The notes below the pieces were generated by a model. It was not told the DNA's origin. It made no database searches and was given only the letters and a program-made list of their open reading frames with translations. Below are positions 1-64,000 of a DNA stretch of 64,000 nt, one piece after another (within the stretch, counting starts at the first letter, position 1; each line of letters opens with the position of its first letter). The translations under genes were made by a program, and so were the position numbers. Location: NCBI GenBank assembly GCA_016748015.1, contig JAAOMT010000233.1, positions 127,422 through 191,421 on the forward strand, read 5' to 3'. The stretch is from Geosiphon pyriformis uo1. Its lineage: Eukaryota; Fungi; Glomeromycota.

Positions 1-2082
1 CATATATCCAACTGAACTAATAACAGAAGACAATTTCCAAGAAACATTGTTGAAAAAAACATATAACTTAATAGAAACACTAGAAAACAAGTGGCAAAGA
101 GCAGCTGATAATATTCAAAAGTCACAAAAAAAACAAAAAGAAAAACATGATAACCAACTATTGAATAAACCAGTTGAATTTACAATTGGAGACAAAGTAC
201 TTTTACATTATATCAAAGTAGAAAAACAATGGAGTGGAAAATTTGACTCCAAATGGAACAAACTATTTTACATAGAAAAAATTCTAAGAAATAGAGCTTA
301 TAAATTAATATGGGACAACAAAATCTTAGCCAAAACAGCACATGGTGATTGATTAAAACCATATCACTATATAGTATCATCATCCACCAATAATATTCTA
401 CAACTGGGAGTACAATAAATACTAATCCAACCAAATAAGATTTTATGAGATCTGGAACCAATTATAATCATTGAACCAAACACATCAAATTGAACAACCA
501 AAAGAGTATATAAAGACATGGTATATATGACAAAAACAACAAAGAAAATAGAAATACCAAATTATATTCACATCTTAGCACAACAATTGTTTCAAGTCTT
601 AAGTCAATAACAATTAAACATAGAAATTGTTATCAACTACCAAACAATCTGTTATTGAAACACCAAACAAAAAAAAAGTATATTATACCAGTAATCACAA
701 AAACAATTAAGAAACTGGTCAGATAAAATAGTAGAAAAAGTAAAAAACACTCTTGAAAAAATACCCATCATGATTTCAACAGAAGAACTTTCAAAAAAGA
801 ATTAGAAATAATAAACAAAACAACTTCCAATATCATACTGCTACTATTAGTTGGAACAAAAATTGAACATTTAAAAATTATATCTTAATAAAGCCAAAAA
901 AATATTCAATCAAAAAATAATACATAATATTAAAAAGATTATTAGAAAAAAGACAAATTTATTACTGCATATTAGAACAATCTATCGACTACACACAATA
1001 TTTCAAAATTATCCAGAAATATTGTTATACTCTAATATAGAAACAATCATCATTAATCAATAGGAAAGAATAAACAATGCACAAATCAAAAATATAAAAA
1101 ACAAAGTTAAACAAACAGTATTGGAAAAAAAAATATTAGACTTAATTCAAAGTAAAAATTTTGATAGAGCTCAATATTAAAAGGAGAAAATAATATTACT
1201 TATAAAGAAATTAAATAAAAAAAAATAGTAAGAAAACAGATAGACCAATAAGAAAATAGTAATTAGTACATAAGCATATTGCTTAGCAATATAGAGCAAT
1301 ATTAGAAATTATGGCATATTGTTCAGCAATATGAAGCAATGTTAAAAAGTTAGGACACATTACTTAACAATGTGAGCATTGCTCAAGAAATTATAGCACA
1401 TTGCTTAGGAATGTGAGTGATTTCATAGAATTTAAATTATGTATATATAGCAAGAGCATTAAAAGCAGAAAAGACAGAATAATTACCAAGACTTTTCTAT
1501 TATCACATCTATATTAGAATTATCAATATTAATAAATAATTATTCACTATTTAAATTACTTTTCCCATTATTAACACTTCATGTTAATAGTATTAAATAC
1601 TTGATCACACTAGAACAATAGCTTTTAATCATGGCTATTAATGAGATATTAACTTTATTGCTTTGGTTTATATTTTATTTTTTTAATTTTCTTTTGTATT
1701 TTATTTCTTTTGTTGTTTACTGATTAATTAAAAATTAAGCACTGAGTTATTGACATCATGGATGGCCTAGTAAAAAACCCAAATAAAAGGGTACAGAATG
1801 AGAATTTGGATAGCTTACTAGAAAAACATGACTGACAAAATAAACTGGCCACCAAGTTAAAGAAAAAAATTGGGAAACCCATTATAAAAAAATTGCACAC
1901 CATTGAATCTCTGTTTATTATACAAAGAATTCAAACAAAAAAAAACCTTCAGATTGTAAAATTTTCAGATTGTAAAATTTTTAGATTGTAAAACTTTTAA
2001 ACGTTATCATCAATTACAACTATTGAGCACCAAGTTATGGATTTGTTATTTGATTCAAGACCCCAAATAATTACCTGTAACA
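1..2082 (+). mobile_element. Element C, 3' end: integrase C-terminus, ORF3 remnant, PPT and 3' LTR (1194-2082)
   Basis: FTIGDKVLL..KQWSGKFDSKW..GPF-like integrase tail; LTR ends CCTGTAACA; homologous to 12464-14199 (minus) and 32659-33477. Confidence 0.88.
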
Positions 2083-3146
2083 CTATCTAAAATTTTAAAT
2101 TGTTGTTTACAGTAAGTGTAAATTAACTAATAGTACTTTAAAGTTGTTATGTTTAATGCAATTATTACTTTGAAAAAGTTGTTGTTGCTGTGTTAATCCA
2201 TAAAAAAGCACCAAATATTACCAAAAGTTTTTGGTTCTTTTTTTTAATTGTTATTAATATTTATTTGCTGTTTTAATTCACATTTATTAAAAGCTATTGA
2301 ATCTTTAATAATTGAATTTATTTTTAAATTATTTTCTATAATTTAAACTGTTAAGCTTATAAATAAAATGATTAATTCTGTACTAGTTATTTTGTATAAT
2401 TATATTGTAGTAAATGTCAACTCTTTCTTAGGAATTGTTTGTTTAGAAGTTTACTAAAAATATGTAGTTATTTTACTGTAAAAGTCAACTTTTTTACAAG
2501 AAACTTGTCTATAGACTACTTTAATAATTATAATAATAAAAATAAATATAAAAAGAATGAAATTTTGTAAAAAGAATTGTTTTTGGTCCAGGTCTAAAAT
2601 CATTAACAATTTACTAAAATTGGTAGCTAATTTATTTCAAAACATTAGTTGAATTTTTGGGAAATTTCAAGTACAATTAATTAAAGAATTGGTTTTTTTA
2701 AAGTATGATTTTTATTTTAATTGTTTTTAACTAAAAGTAAATCTAAGTAAAATAATTCTGAATAAGATATATTTCCTTAAAAAGAAAAGCTCTTCTTTTA
2801 TATAACTTGTTATAGTAGTAGTTTATGAACTTAAACTTTTCTCTTTGCTATTATTTTAATGAATTAATAGTATATTATAATGACTTATAAGTTATTTTAT
2901 TGTACTATTAACTATTTCAGTAAATTACTCATTATTTTAACAAATTTTTATAAATTTGGCAAATTCTTAAATATTACATAATTTGAAGTATTGTGTCATT
3001 TAATTATCCTAATTTCTATTGTATAAATTGATTTATTAATTAAATAATAAGTAATAATTAAAACAATATTAATATATGTTAGTTAATAATAGGAATTATA
3101 GAAGTAATTTCATGCTAATTTAATAGCTAAAATTTCATTGATAATA
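2083..3146 (-). mobile_element. Element B, 5' piece: 5' LTR (2216-3146), PBS and start of gag, inverted
   Basis: Reverse complement matches the LTR at 52203-53174, then TTTGGTGCTTTTTTATGGA (decayed PBS) and the first ~28 gag codons; flanked by GCAC on the minus strand (3147-3150). Confidence 0.9.
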
Positions 3147-6100
3147 GTGCTTTAGTAATAATTAACAGTTTTTTTGAGTAGCTAATTAAGAAAAAAAACA
3201 ATTTTAGAGAAATCTTAAACAAACTTTTGATAATAAAATGCCAAACCAAGAAAAAACATAATTTATAAATATTTATTAATTGTTTAATATTCTGAACTTT
3301 TTTAATTTTGGCTGAATTAGAAAAGATTCTATTTTTTATAATAAGATAACCAAAAAACTGAGTAAATTGTTATTCAAAAAAAGATTTGATTAAATTGATC
3401 TTAAAACTAGTATTTCTAAGTAGGTCAAAAACTTTTTGTAAATATTCAAGATGTTTATTCCAAGTTTTTAAATATATTATTATGTTATTTAAATAAATTA
3501 AAACAAAGTTTTATCTTTATTAATTTGAATACTTTGTCTATTAAGCATTAAAAAAAGTAGGAGAAACATTAATAAGACCAAAAAACATAACTATAAATTC
3601 ATAGATACTATATTTGATAATAAAGGCAGTTTTTTTTCTGCTTTCTGAATCTATTTCTGTTTGTTAAAATTCAGTAACTAAATTAATAATTAAAAAAAAG
3701 CAGCACTATTAAATTGGTTTAGTATTGTATTAATCTTAAAAAGTATATATATGTTTCTTTTGATAATAATATTTAATTGACAATAGTCAACACAAAAGCA
3801 TAGAGTTTCATTTTTTTTTAGATATTATTACAACTAAAAAAGTCTATTTATTCTTGGTTTTTTATCTGGTTTATTTTTTTTTGATAAACTCATTATTATA
3901 ATAATTAAATTAATAAAACTTCAAGTATATAGAACAAGTTTTTTTGGTAATAATAATATGTTGTATTACATAAGTTTATTTAAAGGTATTATTTTTTTTT
4001 AATATTACTAGATTATTTTTTTTCAATAGATTTTTAATATTTACTTTTTTTTTTAGAAAGAGTTTTTTTTGTTTTATTTACTAATAATTGTATTTTAGAT
4101 AGTTTATTTTCAAAAAACTTTTGTACTTTTTTTATTTTTTCTCTTAATATTAGGCTAATTAATTCTTAATTTTTGTAATAAATTAAACAGAACTTGTTTT
4201 TGTTATTAAAAAAATATAGTGATTTATTGTACTAGTACTAGATACAAAATTATGTTATTAATAACTGTATTTGGCTTTTTTGTTAAACTTTTTATTAAAA
4301 ATTTTTTTAAAGATATTATAATAGAACCAGCAAATCAGTTTGCTATTTACAATAATTTTTTTTGTTAACTTTAATATTATCTAGTGACTTGTTATTATTG
4401 GTAAAAATAGTATAGATAAATTTAACAGTTTTTTTTGTTCTTCTTTATTTCTTTTTATTGCTATTTTTATTATTTGATTGTTTTTTTTCTTGGTTTTGCT
4501 TAAATACCAAAAAAATAGTCTAATGATAATACTTAACCACAATGGGCTTTTTACTATATTTAATAGTTAATTTACAAAGTTTATAATCAAATAAAGCTTT
4601 TGTTTTTTTGAGCCATTTATTTTTAACAATAATAGTATATTCTTTTGCTTTAAAAATTTTTATGTCAGTTTCAATATTGATGCTATTAATATAAACAGGA
4701 ATAGCTTTGGCTATGCCAAAATTTTTTTTTTATCATTATGTATATTAATTATAAACCAAGTTAAAAATTCATTAATTTTTCTTCTAATTGTTTTAAAAAA
4801 GTGTTTGACAATAATGCTAACAGATAATTTATTATTTAAGATTAAATTAATAAAGTAGCCAGTTATTTAAGCTTTGTAAATTAAAAAAATATTATTATTA
4901 TTGTTAGTAAGTTTAACTTAATGAGAATGTTTATTGGTTTTTGGTGTTTTTTTCTTTAGATCAAAGATTTGCAAAATTTTTTTTTGAATTGTAAATAAGT
5001 TATTAACTGGTCAAAGATAATGTGTATTAAAATTTCTATAAAATCTTTAATAATAAAATAAAAACCAAATTTTTGTACTATTTTTAAGGATTCTAACTTT
5101 GGAAGATTTTTAAAAACTTTAGTTTTTAATAATTTATTATTATCAACAGTGAAAGTTAAGACTTTGTTAAGATTTAAAACAAAATTAACTTTGGCTTTTT
5201 TTTTTGTGGATTCAAAGAGGTTAATAGCTAGTTCATTCATATTATGATTATTATTAGTTAAATTAAAAGTGTAAAAAAAGTTTTTCTAGTTGGTTTACAC
5301 TCTTATTTTTTAAAAGTACACTTATAAGTTTAAAAACTAATAAACAATAGCTTTAACTAAAGAATTTTTTCTAAAAAAATTAATGTTGACATAATTAAGT
5401 CTTTGATTAAAAATATTATTATTAATAATTTTGTTGTTTTAATTATTATCATTTTAGAAAACTGATGAAAATAAAGAAAAATTGTTGCAATTTTTGGAAA
5501 AATGTTTGGTTTATCTACGATAATAACATATAGATAGTCCACAATTTTGCTGTTTTTAATAAAAAAACTATTAAGACTTATTAAAATAAGATTTAAATCT
5601 TGGTTTTTGAGATTGTTAACTCTTTTTAACTGCTTATGCTAAAAGTTCTAGTAAATAAACAAAGTTGGCTATAAGTTTATCTATTAATTGTTTATTAAGA
5701 TCTTGAGTTTGGATAGAAAAAGAGATAGCAGCCATTTGAAATGCAAAAGTTATAATAAGAGCAAAAGCAAAAACTAAAAGTGTGGTTTTCAAATGCATTT
5801 TTTGGTTATCTTTAATTTTTTGTGTAAGTTCAATAACCATATTTATAATTAGATTATTTTTCAAAGCCAAAAGAGGCCAAAAAGCATAAATAAGTCAGTT
5901 TTTAATTCTTTTGTAAAGAAATGAATTTTTTGTTCTTTTGTTCAGTTTTTTTTAGAATCTACTTGTTTGATAAAACTTTTTGATTGCTTTAACATATTCA
6001 GTTATAACTTTACTAAAGTCTTGAGTTTTTTTTTAATTTTATATGCTATTTAGAGATTAAAATAAGAATTTTGAATTTGTTTTCAAACTGGGTAATGAAA

Positions 6101-6800
6101 AAAATATTTTTTTCTAGTATTTGTTAGTATTTATCTAATAATTTTTTAGTAAGCACTAACATTAGTTTTTTGTAAAAACCAAATAGCAAAAAAGTCTTAT
6201 AAGTAGCCACCAATAATTTAAAACTTGTATTTAATATTATATTAATTAGTAGTAATTGCTTTTTCAAAATTATCTAATTATTTAATTAAATTTTATATAT
6301 TACCTTTAAATAAAGATAGTAAAGTATTGTGTTTTTTGCTCTAAAGCAGTTTGTATGTCTTAAAGAGTGGCCAAAATATTTGTTTGCATAGAGTCAATAA
6401 CTATTGGTTTAGAAATAACTGTTTATATAGAATAAAGTGATTTATTTGAAAAGAGATTAAAAACAAAAGTGGTTTAATAACTTTTTTTTTCTGTTTCAAA
6501 AAAAGTTTTAGCTAACTAATAGACAGTAATCTAAATATAAATTTAATAATTCAGGTATTCAAAGTCAAAAAACTGTTATTTAAAAATTGTTGAATATAAA
6601 GCTAATTGATGTTGTTGTTTTTTTCTTTAAAATTGTCTTTAAAATAAACTTGGTTAAAAAAATAAGTTGTATATGTTGTGTAAATTTTAGCTGAGTGCTC
6701 ATTTAGAAATCAGTTCCAAAAGTCTTAAAATTGTCTACTAAATTGTTTTTTAACAGAAAAACAAATTAAGCAAAAAAACAAATTAAGCAGAAAAACAAAA
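3147..6800 (-). mobile_element. Element E, 5' part: decayed gag, protease and RT (distinct Ty3/gypsy family without dUTPase)
   Basis: Minus-strand remnants: gag-like IIGGYL (~6200), protease LGIAKAIPV (~4600-4860), RT ending FLGLA.YYQKFV.DFSKI (3150-3990). The 5' boundary is approximate. Confidence 0.8.
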
Positions 6801-6859
6801 AATTAAATGCAATAAGATCTAAGTTATTTCTGTTGTATATTGTAAAGTGTTTTTCTGAT

Positions 6860-7790
6860 TGTTGTAACAAGTATAAATAATCATCTATATAATAAAAAAC
6901 AAGTGAAATTTAACAATTTTACAGAAAACACTACTTTTATATTATAGGTTGAAGTAACAAGCTAATAAATAGCAAAGAAAAACAGAATTGTAAGATAATA
7001 GAATTAATCAAAAAAATTTAACTTTAAAGAGCAAATTATAAAAATATAGATTCAATGTGCAAGATTAATTTTATAAAATATTTTAGTTACTAATTGTTTC
7101 AAAAAATAACTAGGAAATTTAAAGATAGAAAAATAGTTTGTACTGTTAATAAATAATAATACATTAATATAATTCTATGCTTTACATCAACACTTTTAGA
7201 ATTCAATATTAGATATTAAATGTATTCTTTAGTTATATTTTATTCAAATAATTTTTAAATACTATAATTATACAAATTAAAAAAAAGTAGATAAATATTA
7301 GCAAATAATTTTTTATCTTAAAATATTCAGATACTTGAAAGTAAAAAATAAAAAAAAAAACAAGCAAAAAAAAAATTGAGTTGATAAATATTGTTTTATT
7401 TTTTTTATTTTTTATATATTTTTTTATATTTGAGAAACTTATTGCTTATATAACTATTAAAAATGGTCAATAATCAAATTATTAATCAGATTAACAATTA
7501 AGTCATTAGTTAAGTCAATAATTAAGTTAATAGTTAAATCAATGATTATTATCTAAAAATAATTTTATGTTAATTAATAATTCGAATTTTTACTAATAAT
7601 AACAAATTATTTAATTACTGTTTTCTGAATTTATTAATTACAAATTGAATTTTTAAGAATTTATTGCAATTTTTTGTTAAATTAAAAGCAAGTTCTGTCA
7701 ATAATTTTTTAATTAAAATGATCAAAATTTTTTTAAACTACAAAATTATTTTAACAAACTATTTATTTATACCTTTTTAGTTAATAAGTA
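6860..7790 (-). repeat. Possible decayed 5' LTR or leader of element E
   Basis: Lies upstream of E gag; ~12-bp tandem array (7465-7550) and A/T tracts as in the other LTRs; termini not recognisable. Confidence 0.3.
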
Positions 7791-7793
7791 AAA

Positions 7794-10700
7794 TTTTTTT
7801 TTATTATATTTTACAAGTAAAATCTAAATGCTATCTAGTATTATATATTATATAAATAATTTAAACTAAGTACAAATCATGCTCTTTCTATATATAACCA
7901 GCCATTCAGACCAATCAGAACAACATTAAGCAACTATGTGAACTGAAACCATGTTACTAACACCTAAAAAAAATAAACAAGACTTATAAAAACCAAAACA
8001 AACACCAAATGTCTTAGCAACTCCAAACAACTTGACAACACCAGCAGAAAACTTTAAAAAAAGTCCAAAAATTAAGACAAAAGCCAAATTATCAAGTGAA
8101 ATCAGCCTATTTCTTTTCATAAAGACATAATACTTAGTACAAACCAACCAGATATTATCTCTAAAAGTGAGACAAAAACCATACAAAAATTTTGCAACCT
8201 TCTAACTTGCAACTTTGAAATTACAGAAGACAAAAACAGTCTCTTAGAACCAACTCTCAAAAACAAAACTCTTATAAAGAACTGTATATACAAAAACATC
8301 AGAAGCACAAGATGACAAAAGCTGAAATACATAAAAAAAAAAGTGAAAAAGACCATAAAACACCTCCTAATAAGCTGTATAAGTATTTAACAATTGATAA
8401 CAGACAGAGCTGTCAGCTTTACAAGTAAACACATAATTTGAAACTTTAATATTACTATAGTACAAACACAATACATTGAGGTAGTATTTGTTGTATAAAT
8501 GCTTCTGAACAACAACAGACAGCCAATAATATAAAGCCTTTATAAAATAAGTATATGTGCCAGCAGAAAATTTGCTTATAAAACCTACAGCCATATGTAA
8601 ATCAGGATACTACACCAAAGAAAAACTGAACCAATCAATGTCTAAAAACAAAACACCTGCCAAAACCTTAGAACTAAAACTAATCTCCTAGTGTGCACAA
8701 TAAACAGACCTTAAAATAATATGAACAAAATATCTAGAGTTACTAGAAACAATATTACTGCTAATTACAATACAGTAACCCCTCAAATAAAGAAGAAGAT
8801 ACCAATTAAAAAAAGAAACAACAGCAGCAAAAGCATCAATATATTTATTCCCTAAAATACCTGAGTGATTTTTCATTTTATGTCATTCAATTCTCAAATT
8901 CTTGCTATAAATAATATCCACAATGTGATAATGTTCTACTCAATACTGATTATAAAAATCCAGACATACCAAATGCAATTCTGACTTATATGTATTCAAA
9001 GCAGTCTAACAATCAGAAAATAAATGAACTGGGTTAAAAAGAGGAAATACTTAAAAGCCAATACAATAGCTTATAATTCTGTTAAAGTAAAGAACATTAA
9101 ACCAAAAACTCTAACACTCAAATTCAAGTCAATGTCATCAAAAAAAACTGTAGTGTCAGCTTTTCTGTCAACAATATTTAAGTCTTTTAGAGATCTATCT
9201 GTATAGACAGACAGACTATCAGCATTAACACAAAATAGTTGACTACCAACTGATTCAAACTTACAAGACTCAAAAACATTCAAAAAACCAACACCACTTT
9301 CAGAAAAAGAAAAATGAGCAGAAAAAAAAGCCATATTATTAAAGAAGGCAACAAAAAGACTGAACCAATCAGGAATAAAGCCATAAGAATTCAACTTTTT
9401 CTACTGTCTAAAGGTTTTTCAATCAAAAACAACACCATAACAATCCTAAAGCTGATCCATAAAGACAATGTTATAATATTAGAATGAAAAGAAAAGCTTA
9501 AAAAATTCAAACTCACCAAAAACAGTTGACATGGGCACTTTATCCTAAAAACAAAAAAAACTGCTTATAGAACTATTCAAGGACAAATTGTAATCAAAAA
9601 AAATACAGACCACTTCTGCCAAAAAGTTATTAGAAAGATTAATCCAAATACAAACTGGAAAACTCAAGAGATAAATGGGGTGCCAACACAAAACTTGCAA
9701 GCTATAGGACCTATGAGAAAACAAATAACCCAAAATTCCACCAGAATTTGTAATATTCACAAGTGACACTAATTTACTTTCAGATTGAATCTGTTTAAAA
9801 GTTTTTAAACTATAAAAAAGAAGGGTAATGGATTATATTATTCAAAGAATCAAAAAATAAACCAGATTTCAATTTTAGGTCTTTATAAATCAAGACATCC
9901 CACTTATTATACACACTAATAGAAACAAAGCTAAATTGCATTCTGTCACTGACAATAGGATAGAAAACAGCTGATACCAAATATAAAAACTGTTTATTCA
10001 AGATGGCTTTTTTTAGTACAAAGTTGGCAAAAAAATAAATATTGAAATGTGTTTTGGCCAAGCTAAACCTTAAGAGATCTTTAATTAACAGAAAGATATC
10101 CAAATACCAATAAGATTTTTCTTTTCTGGCAATAGAAATAGATAAGCTACTAATAAACAAAGTAAGACTAACAACTCTACAATTAATAAGAATGACCACA
10201 ATCTTATTAGTATTGATAAAAATATTATTAATCTGAAAAAATTCACTGGTGACATTAAAAATATATTGGATAGCACTTTGACTATTGCCAACTCAAATTG
10301 TATTATCAAAAAAAGCTCCAGCAACAAAAAAAAAAAACAACTCAGTTTTAGATTTTGCATGACCATTTTTTGAAATAAAATAAAAATTCAACCAATACTT
10401 ATACATACTTTTCTGTTTTTTGATTTTACAAAGAAAAAAATTGTAAAATATGTGCCAAAAAAGAGGTAAAAAAATCTTCTTTTGATCCAAATCATCATGC
10501 ATACAATAACCACCTGTTAGACCAAAGTTAGTCATAACTTTGTTGATGTGATTACCATAAATACTACCAAAAAACTGAATGAATTTGTTACACATTTTAA
10601 TTCTAATCAAGTTTTTTTTAAAATGCTCTCAACTAACAGAATTGTAAGTCTTTTATATGTTTTACAAAACCAGCAAGAGTTTATGGTTCTTTTCCAAAAC

Positions 10701-12440
10701 ATTTTCTATTACAGAGCCAACTGCAAAAATAAAAAATTGCATAATTATACTTTTTAGAACTGAAAAATTGTCTTTATAAAGAACATCAAAGGTGCTGTAC
10801 ACCAATGAAATCCTATCAAACAGAATCTTAGAAAGAATCTTATGGACTATTTCAATCAGAGCAATAGAACAAGTATTCATAAAAACATTCTTCCATTTAT
10901 ATGGTTTGAGAATTATTAAAATCCAAGCCTTTTTTTAAGAACTGAGCACTAATTTATAAGACAAACAAGTGTTTAAAAGCACCAAAAGCATAGAATATAG
11001 AAAATATATTAGCATATAAATTAGCCAATCAAAAGTAGCCATAGTAAATGTGGAATTCCAGGATTTCTCTCAAAGAAATTGCAGGATTCCAGAAATTTTA
11101 GGATTCTCATACAAGAAATCACAGAATTCCAGAATTTCAGAATTCTTCTCAAAGAAATTACAAGATTCCAGGAATTCCAGGATTCCTGATGTAAAAAATT
11201 GGGGAATTGAAGAATTTCAATTATGTATATATATTGGTAGTATTAGAAATAGAAAAAACAGATCTCTCAGTTTAGATTTAATCTAAGCAACTTTTTAACT
11301 CACAAATATTAATAAAATAATTATTCTTTATCTCAAATCCACTCTTCACTATTAACACTTTATGTTGATAGTAATTGATACTTAACCACACTGGAACAAT
11401 AGCTTTTGATTACAGCTATTGACAGAATACTAACCATTATTGCCTTGGCTTATTTTTTATTTCTTTTATTTCTATTTCTTTTCTTTGTTGTTATTTACTA
11501 ATTAATTAAAAGATTAAGTGCTGGAATACAAACATCATAGAGACTGGTAAAAAACTCATGAAACAAGAGTAAAACACTCATAGATTTAAGAATAATTTAC
11601 TAGGAGGATTACCGGCCACCATACTGAAAAAAAAATTTAACAGAATTGCAATTCTGAGAGACTACTGAAACAATAATTGAATCTCTGTCTATTATACAAA
11701 GATTTCCACAACAATATCTTCAGATACCAACACCAAAATATTAATCAAGCACCAAGTTATGAGTTTGTTATTTGATTAAAGACCCCAAATAATTACCTGT
11801 AACAATATCTAAAACTGATTTGTTACAATGTTTTTAAAGCTTATTGGAAATACCAAAAAAACCAACAGCTTTACCATTGGGCAAATCAGTAAACTTTAAC
11901 TTAACTATAATAATAATATTTAATATTATTAGAAAATATGTTAAAAAAATATTATAAAATACAACAAAAATAGAAAAAAAGAAACCAAAAGCCATTATAA
12001 AAAATTTTGCAATCTTAAATATAATTAAAAAAAATTATTAATAAAAGCTTTAACAGTAATAATTAAGAAAGTTTTAAAAACATTATTAAAAACAGCATTA
12101 GAAAATAAAAAAAGAAATATTAATTTTGTTTTTATTTAATTGGTTTAATTCTTAAGATTAAATGATTTAATAGATTGTTTTGTTTTAAAAACTAATAATA
12201 ATTTGCTAAAAAATACTACAATTGACAATATAGCCAGTAATTAATTTTAATTTATCTTAAAAAATATACTATTATTGTTGTTTATATTAAAAAAAAACTG
12301 GTTGTTGTTAAGAAAATTTTTCCAGAATTTTACTTGAAACTATAAAAAAATTTGGTGTAATAATAGCAGATAGAAATAACTACTGCTGTTTTTTTTTGAG
12401 TTTTTGATTTTTTTGGTTATTTATAAAAAAATAGTAATAA
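7794..12440 (-). mobile_element. Decayed non-LTR retrotransposon (LINE) with RT, RNase H and C-terminal CCHC; large internal deletion
   Basis: (RP)IALIE..KILSKIL.DRI, GAF(V)D(D)TI, SVYTD(G)SL..TLTEL (RNase H), LCLY..V.(H)VFTC; A tail at 7794-7802; RT frame continues at 11805-11890; possible ORF1 start remnant at ~11900-12400. Confidence 0.85.
10993..11804 (+). mobile_element. 5'-eroded isolated LTR (C-related family F) inside the LINE RT
   Basis: 3' half matches the family C LTR and ends ATTACCTGTAACA; the LINE frame (..CNKSVLD|MLLVLLN..) joins across it. Confidence 0.85.
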
Positions 12441-12463
12441 TAGTACTAATAATATTAATAAAA

Positions 12464-14199
12464 ACAATCTGAAGGTTTTTTTTTGTTTAATTTCTTTGTA
12501 TAATAAACAGAAATTCAATGGTGTGCAATTCTTTTATGATGGGTTTTCCAATTTTTTTCTTCAGCTTGATGGCCAGTTTATTCTGGCAGTCATGCCCTTC
12601 TGGTAAGCTATCCAAATTTCCACTCTGTACCCTTTTATTTGGGTCTTTTACCAGGCTATCTATGACGTTAATAACTCAGTGCTTAATTCTTAATCAATCA
12701 GTAAACAATAAAAGAAATAAAATACAAAAGAAAATTAAAGAAATAAAATATAAGCCAAGGCAATAAAGTTAATATCTCGTTAATAGCCATTGTTACCAGT
12801 AGAATTTTAGCTATTAATTAGCATGAAATTACCCTTATAATTCTTATTATTAATTAGCATATATCATTATCATTTCGATTATCACTTATTAATTAACTAA
12901 ATTATCAAATATTATTACTCAATCAATAATCCGATTTGTACTCTAGAAATTAAGATGATCAAATTACACAATACCCTGAACCATTTAACATAGTCAAAAT
13001 TCGCCGAAATTAATGAAAATTTGCCGAAATAATCAATAGTTCAGTGAAATAACTTGTAGTTCGCCGAAATGTATCTTTAGTTCACCCAAATTCTAACAAA
13101 AAAAAAAGTGCAAGTTCAAAGACTAGTACTACAACAAGTTGTATAAAAGAAGAGCTTCTCTCTTCAAGAAAATGTATCTTCTCATAGTATCTTAACATAG
13201 TATTTTACCTTAGATATCTTAATTGAAACAAATCACCTTTTACATATTCAAATAAAAATTAAATATTCGAAAACCAAATCCTCAAATTATTACACTTGAA
13301 GTTTTCTCAACACAACTAACATTTTGAAATTGATTAGCTACCAATTTCAGTAATCTGTTAGTGACTCCAGGCCTGGATAGAAAACGTTTCCCTTGATCAA
13401 ATCCTATTTCTTTTACATTTCTTTTATTTTTCTTTTTTTTTCTTATTTACAACCATTAGGGTAGCCTACAAACGAGATTCCTGTAGAAGAGTTGACTTTC
13501 ACAGCAAAGTAACTACACATTTTAGTGAGCTTCTAGACGAGCAATTTCTGGGAAAGAGTTGATGTTTACTACAATGTAACTACACAAGTAACTGGCAAGG
13601 AATTGGCTATTCCATTTATAAGCCCAGCAGTTCAAATTATAGGAGATAATTTGAAGATAAATTCAGTTACTGGAGGTCCAACTACTTTCTGGAAACGTGA
13701 ATTCACAGCAAATCAATATTAACAACATTCAAGAAAAGAGACCAAAAACCTCGAGTAATACCATGATCAAGAGCTATTGTTCCAGTGTAATCAAGTATTC
13801 AATACTATCAACATGAAGTGTTAATAGTGGGGAGAGTGATTTAGATGGTGAATAATTATTTATTGATATTGATAATTCTAATATAGATGTGGTAATAGAA
13901 AAATCTTGGTAATTATTCTGTCTTTTTTGCTTCTAACACTCTTGCTATATATACATAATTTAGGTTCTATAAAATCACTCATATTGCTGAGCATTGTGCT
14001 ATAATTTCTTGAGCAATACTTATATTGCTGAGCAATATGCCCTAACTTTCTAATATTGTTTTACATTGCTGAGCAATGTGCCATAATTTTTGATATTGCT
14101 CCACATTGCTGAGCAATGTGCTCACATGCTAACTACTACTCTTCTATTGGTTTATCTGTTTTCTTACTTTTTTTTTAATTGTTTTCTTTATGAGTAACA
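12464..14199 (-). mobile_element. Element C 5' LTR (3'-truncated), interrupted by a family A solo LTR
   Basis: Reverse complement starts TGTTACTCATAAAG and matches 1194-1958; the last ~125 bp of the LTR are missing. Confidence 0.88.
12791..13760 (+). mobile_element. Solo LTR, family A
   Basis: TGTTACCAG...CGAGTAATA flanked by the perfect TSD CCAT (12787-12790 / 13761-13764); no PBS or PPT. Confidence 0.94.
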
Positions 14200-17100
14200 A
14201 TAAAATTACAGCTTTTAAGAAAACACTTTTCTAGTATATTGAAAACCAAATCAATGATTATTTTTTTAGAAACTACAACATTACAGAAATTAAGTAAAAC
14301 TTTCTTAAAAATCTTATTTACTACTTAGATAAAGATACAAAAAATATTAGTTCTGACAATTGTGCTACTTATTTCAAAGAACTAAATTACAATATTATAT
14401 AGTTTTGTGAAAAAAAGTATTTTGCCAACTCACAATTTATTTTTGAACTTAAATTAGCAGAAAAAACAAAAAGAAAAACATTTAATCAGTTTAAACAACA
14501 CTTAACACATTAAAGACAACTTTTCAACACTTATAAACACTTAAATAAGGAACTAGTTCAAAATTACTATTTTTAATTATACTCTTTCTAGCTTTTCTTG
14601 CTTAAGCTTAAACACCAAATTTACCACTTAACTGTTTTTCAAGACCAGAAAATTTTACATTATCAAAAAACCTAACATAACAGTCTGAACTAATCTTTAC
14701 TAGTACTAATCTTTTCAACTTCTTAGCAAAAAACCAAAGCAATTACTTTAATAACAACAAAAATATTTTTGAATGTACAAAAAAAAACTATTTAAGATGA
14801 GAATACAGAAAAAATAGCAATCATTTACATCACAAAAATTACTGAATTTATTGGAAAAAATGCTAACACCAGTTCACAAAAATGACTTGACAAAGTCCAA
14901 AAAGCTGGAAATATAAATAAATAAAATACCATAAAAATGCTCAAAGCTATTCCTTATTTTCTTCAAGAAACTATATGTAAATGATTTGAAAACTTAGACA
15001 CATTCTTTAAAACTTGACAAGCATTTAAAAATGCTTTTCTAAAACAATTTACCAATAACAACATCTCTATTACTCTTTGAAACTGATTTTAAAACATTAA
15101 ACAAGAACTTTTGAATCTATTTTAACCTATCTTGAAAAGTTCAACAAATTTTTTTAATAAATTTGACAATTAAAAACCAACAAGCATTACTCTAATACTT
15201 AAATTTTAGACCAATTTATAATCAAATTAAAAGACAAATTAATTAAAAAAGTTTGTTTCTATGCCTTAGTAGATTTAGTTACAGTTATTTAACATGTAAA
15301 AAACTACAAAATAACAATAAAAAAAGCAAACTGCACCAATTTTATAAACTTTGCAATCAACAAAACCAGCTTAGCAGCTGAAGAAAAAATTAATTAACTT
15401 GCAAAAAAAGTTGAAAACTAATAACAACAGCAACAACAAAAATATTAACCATCCTAAAAACACAATCAAAATAACTACCTATCATTATCAAACAACCAAT
15501 TTCAAAACTGTTATTATTGTAATTTTAGAACACTAGAAACAAGATTGCCAAAAGATACAAAGAGATTAACAATCTAATCTTAGCCATTCTACTATCAACT
15601 TATTATTTACTAAGATTTTAATATTAGAACAATTACTATTCATCTGTTTCTCAACTTATTCAACAAAAATATTTACAATTACTAGTTTAATAATATCAAA
15701 TATCTGCTTAAAGATTGGTTTAGCAAAACCAATTTGCAATAAACAATAGTAGATTCAATTTAAATAACTAATTAGTTTTCCAAAATCCAGCTTAACAAAA
15801 ATCCAACCATTATCATACATAATCTAGTTATTTTACAATATCAAAAGAATTGGATTTTTAATAAACTGTATTTTCTAAAGATAAAACTGCAATCTCAAGA
15901 CAAAACTCTTTTAAGAATACCATTTTACCAGTCCAAATCACTTAAAATACCAACTTTTTTAATATCTTTTTATTTGAATTCAAAGCCAATAAATTATTAT
16001 TTTTACTTAGTAATATAGCAGTTACAAATCAAAAAACAATTATAGTAATATACATTAAAACCAAAATTGAAAAAAACCAATTCAATTATTTTTAGACAAT
16101 AGATTTATTAAAAGTATTATTACCTATTAATTAATATAACAGCTACAATGAATTATCAACAAATCTGCTCAAGCAGTTATCATTACAGCAGATAACATAA
16201 AAAAACTTTAATAAAAGATATTAACAACTTTTTATTTATAATCAATAGAATTACTATTTCAATTAAAGTTCTAGTCATGAATACATTTCAATATCAAACT
16301 CTTACCAAAAACAATTGGCTTTTTAAAGCCAATGCAAATTTAGATTAAAAAATCCAAAAACTCAAGATTTTATATCAAAAACAATATATTAGAGTATCTG
16401 CTACTTGTAATACTTTTAACAAATAATTAAAAATAGCCTCTGTATTTGAATTTAAAAAAAAATGCCAATTACTAAAACTTATATGGCTCTTGAATCAACA
16501 TTCAATTAAATTGAAAAAACAGAACAAAAAATTTTCAAAAAGACCAAAAAATAGAATATTGTTTACTATTTTAAACTAAAACCACAAAAACAGCTATCAT
16601 ATATTTTATTTAAATACAAAGATTGCAACAAAAAGCTTTTATTAATAAGAGCTTGTATATTACTAAAAAAAGAATATAAGATGTATACTTGCTATTATTG
16701 TAAAGCCTACTATTAAAAAAAATTTATATACTCCAAACAAAGCAAAAAATAAGACAATACTCTTTGTCTTACTTGTGGAAAATTACTACCAAAAGAATAC
16801 AATTAGATTAATATTGCAATAAAAGGAAGAGGATATAACTAAATTTGTTAATATGTTTTATTAATTACAGAAAAAATGAAAAGAAGAACTTTATTTAATA
16901 CTATTTATAACAGCATCTTTAACAAACTTTATTACTATCTACATAATATTAAAATAATATATAGTTCTGATTAACAGAAGAACTTAAAAAAATATTTGCC
17001 AGATAAAAAAAGCAAAGTACATTAAATATACAATAAAATTAACTGGATTTAATTATAAAAATAAAACAGAAACTTATTACCAGATTACAAGTTATGTTTA

Positions 17101-18051
17101 TTCAACCAAAAAAGCTCAAATTCAATAATTAGAACATATAAACATTCAACTATATAAAGAATATATAATATTTTGTGATAATCAATAATGTTCAAAATAC
17201 TATGCTCTTAGTATTTTTCTGTCCAGCAAAAGTAATAAGTATGAAATTAAATTTGGAAAACTTAAACTGAAAAAAAAAATACAATTACATTAATCTATCT
17301 AACTGAAAATCAGCCTATCATACAACTCAAATATTTTGACAACAATAGACAAGAAATTAAGCCAAAAAAAGCTTATGAAATTGATGCTAGATATAATCTA
17401 TAATATTCAAACAAAAATACTTTGGTCTTTTAATCCAAGTTCTTAATAAAAATTAATCTTAAAATTGCTTTTAAAATACTACCAGAAGCAATAGTTCAAA
17501 TTGTTTTTCAATTATTATTGGCAAGCAAAAAAATTAGTATTAGAGAAAAAGTTATAGATACAGGATATACTGGAGATATTATTATTATGCTACAAAATAA
17601 AACTAATAAACCATTTAAAATTAAGCATGCTAAAAAAATTGCCCAAGCAATTTATCTACTCTTAATCAATATTTCGGATTTGCAATTAGTTAATTAAAGA
17701 GAACAATTAAGCAGAAGTAATAGAGAAACTTAAAGTTTTGGTTCAACAAAATAATTTACAGTTTTAGCAAATATAGCTTTTAATGCACAAAATAAATCTT
17801 ACCAAATTCTTCGACTTTTTTAACCAATTACCATATTACTTTTTGGAAAACATCACAAAATTTACACTTGTTTAAAACTTACTACTATCCAACAAATCTT
17901 CAAATCAAATAAACAAATTTGTTTGAAATACAAAATTTCAATTTCAAATATTTATATTCTAAAAGAGATAAAAAATTCTGAGTTATATTTTATAATCCCA
18001 ACAATTACTCTATTGTTTTATTAAATAAATTAGAAATTAGATAATACATAG
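14200..18051 (+). mobile_element. Element B: decayed gag, protease, Cys-rich domain and dUTPase (older copy of family A)
   Basis: Colinear with 19175-23145 of A with heavy C>T/G>A decay; dUTPase remnant at ~17320-17752. Confidence 0.92.
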
Positions 18052-19045
18052 TGTTACCAGTAGAATTTTAGCTATTAATTAGCATGAAATTACCCTTATA
18101 ATTCCTATAATTTATTAGTATATTAATATCATTTCAAATTATCATTTATTATTTAATCAATTATCACATATCACGATTCAATTAAAATAATCTAATTAGT
18201 ATAACAGAAAGTAGGATGATCAAATTACACAATACCCTGAACTTTGTAACATACAGAAATTCGCCGAAATTTATAAGAAATTCGCCGAAATTTACAGAAA
18301 TTCGCCAAAATTATGAATAGTTCACCCAAATTAATCAATAGTTCAGCGAAATAACTTGTAGTTCATCAAAATGTATCTTTAGTTCGCCAAAATTTGAGCA
18401 AAGAGAAAAAGTGCAAGTTCATAAACTAGTACTACAACAAGTTGTATAAAAAAAGAGCTTTTCTCTTCTGGAAAATGTATCTTACTTTAGATTTATCTCT
18501 TAAAACCGTTCCTATACACACAAAAAGAAATAAATATCAAATAATTCGAAAAAACCAAATTCTTTAATTATTGTACTTGGAAAAACCCCCAAAACCCAAC
18601 TAACATTTTGAAATTGATTAGCTACCAATTTCAGTAAACTGTTAGTGACTCCAGGCCTGAATAGAAAACGTTTCTCTTGATAAAATTTTATTTTTTTTAC
18701 ATTTCTTTTATTTTTCTTTTCTTTTCTTATTACAATCATTAGAGTAGCCTACAGATGAGATTCCTATAGAAGAGTTGACTTTCACAGCAAAATAACTACA
18801 CATTTTTAGTGAGCTTCCAGACGAGCAATTCCTGGGAAAAATTTAACATTTACTACAACGTAACTACATAAAGTAACTGGCAAGGAATCGGCCATTCTAC
18901 TTATAAGCCCAGCAGTTCAAATTATAGGAGATAATTTGAAGATAAATTCAGTTATTGGAGGTTCAACCACATTCAGAAAACGTGAATTCACAACAAACAG
19001 GCATCAACAACATTTAAAAAAAGAGACCAAAAACCTCTGGTAACA
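18052..19045 (+). repeat. 5' LTR of element A
   Basis: TGTTACCAG...CTGGTAACA inverted termini; matches 26699-27650 and 12791-13760. Confidence 0.96.
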
Positions 19046-19047
19046 TT

Positions 19048-19064
19048 TGGTGCTCTCCCACGGA
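19048..19064 (+). promoter_or_regulatory. Primer-binding site (complement of a tRNA 3' end, isotype not determined)
   Basis: TGGTGCTCTCCCACGGA 2 nt after the LTR; the same TGGTGCTCTC core, intact or decayed, follows the 5' LTRs of B, D and G. Confidence 0.88.
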
Positions 19065-19090
19065 AATAACACAGCAACAACAAATTCAAA

Positions 19091-21100
19091 GTGGCGACCA
19101 CACCAGACACAGCAACTCTAGAGTATTACCAGTCAATTTACACTCACTGCAAGCAAAGATGCAACATTCCAGACGGAATTGAAGTTGTAAAGAAATCAGT
19201 ATACCAATACATTGAAAACCGCATCAACAATTATCTTTTTGGAAACTACAACATTTCAGAAGTTAGAAGCAATCTCTACAATAATTTAGTGCACTATTCA
19301 CAATTGAGAACAGAAAACCTGAACAGTGAAACACTTGCTACCTACTTCCAAGAACTTAATTTTAATATTATTGAGTATTGTGAAGAAAAATACCCAGTAC
19401 AGTCTAAATACTCTTTTGACTTTGAATCAGAGACAGAAACAAACAACAAAGACAAACAAAGATTAAAACAATACTCAAGAACCACTTCAAACACTCCAAC
19501 ACTACAAAAGACAACTGCCAAACACTTGCAAACACCTGAACAAGGAACCAGTGTCAAATTACCGCTTTCTATTACACCATTTCCAATTTCATTTGTTCAA
19601 CCACAAACACCAAGTTCACCACTTAGCTATTTCTCCAGACCAAAAGATTTTCAGTCACCTAGAAATCCTACTCAACAGCAAAAACCAATATCAACAAGTG
19701 CCAATATCATTGATTACTTACAGGAAAACGAAAGTAATCACTCAGAAAGCTTGGAAAGTGAAGAAACTGAATCAGAACCAGAAAAAATTACAGAAAACGA
19801 AGAAGAAATGGCAACTGTTTATATTGCAAAAATCCCAGAATTCACTGATAAAGACAATGATACCAGTCCTCAAGAATGGCTTGACAAGGTTCAAAAAGCA
19901 GGAGATGCAAATGGTTGGATTGCAGCAAGAATGCTTAAAGCAATTCCCTACTTTCTCCAAGGAACAGCAGGAGAATAGTTTGAAAATTTAGAAAAACCAT
20001 TTGAAAACTGGCAAGCATTCAAAGATGCTTTTCTATAACAATTCACTGACAACAATACCTCTATTACTCTCAAAAACTGCTTTCACAATATCAAACAAGA
20101 AACATCTAAATCTGTTATGACCTATTTTAGAAGATTTAACAAACTTCTCAAACAAATTCAACAATTGAAAACCAATGACTACTATTTTGATGCTCAAATT
20201 CTGAATCAGTTTATAGCAGGATTAAAAGACAAACTGATTAAGAAAGTCCATCCACATGCTCCAGCAGACTTAGCAACTGCTATTAGACATGCAAAAAGCT
20301 ATGAAATGGCAATGGAAGAAGCAAATCACACCAAGCTTGTAAACCTTGCAATTGGAGAAACCAGCTCAACAGCTGAAAAAAAGATAGACCAACTCACAAA
20401 GAAAGTTGAAAGCTATTTTACAAACCAACAACAACAGCAGCAACAACCACAAAGATATCAACCACCACAATGACGCAACCAAAACAATTTTGGATTACCA
20501 TCCAACAACCAATCTCAAAATTGTCATTATTGTGGAATTCCAGGACACTGGAAACGAGATTGTAGGAAATTGCAAAGAGACCAACAAAATAGGAGTAATC
20601 AACATTACTCTTCACTACAACAATCTTATTACCAATTTCCACCACCAACCTATTATTCACCAAGACCACAAAATCAAAACTACTATCCACCAGCTCCATA
20701 ATCAATGCAGCAACAATATTAGCAACCTTTACCAATTCAGCCATATCAGACACCATCCACTCAACAATATCAAGTACCAGCAAGAAGATTGGTTCAACAT
20801 AACCAATTCACACCCCAAAATCAATTGCAGAATAACCACAACAGAATCAATCCAAATAACCAGTTGGTTCCCCAAAATTCGGGTCAGCAAAGACCCAATC
20901 ACTATCACACTCAACCCAGTTATCTTACAATACCAGAGGAATCGGATTTTCAACAAACTGCACTTTTTGAAGATGAAGTTGCAGCGCTAAGATCAAACTC
21001 TTCCAACCACACTATTCCACCAGTTCAAATTGCCCAAAATGCTAATCTGTCAGATATATTTCCATTTGAATTTGAAGCAAATGAATCACTATTTCTGCTT
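19091..21100 (+). pseudogene. gag: gag with N-terminal extension, capsid-like region, CCHC zinc knuckle and Q/N/P-rich tail (in-frame stops)
   Basis: KIPEF..SPQEWLDKVQKAGDANGW retrotransposon-gag motif; CHYCGIPGHWKRDC knuckle at ~20522-20563; ORFs 19091, 20117 and 20789 share one frame broken by point stops. Confidence 0.9.
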
Positions 21101-21139
21101 AGTAATGCAGCAGTCAATAAACAGAAAACAATTACTGCC

Positions 21140-21472
21140 ATGTACACAGAAGCTACAGTAGAAGGAAAACTCATTCACTCAATTTTAGATAGTAGATTAG
21201 CTGGAAGTATCATTACTTACCAGCTGATGCAACAACTCAAACGAAACATAGACAGACCAGTTCAAACAGTTATTGTCACAGCTGATAGTATGAAGAAGAC
21301 TTCAGTAGGAGAAATTGATAATTTCTCCTTTTCAATTGATGGAATTACCATTCCAGTTAAAGTTCTTGTTATGGATGCACCCCAATATCAAACTCTAGTC
21401 AGAAATGATTGGTTTCTCAAGGCCAATGCAAACCTGAACTGGGAAACTCAAGAACTTAAAATCTTATACTAA
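21140..21472 (+). pseudogene. Retroviral-type aspartic protease
   Basis: ILDS(R<G)LAGSII...VKVLVMDAPQYQTLV(R<G)NDW, a decayed DSG active site with a GNDW-type motif. Confidence 0.88.
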
Positions 21473-21694
21473 GGACAATATACCATAGTACTTGTAACCT
21501 GTGGTACCTTTAACAAACAATCAGAAAAAGCTCCAGTATTTGAATTTGAAGAAAAGAAAGAAATGCCACTTACTGAAACCTACATGGCTCTTGGATCAAC
21601 ATCCAATTGGGCTGAAGAAACTGAACAAAAGATTTTTGAAAAATCAAAGTGATAGAGGAAAGTTAAATATTCTACACCAGAACCACAGAAACAA

Positions 21695-22335
21695 CCACCC
21701 TATATTCCACTCAAATGCAAAGATTGCAACAAAAAACTTTCATCAATGGGAGCATGTATTTCTCCAGAAGAGGAATATGAAACTTATACCTGTTACTTTT
21801 GCAAAGCATGCCATAAAAAACGATTTGGATCTCCAAAAAGAAGTAGAAAATGGGACAACACACCTTGCTTTACATGTGAAGAAATGCTACCAGAAGAATG
21901 CAATTAGATTGATGTAGCAATGAGAGGAGGAGTATGTGATCAAACCTGTCAATATGCTCTATCAATTTCGAAAAAAGTCAAAAGAGGAACACCATTTGAT
22001 GCAGCATACAACAGTGCTTTCAATAAACTTTACCACTACTCTCATAATGCTGAAATGATTTTTGACTTAGCAATGGCATTGATTAATAGAGCCACCTAAG
22101 AAAATGTTTGCCAAATAAAAGAAGCTGAATATATTGAGTATACCATGGAATTAGCTGGATTTGATTATGAAGATAAAGTAGAAACCTACCACTAAATTGC
22201 AAGCCACACATATCCAACCAAAGAAGCTCAAATTCAACGATTAGAGCAAATGAACATTCAATTGTGTAAAGAATGTGTTATGCCTTGTGATAACCAATGG
22301 TGTTTAGAATGTTATGCTCTTAGCATTCCTCTGCC
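21695..22335 (+). pseudogene. Cys-rich putative zinc-binding domain of unknown function within pol
   Basis: In the gag-pol frame: CKDC..CYFCKAC..CFTC..CDQTC..helical stretch..CKEC.MPCDNQWCLEC; homologues in B, D and G. Confidence 0.7.
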
Positions 22336-22429
22336 AGATGAGAATGATGAAAATGAAATCGAATTTGGAGTATCTGAACTAGTAGAAGAACTACCAACCA
22401 CTCCCATCTATCTTCTTGAAAAGCAATCA

Positions 22430-22865
22430 CTTCTACAACTTAAATATTTTGACAACCATGGCCAAGGAATCAGACCAGAAAAAGCACACAAAATTGATGC
22501 TGGATATGACCTAAGATATTCAGGAAAAGATACTTTGATTCTCCAACCAAAGTCTTTGACAAAAATCAATCTCAAAATTGCTCTTGAAATTCCACCAGGA
22601 GCAATGATTCAAATTGCCTCCAGATCATCATTGGCAAGCAAAGAAATCAATATTAGAGGAGAAGTTATAGATGCAGGATACACTGGAGACATTACCATTA
22701 TGTTACAGAATGAGACAGACAAACCATTCAAAATTGAACATGCTGAAAAAATTGCTCAAGCAATTTACTTACCCTTAATCAACATTTCGGGTTTACAATC
22801 AGTAAACAACAGAGAACAATTAGGAAAAGTGAAAGAGGAACTCAAGGTTTTGGTTCAACTGGATG
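22430..22865 (+). pseudogene. dut: Trimeric dUTPase domain within pol
   Basis: Motifs I-V: DAGYDL, SRSSLA, (G)VIDAGYTGDI, KIAQAI, and RGTQGFGSTG after a 1-nt deletion near 22825. Confidence 0.93.
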
Positions 22866-23299
22866 ATTTACAGTCCCAGCAAACATAGTTCTTAATACAC
22901 AAAATGAATCTTACCAGATTTTTCAACTTCCTCAGCCAATTACCATTTCACCTTTTGGAGAACATCACGAAATTTACACTTGCTCAAAACCCACCACTAC
23001 ACAACAAATCTGTTTGAAGCATGAAATATCAATTTCAAACATTTATATTCCCAAAAGAATAAAAAAATTTCGAGTTACATTCTACAACCCCAATAATTAC
23101 CCTATTGTTTTATTAAACAAATTAGAAATTGGAATCATACACAGCAATATCTTTCAAGATGAAAACCCTCAAATTATATCTAATTTCATCGAAATTGTAA
23201 AGCACACTCGACTCCCAAATCCAAATATTATTCTCACTACTGAAAACTACCACTTGTTGGAAGAAAAACTTTCTCAAATTAATATGGGTCTCTTAGAAT

Positions 23300-24690
23300 C
23301 TCAACAACAAAGACAATTGAAGCAATTAATAGCTGAATTTGCAGATATATTTGCAAAAGACAACAATAACTTGAGAAAAACAGACATTGTTCAACATCAG
23401 ATCCATACAGGAAATGCTCTATCAAAACGTCAACAAGCTTATCAAGTGCCACCTGCCAGCCACCAATTCATTAGAGAAGAGGTCCAAAGAATGCTCAATA
23501 ACGGATTGATTTAACCATCAAGAAGTCCTTGGGCCTCACCAGTAGTTTTAGTTAAAAAGAAAAACGGAAAAATCAGATTCTGTGTTGATTATAGACAACT
23601 GAATAGTGTTACAATTGGAGATGTCTACCCTCTTCCAAGAATTGATAACATGCTAGATGCTCTAGGAAAAGCCAAGTTCTTTTCAACTTTAGACCTGGAA
23701 AGTGGATACTGGCAAGTCAAAATGGACCCAAAAGATAGACTCAAAACAGCATTCACCACTCAAGGAGAAAATTATGAGTTTAATGTTATACCTTTTGGAC
23801 TCTGCAATGCATCAGCAACATTTCAGTGACTCATGGATGTTGTCTATAAAGGGCTTTTGTGGCAATCAGTAGTTGTTTATCTTGATGATACTGATGTATA
23901 CTCACCAAGCTTTGAAGCCCATCTTATTTACCTGCAAGAAGTTTTTCAATGATTACGGAAAGCAGGATTAAAGTTAAATATTAAAAAATGTCACTTTGGA
24001 AAAACAAGTTTGATCTTTCTTGGACACATAGTTAGTAAAGATGGAATCAAACCAAATCCAGGAACAATCAGTGCTGTCAAAAACTTTTAAACCTCCAGAA
24101 ATACTACAGAACTAAGAGGATTTGTGGGATTAGTCTCTTACTATCAAAAATTCATAAAAGGATTCTCAGAAATTGCCAAACCACTCAATTATCTTATCAA
24201 CAAAAACGTACCATACAAATGGACTAAAGAACAACAAAAAGCTTTTGAAATTCTCAAAACAAAATTAACAACAGCCCCAGTTCTTGCTTACCCAGACTTC
24301 AACAAACGATTCCAATTAGCCACTGATGCCTTACATATAGCATTTAGTGCCATCTTATCACAATTGGATGAAAATGGCCAGGAACAAGTTATTGCCTATG
24401 TCAGCAGAACACTCAAGCCAACAGAACTCAAATATGGCTCAACTGAATTAGAAGCTGCTGCAGTTATTTGAGCTCTTAAACATTTTCAACAATATCTGAA
24501 GAATGGAAAAGAATTTGACATAATAACAGACAACATTGGCCTCAAATGGCTCAATAAAAAGAAAACTGAACAAAGTGCCAAACAGTTTTGATAGAATGAC
24601 TTCCTAGCAGACTACAGATATATTGTACACCACAAATCAGGAAAACTACATATTAATGTTGATAGCCTCTCAAGAATGAGACAAGATTAA
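23300..24690 (+). pseudogene. pol: Reverse transcriptase and RNase H (Ty3/gypsy)
   Basis: SPWASPVVLVKKKNGKIRFCVDYRQLN, LDLESGYWQV, PFGLCNA, YLDD (~23878), FQLATDA, YGSTELEAAAV. Confidence 0.95.
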
Positions 24691-24747
24691 TACCAACAAC
24701 AATTCCACCACAACTTACCAACTTACCAACAAAATAACCAAACAAAA

Positions 24748-25868
24748 ATGGATCCCAGAAACTACAGCAATCTTAAAAATTATTTGAAGACTTTTACCAT
24801 GCCAGAAAACTGGTCTCCAAGTGAAAAATACCGCTTACAACACCAATTAAAACAATATTTCATACACCAGAACAAAATCTATTATAAAAATCACAGAAAA
24901 CCAAACCAGCCACTCAGATTAGTACAAGAGAATGAAAAAGAAACAATTTTATACAACATGCACACAAATCCGTCTTCAGCACACTTGGGAAAAGAGGGAA
25001 CAATTCAAAGAACTCTTGAACATTATTTTTGGCCTCATATACAAAAAGACATTCGACAATATGTAGAATCTTGTGATAATTGTCAAAAAAGAGGAGGAAC
25101 TCACCCCACAGAACCTTTAAATTCAATCAAAGTTGGACAACCTTTTGACAGAGTTGAAATTGATTTAGTCGGACCATTACCTATCACAACCCAAGGAAAT
25201 TGTTATATTGCAGTTGCAGTGAATTATCTTACCAAATAGCCTGAAGCTAGAGCCATCCAAAGAGCAGATGCAAAATCAGTAGCAAATTTCATCTATAAAG
25301 ACATTATCTGTAGACATGGATGCCCAATTGAACTCTTATCTGATCAAGGAACACATTTTGTGAACAACTTGATACAAGAAATTTGTGAATGGTTCAATGT
25401 CAAAAGATCTTTATCATCACCTTATCACCCTCAAACAAATAGACTTGTAGAACATTTCAACAGAACATTGTGTGAATCTCTAGCCAAAGTCTCAACAAAC
25501 TTTGAACAGGAATGAGATATCTTTATTCCATTAGTGTTACTAGCATACAGAACACTAAAACAAGATACTACGAAANNNNNNNNNNNNNNNNNNNNNNNNN
25601 NNNNNNNNNNNNNNNNNNNNNNNNNNNNNNNNNNNNNNNNNNNNNNNNNNNNNNNNNNNNNNNNNNNNNNNNNNNNNNNNNNNNNNNNNNNNNNNNNNNN
25701 NNNNNNNNNNNNNNNNNNNNNNNNNNNNNNNNNNNNNNNNNNNNNNNNNNNNNNNNNNNNNNNNNNNNNNNNNNNNNNNNNNNNNNNNNNNNNNNNNNNN
25801 NNNNNNNNNNNNNNNNNNNNNNNNNNNNNNNNNTTATAATAGAACAACAACCAAACTTGAACACTTAA
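24748..25868 (+). pseudogene. pol: Integrase (HHCC + DDE); C-terminal part falls in the N gap
   Basis: H..AHLG..YFWP..CDNCQ; IDLVGPLP; SDQGTHF; YHPQTN.LVEHFNRTL. Confidence 0.93.
25576..25833. other. Assembly gap (N run)
   Basis: Run of N; the homologous interval in B (~50790-51320) is about twice as long. Confidence 0.99.
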
Positions 25869-26010
25869 ATTTTACAATAATTCTCTAATAAAAACACAAA
25901 GACAAAAATAGTAAATAATTACAAAACACTCAAACCCAAAGACAAATAAAAACCCCATATCCAAAAATCATTTTCTTTATTCTCTCTTTTCATAATTAGT
26001 CAATTTTATT

Positions 26011-26718
26011 ATGATTATTCCCCGAAATATTCAACAAATATCCCAAAAATTAATGTTAGCCTTGAAAACACTCCCTGACTTATCTATAACGATTAATGGA
26101 AGTCAAATTAAATACATTCAGAAAGAAACCACAGCCCCAGTAGCAAATCATTTACAGAATTATCACCCCTATAGAAGAAAAACAAGAAGTCACTTTGAAA
26201 ATAGATTACCAAGACTTTTGAAGCAGGCACTAGAAGAAAATCTTTTAATTGCCCCTATTGACATTCCACCAAATGCTACAATACAACAAAAACTTTTACT
26301 ACTTTTTAATAAACAGAACAATGAACACACCCCTATCTATAAATACTTTCAAATTAAAAAAACACTTTATGAACGAAAACTGGTACTTGAAGCAACAAAT
26401 CTCACTCCTAAAGTTATACAAAAACAAATCCACAATGAATTCAAAACAGCAGCTGAACCAACAAACACTCGCTACAAACTTAGAGCAGCTCTTAGACTCT
26501 ATGACTTGTTTAATACTTGTGAAAATATTTTACAAAATCCAATACTGCAACCAATGAAAGTCCAATATATTGGCAAATTCACAGAACTGAAATTTCAACA
26601 ATTTTCAGACCAGATTACTTCAATTATTTTAGATCACTATCTCAATATTACAGATAGTGCTTGGACTTTGACAGAGCTCAGTCTTGAGAAAGAGATTATG
26701 TTACCAGTAGAATTTTAG
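26011..26718 (+). CDS. ORF3: intact 235-aa accessory protein downstream of integrase, function unknown
   Basis: Uninterrupted ATG-initiated ORF running over the PPT into the 3' LTR; homologous motifs at the same position in B, C, D and G. Confidence 0.8.
   Translation: MIIPRNIQQISQKLMLALKTLPDLSITINGSQIKYIQKETTAPVANHLQNYHPYRRKTRSHFENRLPRLLKQALEENLLIAPIDIPPNATIQQKLLLLFNKQNNEHTPIYKYFQIKKTLYERKLVLEATNLTPKVIQKQIHNEFKTAAEPTNTRYKLRAALRLYDLFNTCENILQNPILQPMKVQYIGKFTELKFQQFSDQITSIILDHYLNITDSAWTLTELSLEKEIMLPVEF
26684..26698 (+). promoter_or_regulatory. Polypurine tract of element A
   Basis: TGAGAAAGAGATTA directly before TGTTAC of the 3' LTR; similar tracts in B, C, D and G. Confidence 0.75.
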
Positions 26719-27650
26719 CTATTAATTAGCATGAAATTACCCTTATAATTCCTATAATTTATTAGTATATTAATATTATTTCAAATTATCATTTATTATT
26801 TAATCAATTATCACATATCACAATTCAATTAAGATAATCTAATTAATATAACAGAAAGTAGAATGATCAAATTACACAATACCCTGAACTTTGTAACATA
26901 CAGAAATTCGCCGAAATTATGAATAGTTCACCCAAATTAATCAATAGTTCAGCAAAATAACTTGTAGTTCATCAAAATGTATCTTTAGTTTGCCGAAATT
27001 TGAGCAAAGAGAAAAAGTGCAAGTTCATAGACTAGTACTACAACAAGTTGTATAAAAGAAGAGCTTTTCTCTTCTGGAAAATGTATCTTACTTTAGATTT
27101 ATCTCTTAAAACCGTTCCTATACACACAAAAAGAAATAAATATCAAATAATTCGAAAAAACCAAATTCTTTAATTATTGTACTTAGAAAAACCCCTAAAA
27201 CCCAACTAACATTTCGAAATTGATTAGCTACCAATTTCAGTAAACTGTTAGTGACTCCAGGCCTGGATAGAAAACGTTTCTCTTGACAAAATTCTATTTC
27301 TTTTACATTTTTTTTATTTTTCTTTTCTTTTCTTATTACAATCATTAGGGTAGCCTACAGACAAGATTCCTGTAGAAGAGTTGACTTTTACAGCAAAGTA
27401 ACTATACATTTTAGTGAGCTTCCAGACGAACAATTCCTGGGAAAGAGTTGACATTTACTACAACATAACTACATAAAGTAACTGGCAAGGAATTGGCCAT
27501 TCCATTTATAAGCCTAGTAGTTCAAATTATAGGAGATAATTTGAAGATAAATTCAGTTATTGGAGGTTCAACCACATCCAGAAAACGTAAATTCACAACA
27601 AACAGACATCAACAACATTTAAGAAAAGAGACCAAAAATTTCCAGTAAAA
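26699..27650 (+). repeat. 3' LTR of element A
   Basis: Direct repeat of 18052-19045, 42 bp shorter (two fewer TTCGCCGAA units). Confidence 0.96.
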
Positions 27651-28167
27651 ATAGTAATATTTTTCAAGATAAAACTTCTTAAATTGTCTTTAATTTCATT
27701 AAAATTATGAGACATACTCTTCTTCCAAATCCAAATATTCTGTTTATTATTAAAAACTATTATTTTATTGAGAAAAAACTTTTTTGGATCAACATAAGTT
27801 TCTTAGAATTCCAATAACAAAGATAATTAAAACAATTAATTGCCAAATATGCTGATATATTTGTCAAAAACAACAATAATCTTGGAAAAACTAATATTGT
27901 GCAGCATTAAATTTACATAGAAATTGCTTTACCAAAATGTTAATAAGCTTATTAAGTCTTATTTGCTAGACACCAATACATTAAAAAAAAAGTACAACAA
28001 ATACTTAACAATAGTTTCATCCAATTATTAAGAAGTTCCTGAGTCTTATCAATAGTTCTTATCAAAAAAAATAGAAAAATCAGATTTTGTGTAAATTATT
28101 ATTAACTGAATAATATTATAATAAAAGATACTTATATACTATTAAGAATTAATAACATGCTGGATGT
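27651..28167 (+). mobile_element. Element B: RT N-terminal piece between insertions A and D
   Basis: Colinear with A 23141-23660; resumes exactly after the TSD. Confidence 0.9.
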
Positions 28168-31100
28168 TGTTACAGATAAACTTGGTAGTATATGGTAATA
28201 ATATTTGGTGCTTAAAATTTGGGGTTTTTAGGGAGCTTTTAATGGTTTTTTTTTGGTAGGCTCATTTATTGTGTCAATATTATCAGTTTCTGAAGATCTT
28301 TTAGATTGTTATGAATTTATCTGTAGAGTTCTTTAGTTATAAGGCACAGAGAGATGTTTTGTAGTATTGCAATGTCTTATATGTAAATATAAGCTATTTT
28401 TTCCAAGCTAATAAGCACAATTGTTAAGGTCTGATAGTGTCTTTTCACTCTTTTGATAAGCTACCAAAATAATGTTAATATTCAAATTTAGAAAGAGCTT
28501 CTTTCTTTTACTAGACTATTACAAAGTTTATTTTTAGACAGTCAATTTTTCTATATTGTTACTCCACAAGAGAGAATTAAAAATAAAATAAAATAAAATA
28601 AAAAAATAAAATAAAAAATAAAAAAATAAAAAAAGATGAATTAGTATTGTCAATTGTCATGATCAAGAGTGATTGGTCCAGGTTATTAAGAGTTTGAGGC
28701 ATTTATGCTAAGAGCATCTGTCCTGAAATAAAAAGATGAAACAAAGATTAGTTCAATTTAAATACAAGATAATTGATAACTATGTATCAAAAATTTTGTA
28801 GTTTTCAACTAAGTCTTTTATTTTTGTAAAATGTAATAATTATAAGAAAAAGGAAAATTGATTCTTATTTGAATGTTTTTTTAACTTCTATAACTACTCA
28901 TTTTTATACATTTTTTTTGGTTCTATAAGATTGCTTTTTAATTGTTTTGTTTTTGCTAGTTATTACTTTGCTATTTCTGTTATCATTTTATTTTTCTATA
29001 TTATTACTAGTTATCTTATGTTTTAACTAATTATTTTATGTTATAATATATTATCAAATTTTGTATTATATTATTCTAAGTTATTATGTATTATTATGTA
29101 TTCTTTTATGTTATTCTGTCCTATTTTATGTTGTTATGTTTTTGGTTACATTTTCTCTATAACTTTGGATTGGTTTTTCTATTTAGGTAACATTATCCCT
29201 CTTTTTTTAGAATTGAGCTTTTGCAAAATTATATCTATCTGTAATAATTGTATTTTCTGTTTAGTATTTGATTGTTGTATCAAATATTGCTTTTTGTAGG
29301 TTTTTAAACTGTGTATTCATTATTTATTCTATGTTGTTGACCATAATAGTTGTTAATAAGCTGTCTAATAGTACAGCTAAACAGTATTTGAATGCTGAAT
29401 ATAAACAATATGCTGTTTTGTAATTCAGTATTAGGTTGCTTCTTTCTACAAATTTTTCTACTTGTTTAAGGGCCACTTTGTTGAATGTCTAATGGTTGTA
29501 GTTTTTGTATAATGTGCTCAATCTTAGTTGTTTACTAATCTTATAAAACCAATAGACTAGTGGAAGTTTTTCTTTCCATATTCTGGTATTGTATAGTGTC
29601 CATTTTTCTGTTGCTGGTTCTTTAGTTATCCTACTTAAAGCTTTTTTGATTTCTTTGAGCTTTATATGACATGTATCTATTTTTGTTACTTTCTTTCTCT
29701 TTTTATTTGTGTGGAGTTTTCTTTCAACATATCTTTTTTTTTTTTGCCCTCTTTTTTTTTTTAATTATTGTGTAGAGCACTAATTACCAGAATAAAGAGT
29801 CATTCATAGGGATGAGATTGTTCAGTTTTAATTGAACTTTTACTCACCTCTTTTCTGTTTTTGTCTTTGTATCATATCTCTTTTTTATCAATTGTAATTT
29901 CTATTTGAATCATAGAGTATTGAATTGCATCAAATAGTTGTTTCAAAAGTTGTAAAATTAGATTTAATAGGTTTATGTTACAAGTTTTATTGATTTATTC
30001 TTGTTGTTTTAATGATTATATATACTTAAATTTTCCAATTAAATAGTTGTGTATCAATTATGTTTTGATAATAATAATTAGTTCTAGATTTTGTAGTATA
30101 TTTTCAGGTCTAATTAATCAAATTTGTATTTTTAGTTGAGATATGAATAACAATAACTCTTGTTTTGTATGATAAATTTTTAACCAATTTTCATGTGCTA
30201 TTTTTTTTAAAATTTTGTTTTCCAATTGTAATTTGTAAGCTCTGTTGCCTAAAACTTTGTGTATGTGGAATAAACTGTCCTATTTTGGATCAAACTTTCC
30301 ACTCCACTGTTTCTCAACTTTTGTACAATACAATAGTACTTGGTCTCTAATTTTAAATTCTATTGGTTGTTTAGGTAGACAGTTATCATATCTTTCTTTT
30401 TGTTATTTTTAAGCATTACTAATGTTATCAGCTGCTGTTTTGCAATTGTCTTCCAATGTTTTTATGAGCTAGTATATTCTTTGGTACAAGATAGCTTCAA
30501 AATTTTTTTTGGTGATTACTTTTGTTAGATAAAACAGTATTTCTCATTCAATAGATAAAGTGGCTTTTCTTTTATAGACTAATTCAAATAATATGAACTG
30601 AATCATATCTTGTTTTAATGTTCAGTATATAAATAATATGAAAGATATAAATAAGTCTCATTCTTGTGCATTTTCATAGCATATTTTTGCTAATGCTTCA
30701 CACAACATCTAGTTAAATTGTTCTACCAGTCTATTTGTTTGTGAGTAATATGATAACAATAAGGATCCTTTTTATTTCAAACTATTGGCTTAGTTCAGTT
30801 AATATACTATTGACAAAGTGAGTTTTTTGGTCTGATAATAATTTTTTTAGGCATTTATGTTGGCAAATTAAGTATTAATGTACAAATTCAGTTACTGTTT
30901 TAACATTGGTCACTTAGATTGCTTTGGTTTCTGGCTATTTTATAAGATAGTCTATTACTATGGCTATATAATGATTTTTTTGGATGTAATTGAGAGAAAA
31001 CCAACCAAATTGCTTCTAATTTTATCAAATAGATTTTTAATTAGAATGAATCAAAGTAGTTCTATTGATTTTGTTTCTCCTCTTTTTTGGCAAGAGTCAC

Positions 31101-32658
31101 AATTGAGCATGTATTCGACAATATCTTTATATATTATTGGCCAATAGTATTAGTTTATGGTTTTTTCTAGAGTAGTGTTTTTGTTGAAATGTTCTGCAGT
31201 TGGATCAAAATGCATATTATGTAAAATAGTTTTTTTTATTGTCTTTTATAATTTATTATAAAGTGGTACAGTTTTAATATTCTTGACAATATAGTTAGTT
31301 ATTTTGAATAAAGTATATTTAAACATGTTTTTGTATAATATTCTGTTTCTGTTGAAGTAAAATCTCTTTAAACTGAAGTGTTAATAAGTACTTATATAAT
31401 TGCTAATAAGTAATTGTATCTATAGATTTGAGACTAGACTTGTGTTATCTTTGACAAGCTGTTAGAATTAGCATTTTTGAATCTTTTTTTGTAATGAACT
31501 TTGTATAGAAATTGTTGCAGATAAGTATTCCATCACACATATTTTTCTTCTGATTGTGATTTGTTAAATAACTAAATAAGCTCTTTATAATTGGTTAAGA
31601 TAATGTTTTCAAGTATATATGGCTTAATAGATGGCAAGACATTCCAAATCCATTGCATTGTATATTTTCTCTGCTGAATTTGTGCTATAACTAGCATATA
31701 CAATTGAATATTTTCTGTTGTCTAATTCAATTTGGAACAGAACTACTCCTAATGCATTTTTCAAGACATCTGTTGCAATCATAAACTTTTTGTTGAAGTT
31801 GGAGTAGATTAAAATTGGTGCTATAATCAATTGTTATTTGAGATAATTAAATGCTTCTTGCTGTTTTTTCTCTAAAAATATGGCACATGTTTCAATAGTA
31901 AGTAGTAGAAAGATTTGGCAATATCTGAAAATTTTTTAACAAACCAATAATAGTATTCAACCAGTCCTAAGAATCCTTTTAGTTCTTGTAAATTAGTTGG
32001 AACATTGATATTGTCCAGATATACTATGACTGATTTTCATAGAATTCTTTTATACATAATATTCATTAGTTATTAAAAGGTAGTAGAAGTGTTGCAAAAT
32101 CCAAAAAGCATTATATTGAACTCAAAATTTCTATCTTGTATGGTAAATACCATTTTTTTTTGTATTTTGGATCTATTTCGACTTGCTAATATCTGTTGAC
32201 AAAATCTAAAGATGAGAATTATTTCTTCTTAAATTGTTCAAAATTTTTTGAATGAGTGAAGTGGAATAACTATCTTCATAAGTAATATTATTTAGTTTCC
32301 AATAATCTATACAAAACGTTATCTTTTCATTTTTTTTTATAACTAATACAATTAAAAAGAACCAAGAGTTTAACAATTCTTTGATCAGATTATTGTCAAA
32401 TATTCATTGTACCTCTTGTTTGATTAGATTATTGCCTATTGGATTTACTTTATAGATTTATTGTTTAATAGGTTGCATGTTTTTCATGTCAATCTGGTGT
32501 TTAATAATATTGGTGTATCTGAACTTATTTTTACTGGCAAAAACATCAGCATACTAATTTAAAAGAACCTTGAGTTGTATTTGCTGTAGAGTACTTAAGT
32601 TTCCTAAATTTAATTTGTTAATTTCTTCCAATGTAAACAAGTAACTTTTTTTTAACAG

Positions 32659-33477
32659 TATTACTCATAAAAAAAACATACAAGAAAAATAATAGAAAAA
32701 AACAGATAGATCAATAGGAAAATAGTATCTAATACATAAGCATATTGCTTAGCAATATGAAACAATATCAGAAAATCATAACACATTGCTTAAGAAATTA
32801 TAGCACATTGCTCAGAAATATAAGCAATCTCATAGAACCCAAATTATATATATATAACAAGAGTGTTAAAAGCAGAAAAGACAGAATTCTCAGCTATAAT
32901 CAATATCAAGATTTGACAGAATAGAATCAGCAATATCAATAAAATAACTATTTACCATTCAAATTACTTTTCTCACTATTAACACTACATATTAATAGTA
33001 TTTAATACTTAATTGTATTGGAAAAATAGCTCTTGATTATGGCTATTGATATGATATTAACTTTTTATTGCCTTGGCTTATTTTTTATTTTTATTTTTAT
33101 TTTTTTTATTTTTTTTTTATTTTTGTTTATTGTTGTATACTAATTGATTAAAAATTAAGCACTGAATTATTGATGTCAAGAATAGTCTGGTAAAAGATCT
33201 ATGAAACAAGGATAGAAAACTCAAAAATTGAGGATAGCTTACTAAAAAGACACAACTGCCAGAATAAACTGGCTATCATGCTAAAGAAAAAAATTTGATG
33301 GAATTGTGATTCCAAAAAACTACTGAAACAACACTTGAATTTCTGTCCTTTATACAAAAAACTTAACCAAACCTTCAAATAACCAAAATCTTCAGATATC
33401 ACTAACTGTATCAGCTATTGAGCATCAATTTATGGATTTATTATTTGATTTGAGACTCCAAATAATCACTTATAACA
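32659..33477 (+). mobile_element. Solo LTR, family C-like, inside pol of D
   Basis: TATTACTCAT...TATAACA with the perfect TSD ACAG (32655-32658 / 33478-33481). Confidence 0.92.
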
Positions 33478-36400
33478 ACAGGTTCTATATTTGTGAGGTA
33501 ATATTACAAAATAAGAATAATTGTGTAAAATCTGGAATGAATTAAAATTTTTTTGGATTCTAAATGTCTGGAAATATAGAACCAACAAGAATTTTTTTTG
33601 GAATTTCAATAATATTTTTAGTGTGATTATAGATGGGGATTTTTAAATGTTTATAAGCTTTAATTAATATATACAGATTGGCTATGTTAGTTAGAAAGCA
33701 GATTTCTGAATTGGCTTCAAATAATATGACTTGATCTTGGATTTTTCTTTTTATTTTAAAAATGTATTGTCAATATGAAGGAATAGAGATAATTGTGTCT
33801 ATGTATATTAATTCTATCTGATTACTGTCTTTTTTGATAAAGTTGACAGATACATTTTCTCTTTTCCTTAATCTAAATCTATTAATTACTCTGGCAGAGA
33901 GACCTAATTCTTTACATATAGTAACTGAAGTTAATTGGGATATTTTTATGAAAGGCAGAAAAATAACTTGAGCAATCTTTTTTTGTAGCTCAATTTTGTA
34001 AGATCAGTTTGAATTAATTTGTAACATTATGATGATATTTTCTGTGTATTTAGCATTAATAATTCTTCTTTTTACATTGATTTTTTCTTGGCCAGATTAG
34101 ATTGAAATGTGACTTGTATTATTGTATTGAGAGGAATTTTTAAGACTATTTTTAGGTCTATTGTTACAAAAAAATATGGAGCTATAACTATGAGTTATTG
34201 TCCAGAGTATTTTAAGTCAAAACCAGTATTAGTTTTGTCTGTTTTCTTGGGACATATTTTCTTATAGTTGTTATTATATCATTTTAACTTTAATTTTTTA
34301 GAGAGATTAAGGTAGACAAGATATTGTTCTATTTTAGCAGTCTTATTTGGCTCTTAAAATGACATGTATTTGGTAACTAATTCATAATTTTCATTAGGTT
34401 TTGATAATTTTATGATAAGATATAACTTCTTTAGAAACAAATTGAATAAAAAATTACACACATTGCAGTACTGAAAATGGCAAGAGATTAGACAATGATT
34501 GCACAGCTTTATATTGAGATTAACTAGTCTTTGCTCCTATTTTTCTTGGGTAGGAGTTAATTCTTGGTATTGGTTTTGGAATGCTTTTGAATTATCTGTA
34601 AATAGTTTATCTATTTTTTTAATAATAACAAGAGCATTTTTAATGGCATATATTTTTTCAATAGTGGCTTTCTCATATTTTGCTAAGGCCATTTCTCAGA
34701 TTTTTTCTTTATTATAAAAATAGTTTTCCAGTTAGTTCATTGCCCATTAATACACTGCAGCAAACAGAGTTTCTTTTCGCATCCAGTTGTTGATCAAGGT
34801 AATATACTAATAAAACTTATCACAAGTTCTTTTTTTTCCAAAAACATCATTCTATAAACCTTCATTGAGTAGAATTTCACTATATGTAAGACAAAAAGTA
34901 TTGTCCTATTTGCTCTGCTACTTTGGCTGTCCGAATTTTTCTAACACATATAGTTGACAATAATATTTTGTGACAGTCAGCCAAATTTTATTATTTCCAA
35001 TGCAAGCAGTCATTAAAGATAATTTCTTTCCACAATCAACACAGATTAGTTTTAGAGGTCAGTATGGTTAATTTCTTTGATGTAGTATTTGGTAAATTGG
35101 TAGTAAAACCTAATGTTTTTTATCAGTCTTTCTCTTTCTTTTATCTTCCCAAGTGGAAATTGGTAGAAGCTTTGTTCAAAAATTATCCACCCAAAAAATC
35201 TGGTATGTTTTTAAGATTGGTTGAGAAATTGGTTCATTGAATTTGATTAATGGTTGTTCTGAGATTGCTATTTAGAAGTGTCTGTATATTGTGAATATTC
35301 AAGTGTGTTGTTCTTTAAAAGTAATTTGGAGCTCTTGTGTGTTTTAGTTTAAAGTAGCATGGGCTTTATTAGTCAATCATTTCTTATAAGAGCTTAATAT
35401 TAAATAGCTTCTATAATAAAGACTTTAGTAGATATTTGAATTCTGTTAATTTCAAAAGAAAAATTGTTGATCTCTCCTATTAAGGTCTTGGTATTTTCAT
35501 CTACTGTGATAATTCAGGCAGTAGCTGCTTAATTTACTTGGTAACCTAATTGATCCATGAGTTTTTTCATAATTATGCTATTTGCAGATCCACTGTTGAG
35601 TATCAATTTAATGTTTATTTCTTTTACTTGAACATTAGTATACATTATCGTGATTAGTTTGTTCTGGTTAATAGTGGCTCTACTAAAAAAATTATTAGTA
35701 TTGTTTAGACTATTAATGTCAAAAAAAATATAGTGGCCAGAGTAGTGTCTTTTATAATGATAGCAGATGGAATAATGGTAGTAGTTAAGATAGTTTTTGG
35801 AGTCAAAGAATTGGAAAGTCTGCCTATATTTTTTTTTCTAAAGGTGTAGTATTACCAAAATTCAGAATTTTGGTGAGACTAAAATACAAAGCTTAATTGG
35901 GATATCTGATTGGTGTTGGTTAAGATGTTATGTTGCTATGATTGATTGGTCGAAATGGCCTATTAATAAGTTGTAGTTAATTTCCACTGATGTTTTGCCA
36001 TCTTTGATTGTAGTCAATTGCTTGTGGTTTTAGTTGACTATATATAGAGTTTTAATACTAAGGTGCTGACTGAGTCATTGTTAATAGTAGCTGATAGTAA
36101 TTCTGAGGCATTTGTTGTAAGTACTATAGCAGTTAATATTGAGGAGCTGAGTATTATGGTCTTATGGTTTAAGGATATTTTGGTTGTTGGTAATATTAAT
36201 TTTCCCAGTTTTGGCTAATTACTTTCTTTTAGCAATCCTAAGCAACATGTCCAGATTTTTGACAGTAGTAACAGCTATAGGGATCTGATCTCCAGAGTTG
36301 TTGTTGTTGTTAATGATTCTATTATGGTTAATATCTGTTTTTGTTGTTGTTGTTTTTTCATTGGGGCAGCTGATAAGTTTCTGTAGTACTGACTAAGAAT

Positions 36401-37669
36401 CTCTCAATTTTCTGAGTTAATTTTTCACTTAATTGGATAAGCTTTTTGTTAATATTAGAAGTTCTATTGATGACCAAATTAATGACTTAAGTGTGATTGG
36501 TTTTTTATTTTGCTAATTCAAAGTTATGAGCAAAAAAAACTGCTTCTTGTAAGTTTGTTGGGTGTCAGAGTTTTATTCATTGTAGAATGTTATTTTTTAA
36601 TCCTTTAATAAATTGATTAAGAATTTGTCCAAGTGTGTAATAGTTCTTCTCAATTACTTAAATCTATTGGAAAATTTGATTAAATTATTTAAGATAAGTG
36701 GTTACAGCTTCATAATCTTTCTGTTTTACTATGCTAAACTGATTTTGTGATCTGATGAGTGTATTAGAGTTGTAAAAATATTGCAAAAAAGCAAGTTTGA
36801 AAGCAGCAAAGTTAGTTGGTTTTTCTTTGAGACTTTGGTATCATGAATCTGTTATTTCCATCAGAAAAAAAGACAATGCTTAAATTGTTCTGTTATTATC
36901 TCAATTGTTGGTAGTAATTGCTTTCTTGGCTTCTATAATCCAAGAATATGTATTATCTTTCTTTCTAGAAAATTTCTCAAGCCTAGTGATATCTTGATAA
37001 GCCATGTTTTAATTAATTGGAGATAGTTTATTGGTTGAGACTAAGAGAATTGATGATAGGGTATTATATTGTTCTTTGGGTGTTAATGCTGGTTGTTTTT
37101 TTTTGTTGAGACTAATAAGTAGCAAGATAGCTGTTTTTTCTGTAAAAGTAATTGCTAACTTTGTTAGAAGCTGTGCTAATGGTAGTATCTAAGAAGATGT
37201 GCTTCTGCCAAGTTGGCTGGCTATTGAAATAAGATTCTTAAATAATAATTTGTATTTTTCCAGAGATTTTGTCCAAAAATTATTATTATAACTCCAAAAG
37301 TACAGAGTTCCAGAAGTTCTTGAAGTTTTTATTTATGTTTCTGTAAGTTGGTTGAATAAAATTCTACTTTCTGGTGTCTGATAGTATAATAAAGTAATTG
37401 ATAAGAAGAATCTTGACTTTTTGTTGACTGTAGGTCAAGCTTGTTTTTGTGCAGCTATTGTATTATCAGATTTGAACTTAGATTCTGTAAAGTCAGACTT
37501 TACTATTTGTCTTCTTTTTACTTAAAAGTACTATTGTGTTATGTATTTCTCAATTTCTCTATCAATTATACAAAGAGTCTCAGCTATGACTTGAGTAATG
37601 GTTTTTGTTGAGTATATCAATAATTTTTGGTGTATCTGTTCTCTAATTTTTTCTGTGTTTATTGCTTGG

Positions 37670-40600
37670 TATTATGGGTAAACTTGGTAAAATAGAGAAA
37701 TGGTAATGTTTAGTGCTCTTAAGTATTGGTAATGTGTGTTTCATGTAATTTTAGTGGCTTAATTTTTAATTATCAGTTTCTAAAAGTCTTATTTTACTGG
37801 TTGTGAATTTACTTATTAAGTTTTTTGGTTATAAAGTATAGAGTTTTGATTTTCACTAATTGCAACTTTTTATAAAGATGAGCTTTCTTCTCTGAGCTAA
37901 TAAATGCAGTCATTAGGATCTAGTGTTGTCTTTTTGTCCTTTTGGTAAGCTATCAAGATAATATTAATATCTAAATACTTAGGAGGAGCTTTTTTCTTTT
38001 ACCAAGCTATTATAAAGTCTATTTCCAGACAGTCAATTTTACTATGTTGCCACTCCATAAGAGAAAAATAAAAAAAGAAAAAAAAAAGAAAAAAAATAAA
38101 AAAAATAAAAGAAAAGATAAATTAGTATCATCAATTGCCATGATCAAGAGCAATTGGTCCAAATCATTAATAGTTCGAGGTGGTTATACTAAGAGCATCT
38201 GTCTTGGAATAAAGATACAAAACAATGATTAATTCACATAAATTTCACAAAGTTTGAAAACATAAATTTGTGATTCTGATTTCTTAATAATTGATTTATT
38301 TCAGAAGATAAATATGGAATATAATAAATAATGAAAGAATATAGATATTTGATTCTTGTCTAGAAATTTGTATCTAAATGTTTTTCTATTTTCTTCAACT
38401 ATTTGTTTTTATATATTTTTTTGGTTTTATAGAATTGTTTTTTGATTGTTCTGTATTTGCTAACTATTGCTTTGCTATTTCTGTAATTGCTTTGTTCTTT
38501 TACATTAATACTAGTTATCCTATGTTATAATATATTATCTGGTATTATTACATATTATTCTGTATTATTATATGTTATAATACATTATTCTGTATTATCT
38601 TTAGTTATAATGCATTTTCTAATGTTATTGTGTACTATTCTGTGTTATGTCACATTTTGGTCATATTTCTTTATAACTTTGGATCAGTTTTTCTACTTGG
38701 ATAATATTATCTCTCTTTTTTTAGAATTGAGCTTCTGTGAAATTGTATGTATCTATTATTATGGCTTTGTTTGTGTAGTGTTTAATAATTGTGTCGAGTA
38801 TTGTTTTTTGTAAGTTTTTAAACTATTGATTGGTTATTTGTCCTATGTTATTAACTGTTATAGTCTTTATAGATCTATATAACAGTATATTTGGACAATA
38901 TTGGAAAGCAGTATATAGTTGGTATGCTGCTTTATAATATAAGATCAGGTTGCTTTTCTCAATAAATTTCTCTACTTGTTGTATTGCTTCTTTGTTAAAA
39001 GTTTTCTGGCTGAGATCTCTATATGGTGTCTTCAAATCTAGTTGTTTACCAATTTTGTAGAACTAATATGTTAGCAAAAGTTTCTCTTTCTATTTCTGGA
39101 CATTATCTGGTATTTATTCTCCTGTTTCAGAGAGTTTGGTTCCATGAACTAAAGCTTCTTTGATTTCTTTGAGCTCAGAAACCACATAATTTTTATAAAC
39201 TTTTTTTATTCCTGGTTTTATCCGAGAAGAAGCTTTTTACCAATTTTCTCTCTCAGGTATTAAGTAGGAGTAGGATCATTTAGTTCTAGTTGAACTCTCG
39301 TCCTTCTTTTTTCTGTTCTTATCTTTATATCATATCTCTTTTCTATTAATTGTCACTTCTATTTGAGCAGAAGATTGTTGAATTGTGTCAAATAGTTATT
39401 TCAAAAGTTGTAGAATTTAATCTGACAAGTTTATGTTGAAAGTTCTATCATTTTTTGCTGTTTTTTGGATGCTATATATATTTGAATTCCCTAATTTAAT
39501 TTGCTGTACATTGTTTATGGTACAATGATGATGATTGGTTCTAGATTTTGTGGTATATCTTTTGGTCTGATTAATGAAATTTGTGTTTTTAATTGAGGTA
39601 CTGATAATGATGATTCTTGTTTTGCATGATAAATTTTTAATTAATTTCTATGTACTACTTTCTTTAAAATCCTGTCTTCTAATCATAATTTGTAAGCTCT
39701 ATTGTCTAAAACTTCATATATGTAGAATAAACCATCCCACTTTAGATTGAACTTTCTACTCCATTATTTCTCAGCTTTTGTATAATGTAATAGTATTTGG
39801 TCTCTAATCTTGAATTTCATTGGTTGTTTAGATAGTTGTTTATTATGTCTTTCTTTTTGTTGTTTCTGAATATTACTAATGTTGTTAGTTGCTGTTCTAT
39901 AATTATTTTCTAATATTTCTATGAGCTGATATGTTCTATGGTATAAGATTGCTTTAAAATTCTCTTCAGTAATAGCTTTTGTTGAGTATAACTGTATTTC
40001 TTTTTCAATAAGTAGAGTGGTTTTTTTTTCATAAACTAATTCAAATAGTGTGAACTAAGTCATATTTTGTTTCAGTGTTTGGTATGCAAAAAGTACAAAA
40101 AATATGAATAAGTCCCATTCTTATTTGTTTTCATGACTTATTTTTGTTAGTGCTTTACACAGTGTTTGATTAAATTATTTTACCAATTCATTTGTTTGTG
40201 GGTGATATGGTAACAATAAAAACTATTTTATTCCAAACTGTTGACTTAATTCGGTTAACATATTATTTACAAAATGCATTCCTTGATTAAATAGCAGTTT
40301 TTTTGGACATCCATGTCTGCAAATTAGCTCTTGGTATATAAACTCAGCTACTGTTTTTGCATTTGCTACTTGGATAGCTCTGGCTTCTTGCCATTTTGTT
40401 AAATAGTCTATGATTACAGTAATATAACAATTTCTTTTGGATGTTATAGAGAAAGTACCAACCAAATTGATCCTAATTCTATCAAATAAATTTTCAACTG
40501 GAATAGGTCGAAATGGTTCTGTTATTTTGGCTTCTTCTCTTTGCTGGCATAAGTTACAATTGAGCATGTATTCAAAAATGTTTTTGTATATTATTGGCCA

Positions 40601-43600
40601 ATAGTATAAATTTAGGGTTCTTTTGAGAGTAGCATTTTTGTTAAAGTGTTCTGCAGTTGGATCAGAATACATACTGTGTAATATAGTTTCTTTTTCATTG
40701 TTTTTAATAACTTATTGTGGAATGGAGCAGTTTTGGTGTTCTTGCCAATATAGTTGGTTGTCTTGAATAAAATAATTTTGGGCTTGTTTTCATATGGTAC
40801 TTTGTTCCTGTTAAGATAATATCTCCTTAAAATGTAGTGTTAATAGATACTAATGTAGACAGTAGTAATTGGTTGTGTCCATGGGTCTGGGATTAAGTTT
40901 GTGATATCTTTAACAAACTGTCAGCATTGGTGTTTTTGGATCTTTTTTTGTAATAAACTTTGAGTGGAAATTGTTGTAGATAAGTACTTTATCTTGCATA
41001 TTTTCTTTCTAATTGTGGATTGTTAAGTAATCAAACAAGTTCTTTATGATCAGTATATAGATCAAAAGGCAAGCTGAGGTAATGTCTCCATGTTTGTATG
41101 GCCCAATAAATGGTGAGACATTCCAGATCTATCGTGCTATAATTTTTTTCTGCTGGATTAGTACTGTGACTGGTGTAGACAATTAGATGTTCTCTATTGT
41201 TCAGTCCTATCTGTAATAAGACTGCTCCTAGAGCATTTTTCAAGACGTTTATAGCAACAATAAACCATTTAGTGAAATCTGAGTAAATCAGGATTGGAGA
41301 TATAATCAATCACTGCTTAAGATAGTTAAATGCTTTCTGTTGGTTTTTTTTTTATAGGTATGGCACGTATTTGGACAACAAGTGGTGAAAGGGTTTTGTG
41401 ATAGTTGAAAATTCTTTGACAAATTGGCAGTAGTATCTCACCAATTTTAAAAATTCTCATAACTCTCAAAAGTTAATTGGAACTGGAAAATTTTTAACTT
41501 TTTGGACCTTGTCTGGGTCAGTTTTACTTTGTCTTTGCCAATCACATGTCCTAAGAATTTCAACTCAGTTTTCCCAAAGAAACATTTTTTGAGATTAAAT
41601 TTTAATCTGGCATTTTAAAAGCATTCAAAGATTTGTTGAAGGTGCAGCAGATAATCATTAAATGTTTTAGAGAACATATTTGTGTTGTCTAAGTAAACTA
41701 CAACTAATTTCCAAAAAATTTCTTTATAAACAACATTCATAAGGTGTTGGAACATGGCAGGAGCATTGCAGAGTCCAAAAGACATTACATTGAACTTGAA
41801 ATTTCTGTCTCAAATGGTAAATGCCATTTTTTTTTTATCTTTGAGATTCATTTCGACCTGCCAATATTTGCTGACTAGGTTTAATAATGAGAACCATTTC
41901 TTTTTTTCTAGATTGTCCAGAATTTCTTGGATAAGGAGAGTGGAGTAATTATCTCTTTGGGTGATGTTATTTAATTTTTGGTAATCTATACAGAATTGTA
42001 CTTTTCTGTTTTTTTTGGTGACCAAAACTATTAGAAAAAACCAAAGGCTTAATGATTCCTTAATTAAGCCATTGTTGAACATTTGTTGGACTTCTTGTTT
42101 GATAAAATTGTTGCCAAATAGAGGTACTCAGTAAGCCTGCTATTTAATAGGTTGTACATCTCTCATATCAATCTGATGCTTTACAATATTAGTGCATCTG
42201 AACTTTTTTTTACTGGCAAAAACATCAGCATATTGATTTAAGAGAACTTTAAGTTGAATTTGCTAGAGAGTACTCAGGTTTTTCAAGTGTAGTTTGTCAA
42301 TTTTTTCTGGTGTAAACAGGTAACTTTTTTTTGACAAGTTTTATACTTGTAAGATAATATCACAAAATAAAAATAGCTGTGCAAAATCTGGAATGGACTG
42401 GGGTTTTTTGGAATATTGAATATCCAGTAAGATAGAACCAATGAAGATTCCTTTAGAAATTTCAATTACATCTTCTATTGGGTTGTGGATGGAAATTTTG
42501 AAGTGTTTATGAACTTTGGCCAGTAGGTATAAGTTAGCAACATTGGCTAGAGAACAAATTTCAGAATCAGCTTCAAATAACAGGGCTTGATCTTGGATCT
42601 TTTGATTTATCTTGAGGATGTATTGTCAGTAAAGAGGAATGGAAATGACTGTGTCAGTGTAGATAAGTTCTACTTGATCACTATCTTCTTCTATGAAGTT
42701 GATTGGTACGTTTTCTCTTCCACTTGATCTAAACCCATTGATTCTTTGAGCTGTAAAACCTAATTTTTCTCGGGTTGTTACCAAGATTAATTAGGGTATT
42801 TTGACTAAGGGTAAGAAAATAGCTTGGGCAATCTTTTCTTATGATTTTATTTTGAAGGGTTTGTCCAAATTGTTCTATAGCATTATAATAATGTTTTCCA
42901 TATAACCAGCATCAATAATTCTTCTCTTTATGTTGATTTTTTTTTGGCTAAACTAGATCGAAAAGCAACTTGTACCATTGTACTAACAAAAATTTCTAAT
43001 GCTATCTTAAGATTTATTGTTACAAGGGAATGTGGAACTATAACTATGATTAATTGTTTAGGGTATTATAGGTTGAAACCAGTATTGGTGTTATGTACTT
43101 TTACAGAGCAGATTTCTTTCTTGTTGTTACTGTACTATTTTAATTCTAATTCTTTGGATAGGTCGGGATATGTGAGATACTGTTTTGTTTTGGTATCCTC
43201 AGTTGGATCTTAAAATAACATGTCCTCAATGATTAATTCCTTTTTTACCTTAGGTTCCAGTAGTTCAGTGATTGGGTATAGTTTTCTTGAAGGCAGGTTA
43301 AACATGATATTGCATTTGTTGTAGTACTGAAAGTGACAAGAAATCAAACAATGATTGCACAATTTCATGTTTAAGTCAGCTAGTCTTTGTTTTTGTTCTT
43401 CCCTAGTTGATGCCAGGTTCTAATAGTGCTGTGGAAGTATTCTGAATTGTCTTTAATGTTGCCAAAAACATCAAAAGTCATGATATATTCAGGTTCTAGA
43501 AGAGATAAGAGGTTGTTTTTGATTTCCAGTAATTCTTGGTTGTAGTGCTCTCTATTTTTGCATTCGTTATTCTCCAAATCTTATTTTTATCATGGAGATA

Positions 43601-46600
43601 CCTGTCCAATTATCATAACACTTATTTTTAGGCATCATCAATTAGAGTTCTTTTTTGTACCCAATTATTGATTAAGATAGTGTATTGACATGCTTCATTA
43701 CATGTTTTTTCTCTGCTAAGAATATCATTCTATAGTCCTTCATCTGGCAGAATTTTGCCATAGGCAAGACATAATGTATTGTCCTATTTGTCTTGTTGTT
43801 TTGGTCTGCCAAATTTTTTTAACATACAAAGTCTACAGTAATATTTGGTGGCAGTTGGCTATTTCTCATCATCTCCAATATATGCACCCATAGAAGATAA
43901 CTTTTTCTTATAGTTAACACAAATTAATTTCAGAGTTCAATATCATTGACTTTCTTGACTTGAGACAAAATAGCTTGCAGGTGCCAATTTTAGTTTTTTT
44001 TCTGCTTTTCCCTTTCTTTTTTCTTTTTAAGTTGGTGGCAGGAGTAACTTTGTTTGAAAATTGTCCACCCACAAAACTTTGATAAGTTTTTATGATTAGT
44101 GGTAGTGTTGTGTCTTCAAATTCAATTAGCAGTTCCTCTAAGCTTTGAACTTTGAAGTGTCCACATGTAGCTGAAACTCAAACATGTTATCTATTAAAGG
44201 TGATTTGTAATTCCTGTGTGTTTTAGTCAAGAATGGCATGAGTTTTGGCCAACCAGTTGTTTCCAATGAGAGCTTGATATTGCATGACTTCTATAACCAA
44301 GACTTTTGTAAGAATTTGAATTCCATTGATTTCGAAGAAGAAGTTATTAATTTTTCTGATTGGAGTTTTGGTATTGCCATCTGCAGTAATGATTTGGACA
44401 ATTACAACACAATCTACTTGGTGACCTAATTGATCCATGAGTTGTTTTGTTATTATACTGCCTGTTGATTTACTATTGAGAATTAATTTAATGTCTATGT
44501 TTCCAATTCTAGCATTGGTGTATAAGGCCATGATTGGTTTGTCCTAATTTATGGCAGCTCTACTGAAAAAACTATTTGTGTTCAGACCATCAATATTAAA
44601 AGGGAAGATAGCAGCAAGGGTAATATCTTCAGTAATAGTGGCAGGTAGAATAGTATTGTTGGTTTGATTTTGTCTTAAAGAGTTAAGAGTCTTTTCTACA
44701 TCTTTTTTTTCTAAAGATATAGAGCTATAAAAATCCTGGTTTTTAGTGAGACCAAAATATAAGACTTGATTAGAGTATCCGATTGATGCTGGTTGAGATA
44801 AGACATTACTAAAATTTAGGAATTGCAATAGTATATTGTTAGTTGGCATCTGATTGTTGTTGAAGTTTTTTTATTCTTGGTTGTAGTCAATTACATAATA
44901 TCTAAGTTGGTTATAAGCAGAGTTTTAGTACTGGGATGCTGCTTAAGTCATTGGCTACAATAACTGATAGTAGTTCTGAGATGGTTGCTGAGTATACTGA
45001 ATTTGTTGTAAGTATTGAGACAATTAATAATAAGCATAGGATATTGGAATACTATGTTTTGAGAGTATTTCGGTTGCTAATATTAATTTCCTTGATTTTG
45101 GTCCATTACTTTCTTACAGCAGTCTCGGGCAATGTGTCTGAGTTTCTGGCAATAATAACAATTACAGAGATTGGGTCTTCAAGATTGTTGTTATTGCTGA
45201 CAATTTTGTTGTTATTGGTATCTGTTATTATTACTATCTTTTCATTGTGGTGACTGGTAGGGTCCTATAGTACTGACTAAAAATTCCTCAATTTTTTGAG
45301 TTAATTTCTCACTTAATTGAGTTATTTTTGTGTCAATATTGGATGTTCTATTAATAGTCAGATTAATGGCTTGAGTATAGGTAGTCTCTTGTTCTGCTGA
45401 CTTAAAGTTACAAGCAAAAGTAACTGCCTCTTGTAAGTTTGTTAGGTGGTAGAGTCTTACAGATTGGGGAAGACTGCTCTTTAATCTTTTGACAAATTGA
45501 TTAAAAATTTGTACCACAGTGTAGTAGTCTCTTTCAATGACCTGAATTTAACAAAAGATTTGATTGAATTGTCCAAAATAAGTGGTCACTGCTTCATGAT
45601 CTTTTTGTTTTATAATACTAAACTGATTTTGTAATTTAATAAGAGTGTTCAGGTCACAAAAATATTGCAAAAAGACAAGTTTAAAGACAGCGAAGTCAGT
45701 TGGTTTCTCTACAAAACTTTGATATCATGAATCTGCAGTTCTAGTTAGAAAAAATAACAACACTTAAATGGCTCTATCATTATTCCAATTGTTGGCAGTG
45801 ATGGCTTTTTCAGCTTCCATAATTCATGTATATGCATTATCTTCTTTACCAGAAAATTTTTTTAATTTGGCAATATCTCAGTAAGTCATAATTTGGTGAG
45901 TAGGTGGAGTCTTACTGGTTGATGCTGAAAGATTTGGTGTTTGTATGCTAGAGTGTTCTTCTGGTGCTAATTTTGGTTGTTTCTTTTTATTAATTTTCCC
46001 AATGGGCTAAAAGATAGCTGTTTTTTCAGAGGGAGTAGTTGATGATTCAGTCAAGAGTTAGGTTGATGGTGGTTCTTACATTGATATATTTCTATCTGTT
46101 TTATTGATTGTTGGAATGAGGTTCTCAAATAATAATCCATATTCTTTTAGAGATCTGGTCCAACTGTTGTAACCCTATGGGTGTTGATTTTTGGGAGTTT
46201 GTGGTGTTTCTGCCTGGGTTTCCATGGTTGGATTAAATACAATTCTACTTTCTGATGTCTGATAGTATAATAGAGTTGTTGGAAAGAAGAATCTTGGTTT
46301 CTTGTTAACTGTAGACTTGGCTTAAGCAGTTGTGGGGTTGTTGGATTCATCTTCGTATTTCTTAGAGTTAGATTTCACTAGTTGTTATACTTAAGGAAAT
46401 TGTTTTAGCACATAATATTTAATGTCTGTATCAATTATGCGCAGAGTTTCAGCAATTGCTCAGATAGTTATAGCTGTTGAGTATTCTAATAAGCTTTGAT
46501 AGATTTGTTCTTCCAGTTTTTCTGTATTAGTTGTGCAGCCTAATAAGCAGTTGATTTTTGTGTTGATATAATTACAAAAATCACTTTCTGCATAAGTGGT

Positions 46601-47791
46601 TTTTGCTGGTATTTCTAAATCTTTTTGAAAGTATTGAAATAATGCTCTTCCATATGAGAAGTGTTTTTTTTTTTACTGTTCCAATAGTTACTATTTTTGT
46701 GAATTTCTGGAGTGCTCTGTCTCTGTAGATTTATAACTTCACAGAAAACACCAAATGTTATGTGTAAACTTAATAGAATAGGGAAATAGTAATGTTTAGT
46801 GCTCTCAAGTATTGGTAATGCATGTTTTACATAATTTTAGTGGCTTACTCTTTGATTATCAGTCTTTGAAAATCTTATTTTACTGGTTGTAAATTTACTC
46901 ATTGAGTTCTTTGGTTATAAGGCACAAAGTTTTAGTTTTTGCTAATTACAACTTTTTATAAAAGTGAGCTTTTTTCTCCAAGCTAATAAGTACAGTCATT
47001 AGGGTCTGGCATTGTTTTTTTGCTTTTCTGGTAAGCTATCAAGATAATATTAATATCCAAATATCTTGGAAGAGCTTTCTTTTTTTACCAGGCTATTACA
47101 AAGTCTATTCTTAGATAGTCAATTTTATTATGTTGCTGCTCCATAAGAGAAAAATAAAGAAAGAAAAAGAAAAGAAAAAGAAAATAAAAATAAAAGAAAA
47201 GATAAATTAGTATCATCAATTACCATGATCAAGAGTGATTGGTCCAAATCATTAATAGTTTAAAGCAGTTATGCTAAGAGCATCTGTCCTAGAATAAAAA
47301 TATAAAACAATAGTTAATTCACATAAATTCTACAAAGTTTGAGAACATGAATTTGTGATTCTGATTTCTTAATAATTGATTTATTTTAGAAGATAAATAT
47401 AGAATATAATAAATAATAAAAGAGTATAGATATTTGATTTTTGTGTAAGAATTTGTATCTAAATGTCTTTCTACTTTCTTCAACTACTTGTTTTTATACA
47501 TTCTTTTGGTTTTACAGAATTGCTTTTTGATTGTTCTGTTATTGTTAACTATTGCTTTGCTATTTCTGTAATTGCTTCATTTTTCTATATTAGTACTAGT
47601 TATCCTATGTTATAACATATTATCTAGTGTTATTACATGTTATTCTGTGTTATCTCATATTATAATATATTATTCTGCATTATTCTCAATTATAATGCAT
47701 TATTCAATATTATTGTACACTATTCTGTGTTATGTTACATTTTGGTCATGTTTTTTTATAACTTTGGATCAGTTTTTCTATTCAGATAACA
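37670..47791 (-). mobile_element. Element G: full-length decayed Ty3/gypsy (D-related) nested in gag of D
   Basis: LTRs 46756-47791 and 37670-38706; PBS ~46740-46753; gag ~45100-46690, protease 44223-44531, Cys-rich ~43300-43945, dUTPase ~42720-43150, RT/RNase H ~40900-42200, integrase ~39530-40880, ORF3 ~38715-39480; TSD TTGG/TCAG. Confidence 0.93.
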
Positions 47792-49024
47792 TCAGCCTAA
47801 CAGACAGTCAATTTTTTTGTGTAGATATTGACAAAATTTTTTTTTAGCAGTGATGGTTTTAAGTGGTATTTTCAAATCTTGCCTAAAATATTGCAATAAT
47901 GCTTTTCCATATGGTAAGTAATCTTTTTCTATTGTTTTAAGAGTCACTACTTTTGTCAATTTCTGGAGTGCTCTGTTTCTGTAAATTTTATAACCTTACA
48001 GAGAGCACCAAATATTATAAATAAACTTAGTAGTATATAGTAATAATGTTTAGTGCTCAAAATTTGAAGTTTTTAAGGAGCTTTTAATAGTTTTTTAGTA
48101 AGCTTGTTTGTTATGTTAGTGTTATCAGTCTTTGAAGGTCTTTTAGATTGTTATGAATTTATCTATAGAGTTTTTTGGTTATAAGACACAGAAAAATGTT
48201 TTATAGTGTTACAACATCTTGTATATGAATGTGAACTATCTTTTCTGAGCTAATTAGCACAGTTATTAAAGTCTGGCAGTGTTTTTTCGCCCTTTTTGTA
48301 AGCTACCAAGATAATGTTAATATCCAAACTTAGAGAGAGCTTCTTTCTTTTACCAAGCTATCATGAAATCTATTTTTAGATAGTCAATTTTTCTATATTG
48401 CCACTCTACAAGAGAAAATTAAGAAAAAATAAAATAAAATAAAATAAAATAAAAGAAAAAAAATGAAAAAAAAGAATATAAAAGAAGATGAATTAGTATC
48501 ATCAATTGCTATAATCAAAAATGATTGGTTCAAGTCATTGAAAGTTTGAGATGTTTATACTAAGAGCATCTGTCTTGGAACAAAATAATGAAACAAGAAT
48601 TAGTTTAATTTACACACAAAATAATTAATGACCATGTATTAAAAATTTTGTGGTTTTTAAATAAGTCCTTTATTTTTGTAAAATATAATAATTATAAGAA
48701 AAAGAAAAATTAATTCTTGTCTGAATGTTTTTTTAACTTTTACAACTACTTGTTTTTATACATTTTTTTTGGTTCTACAGGATTGCTTTTTAATTGTTTT
48801 GTTTTTGCTAACTATTATTTTACTATTTTTGTTATTGCTTTATTCTTCTATATTATTACTAGTTATCTTATATTTTAATTAGTTATTTTATACTATAACA
48901 CATTATCAAATTTTGTATTATGTTATTCTAAGTTATTATGTATTATTCTGTGCTATTTTATGTCATTACATTTTTGGTCACATTTTTTTCATAACTTTGA
49001 ATTGGTTTTTTTACTTGAATAACA

Positions 49025-52000
49025 ATATCCTAAGAAAAACCAAGTTCTTTTTAACTTTAGACTTGGAAAGCAGATACTAACAAGTTGAAATAGATTTTAA
49101 AAACCACTCCAAAACAGCTTTTATCATTTAAAAAAAAACTATAAGTTTAATATTATGTCTTTTTAACTTTATAATATATTAATAACATTCCAAAAATTTA
49201 TGGGTGTTGTTTATAAAAAACTTCTATGATAATTAGTAATTGTTTATTTTAATAATACTAATATATACTCTTCAAGTTTCAAAGCTTATTTGATTCATCT
49301 ACAAAAAAGTTTTTCAACAATTATGAAAAACAGAATTAAAATTAAACATTAAAAAATATTATTTTGAAAAAATGAGTTTGATCTTTTTTGGATACATAGT
49401 CAGCAAAAATGGAATTCAATCCAACTTAAAAATAATTAGTACTGTTAAAAACTTTCAAGTTTTTCAAAATACTATAGAATTAAGAAAATTTATAGAATTA
49501 ATCTCTTATTACCAAAAGTTTATTAAAAATTTTTTTGAAATTGCCAAACAACTCAATTATTTAACAAATAAAGATATTAAATATTAATAGACTCAAGCTT
49601 AACAACAAACATTCAATACTTTTAAAGAAAAATTTATTATAGCTCCAATTTTTGCTTATTCAAATTTTAGCAAAAGATTCTAGTTAGCCACCAATGCATC
49701 ACATACAGCTTTTGGTGCAATTTTATTACAATTAGATAACAATAACAATGAATAAATAATTGTATATGTTAGTAAAATACTTAAGTCAACAAAACTTAAA
49801 TATGGCTCAATTAAATTAAAAGCAGCAGCTATTATCTGAGCTCTTAAATACTTTCAACAATACTTTCAAAATGAATCTTAATTTAATATTATCACAGATA
49901 ATATTAAATTTAAATAGCTTAATAAAAAAAGTTCAGAATTCAGTTCAAAGCAATCTTAATAAACTGGTTTTCTAGCCAATTACAAATACATTATACATTA
50001 CAAACCAAGAAAATTACACCCAAATGTTGATAGTTTTTTCAAAATAAGGCAAAATTAAGACTTATATTAGTAATCTAATAACTTAACAAAAAAATTAGTA
50101 ATAAAACAATAGATACCAAAAATTACAACAATATCAAAAACTATTTAAAAACTCTTAATATATTAAAAAATTGGTCTTCAGTTAAAAAACACTGATTACA
50201 AAACCAAGTAAAACAATACTTTATTCATTATAACAGAATCTATTACTAAAATTACAAAAACTCAACAAATTTATTTAGATTAGTCTAACAAAATAAAAAA
50301 AACTATCTTATATAACATATATACAGATTTGTGATTAGTATATTTAAAAAAAATAGTACAATTTTTTAACAGAGTTAGTATCAATTTAGTTAGATCACTA
50401 CTCATTATAATTCAAAAAAACTGTTATATTGCAGTTGTAGTAAATTATTTTATCAAATAGCTCAAAGTTAAAGTTATTTAAAAAACAGATGTAAAATCAG
50501 TAGCAAATTTCATTTATAAAGACATTATTATAAATATAGATGCCCAATTGAATTTTTATTTAATCAAAAAACACACTTTGTAAACAACTTAATACAAAAA
50601 ATTTGTGAACAATTAAAAGTTAAAAAACTCTTATTATTATATTATTACCTCCAAACAAATAGATTAATAGAATATTTTAACTAAATATTATGTGAATTAC
50701 TAGCCAAAATCTCAACCAATTTTGAGCAAAAATAAAATATCTTTATTTTATTAGTGTTACTAATATATAAAACACTAAAACAAGATACTATAAAACACAT
50801 ACTATTTGACTTTACATATAGAAAAACAGCAATATTATCAATTAATTTTACAGTAAAAACATACCTAATACAATCAATTAATAAAAAAAACTTTCAAAAA
50901 ACACTCTAATAAAGAGCTTACATCTTTTTTAATATGTTGAAAAAAAAAAGACAAATAGCAGCAATTCATATTAAACATTTTTAAGCTCAATAAAAAAACA
51001 GCATGATATCAAATTGACATTAGTTATCAACGAATTTAAAGTTAGAAACAAAGTTTTCTTACATAAAACTAAGGCTAAAAAACAATAGAATAGAAAATTT
51101 GAACATAAATAAGACAGATTATTTTATATTTACAAAATTTTAGGCAATAGATTAAACAAGTTAAGACTTGATAACAAAGTTCTAGTCAAAGTTGCACATA
51201 GAGATTGATTGAAGCACTGTTATTCCAAAAACAATTCTAAATCATTAATTCTACAAATTAGTACACATTCTCTTTTAATTAATTTTGAAGATATTTTCTA
51301 AAATTTAGAATTAATAGTTGTAATAAAACAATAACCAAAGCTGAATATTTAATTTATTTTATCAGGATTTTTTTTAAAATAATACAGAAACATTAAACAA
51401 AAATAAAAAATAACCACCAGAAAATATCCATACCAAAAATATATAAAACTCTTATACCAAAAATAATTTCTTTCTTATTTTTTGTTTTTACAAATTTATT
51501 TAATTTTCATTTAACTTTATAATACTTATTTTATAAAACATTCAACAAATACTCTAAAAATTAATGTTAGCTTTAAAAACACTCCCAGACTTATTTATAA
51601 CAGTCAATAGAAGTCAAATTAATTACATTCAAAAAAAAACTACAGCTCTAATAGTAAATAATTCTCAGAAATATTATTTTTATAGAAGAAACACAAAAAA
51701 TTATTCTGGAAGTTAATTACCAGAACTTTTGAAGCAAGCTTTGAAAAAAAACTTATTATTTACACCCATTGACATTTTTTTAAATGCCACAATATAACAA
51801 AAACTTCAAATATGTCTTAATAAAAACAGTAAATATACCCTAGTTATAATATTTTCAAATTGGAAAAACACTTTACCAATAAAAACTGGAACTCAAAACA
51901 ACCAATCTCACTTCTAAAGTAATACAAAAATGAATACACAACAAATTCAAGACAACAGCTGGACTAACAAATGTTTGTTATAGATTTAGAGCAGTTTTTA

Positions 52001-53174
52001 AACTCCATAACTTATTTAATACTTGTGAAAACGTTTTACAAATTCAATATTTTAACCAATGAAGATTCAATATATTGGCAAGCTTACAGAACTGAAATTT
52101 TAACAATTTTCAGACCAAATTACTTCAATAATCTTGGATCACTATCTCGAAATCACAAATAGTGCTTGGCTTTAATGAAGCTCAGTTTTAAGAAGAAGAT
52201 TATGTTATTAATAAAATTTTAACTATTAAATTAGCAGGCAATTACTTCTATAATTCCTATTATTAATTAGCATATATTAATATTGTTTCAATTATTACTT
52301 ATTATTTAATTAAATTATTAAATATCACTATTTAATTAATAAACCGATTTGTACAATAGAAATTAAGATAATCAAATGACACAATACTTCGAACTATGTA
52401 ATATCTAAGAATTGGCCAAAATTTGTAGAAATTTACTGAAATAATGAGTAATTTATTAAAATAGTTAATAATGCAATGAAATAATTTGTAGGTTATTGAA
52501 ATATATTTTTAGTTCATCGAAATAATAGCAAAGAGTAAAGTTTAAGTTTATAGACTAGTACTATAACAAATTGTATAAAAAAAGAGATTTTCTCTTTGAG
52601 AAAATATATCTTACTTAAAATTATCTCATTTAAATTTACTTTTAGTTAAAAACAATCGAAATAAAAATCATACTTTAAAAAAACCAATTTTTTAATTAAT
52701 TGCACTTGAAATTTCCCAAAAACCCAACTAATGTTTGAAATTGATTAGCTACCAATTTCAGTAAACTGTTAGTGATTTCAGGTCTGAACCAAAAACGATT
52801 CTCTTTACAAAATCTCATTTTTTTTACATTTCTTTTATTTTTTTTTATTTTTATTATTATAATTATTAGGATAGTCTACAGATGAGTTTTCTGTAAAAAA
52901 GTTAACTTTTACAGCAAAATAACTACACATTTTTAGTAAGCTTCTAGATAAACAATTCTTGGAAAAGAGTTGACGTTTATTACAATGTAACTATACAAAA
53001 TAACTGGCACAAAATTGGCCATTTTACTTATAAGCCTAATACTTCAAATTATCTTCTATAATTTGAAAATAAATTCAGTTATTAGAGATTCAATAGCTTT
53101 CAATAAACATGAATTAAAACAGCAAATGAACATTAATAACAATTAAAAAAAGAGACCAAAAATTTTTAATAATA
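49025..53174 (+). mobile_element. Element B: RT, RNase H, integrase, ORF3 and 3' LTR (52203-53174)
   Basis: Colinear with A 23657-27650; ORF3 remnant at ~51520-52230; followed by GCAC (53175-53178). Confidence 0.92.
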
Positions 53175-55240
53175 GCACACATTAGCAAAAAGCCTTTAAA
53201 ATTCTGAAGGAAAAATTAGTCACTGAATCAATTCTTATATAATTTAATCTAAATTAATCTTTTATTTTTTTCATTAATGCATCTGGTTTTAGATTTAGTG
53301 CTGTTTTTTTCCAAAAAGATAAAGATAGCAAAAAATATATTATAGCTTATGTTAACTAATTACTTTTTTTAGCAGAACAAAACTACTTAGTTACTAAACA
53401 AAAATGCTCAACAGTAGTATAAGCTACTAATTACTAGAATAAATATCTTTTTGATACCAAATTCTTGGTGGTAACAAATTATTAAGTTTTGGTTTGGTTG
53501 TGCAAAAAAAAAGCTGAAACACAAATAAATAATTTGCTGAATATTTTACTTGAATAAATTTAACTATAATATATAATATTATAAAAAGTAAATTATCAAA
53601 ACATTAATGCTTTCTTTAAACTTACTATTTAGTAATAATACAATTTTTACAACCAAACCAATTTAATTATTAGTAACTTTTTCCTTAATCAAACACAATA
53701 ATAAATTTAAACAACTATTTTGTCTTAATAAAATTTTTGGATAAAAAACAATACCTATCAAACTATACTTAACAACAAAGAAAACATTTGCAAAAACAAT
53801 TCAGAAAACATTTGCTCATTATTATTTGTCTATCTTGGAAAAAGACATTGTTAATTACATTAAAATCTGTAATACTTACCAGAAAAGAGAAAAAACCAAT
53901 TGCAAAAAAATATTTATTCAATTTTTGTTGATCAACCATTTGACAGAATTGGTATAGATATTGTTAAATCTTTAATAATAACTTCTAATGACAACAAATA
54001 TATTATTATAGCTACTAACTATCTTACAAAATAGATAGAAACAAAAGCTACTTCAGATTAAACAGCAATTTTCATAGCCAATTTTATTTATGAAGATATT
54101 ATTTGTTACTATAAATGTTTAAAAAACTTTTATCTAATAAAAATGAACTTTTTTTAGTACACTAATTAAAAAACTTTGTAGAAAAATAGAAATATATTAT
54201 AAATCTTTTTATTATTATTATTTTTAAACAAATAGTTTAGTGAAAAATTTTAATATAATATTATATAAAATCTTAACCAAAACTAGTAAAAAAACAAACT
54301 TATAGAACAAAGTATTATCTTTAACTTTGTTTGCTTATAGAATTGTAAATTATATTATAACAAATTATAAATCTTTTTATTTGTTCTATAAATAAATAAC
54401 AACTTTATCAATAAAATTAAACATTAAAACAATGCTCTTTAAAAAGATTACAATAAAGAATTATAAAGATATTTTGCAAAAAAAACTTGGTACTATTCTT
54501 AATTTATTGGTAGAAGCATAATTAATTGTCTTTAAAAAAATAAAACAGTTTTAAGAAAAGCTTAAAAAAAAACTTATAAAACATTTTTCTTAAATATTAG
54601 TAACTTAGCTTTAAAATACTGTTAAACAGAGATAATATTTATAATAATAAATTTTCTAGCTAATAAAAAGGACTTTTTATAGTTAACAAAGTTTTAAACA
54701 ATGATTCTTATATTTTACAAGATTAATATAAAACAATCTTTAATAATTACCTTGTTTATAGTATATAATTCAAAAAATATTACAAATAATCTAATTGGTT
54801 ATCTATTATGATAATACCAGCCTAAATGATCAACAAAAATTAAATATAAATAAATATATTATTTTAAAACAGAAATATTTTTAATTAACATAAACAATTA
54901 TTTCTTGGACTAAAATATTCAAAATGCTTTTTATATTTTTTATAAGTATTAGACTAAAAACTATCTAAACACTACTTTGACAATTGAATAACAGATTACT
55001 ATAACTAATAACAATAGAATACATACTGTTATTAGACCAAAAAAAACTACTACCAGAAAAAAAAAATAGTAGTAAAATAGATAAATATATGCTTGAAAGC
55101 ATAACAGCAAATATATTATTACTTTTTAATATACTTGAAAAAACAATTAAAAAAATTTTGTTCATAGACAAAAACTTAATTACCAGCAAAAAAATTGGTT
55201 TAATTTAACCAATTTATATTACAAAACTATTTTCAAACAA
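53175..55240 (+). mobile_element. Element E, 3' part: decayed RNase H, integrase and possible ORF3
   Basis: QKAF.ILKEKLVTE, (D)ASGF, QPFDRIGIDIV; continues the reading frame broken at 3147 on the minus strand. Confidence 0.82.
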
Positions 55241-55890
55241 ATAACAACAAAAATAATTTTAACAACTAATTAGTATTTTATAATAACAATTAACAGTTAT
55301 CAAGATACTTTTATATTTAATTCAGTTTCTTATAATGCCAAAAAACCAACATTTTATTATACTGTATTCTTAGAAAATAAAATTACAGCATATTAATAAA
55401 ACTTTTTCTATAATATCATAATTTTATTAGCAAAAATAGCTAAAAATACCAATATCTTAAACATATTTCTATTTAAATTCAAAGCTAATAAATCACTTTT
55501 TTTACTTAATAATACAACTATTTTAAAATAAAAAACAATAATAGCAATATATACAAAGACTAAAGTTAAAAAAAAATCAATTTAATTAATTCTAAATAAT
55601 AAATTAGCTGAAAATATTATCACTTATTAGCTTACACAAAAACTCAAGTGAAATATGAACTGTTCTGCTTAAACAATAATTATTATTGCTGATAGTATAA
55701 AAAAAATCTTAGTAAAAAAAATCTTTTACAATTAATGAAATTATTATTTTAGTTAAAGTACTAGTTATAAATACATTTTAATACCAAGTTTTTGTTGTAA
55801 ACAATTGACTTTTTAAAGCCAATGTTAATTTAGATTAAAAAACACAAGAACTAAAAATTTTATACCAAGAACAATACACTAAAGTACATA
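55240..55890 (+). mobile_element. Isolated decayed fragment of family A/B gag tail and protease
   Basis: Colinear with A ~20900-21490. Confidence 0.75.
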
Positions 55891-55924
55891 GTATAGTCTT
55901 GGTTTGCTAAATAACTGGTAACAT

Positions 55925-57093
55925 GTAAAAATAATATATATTTAGTTAAAATTTTTATAATTTAATAATAAATATTATTTATTTCAAAATAGTTTTTAAA
56001 ATTAATGAATCACAAATATATATAAAAATATTTGGATGGCTAATCACACGTAGTTTGTTGCGTGATTCATAATAATTGCATTATAAGAAAATACTTGGTG
56101 ATTGGATTACACCGAGTATGCAAAAAAATATACATTTTTTAATCCAATCTAAAAAAAACTAAAAAACAGCCAATATTTAAATTCAATATGAACAAATATA
56201 AATATAATAATAATATAATTAAAAATTTATTAAAAGTATTAAAAATTTAATAAAAACAGCTTTTTAATAATATAAAAAGTTTTATTTATATAATTAACTA
56301 AAATTTTAACAATTAAATCAACGATCAAGATAATATTTAAATTAATAGTTAATTTTAAAAATTAAANNNNNNNNNNNNNNNNNNNNCTGAATGGCTGGTA
56401 ACATGTAGAAAGTGCATGAGCCACATTTACTTAGAACAGATAGTGATTGGACTTCACTCGTTAAATAAATAAATAAATAAAATTTATTTATTTATTTAAA
56501 AAAAATTCAATTAATACCAGAAAATTTATTTTTGTTTGATAATTATTAATTGTTTCAAAAAATATTTAATTTTAGATATAATATAGAACTTGTTTAATGG
56601 ATTAAAATGAATAAAAAAATTATTATTTTGTATTATTTTATGTTAAGTAATTGTAAAATAATATATATTTAGATAAAATTTTTTTAATTTAATAATTAAT
56701 ATTATTTATTTCAAAATAGTTTTTAAAATTAATGAATCACAAATATATAAAAAAATATTTGGATGGCTAATCGCACGTAGTTTGTTGCGTGATTCATAAT
56801 AATTGCATTATAAGAAAATACTTGGTGGTTGGATTACACCGAGTATGCAAAAAAATATACATTTTTTAATCCAATCTAAAAAAAACTAAAAAACAGCCAA
56901 TATTTAAATTCAATATGAACAAATATAAATATAATAATAATATAATTAAAAATTTATTAAAAGTATTAAAAATTTAATAAAAACAGCTTTTTAATAATAT
57001 AAAAAGTTTTATTTATATAATTAACTAAAATTTTAACAATTAAATCAACGATCAAGATAATATTTAAATTAATAGTTAATTTTAAAAATTAAA
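55925..57093 (+). repeat. ~440-bp near-identical direct duplication (55925-56366 / 56652-57093) flanking a short N gap
   Basis: Direct comparison; the first copy ends exactly at the gap. Confidence 0.9.
56388..56482 (+). mobile_element. LINE 3' UTR fragment with (TAAA)n tail
   Basis: CTGAATGGCTGGTAACATGTAGAAAGTGCATG matches the reverse complement of ~7800-7910 and ends in TAAA repeats. Confidence 0.7.
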
Positions 57094-59991
57094 ATAATAT
57101 AATAGAATCAATACATAATAAACATAATAAATACTATAAATTGTTTACTTTATCTTTTTGACCAGTAATTAAAATTAATTATTCTAAATTATCAAATTCA
57201 TAATTTTTATTAATTTATATATGTTAAGTTTTAAATTAGTTGTAATTTACAATACAAAAAATAATAATTTAATGTATTTAACTGATTCATAAACATTAAT
57301 TTATTAATATTTATAAAAATATACTCAGATTTTTTCTATTGTTATTTAGTTATTTACTCAAAATTTTAAATTAGTATAATATTTTAATTATAAAAAGTGC
57401 AAAAATTATTGATTGCCCATGATTTTTGGAGATTAATTGTTTCTTACATTTTTTAAAAGATTATAACCTACTCTTAAGTTTTGTTAAACATATTAGAAAT
57501 AAAAGTAATTGATATTTTATTAGTTAAATGACTTGTATATCCAAAACTTTCATGTATTCAGTCTTTTAACAATAAAAAAAAAGTTCAAATTATTATTACT
57601 TTTATTACTAAAAAAATTACATTTTGTAGGAAAAATTTAGAGATTGTTCAAAAAATAGATTTTGTATAAGAATAAAGTTATTTTGTTTACCTACTAGATT
57701 ATTGTATAAACTGAAAATTACCTAAATGAAAAAAAGGAGAGTAAAAATCTTCCTTCTATTTTAATGGTTTTTCTGTTGGATAAATAAAAAAGGCATTTAT
57801 TTTATATCCACTTAAATATTTGTTTTCGGCTGCTGAATGGTTTGAAAACTCTATTCGTTATAGACAGATAAATATTTTGAATACAATAAATTGCATAGCA
57901 AAAAACTCAAATGAGTCACACAAGATGATAAAACAGAAATAGAAGAATTCATAAAATGAAAAATATTTAATATGATTAGCAAAAAGTAAGAATTGCTATA
58001 TTTTTTATGTTAAAAAATTTTTAAAAACTTTTACTGAATTCCTGCAAGATATTGATTTTTTTCCAAATATTCAGAGATTTTATGGTCTTGGTAAAACTAT
58101 TAAAGGCATTTATTCTCAAGGCTCTATGATGAAATTATTTTATCAAATTCTAACTTATTTTATGAAAATGGTTTAGATGATGCTTTAACTTTTTTTAAGA
58201 AGTATTTATGATTCATTTGAATTAATATCTATTTCTGAAACTTGCTACAACTTAATTTTTTGACTTTTTTAAACTACATTAGTTTGTCATTGTTATTAAT
58301 AAACATTAATTTTTTGCATATTAAACTATATTCGCCTAGCGTAATATAATTAATCTAAAAACAATTAAATTTTGAAAAGGCTGAATTTAATAAACTGTGA
58401 AAATAAAAAAAATTAAATTCTCAGATATGGTTAAAATCCAAAACGCTTTCTTGAACATATGAAAAATAATTTTTATTCCGCTAAAATAATATTTTGGGTG
58501 GTTTAAAAAAATATAAATAATTAATTAAATTTCTATTATCTTTGAAATTTATGACCAAGCCCTTTTACTTAATGACAAACAAATTAAAATAGTTCAACAA
58601 TTATAGATATAAATAAGGATATTTTAATTTAATTGTTAATTTACCTTGTAAATTTTCATTTTGCTATTAAAGTTATTCTCAAATAAGAATATCAAGGAAT
58701 TCAAATATGCAGTAGATTATATTGTGATATTGTGATAAATTCAATTTGCATAAAGAGAGCTTTTTTTAAAAAAATCTTTTGTATATGCGATTAATAAAAT
58801 TCTGATAAAATACTTTAAAGTGAAAAATTTCAATTTAATAATATATATTTATTATATTATTATTATTTACAAAATATCATTAACATTGTTGATATATGTT
58901 AAGTATTATTGATAAAATCTATTATCATTAAATTTACCGTTGTAACTAATTAAACTAGTTCTGTACTGAATAATTATTTAAATTTCTATCTTGACATTTC
59001 TTATGAGGAAAGGTAATTTTCTTCCATTTCCGTGAAGATTTTTTAAATTTTAAATTTAATTACATGGGGCTCTATTATGGAAAAAAAATTGAAAATTTAG
59101 AATGATGAAATTAAAGCATTTGAAATTCTGATGCGACAAAAAGTTGGATAATTTATATAGTTATTTTAGAAGTCTCAAATCTAAAGGGCATATAGAAACA
59201 TATATACAATATAGCATGCATCGGTAATGAAATAACGAGATTAAAAAAAAAGAGGCTAAAACTCTGTAATGTAGAGAATTAAATAAATATTCTCAACATA
59301 AAACGATTCTAATTGGGAGCTTTTTTGGCAACTCCAAAGAATAAAGCAGTGTAGTCTCAATTAACTTTAAAATATTTATTTGTTAAAAGCTGGATGTAGG
59401 TGCACATTATCCATGAAATATACTAAGCTTGATAGACTAGCTAGAATTTTTTTACTCAGTTTGATTCTGAGGCCTGGCCAAAATTTTATATTTTCATTTT
59501 GCGATTACTTGCTGCACCTTAACCATCCAAATAATATTTGGAAAGAAAGAATCGCTCTAGTATGATATGGTAAAAAATAATAATAATCAATTTACTTTTC
59601 CTTTTTAAACTATTAATTTTGTTTATTAAAAATATGTGTATATTATTGTAAATTAAATATATATGTTTCTTTGAACAGCATTATTTTTTTTAGAAATAAC
59701 TTTTCTTTTTAACATAGAACTGGCAGTATAAATCATAATCAATGAGATTAACATGAAAAGTAAATATGTTGTAGTGTTTCGGCAATTTGCAAAGCCTATT
59801 GCCTTATTCACTGGAAATCGGTAATTGGGAATCGTCGTTGTCGTTGTTGGGAATCGTTGTGCCATCAATCCTGTGTTCCTAGCCCCGTTCTAACTGCCTC
59901 TGTTACGTCCGCACTTACACCTCCCCCAAAAACAACTCCTCTACCAAATCCTATAATGCGCCTGTTGATAATTGCCATTGTCATCGTGCCA

Positions 59992-61474
59992 TCAATCCAG
60001 CTCAAGATCTGAATATTTTACTCTCTTTGGCTCAGGAGTAAATTCAGATCTGGTGCGAGATTTGATGGCTTTTTTGGGGAGATGAGGCAAGCCAGTTAGC
60101 AAATCCCTATTTTGCCTGGCTCCTTCTCTGTTAAGCAATGCTTTAAGAGTCATCACATCTTGATATACAAATGTTTTCAAGTACACCATTAACTTGAATG
60201 CATTTATGATGTCAACCTCTTAATTTCCAGTGTGAAATTTAAAAATGACATTTTAAGCATGATAGGTATATAGTAAAGTCCTATCTGCTTCATTGTAAAG
60301 TGCTTTTATCAAACCCAACTGAATAGTAGTCCCATTCATGAGATCAACATGCAAGCAGGTTCTATTTACTTCTGCTTCTGTCGTATAAGGAGCAGTAGCA
60401 AGAAACTTATTATATTCAAATATAGTTTCTGCTATAACAACCATTTCATCCTTATGTATGGTGAATCCATTTGCCTCAAATTCAGCAATAAAAAAGGAAA
60501 TTGCTGCTCCAAATTGTTGAAGACAACAGCTGTAAAATCTGATCTTGCAGAATCTTTTCTACTATTACCAGGAATTTGGTGCTGATATTCCCAGTTTGTG
60601 TCGATACTTTCTGAACCTATCAGGAAGGTATCTTGGAAAAGTTTTGTCCAGAGTTGTGCCTTAATAGAATTTTCTGAAGGCATACTTCCTGAACCTCTGC
60701 TAGGGATCAGTAAACAAAGCGAGACTGCACTAATTGCAGAAAAGGCTACCCTTACATCAATGACACAATGTTCTTTTGTGTCAAAGAAACTTGGCACCTG
60801 TTCCTGGATGTGGGGCTTTGTGTTTTTCACAATGCCTTTTGCAATTAGATCACCCATAATTGCAGCTGGATATTGAATCTGCTCATTGGAACTATCTTTG
60901 AAGACAAGCTCCAATAAAGACACGTTAATAGATGGTGTAGGCAAAGATGTGCTGATGGATTGAATGCCTATGAAGAGAGACCAGTCTACAACAGACCAGG
61001 TAAGCATTGCAGATAAATGCCTACCCCTTTATGATTGCTCTTAATTGTGGTGATTCCTCATCTCCTCAAGGATTCTTCTGTAAGACAGGAGTGTAACAGC
61101 AACAGACGGCGTGAATAGTAAAATTTCATGTAGTGGGTCGTTGGGAGGTGTTTGTGAGCTGTCAGGAGAGAAATTTGGGGGTTCTTCGGCCGACGATTGG
61201 TTTTTTTAAAGTTTCAATGCATCTCGCATTAAAACTGCTGCTCTACATGGCATTGAAATGGCTTTAAATTCTGAACTAAAATTTCTAGGTCAGAATTTAA
61301 AGCCTGATGCAACATCTCTATTGTCGCATTTTCATGTTCCTGCAAGTAGTAAGTGTCCCAGTTATCGGTATGCCCCCACTTGTACACCGCACGCCCCCAA
61401 TAATCATGGTGGGCAACTTTAGCTAAAGTTGCTTCCAGTAATCCACCTCTTGGCATTTTTGTTTTTTTTGTCAT
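59992..61474 (-). pseudogene. Fragmented hypothetical protein gene, possible PD-(D/E)xK restriction-endonuclease-like fold
   Basis: GC-richer island with four consecutive minus-strand ORFs; joined reading ..SENSIKAQLWTKLF..WEY..ARSDF..FPFFIAEFE..HKD.. Confidence 0.45.
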
Positions 61475-62223
61475 AGAATTGGATTATGTTAAGAAAGTTT
61501 AAAAAACAAAAATTTACTTTTGCGATTTAAATATTCGTTTATAATCAGAAACACCGTAAAATAATTTTTAACGGTCTCTGATTATAAATCATAAACAAAA
61601 TTATAAATATAAACAAAAAACATTGTTTATAATCAGAGACGCATTAAATTATAAATCATATGTTTTTTGTTTATTTTTATCAAATTTTTTTTATTTTAAC
61701 AAAATATATTAATACATTATCAATATTAACTAAATAAAAAAACAAAATTTACAGAAAAAATACCCTATATTTTATTTCACTACAAGTTTTTATTAAATAA
61801 ATAAGACATGAAAACAATGCTAATATATTTTATGGCTCCTACTAATATCTCTTCATTTTGTATATGCAACGAACGATTCTAGCTCTATTGGACTCGAATA
61901 GTAGTGAACACTAATTTGCCTTAATGTTTGGAGGCGCTTTCGATTGTATTTTGTTATTGCTTTCGGGTATGAAATATGAACACCATGTTTTTTATGCTGC
62001 GGCCATTTATATTATTCAGTCTAGTGTATTACGAGATATGGACGCCATATTATTAATGATTGTTCCTGCTGTAACCATTTATTTTGTTCTCTTAACAGAC
62101 TTTTTAGGCAAGGGGGGAAGACTGAGTTAAATGTTGGTCCCACGGTTTAAGGGGGATGTGAATCGTCATGATTTGATTCAGCCAATTATAGGATTTGAAA
62201 TCATATGACTCAATCCACTAAAC

Positions 62224-63865
62224 GTTCTTTTTATCAATGCCAGTTAAACAATATATAAACTAGCTCAGAACTTTTAAACTAAACTAGTAGTTACCTCTCT
62301 CTCTCACTTACCCCTCTCTCTCACTTACCCCTCTCTCTCACTTACCCCTCTCTCACACTTACCTCTCTCTCTCACTTACCCCTCTCTCTCACTTACCCCT
62401 CTCTCTCACCTATCCTTCTCTTTCACTTACCCTTCTCTCTCATTTACCCTTCTCTTTAACTTACCTCTCTCTCAAACTTACCCACCAAACTAAGAAGTTG
62501 ATGTTCAAGTCGTTGAGCATTTGAATGAGAGCTAAAGGTTAGTATCTTTTCACATTTTTCAGAGGATGTGAGCACTTACTGTGTTTTGATCAGACATATG
62601 TGCACACATTGTGGTAGGAAAATGGTCTGAGATTCGTGCTTATAAGCTTTGCGCTATAAGCTTTATGCTCGGGAAAGTGGAAAATGCTTAAAGAAATTAG
62701 CGAAGGTGATTCTTCCTATACTGATAGATTAGGAAAGAAGAGTCATCCAGTTTTATGTTCACTATGACATGCATATTTTGTTTCACAGCAATTGTGCTAT
62801 ACCTCATTCTAATAGTATGGGGAAGAAGAATGTCTGGGTCTTAACTTCTCTGTGGCGTTCACTTTTGCTTTTCTTGGCATGAGATGTATTCCGTGACTAC
62901 TGGTCAAGTGGGAGGCAATCCAGACTAACATATGCTTTCTGTGGTTCGCACTGTCTTATATTGGCTCAATATTTTATTGATCTTCTTTTTATACTATTCT
63001 AGACTTAAAGCATAAAGCCAAATAACTGTCAACTACCTTGCTTTAGTTAACCAAACATGATCAACTTTTTGTTATTTATTGCCTTCTTTTGCTTTACCGT
63101 TATCACTTTCCACGGATTTATTGTTCCTTTTGTCAATGCCAATTAAACAATAAATAAACTAGCTTAGTACTTTTAAACTAAACTAGTAGTTATTTCTCTC
63201 TCACTTATTCTTCTCTCTCAACTATTCTTCTCTTTCACTTACCCTTTTCTTTCACTTACCCTTCTCTTTCACTTACCCTTCTCTCTCATTTACTTTTCTC
63301 TTTAACTTACCTCTTTCTCAAACTTACCCACCAAACTAAGAAGTTGATGTTCAAGTCGTTGAGCATTCGAACGAGAGCCAAAGATCAGTATTTTTTCACA
63401 TTTTTCAAAAGATGTGAGCACTTACTGTGTTTTGATCAGACATATGCACACACATTGTGGTAGAAAAATGGTTTGAAATTTGTGCTTATAAGCTTCGTGC
63501 TCGGGAAAGTGGAAAATGCTTAAAGAAATTAGTGAAGGTGATTCTCCCTATACTATCAGGATAGGGAAGAAGAGTCGTCCAGGTTTTATGTTCACCAAGA
63601 CATGCACATTTTTGTTTCACAGCAATTGTGCTATACCTCATTCTAATAGTATGGGGAAGAAGAATGTCTGGGTCTTAACTTCTCTGTGGCGTTCACTTTT
63701 GCTTTTCTTGGCATGAGATGTATCCCGTGACTACTGGTCAAGTGGGAGGCAATCCAGACTAGCATATGCTTTCTGTGGTTCGCGCTGTCTCATATTGGCT
63801 CAATATTTTATTGATCTTCTTTTGATACCATTCTAGACTCAAAGCTTAAAGCCAAACAACTGTCA
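62224..63865 (+). repeat. Tandem duplication of a ~0.75-0.8 kb unit (62224-63031 / 63123-63865)
   Basis: Colinear copies differing by substitutions and minisatellite copy number. Confidence 0.92.
62292..62485 (+). repeat. ~17-bp minisatellite (CACTTACCCCTCTCTCT)n; second array at ~63192-63330
   Basis: About 11 and 8 units visible. Confidence 0.93.
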
Positions 63866-64000
63866 GTTAACGAACTTTCTGTTTTTCTTATTTTAAATAT
63901 TATTCTATCGAATCATTACTTTAAATCGGTAACTTTTTAAAAATACAATATTAATATAACGCTAGAAACAATCTATTCATGCAATTATTCTTTCGACTAT

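Follow-up and report, generated by a model that had tools for sequence, protein, structure and literature searches.

In retroviruses and LTR retrotransposons, integrase is taken to be delivered within Pol, which fixes both its amount and its packaging. The 64,000-nucleotide stretch of Geosiphon pyriformis DNA analysed here (i.e. the window) holds an element, A, with a break between RNase H and integrase, and raises the question of how integrase is made in such an element; a clade with a separate integrase gene must solve integrase amount and packaging otherwise. Element A itself is defunct and derives from a Ty3/gypsy retrotransposon with three genes, of an arbuscular-mycorrhizal-type fungus. 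Its boundaries and terminal signals are as follows:

18052..27650, plus strand: element A, Ty3/gypsy-type, decayed, with LTRs of ~1 kb
18048..18051, plus strand: left copy of the target-site duplication ATAG (right copy at 27651-27654)
18052..19045, plus strand: 5' LTR, TGTTAC...TAACA (TG...CA)
19048..19063, plus strand: PBS-like site starting TGG, 2 nt 3' of the 5' LTR
26686..26695, plus strand: polypurine tract (PPT)
26699..27650, plus strand: 3' LTR

The two LTRs of element A were identical at 905 of 948 ungapped columns (95.5%), with 42 transitions and one transversion between them. Exact 4-bp target duplications were found for element A and two solo LTRs; those of the nested elements D and G (see below) were one transition off and two off, respectively. 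PBS-like sites with a TGG start were also present in D, G, the 5' LTR of element B and the metagenome locus L016. Neither a tRNA nor an Rfam family was found in the window. Element A has the two LTRs, PBS and PPT expected of Metaviridae, and its coding modules follow the Metaviridae order of capsid/nucleocapsid in gag, then PR, RT, RH and IN:

19070..19828, plus strand: Gag N-terminal extension, a conserved ~120-aa domain (19079-19441) and then a low-complexity linker
19829..20362, plus strand: capsid (Retrotrans_gag, Ty3_capsid; Pfam E 2.4e-12)
20519..20569, plus strand: CCHC zinc knuckle (Pfam), followed by a Q/P/N-rich stretch
21128..21409, plus strand: aspartic protease in the gag frame (Pfam E 0.0014, under the curated cut-off)
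21716..22312, plus strand: Cys-rich region with a helical core surrounded by CxxC clusters
22475..22866, plus strand: trimeric-type dUTPase (Pfam E 2e-17), its last motif spanning a private frame slip
22867..24687, plus strand: linker, reverse transcriptase (YLDD at 23878) and RNase H, closing ORF1
24688..24747, plus strand: family-fixed TAA and a 57-nt CAA-rich spacer with no G and no ATG
24748..25868, plus strand: ORF2, a stand-alone integrase with its own ATG, HHCC and DDE core
26011..26718, plus strand: ORF3, 235 aa, crossing the PPT into the 3' LTR, of no known family

The layout of the original prediction, with a Gag extension, Cys-rich region, dUTPase, ORF3 and 4-bp ATAG duplication, was confirmed at these positions; pol is not one ORF, integrase being separate. 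The ORF1 reading frame may open inside the LTR, and ~250 codons precede the capsid. The Pfam matches to Retrotrans_gag, zf-CCHC, aspartyl protease and dUTPase share a frame, and those to RT, RNase H and integrase lie in the following one. This frame change past the dUTPase is found in element A alone; B, D and G continue there in a single frame. The top solved-structure match was Ty3 Gag-Pol (E 4.5e-112). That earlier reading had overlooked the separate integrase ORF, the defining oddity of element A.

Element A carries 20 in-frame stops besides the RNase H-end TAA, a frame slip and an N gap. No alternative letter reached 5% at the TAA (24688-24690) among 530 family contigs, for which the variant listing was complete (13 variants in all), and the nearby stop positions 24471, 24589 and 24593 read otherwise in the majority of depth. 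At 18 of the 20 other stops relatives mostly have Q, R or W; at the RNase H-end TAA they have no conserved residue. The RNase H-end stop is family-fixed and the nearby stops are decay. The third letter of the integrase ATG is A in ~39% of depth, as expected of decay, though this is not proof of it.

The window contains three further elements that bear on this break:

14199..53172, plus strand: element B, LTR family of A, older than A, host to A and D
28168..49024, minus strand: element D, second LTR family, host to G
37670..47791, minus strand: element G, second LTR family

The 5' LTR of B appears to have been displaced to ~2216-3157 on the minus strand. B, D and G end ORF1 at the same place as A, and D and G share its module order, with ORF3 and a separate integrase that restarts 10 nt later in another frame. 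The break extends to relatives elsewhere: for 55 of 59 RT relatives in the clade, Rhizophagus clarus proteins included, the protein as recorded terminates no more than 20 aa from where RNase H ends, as compared to 6 of 54 outside it (some of these termini may be contig ends). Integrase was separate in all eight informative contigs, and all three frame relations occurred. A stop and then integrase were found in all six in-clade metagenome loci with both genes (i.e. L011, L013, L016, L026, L037 and L044) and likewise in L090 and L091, with an integrase start of M[D/E/N]xxxY in these eight loci. Their junctions were TAATG (-1, in L011), ATGGATAA (-8) and spacers of 30, 62, 63, 94, 102 and 727 nt, the last in L044 and containing 12 ATGs. 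Across the ten junctions measured (A, G and the eight loci), stop and start overlapped in only two, seven had spacers of 10-102 nt and one was of 727 nt. The seven short spacers held no ATG as compared to 4.85 expected (P 0.004, base shuffles; L044 excluded), a test to which the element A spacer adds nothing as it lacks G.

We consider it probable that this is a three-gene element whose integrase, encoded after the ORF1 stop in an ORF with an ATG of its own, is likely produced at a low level by termination and restart, and whose ORF3 product is a small soluble protein other than Env, with an all-helical prediction. In such an element ORF1 (Gag-protease-Cys-rich region-dUTPase-RT-RNase H) halts before integrase, and ribosomes terminating at its stop would restart at the integrase ATG to give a low level of integrase. 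By analogy with Ty3/gypsy biology, the ORF1 product would build particles and be cleaved by its own protease, and reverse transcription would be primed by a host tRNA and the PPT. The split between ORF1 and integrase would set the integrase dose while Gag and RT share one frame, and integrase would enter the particle or join the cDNA without fusion to Gag. The dUTPase may exclude uracil from cDNA where host dUTPase is low. ORF3 could act as an accessory protein inside the cell, where it would probably bind nucleic acid, and could be translated from a sub-genomic or spliced RNA. Caliciviruses, influenza B and SART1 (PMC10275272) and the fungal virus CHV1 (PMC2699510) provide precedents for restart at UAAUG or AUGA. 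In SART1, a non-LTR element, and the hypovirus CHV1, the downstream ORF is made by coupled termination-restart at a UAAUG-type junction, to which that of L011 may be compared; neither is an LTR element, and most junctions in the clade of A are spaced rather than overlapping. Stop-restart would be the likeliest integrase route. L044 fits poorly, as simple restart cannot account for a 727-nt spacer with 12 ATGs, and the ATG-free spacers equally fit a spliced or internally started RNA.

The same three-gene element might instead make integrase from an RNA of its own, by splicing or an internal promoter, or by internal ribosome entry. The spread of spacers from -8 to 727 nt and the ATGs of L044 speak for this route, as do T-rich stretches ending in AG that were seen by eye before the integrase ATG in L016 and L091 and before the ORF3 ATG in A and L016; spliced messages are typical for LTR-element ORF3s (PMC5408684). 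However, where stop and start overlap (TAATG and ATGGATAA) or lie 10 nt apart (D and G), separate signals would have to sit within the RNase H coding sequence itself, and these junctions resemble known restart junctions; we regard an own-RNA origin as rather unlikely.

Integrase might still be part of a polyprotein through stop read-through, frameshifting or a minor RNase H-integrase splice, a route favoured by spacers in multiples of three (in A, L013, L026 and L091), by the fused clade member P0343 and by P0342, an R. clarus gene model in which RNase H and integrase are joined. Against it, all three frame relations occur, the L091 spacer starts with a second in-frame stop and the Met at integrase position 1 is invariant (7 of 7 aligned). 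The P0342 join loses the last conserved RNase H motif, which is retained in the close relative L011, suggesting a gene-prediction artefact. These observations make a polyprotein improbable. ICTV lists gag-pol, gag+pol and gag+pol+env layouts for Metaviridae, with integrase inside pol (PMC7879559), and the five integrase positions set out in the accessible section of PMC2774666 do not include a separate downstream ORF. Element A differs from these in the break between RNase H and integrase, with its fixed stop and own ATG, and in an ORF3 that is not Env; it is still filed as a Metaviridae variant since its RT and IN are of Ty3/gypsy type.

Errantiviruses (i.e. the Drosophila gypsy group) have a 4-bp target duplication. 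Their three ORFs and this duplication recur in element A, where ORF3 lies 3' of integrase and reaches the 3' LTR and the dUTPase adjoins the protease, so that an infectious errantivirus-like retrovirus with ORF3 as envelope was considered. An Env has surface and transmembrane domains according to ICTV (PMC7879559), whereas the nine ORF3 proteins tested were of 146-239 aa with 0-3 Cys, and none had a transmembrane segment; their top 19-residue hydropathy of 0.48-1.29 is too low for a membrane anchor. Element A also differs from errantiviruses in its fungal host and in a second ORF that encodes only integrase. A model of the L091 orthologue (146 aa, 11 rows) was all-helical and confident (pLDDT 83, pTM 0.76). 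An infectious retrovirus is thus very improbable, and ORF3 is predicted to be a small soluble all-helical protein and not Env.

ORF3 matched no Pfam family. Foldseek searches of PDB and BFVD with the L091 model were without a match at E 0.001 (best Z 3.7), a null that shows neither a new nor a different fold. Another model, built on 59 near-identical Geosiphon sequences, was of low quality (pLDDT 46), and none of its matches exceeded Z 5.0. Similarity between the ORF3 of A and 3' ORFs of distant relatives was weak (hhalign E 0.002, probability 13%); the Geosiphon-type ORF3 profile missed the L011, L016 and L044 ORFs (E 7 or worse), and a four-contig ORF3 profile found nothing in six frames of the window. 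Two candidate matches were rejected: ESM Atlas clusters of closterovirus coat and T4 RegA-like type (0.89-0.92, for the A and L016 ORF3s) shared fewer than 140 features, which is chance level, and a Ribosomal_S13 match of P0272 (E 0.035) was not borne out by fold searches.

The Gag N-terminal extension, which has no Pfam family, was matched by 46 of 120 listed Geosiphon gene models. The Cys-rich region of element A has 17 Cys, and 17 Cys columns were conserved in at least 60% of 56 Geosiphon copies; its modules may bind zinc. Its last module is common to element A and the metagenome protein P0340 (E 4.5e-10). The predicted dUTPase had all five trimeric-type motifs in the clade-member alignment, the fifth spanning the frame slip in element A; PDB matches were flat across viral, phage and cellular enzymes and singled out no donor. 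Among the 120 listed Cys-region matches, a dUTPase was also present in 83 and a protease in 105, with the element A order kept in 82 of 83 and 105 of 105, respectively. This co-occurrence and order upheld the view that the accessory modules are family traits and not single-copy quirks. Recurrence in B, D and G, across a second LTR family, held for the Cys region, dUTPase and ORF3; the N-terminal extension was clear in B, weak in G (E 0.002) and not detected in D. The 20 other stops, frame slip and N gap of A and the apparent inversion in the nest might imply that decay, nesting or misassembly in one window produced the layout. This is the least probable reading and is largely refuted, since the layout is found in intact metagenome contigs and in four elements that represent two LTR families, with ORF3 and the Cys region each in more than 100 Geosiphon gene models.

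The original prediction had read these modules as retrovirus-like or errantiviral traits, which is not supported: ORF3 lacks a transmembrane segment, and a dUTPase between PR and RT is published for Postia PosPlaTy3-5 and, in later papers, for further gypsy elements of fungi, rotifers and planarians (PMC2864245, PMC5408684, PMC6431247). A dUTPase is reported for PosPlaTy3-5 (between protease and RT, as in A), Phanerochaete elements and Tmt1 of Tuber; these are chromodomain-bearing per the dUTPase tree legend, whereas A was rejected from Tf2-type chromoviruses in our sample, the comparison being by description, and the accessible portion of that paper describes no separate integrase for them (PMC2864245). 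Rotifer Juno, Vesta and TelKA and planarian Burro have a PR-dUTPase-RT order, no chromodomain and non-Env ORF3s as in A, but in animal hosts and with integrase within pol; their ORF3s are Env-like, TM, GDSL or DEDDy, whereas that of A is without family (PMC5408684, PMC6431247). Juno has an extra zinc knuckle 3' of the dUTPase, whereas the Cys region of A precedes it.

The position of the clade was examined in a 114-row FastTree tree and in a concatenated tree in which 36 of 80 rows were kept. In the RT-RH+IN tree, eight split rows and the fused P0343 formed a single branch (100/100), and the split rows without P0343 had a support of only 83/69; RT-RH alone leaves the clade unresolved (3 changes; SH 84 in the FastTree tree). 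The two-gene trees do not include G, whose match was disrupted by frameshifts. A grouping of A with Tf2-type chromoviruses was rejected (p-AU 0.0065, against five Tf2-SH3-bearing loci of our sample). None of 6 intact clade integrases had a Chromo match in its C-terminal part, and 6 of 37 other loci had one. Intact relatives carry a GPY/F-type integrase tail, and by eye B, D and G end after such a tail. The claimed lack of a chromodomain therefore stands for B, D, G and intact relatives; in A itself it is not visible, as the integrase end lies inside a 258-N gap (25576-25833) that masks the C-terminal part. The GPY/F-type tail of the relatives, together with LTRs, PBS, PPT, capsid, CCHC knuckle and PR-RT-RH-IN order, resembles non-chromoviral 'Branch 2' Metaviridae (PMC7879559, PMC2774666).

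The suggestion of a poorly described lineage was supported, as a non-chromovirus Ty3/gypsy lineage of Glomeromycotina with a split integrase for which no description was found in the literature searched. Fungal non-chromovirus gypsy lineages are known already (i.e. Ylt1 and SN_1006), reported from asco- and basidiomycetes, and we could not find ours described; its comparison with named GyDB and REXdb clades is by description. Tentatively, A may belong to an undescribed Glomeromycotina-centred, polycistronic Metaviridae lineage with a Gag-RT-RNase H protein, a free integrase that arises by stop-restart and enters particles without Gag fusion, an ORF3 present throughout the clade whose fold differs from those of solved structures, and swappable dUTPase/NUDIX nucleotide-cleaning enzymes and zinc modules beside the protease. 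We know of no other LTR retroelement group that uncouples integrase from Pol; if the reading is true, this would be the first such group and a major builder of the Geosiphon genome. LTR sequence is given as 41.2% of the G. pyriformis genome (PMC11952901), and expression of gypsy elements is reported for Rhizophagus (bioRxiv 2021.03.30.436303). Intact contigs such as L011, L016 and L044 offer a natural system in which the loading of integrase, and eukaryotic restart downstream of a very long ORF, could be tested.

Protein searches returned 202 proteins resembling ORF3 and 222 resembling the Cys region, and in each search the 120 matches listed were all 'hypothetical' Geosiphon gene models; these retroelement pieces are currently counted as host genes in the Geosiphon annotation. 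The named hosts of clade members were G. pyriformis and R. clarus, and no clade member came from IMG/VR among the loci placed in trees. GTDB contigs contributed three loci, two belonging to the split-integrase clade, and these are probably fungal contamination of bacterial bins.

The interval 18052-27650 is filled by one LTR retrotransposon, the Ty3/gypsy element A, which is a real feature. Its LTRs are identical at 905 of 948 ungapped columns, ATAG on both flanks forms a 4-bp target duplication, and a PBS-like site and a polypurine tract (PPT) lie 3′ of the 5′ LTR and 5′ of the 3′ LTR, respectively.

18052-19045: 5′ LTR of A
24688-24690: TAA that ends Pol of A
26699-27650: 3′ LTR of A

Translation of the ORFs with X at stop codons gave a first frame of 1260 codons (N-terminal extension, capsid, CCHC knuckle, protease, Cys-rich region and dUTPase), a second frame with RT, RNase H and integrase, and an ORF3 of 235 aa with no family in Pfam. 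The layout of A in the original prediction (4-bp duplication, extension, Cys region, dUTPase, ORF3) holds. Recurrence of this layout in the related elements B, D and G was borne out for the Cys region, dUTPase and ORF3, present in all four elements; A and B both have a clear Gag extension, the match in G is weak, and none was detected in D. A and D lie inside B, and G inside D, with D and G forming a second LTR family. The 4-bp target duplications are exact in A and two solo LTRs and degenerate in D and G; chromoviruses have 5-bp and errantiviruses 4-bp duplications. A frame slip 3′ of the dUTPase in A is read through by B, D and G, so the family ORF1 spans Gag to RNase H. A single ORF of this extent was also seen in the intact contig L016 and several database proteins; in two other contigs, L011 and L026, Gag and Pol do not share a frame. 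A GAGCTC-like motif directly 5′ of the PPT was observed in A (26671-26704) and the contigs L011 (9185-9225) and L091 (3035-3070), reading AAGCTC in B, D and G, and the LTR start TGTTAC is common to A, L011, L016 and L091; motif and LTR start are likely a cis signal of the clade.

The defining trait of the lineage, missed by the original prediction, is a separate integrase ORF. Pol of A ends at the TAA 12 codons beyond the start of the last RNase H motif, and integrase opens with an ATG 57 nt further on. Because A is badly decayed, this stop was tested for being a product of decay. All differences of at least 5% were taken from 530 contigs of one sequencing run mapped on the A junction, a run that is possibly the window's own source and so samples family copies rather than another organism. 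None of the 13 differences touched the TAA, and at three nearby stop positions the majority of depth read otherwise (among 40 of 110 variants listed). Relatives mostly have Q, R or W at 18 of the 20 other stops of A and no conserved residue at the TAA. A stop occurs at the same place in B, D and G, with integrase restarting 10 nt downstream in another frame in D and G.

In an RT tree of the 113 sequences with enough coverage among the best 120 RT relatives listed, A sits in a 60-row group (SH 84) that takes in four Rhizophagus clarus proteins and metagenome proteins. In this group, 55 of 59 relatives stop no more than 20 aa from where RNase H ends, as compared to 6 of 54 outside it; the four members that do not are three R. 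clarus gene models and the fused protein P0343. A metagenome scan of five of the collection's 64 parts kept 80 loci; integrase was separate in all six clade loci showing both genes, and also in two contigs from bacterial bins. Some junctions read TAATG or ATGGATAA and the others have spacers of 30-727 nt; each of the three frame relations occurs, and the first Met of the integrases is invariant. In 80-row trees, the eight rows with split integrase formed one integrase branch (SH 86) and did not resolve as one branch for RT-RNase H. A 36-row concatenated tree placed them with P0343 on one branch (100/100; 83/69 without P0343). Grouping A with five Tf2-type chromovirus loci was rejected (p-AU 0.0065), and, in line with the lack predicted for A, the clade's intact integrases have no chromodomain (0/6, as compared to 6/37 other loci). 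The R. clarus gene model P0342 fuses RNase H to integrase and lacks the last RNase H motif, and in its close relative L011 (5619-5830) the junction reads TAATG; the split may be concealed by gene prediction. In contig L044 (3361-7432), RNase H extends into a ~580-aa tail containing Cys/His motifs, with integrase 727 nt beyond; long tails also occur in L016 and L091. An additional coiled-coil-like ORF of 284 aa (L011:7404-8255) separates integrase from ORF3 in L011 and brings this contig to four genes.

Particle assembly, tRNA priming and integration would proceed as in Ty3/gypsy biology (PMC7879559). For integrase, the favoured route is that ribosomes would terminate at the ORF1 stop and then restart. 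This is preferred because stop and start overlap at two junctions, in the manner that passages on caliciviruses, SART1 (PMC10275272) and the fungal virus CHV1 (PMC2699510) describe, and because seven short spacers contain no ATG (4.85 expected, P 0.004). The 727-nt spacer of L044, with 12 ATGs, and the predominance of spaced over overlapping junctions count against restart, and production of integrase from a separate RNA, the less likely route, would account for ATG-free spacers too. Read-through of the stop cannot be the general rule, since every frame relation is represented. A likely role of the split would be to limit the amount of integrase in elements whose Gag and RT occupy one frame.

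An integrase ORF of its own is absent from the ICTV profile (PMC7879559) and from the five integrase positions in the available text of PMC2774666; it is not mentioned in the portions available of a fungal survey (PMC3248453) and of papers on AMF transposons (PMC11952901, bioRxiv 2021.03.30.436303). No description of such a lineage was found in the full-text literature searched, which covered few subscription journals and neither Repbase nor supplements, and an earlier description may exist. The prediction of an undescribed lineage is judged right, within this literature and trees of database and metagenome sequences. Its suggested retroviral character was not upheld. A dUTPase between protease and RT is reported in sections of PMC2864245 for Postia and of PMC5408684 and PMC6431247 for other fungi, rotifers and planarians, and third ORFs other than Env are common, which makes these traits ordinary on their own.

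The dUTPase of A is common to five of 59 clade relatives and contig L010. Clade enzymes are 41-49% identical to that of A, and one unrelated element-borne and one viral dUTPase 24-28%. A single gain followed by repeated loss, or transfer from family to family, would fit this pattern. The enzyme would probably limit uracil in cDNA, by analogy with lentiviruses in non-dividing cells (part of PMC4531489). Clade protein P0335 lacks dUTPase and has a NUDIX (MutT-like) domain 5′ of the protease (E 6e-14), a predicted second nucleotide-cleaning enzyme of the lineage. In the unrelated gypsy element L031 (1125-7628), a dUTPase 23-32% identical to the clade enzyme lies between RNase H and integrase, a lentivirus-like position. 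A four-Cys/His motif between protease and RT occurs in 25 of 42 relatives showing both domains. The ~200-aa Cys region, in which 17 Cys columns are conserved, is of Geosiphon type. Its relatives among the matches listed (120 of 222) are all G. pyriformis gene models (identity ≤85%), and its last module is common to protein P0340. The Gag extension of A had no relatives outside Geosiphon in the data examined, and four intact relatives have a different one. This other N-terminal domain (L016:6801-7436, L044:460-1060, L091:3499-4058, L011:460-1060) contains CxxC as well as a motif rich in Trp; it matches among relatives down to E 1e-21, weakly for L011, and has no Pfam family.

ORF3 relatives among the matches listed (120 of 202) are likewise all G. 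pyriformis gene models (identity ≤92%). Both sets of matches would place the window in G. pyriformis or a close relative. The family has 35 representatives in 1.84 billion proteins; ten looked up were eight Geosiphon and two metagenome proteins. Four intact contigs have a 3′ ORF at the same position. Searched against 396 proteins (154 of the ORF3 family), their profile placed ORF3-family proteins in all top 60 ranks (best E 6e-4), and hhalign gave E 0.002 (reversed control 0.37); the converse search, from ORF3 to the relatives' 3′ ORFs, gave no match. Homology is likely, not certain. A membrane segment was present in 0/9 ORF3 proteins tested, a result that tells against an Env. The most likely role of ORF3 would be that of an accessory protein inside the cell. 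The L091 orthologue has a confident predicted helical fold with no structural match in fold searches; a conserved Tyr, Arg and Phe core allows a guess at nucleic-acid binding.

LTR sequence makes up 41.2% of the G. pyriformis genome (part of PMC11952901). LTR-pair differences are almost all transitions (A 42:1, G 130:9, D 145:11), mostly at CpA and CpT, with no CpG left in G's LTR, which is suggestive of a RIP-like process or a wider deamination of cytosine in this fungus; such transition-dominated decay makes LTR dating unreliable. Other features of the window were as follows.

1-2082 (+): 3′ portion of an element from a third LTR family; it includes a fragment of the integrase tail and, at 548-1126, an ORF3 homologue (E 2e-20)
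2216-3157 (-): apparent true 5′ LTR of B
9810-10292 (-): open frame, 160 aa
12791-13760 (+): solo LTR flanked by a CCAT duplication of its own
32659-33477: solo LTR related to the third family, with ACAG duplication
55928-57093: 439-bp direct repeat (98.6% identity) flanking a 20-N gap and probably produced by the assembly
60432-61028 (-): open frame, 198 aa
62224-63865: ~800-bp repeat in two copies (85% alike), each with a 17-bp pyrimidine-rich tandem array; the region is richer in GC

Neither open frame matched the parts of A. The 5′ LTR, PBS and gag start of B are inverted near 2079-3157 and adjoin the RT-RNase H of the element that B interrupted, reflecting either an inversion or a misassembly.

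Follow-up and report, generated by a model that had tools for sequence, protein, structure and literature searches.

The 64,000-nucleotide stretch analysed here (the window) contains, at positions 26011-26718, an open reading frame in the env position of an LTR retrotransposon, which raises the question of whether this frame is a gene of the element and, if so, what its product does. The original prediction, made from the letters of the window, held that the frame (ORF3) is conserved across several element families and encodes a soluble, helical, non-membrane accessory factor, and that its intactness stands out against a gag-pol region carrying many stops. The frame is intact, running for 235 codons from ATG to TAG after the integrase stop (25868), but it is not notably so: with 20 stops in 2125 gag-pol codons, the probability of encountering none in 235 is 0.11, and the argument from intactness in this copy therefore fails. 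The gag-pro region of the same element (element A) holds stop-free stretches longer than ORF3 itself, of 302 and 249 codons.

Element A is a complete Ty3/gypsy LTR retrotransposon, with ORF3 as a third gene between the integrase and the 3' LTR. It is laid out as follows:

18048-18051 and 27651-27654: target duplication ATAG, 4 bp, flanking element A
18052..19045, + strand: 5' LTR of element A, with TG...CA ends
19048..19063, + strand: primer-binding-site-like stretch, beginning TGG
19070..24690, + strand: decayed gag-protease-dUTPase-RT-RNase H region (Pfam matches; junctions inspected)
24748..25868, + strand: integrase, a separate ORF with its own ATG, the C-terminal part partly inside an N gap
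25869..26010, + strand: integrase-ORF3 spacer, 142 nt, 3% G, without an ATG
26011..26718, + strand: ORF3, ATG to TAG, 235 aa
26675..26695, + strand: AGCTCA(A/G)T motif followed by the polypurine tract (PPT, 26686-26695), both within ORF3
26699..27650, + strand: 3' LTR of element A, the end reading AA, not CA

Pfam matches to gag, protease, dUTPase, RT, RNase H and integrase fall in Ty3/gypsy order, and a stop directly after the RNase H DxLSR-type motif closes the 19070..24690 region. Gag to RNase H was likely one frame, since the frameshift near 22830 is present in A only. The N gap (25576-25833) falls in the integrase and outside ORF3, which starts 142 nt past the integrase stop in a different frame, reads through the PPT and finishes 20 nt inside the 3' LTR, its last six codons and stop sitting in that repeat. 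The two LTRs differ at 44 of 951 aligned nucleotides, and 42 of the 44 differences are transitions.

Homologues of ORF3 had been proposed in four other elements of the window (B, C, D and G) and perhaps in a fifth (E). Searching the window with a profile HMM built without C, D or G placed them as follows:

51525..52222 (end approximate), + strand: ORF3 homologue B, A lineage, with 8 stops and a frameshift near 51800
545..1180, + strand: ORF3 homologue C, in a single frame with 9 internal stops, ending just ahead of the PPT
29207..29965 (start approximate), - strand: ORF3 homologue D, with stops and a frameshift near 29790
38721..39434, - strand: ORF3 homologue G, in a single frame with 9 internal stops, ending just ahead of the PPT

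Scores were 128 and 92 bits for B (two frames), 73 for G, 48 for C and 40 for D (with 7 more in a second frame), against a maximum of 2.9 bits in 20 reversed or shuffled windows, which makes the alignment across families significant; no other match in the window rose above 0 bits, and the suggested copy in E was not recovered. As B forms the 3' half of an element that is a sister to A (76% alike in nucleotides) and D and G are alike at 74%, the five copies represent three lineages (A/B, D/G and C), between which ORF3 identity is 18-31%. Homology across lineages thus stands, but the proposed several families come down to these three within the window. Similarly, the expected position between integrase and PPT holds for C, D and G, in all of which ORF3 stops just before the PPT, but not for A, and the N- and C-terminal motifs that had been singled out are present in the translations, but at the central motif A reads YFQIKK, not YFxIG. 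ORF3 has been kept in 5/5 of the 3' ends in the window with a recognisable integrase-LTR interval, as well as in an element from elsewhere, L001, described below.

The elements form a four-level nest (12791-53165) in which an element A' (12791 on, with B as its 3' half) holds A and D, and D contains G plus a C-type LTR (32659-33477); another C-type LTR is split around 12464-14197. In A, A' and G a dUTPase separates protease from RT (at 22196-22888 (+) in A). Ahead of the Gag capsid match of A, a long N-terminal region (19070-19450 (+)) lacks a Pfam match, and near the primer-binding site there is no obvious ATG; the long leader region of G at this place differs from that of A. At 46758 and 48015 (-), just inside the 5' LTRs of G and D, a partial reverse complement ~30 nt after the primer-binding-site-like stretch could fold over it. 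Elsewhere in the window, 62224-63865 holds an 800-nt repeat in two copies, with a 17-nt pyrimidine-rich unit arrayed in both; 60253-61028 (-) holds adjacent open frames of 198 and 101 aa in higher-GC DNA outside the LTR elements; and a 439-nt duplication at 55928-57093, 99% identical and lying across a 20-nt N gap, is likely an assembly artefact.

Beyond the window, a homologue search recovered 206 proteins among 451 candidates; such searches took in near-length proteins only, and longer fused forms were seen through one separate search. The 120 matches listed are without exception gene models of Geosiphon pyriformis, with identities of up to 92%, which makes this fungus or a close relative the likely source of the window. 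Of these 120 near homologues, 90 end in the PPT-encoded tail, which we use as a proxy for LTR linkage. Further lineages are represented by the group of P0149 and by the D/G group, which includes a stop-free 244-aa model (P0165), and four metagenome proteins (P0148, P0154, P0150 and P0155) are related at ~28-31% identity. Among Atlas look-alikes of the P0148 core, the best two are Mucoromycota clusters, at 0.94 (170/256 features) and 0.93 (164/256), a lead to a wider fungal family. Viral contig scans with ORF3 and with the L001 integrase, and a phage tblastn search, gave no match. Locus L001 itself repeats the layout of A, in the order RT-RNase H, stop, integrase, 316-nt spacer and intact ORF3, the last likewise crossing the PPT into the LTR and being 28% identical to that of A. 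L001 is nearer to A (64% for integrase, 28% for ORF3) than G is (50% and 24%), and the two genes agree in this, as expected of vertical co-inheritance.

At least 60 extra residues are found in 48 of the 190 ORF3 proteins retrieved, with an integrase piece upstream in 23 of the 48, any gag or pol piece in 30, and none detected in 18. Decayed integrase or other element pieces are spliced onto ORF3 in P0039, P0041, P0051, P0085, P0116, P0166 and P0169-P0175. Such ORF3-fused G. pyriformis gene models are likely to be annotation chimeras, not natural fusions. The recognition of ORF3 also explains some 190 retrieved 'hypothetical protein' records as genes of transposons and not of the host.

Whether ORF3 has been maintained as a protein was judged from substitution patterns. 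The Nei-Gojobori pN/pS of 0.41-0.47 was set aside, as it came out no different in a shifted frame, and transversions were compared instead, since decay in these elements consists almost entirely of transitions. Pooling the A-B and G-D comparisons, ORF3 transversions occur at 0.049 at 0-fold and 0.143 at 4-fold degenerate sites, a ratio of 0.34 (p = 0.0013), while the corresponding ratio is 1.08 and 2.70 in the other two sense frames, 0.89-2.52 in LTR controls and 0.15 in a pol control. With transitions included the ORF3 ratio is 0.82 and not significant (p = 0.19), and one of the three antisense frames gives 0.50 (p = 0.043). Between A and L001, DNA aligns over pol but in ORF3 only over 32 nt at the PPT, whereas the ORF3 proteins align end to end. 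From the transversion ratio, and from proteins that align where DNA does not, we infer that ORF3 is under purifying selection, as befits the conserved gene originally proposed; this selection is weaker than that on pol. Conservation and selection span the whole 210 residues, far past the cis signals of the tail.

The genes around ORF3 are themselves arranged in an unusual way. In 5/5 elements (A, B, D, G and L001) a conserved stop follows RNase H and the integrase restarts past a short leader, at 24688-24750 (+) in A, ~50055-50110 (+) in B, ~31400-31450 (-) in D, 40880-40900 (-) in G and 772-801 in L001. The restart is at ATG in A, G and L001 and at ATA in B and D, and is in a different frame in G; the leaders of A and L001 are without any G, and P0058, a gene model from another copy, starts at the integrase ATG. 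The integrase is thus not in the Pol polyprotein, a variant of the Ty3/gypsy architecture in which its separate ORF is unusual, and the stop-restart layout means that the element needs two downstream ORFs expressed.

Spacers between integrase and ORF3 are likewise poor in G (3-4% in A, B and L001). A splice acceptor ahead of ORF3 was rejected as a general mechanism, the AG at -13 behind a pyrimidine tract in the spacer being present in element A only, and no sequence common to spacer and LTR was found across elements (one of nine comparisons at 4/200). ORF3 is out of frame with the integrase in A, G and L001, and so is not an in-frame integrase tail; in A and L001 it begins at an ATG of its own, after 142-316 nt. 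In the decayed copies C and D it lies in frame with the integrase behind one TGA and three stops, respectively. The AGCTCA(A/G)T motif and the PPT are present in 6/6 elements (the motif at 26675-26682 of the window and ~3092-3100 of L001) and are read in different frames, which suggests that AGCTCA(A/G)T is a cis signal for reverse transcription or integration; the tail ELxLEExIML of ORF3 reflects these signals.

The product of ORF3 looks soluble and helical, as had been anticipated. The 19-residue Kyte-Doolittle maximum is 0.44-1.33 in 11/11 proteins, and at the N-terminus, where a signal peptide would sit, the hydropathy maxima over 9 residues (0.70-1.86) fall within a predicted amphipathic helix. 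We take ORF3 not to be Env, as hydropathy indicates no transmembrane segment. In a Pfam scan of 32 proteins no fusion-protein family came up; in a separate search haemagglutinin HA2 appeared at E 0.2. An AlphaFold model (46 sequences) has a mean pLDDT of 71.7, with 77-92 over residues 71-210, and comprises a low-confidence helix and beta-hairpin (5-37), a disordered linker (39-61) and a helical core (~61-210) predicted to consist of five to six helices, followed in A by the tail encoded by the PPT and the start of the LTR. Conserved in seven representatives are I7, L14, I26, I33, P53-Y54, L74, Y110, Y112 and L119, and also T151-N152, R162-L163-Y164, F167, L174 and I202. The linker (pLDDT <50) contains [RKH]x2-5PY in 6/6 stop-free lineage representatives, although composition alone yields this motif 5-22% of the time per linker; it is absent from the decayed window copies C and G. 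The motif fits the PY-NLS consensus R/H/K-X2-5-PY as given in the accessible text of PMC2408616. Isoelectric points range over 5.2-9.9 (9.3-9.7 in four Geosiphon-type copies, 7.1 in P0002 and 5.2-5.9 in three metagenome proteins), a variation in charge that speaks against a strongly basic DNA binder.

No significant match to ORF3 was returned by Pfam, PHROGs, NCBIfam or PDB-sequence scans, and Foldseek searches of PDB and viral structures with two models gave none at E<=0.001. The best VIA-align scores (Z 6.4 and 5.5) lie in the range usual for common helical arrangements; in both kinds of fold search the N-terminal hairpin region was barely covered. Matches in a whole-protein Atlas search were all below 0.9. 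ORF3 showed no known domain above cut-off in these searches; GDSL, DEDDy, PMD and Tr28 in particular gave no Pfam match, and the predicted core is all helical, without an alpha/beta catalytic fold.

Below significance, several hints fall on the same part of the core, ~residues 109-176. DUF1016_N (PF17761, or YhcG-N) appears in 5 of 32 proteins at E 0.028-0.12 and 12.9-15.0 bits, against a curated cut-off of 32.8. An hhalign comparison with a 65-sequence YhcG-N alignment scored 23.7, above 99/99 block shuffles (maximum 21.8), at a probability of 11.6% for a family picked post hoc from 24,736, and fell to 0.7% with a whole-length, shallow alignment. DUF3102 was tried as the family of ORF3 and found no support (hhalign 0.7%, while YhcG-N against DUF3102 gave 82%); we take YhcG-N and DUF3102 both to be ParB-like helix-turn-helix domains. 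ParB/Spo0J DNA-binding domains superpose with 60 positions aligned at Z 3.8 (rmsd 3.2) and with 91 at Z 3.5 (rmsd 5.6); for the SigmaF chain 1l0o_C, 57/57 positions align, at Z 3.7-4.9 and rmsd 2.4-2.7. ORF3 resembles YhcG-N/ParB in a Y/W-x-I-G helix, a second helix and then an N...R-x-Y/F-x-x-F helix in the same register, but differs in its scores of 13-15 bits and in having no attached nuclease domain. Separately, a match to phrog_23683 (best E 0.0045) recurs at residues 115-171; it was seen in 8 of 15 proteins, each from the A lineage, and no member of that family was found in the 305 genome searches scored. These sub-threshold hints suggest that the core may be a YhcG-N/ParB-like helical DNA-binding domain.

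That ORF3 is a real, selected accessory gene other than env is, in our judgement, highly probable. Its function is a more tentative matter, for which our preferred reading, plausible though somewhat short of probable, is a regulator that binds nucleic acid in the nucleus and acts in trans on the LTR DNA or chromatin of its own element. This reading draws on the import-like motif, the helical core with its helix-turn-helix-like hints, the 3' position of the gene and a host that hypermutates these elements; among the roles first suggested (anti-silencing, nucleic-acid binding or targeting), the evidence leans, weakly, to nuclear nucleic-acid binding. In that case a clade of Ty3/gypsy elements, likely one of Glomeromycotina, would carry ORF3 as an old third gene kept by selection, and the protein would be expressed either from a sub-genomic message or through reinitiation across the G-poor spacer. 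The linker motif would bring it into the nucleus via transportin/Kap104. Contact with DNA would fall to the helix pair 133-147/153-167, with T151-N152 and R162-L-Y-x-x-F167 conserved, and the effect would be stronger transcription of the element family or its protection from methylation silencing, as with foamy-virus Tas or plant VANC. The host's mutation of these elements from C to T and G to A (42 of 44 LTR differences) would favour such a counter-silencing factor.

The layout of the element can also be read in favour of an RNA-level or translational trans-activator like caulimovirus P6/TAV, which would bring about reinitiation on the integrase ORF and on ORF3 itself along a polycistronic genomic RNA. 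The conserved stop and short leader ahead of the integrase in 5/5 elements, with the other frame in G, the gene model P0058 that begins at the integrase ATG, and G-poor leaders and spacers with no common splice acceptor all suit this idea, and TAV, from a reverse-transcribing virus, promotes reinitiation after long ORFs according to the accessible part of PMC5902531. The same text, however, has short stop-start leaders working by termination-reinitiation without a viral factor, a TAV-family Pfam match is absent, the PY-NLS-like motif suggests the nucleus, and the helical domain of PNPase, though among the top fold rows (Z 5.1-6.4), matches within noise; we therefore think a TAV-like role unlikely. 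Similarly improbable, in our view, is an integrase cofactor, that is, a nuclear-import and chromatin-tethering subunit split off the integrase and steering insertion into other LTR elements or heterochromatin. The integrase ends ~30-50 residues past its SH3-like domain, with no room for a chromodomain, and copy C has ORF3 in frame with it across one TGA, but in A, G and L001 the two genes differ in frame, and in A and L001 ORF3 starts at a separate ATG 142-316 nt further on. The repeated nesting of elements in one another within the window would fit such steering, yet is expected anyway where LTR elements make up 41.2% of the genome, as in G. pyriformis (from the available portion of PMC11952901), and the CHD1 C-terminal domain, top or second fold row at Z 5.5-6.2, is again within noise.

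Two other readings we consider very unlikely or, in equivalent words, hard to credit. ORF3 could be a passenger, a captured common Glomeromycotina helical domain without a role in transposition, held open mostly by its overlap with cis signals: the best two Atlas clusters for the P0148 core are Mucoromycota proteins (0.94 and 0.93), and the AGCTCA-PPT-LTR signals constrain the C-terminal tail, in different frames per lineage. Selection and conservation nevertheless extend over the whole 210 residues, far outside those signals, and ORF3 is retained in L001 and in 5/5 window 3' ends with a recognisable integrase-LTR interval. Its Env position would also allow an RNA-coating or particle protein that stands in for Env and aids spread along the coenocytic hypha. 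A closterovirus coat cluster does appear in both Atlas searches (0.89 and 0.92), but these rows have 132 and 146 of 256 features in common, fewer than the 170 that true members of a family typically share, and viral and PDB fold searches gave no match at E<=0.001. Drosophila elements have non-Env infectivity factors, as far as the consulted text of PMC11952523 goes, but the factor described there is transmembrane, and ORF3 has no such segment.

Returning to the preferred reading of ORF3 as a nuclear regulator, one may go further and regard these as 'complex' fungal retroelements of three cistrons (gag-pol without integrase, integrase, and ORF3), in which ORF3 would be a master trans-activator of a new family, acting on the LTR and/or the integrase in parallel to Tas and TAV, and would have helped LTR elements to take ~40% of the genome despite methylation-driven decay. 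We put this forward as a speculation, and a doubtful one. Should ORF3 act for its element in some such way, it would be a specific candidate explanation for the rise of gypsy elements to 41% of the Geosiphon genome.

Extra ORFs in LTR retrotransposons are common and mostly unexplained. Retroviral nef and bel2 are accessory ORFs that overlap the PPT and U3. The closest parallel in layout is with the Ty3/gypsy Vesta and Juno families of bdelloids, which carry non-envelope ORF3s: as set out in the accessible text of PMC5408684, they share with element A a third ORF between pol and the 3' LTR, a dUTPase in pol and ORF3s of 210-240 aa, but those ORF3s are Env-like, GDSL esterases, DEDDy exonucleases, or coiled-coil or transmembrane proteins. 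The ORF3 described here matches none of these, is predicted to be mostly alpha-helical and soluble, and follows an integrase that is a separate ORF. Plant Tat/Athila/Ogre elements likewise have extra Ty3/gypsy ORFs without known function, PMD and Tr28 among them, although these are often antisense or upstream of gag (PMC4408406, in its available part). Among fungal gypsy elements, one family has a dUTPase between PR and RT and an 'additional ORF with unknown function' in the accessible portion of PMC2864245, but the elements of that survey bear chromodomains and come from other fungi and plants.

For the way ORF3 may work, the models are foamy-virus Tas/Bel1, which shares its 3' position, and plant VANC, element factors that act on their own promoter or counter silencing; accessory and anti-silencing TE proteins are described from Arabidopsis (PMC13547354, accessible part). 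Caulimovirus P6/TAV likewise comes from a reverse-transcribing element whose separate ORFs follow one another and whose accessory gene lies at the 3' end (PMC5902531, same part as above). No sequence or fold similarity to ORF3 was found for Tas/Bel1 or VANC, and none was found for P6/TAV. TAV is about twice the length of ORF3. Among the titles and opening lines of abstracts covered, none describes this ORF, and none a free-standing integrase in fungi of this kind. Already known, from the accessible parts of PMC5408684, PMC4408406 and PMC2864245, are non-Env ORF3s in Ty3/gypsy elements of bdelloids and plants, as well as an extra ORF in the survey of fungi and plants. New in comparison with these systems are a predicted soluble ORF3 without a convincing match to known families and an unusual three-cistron layout, in which polycistronic expression can be put to the test for a fungal retroelement.
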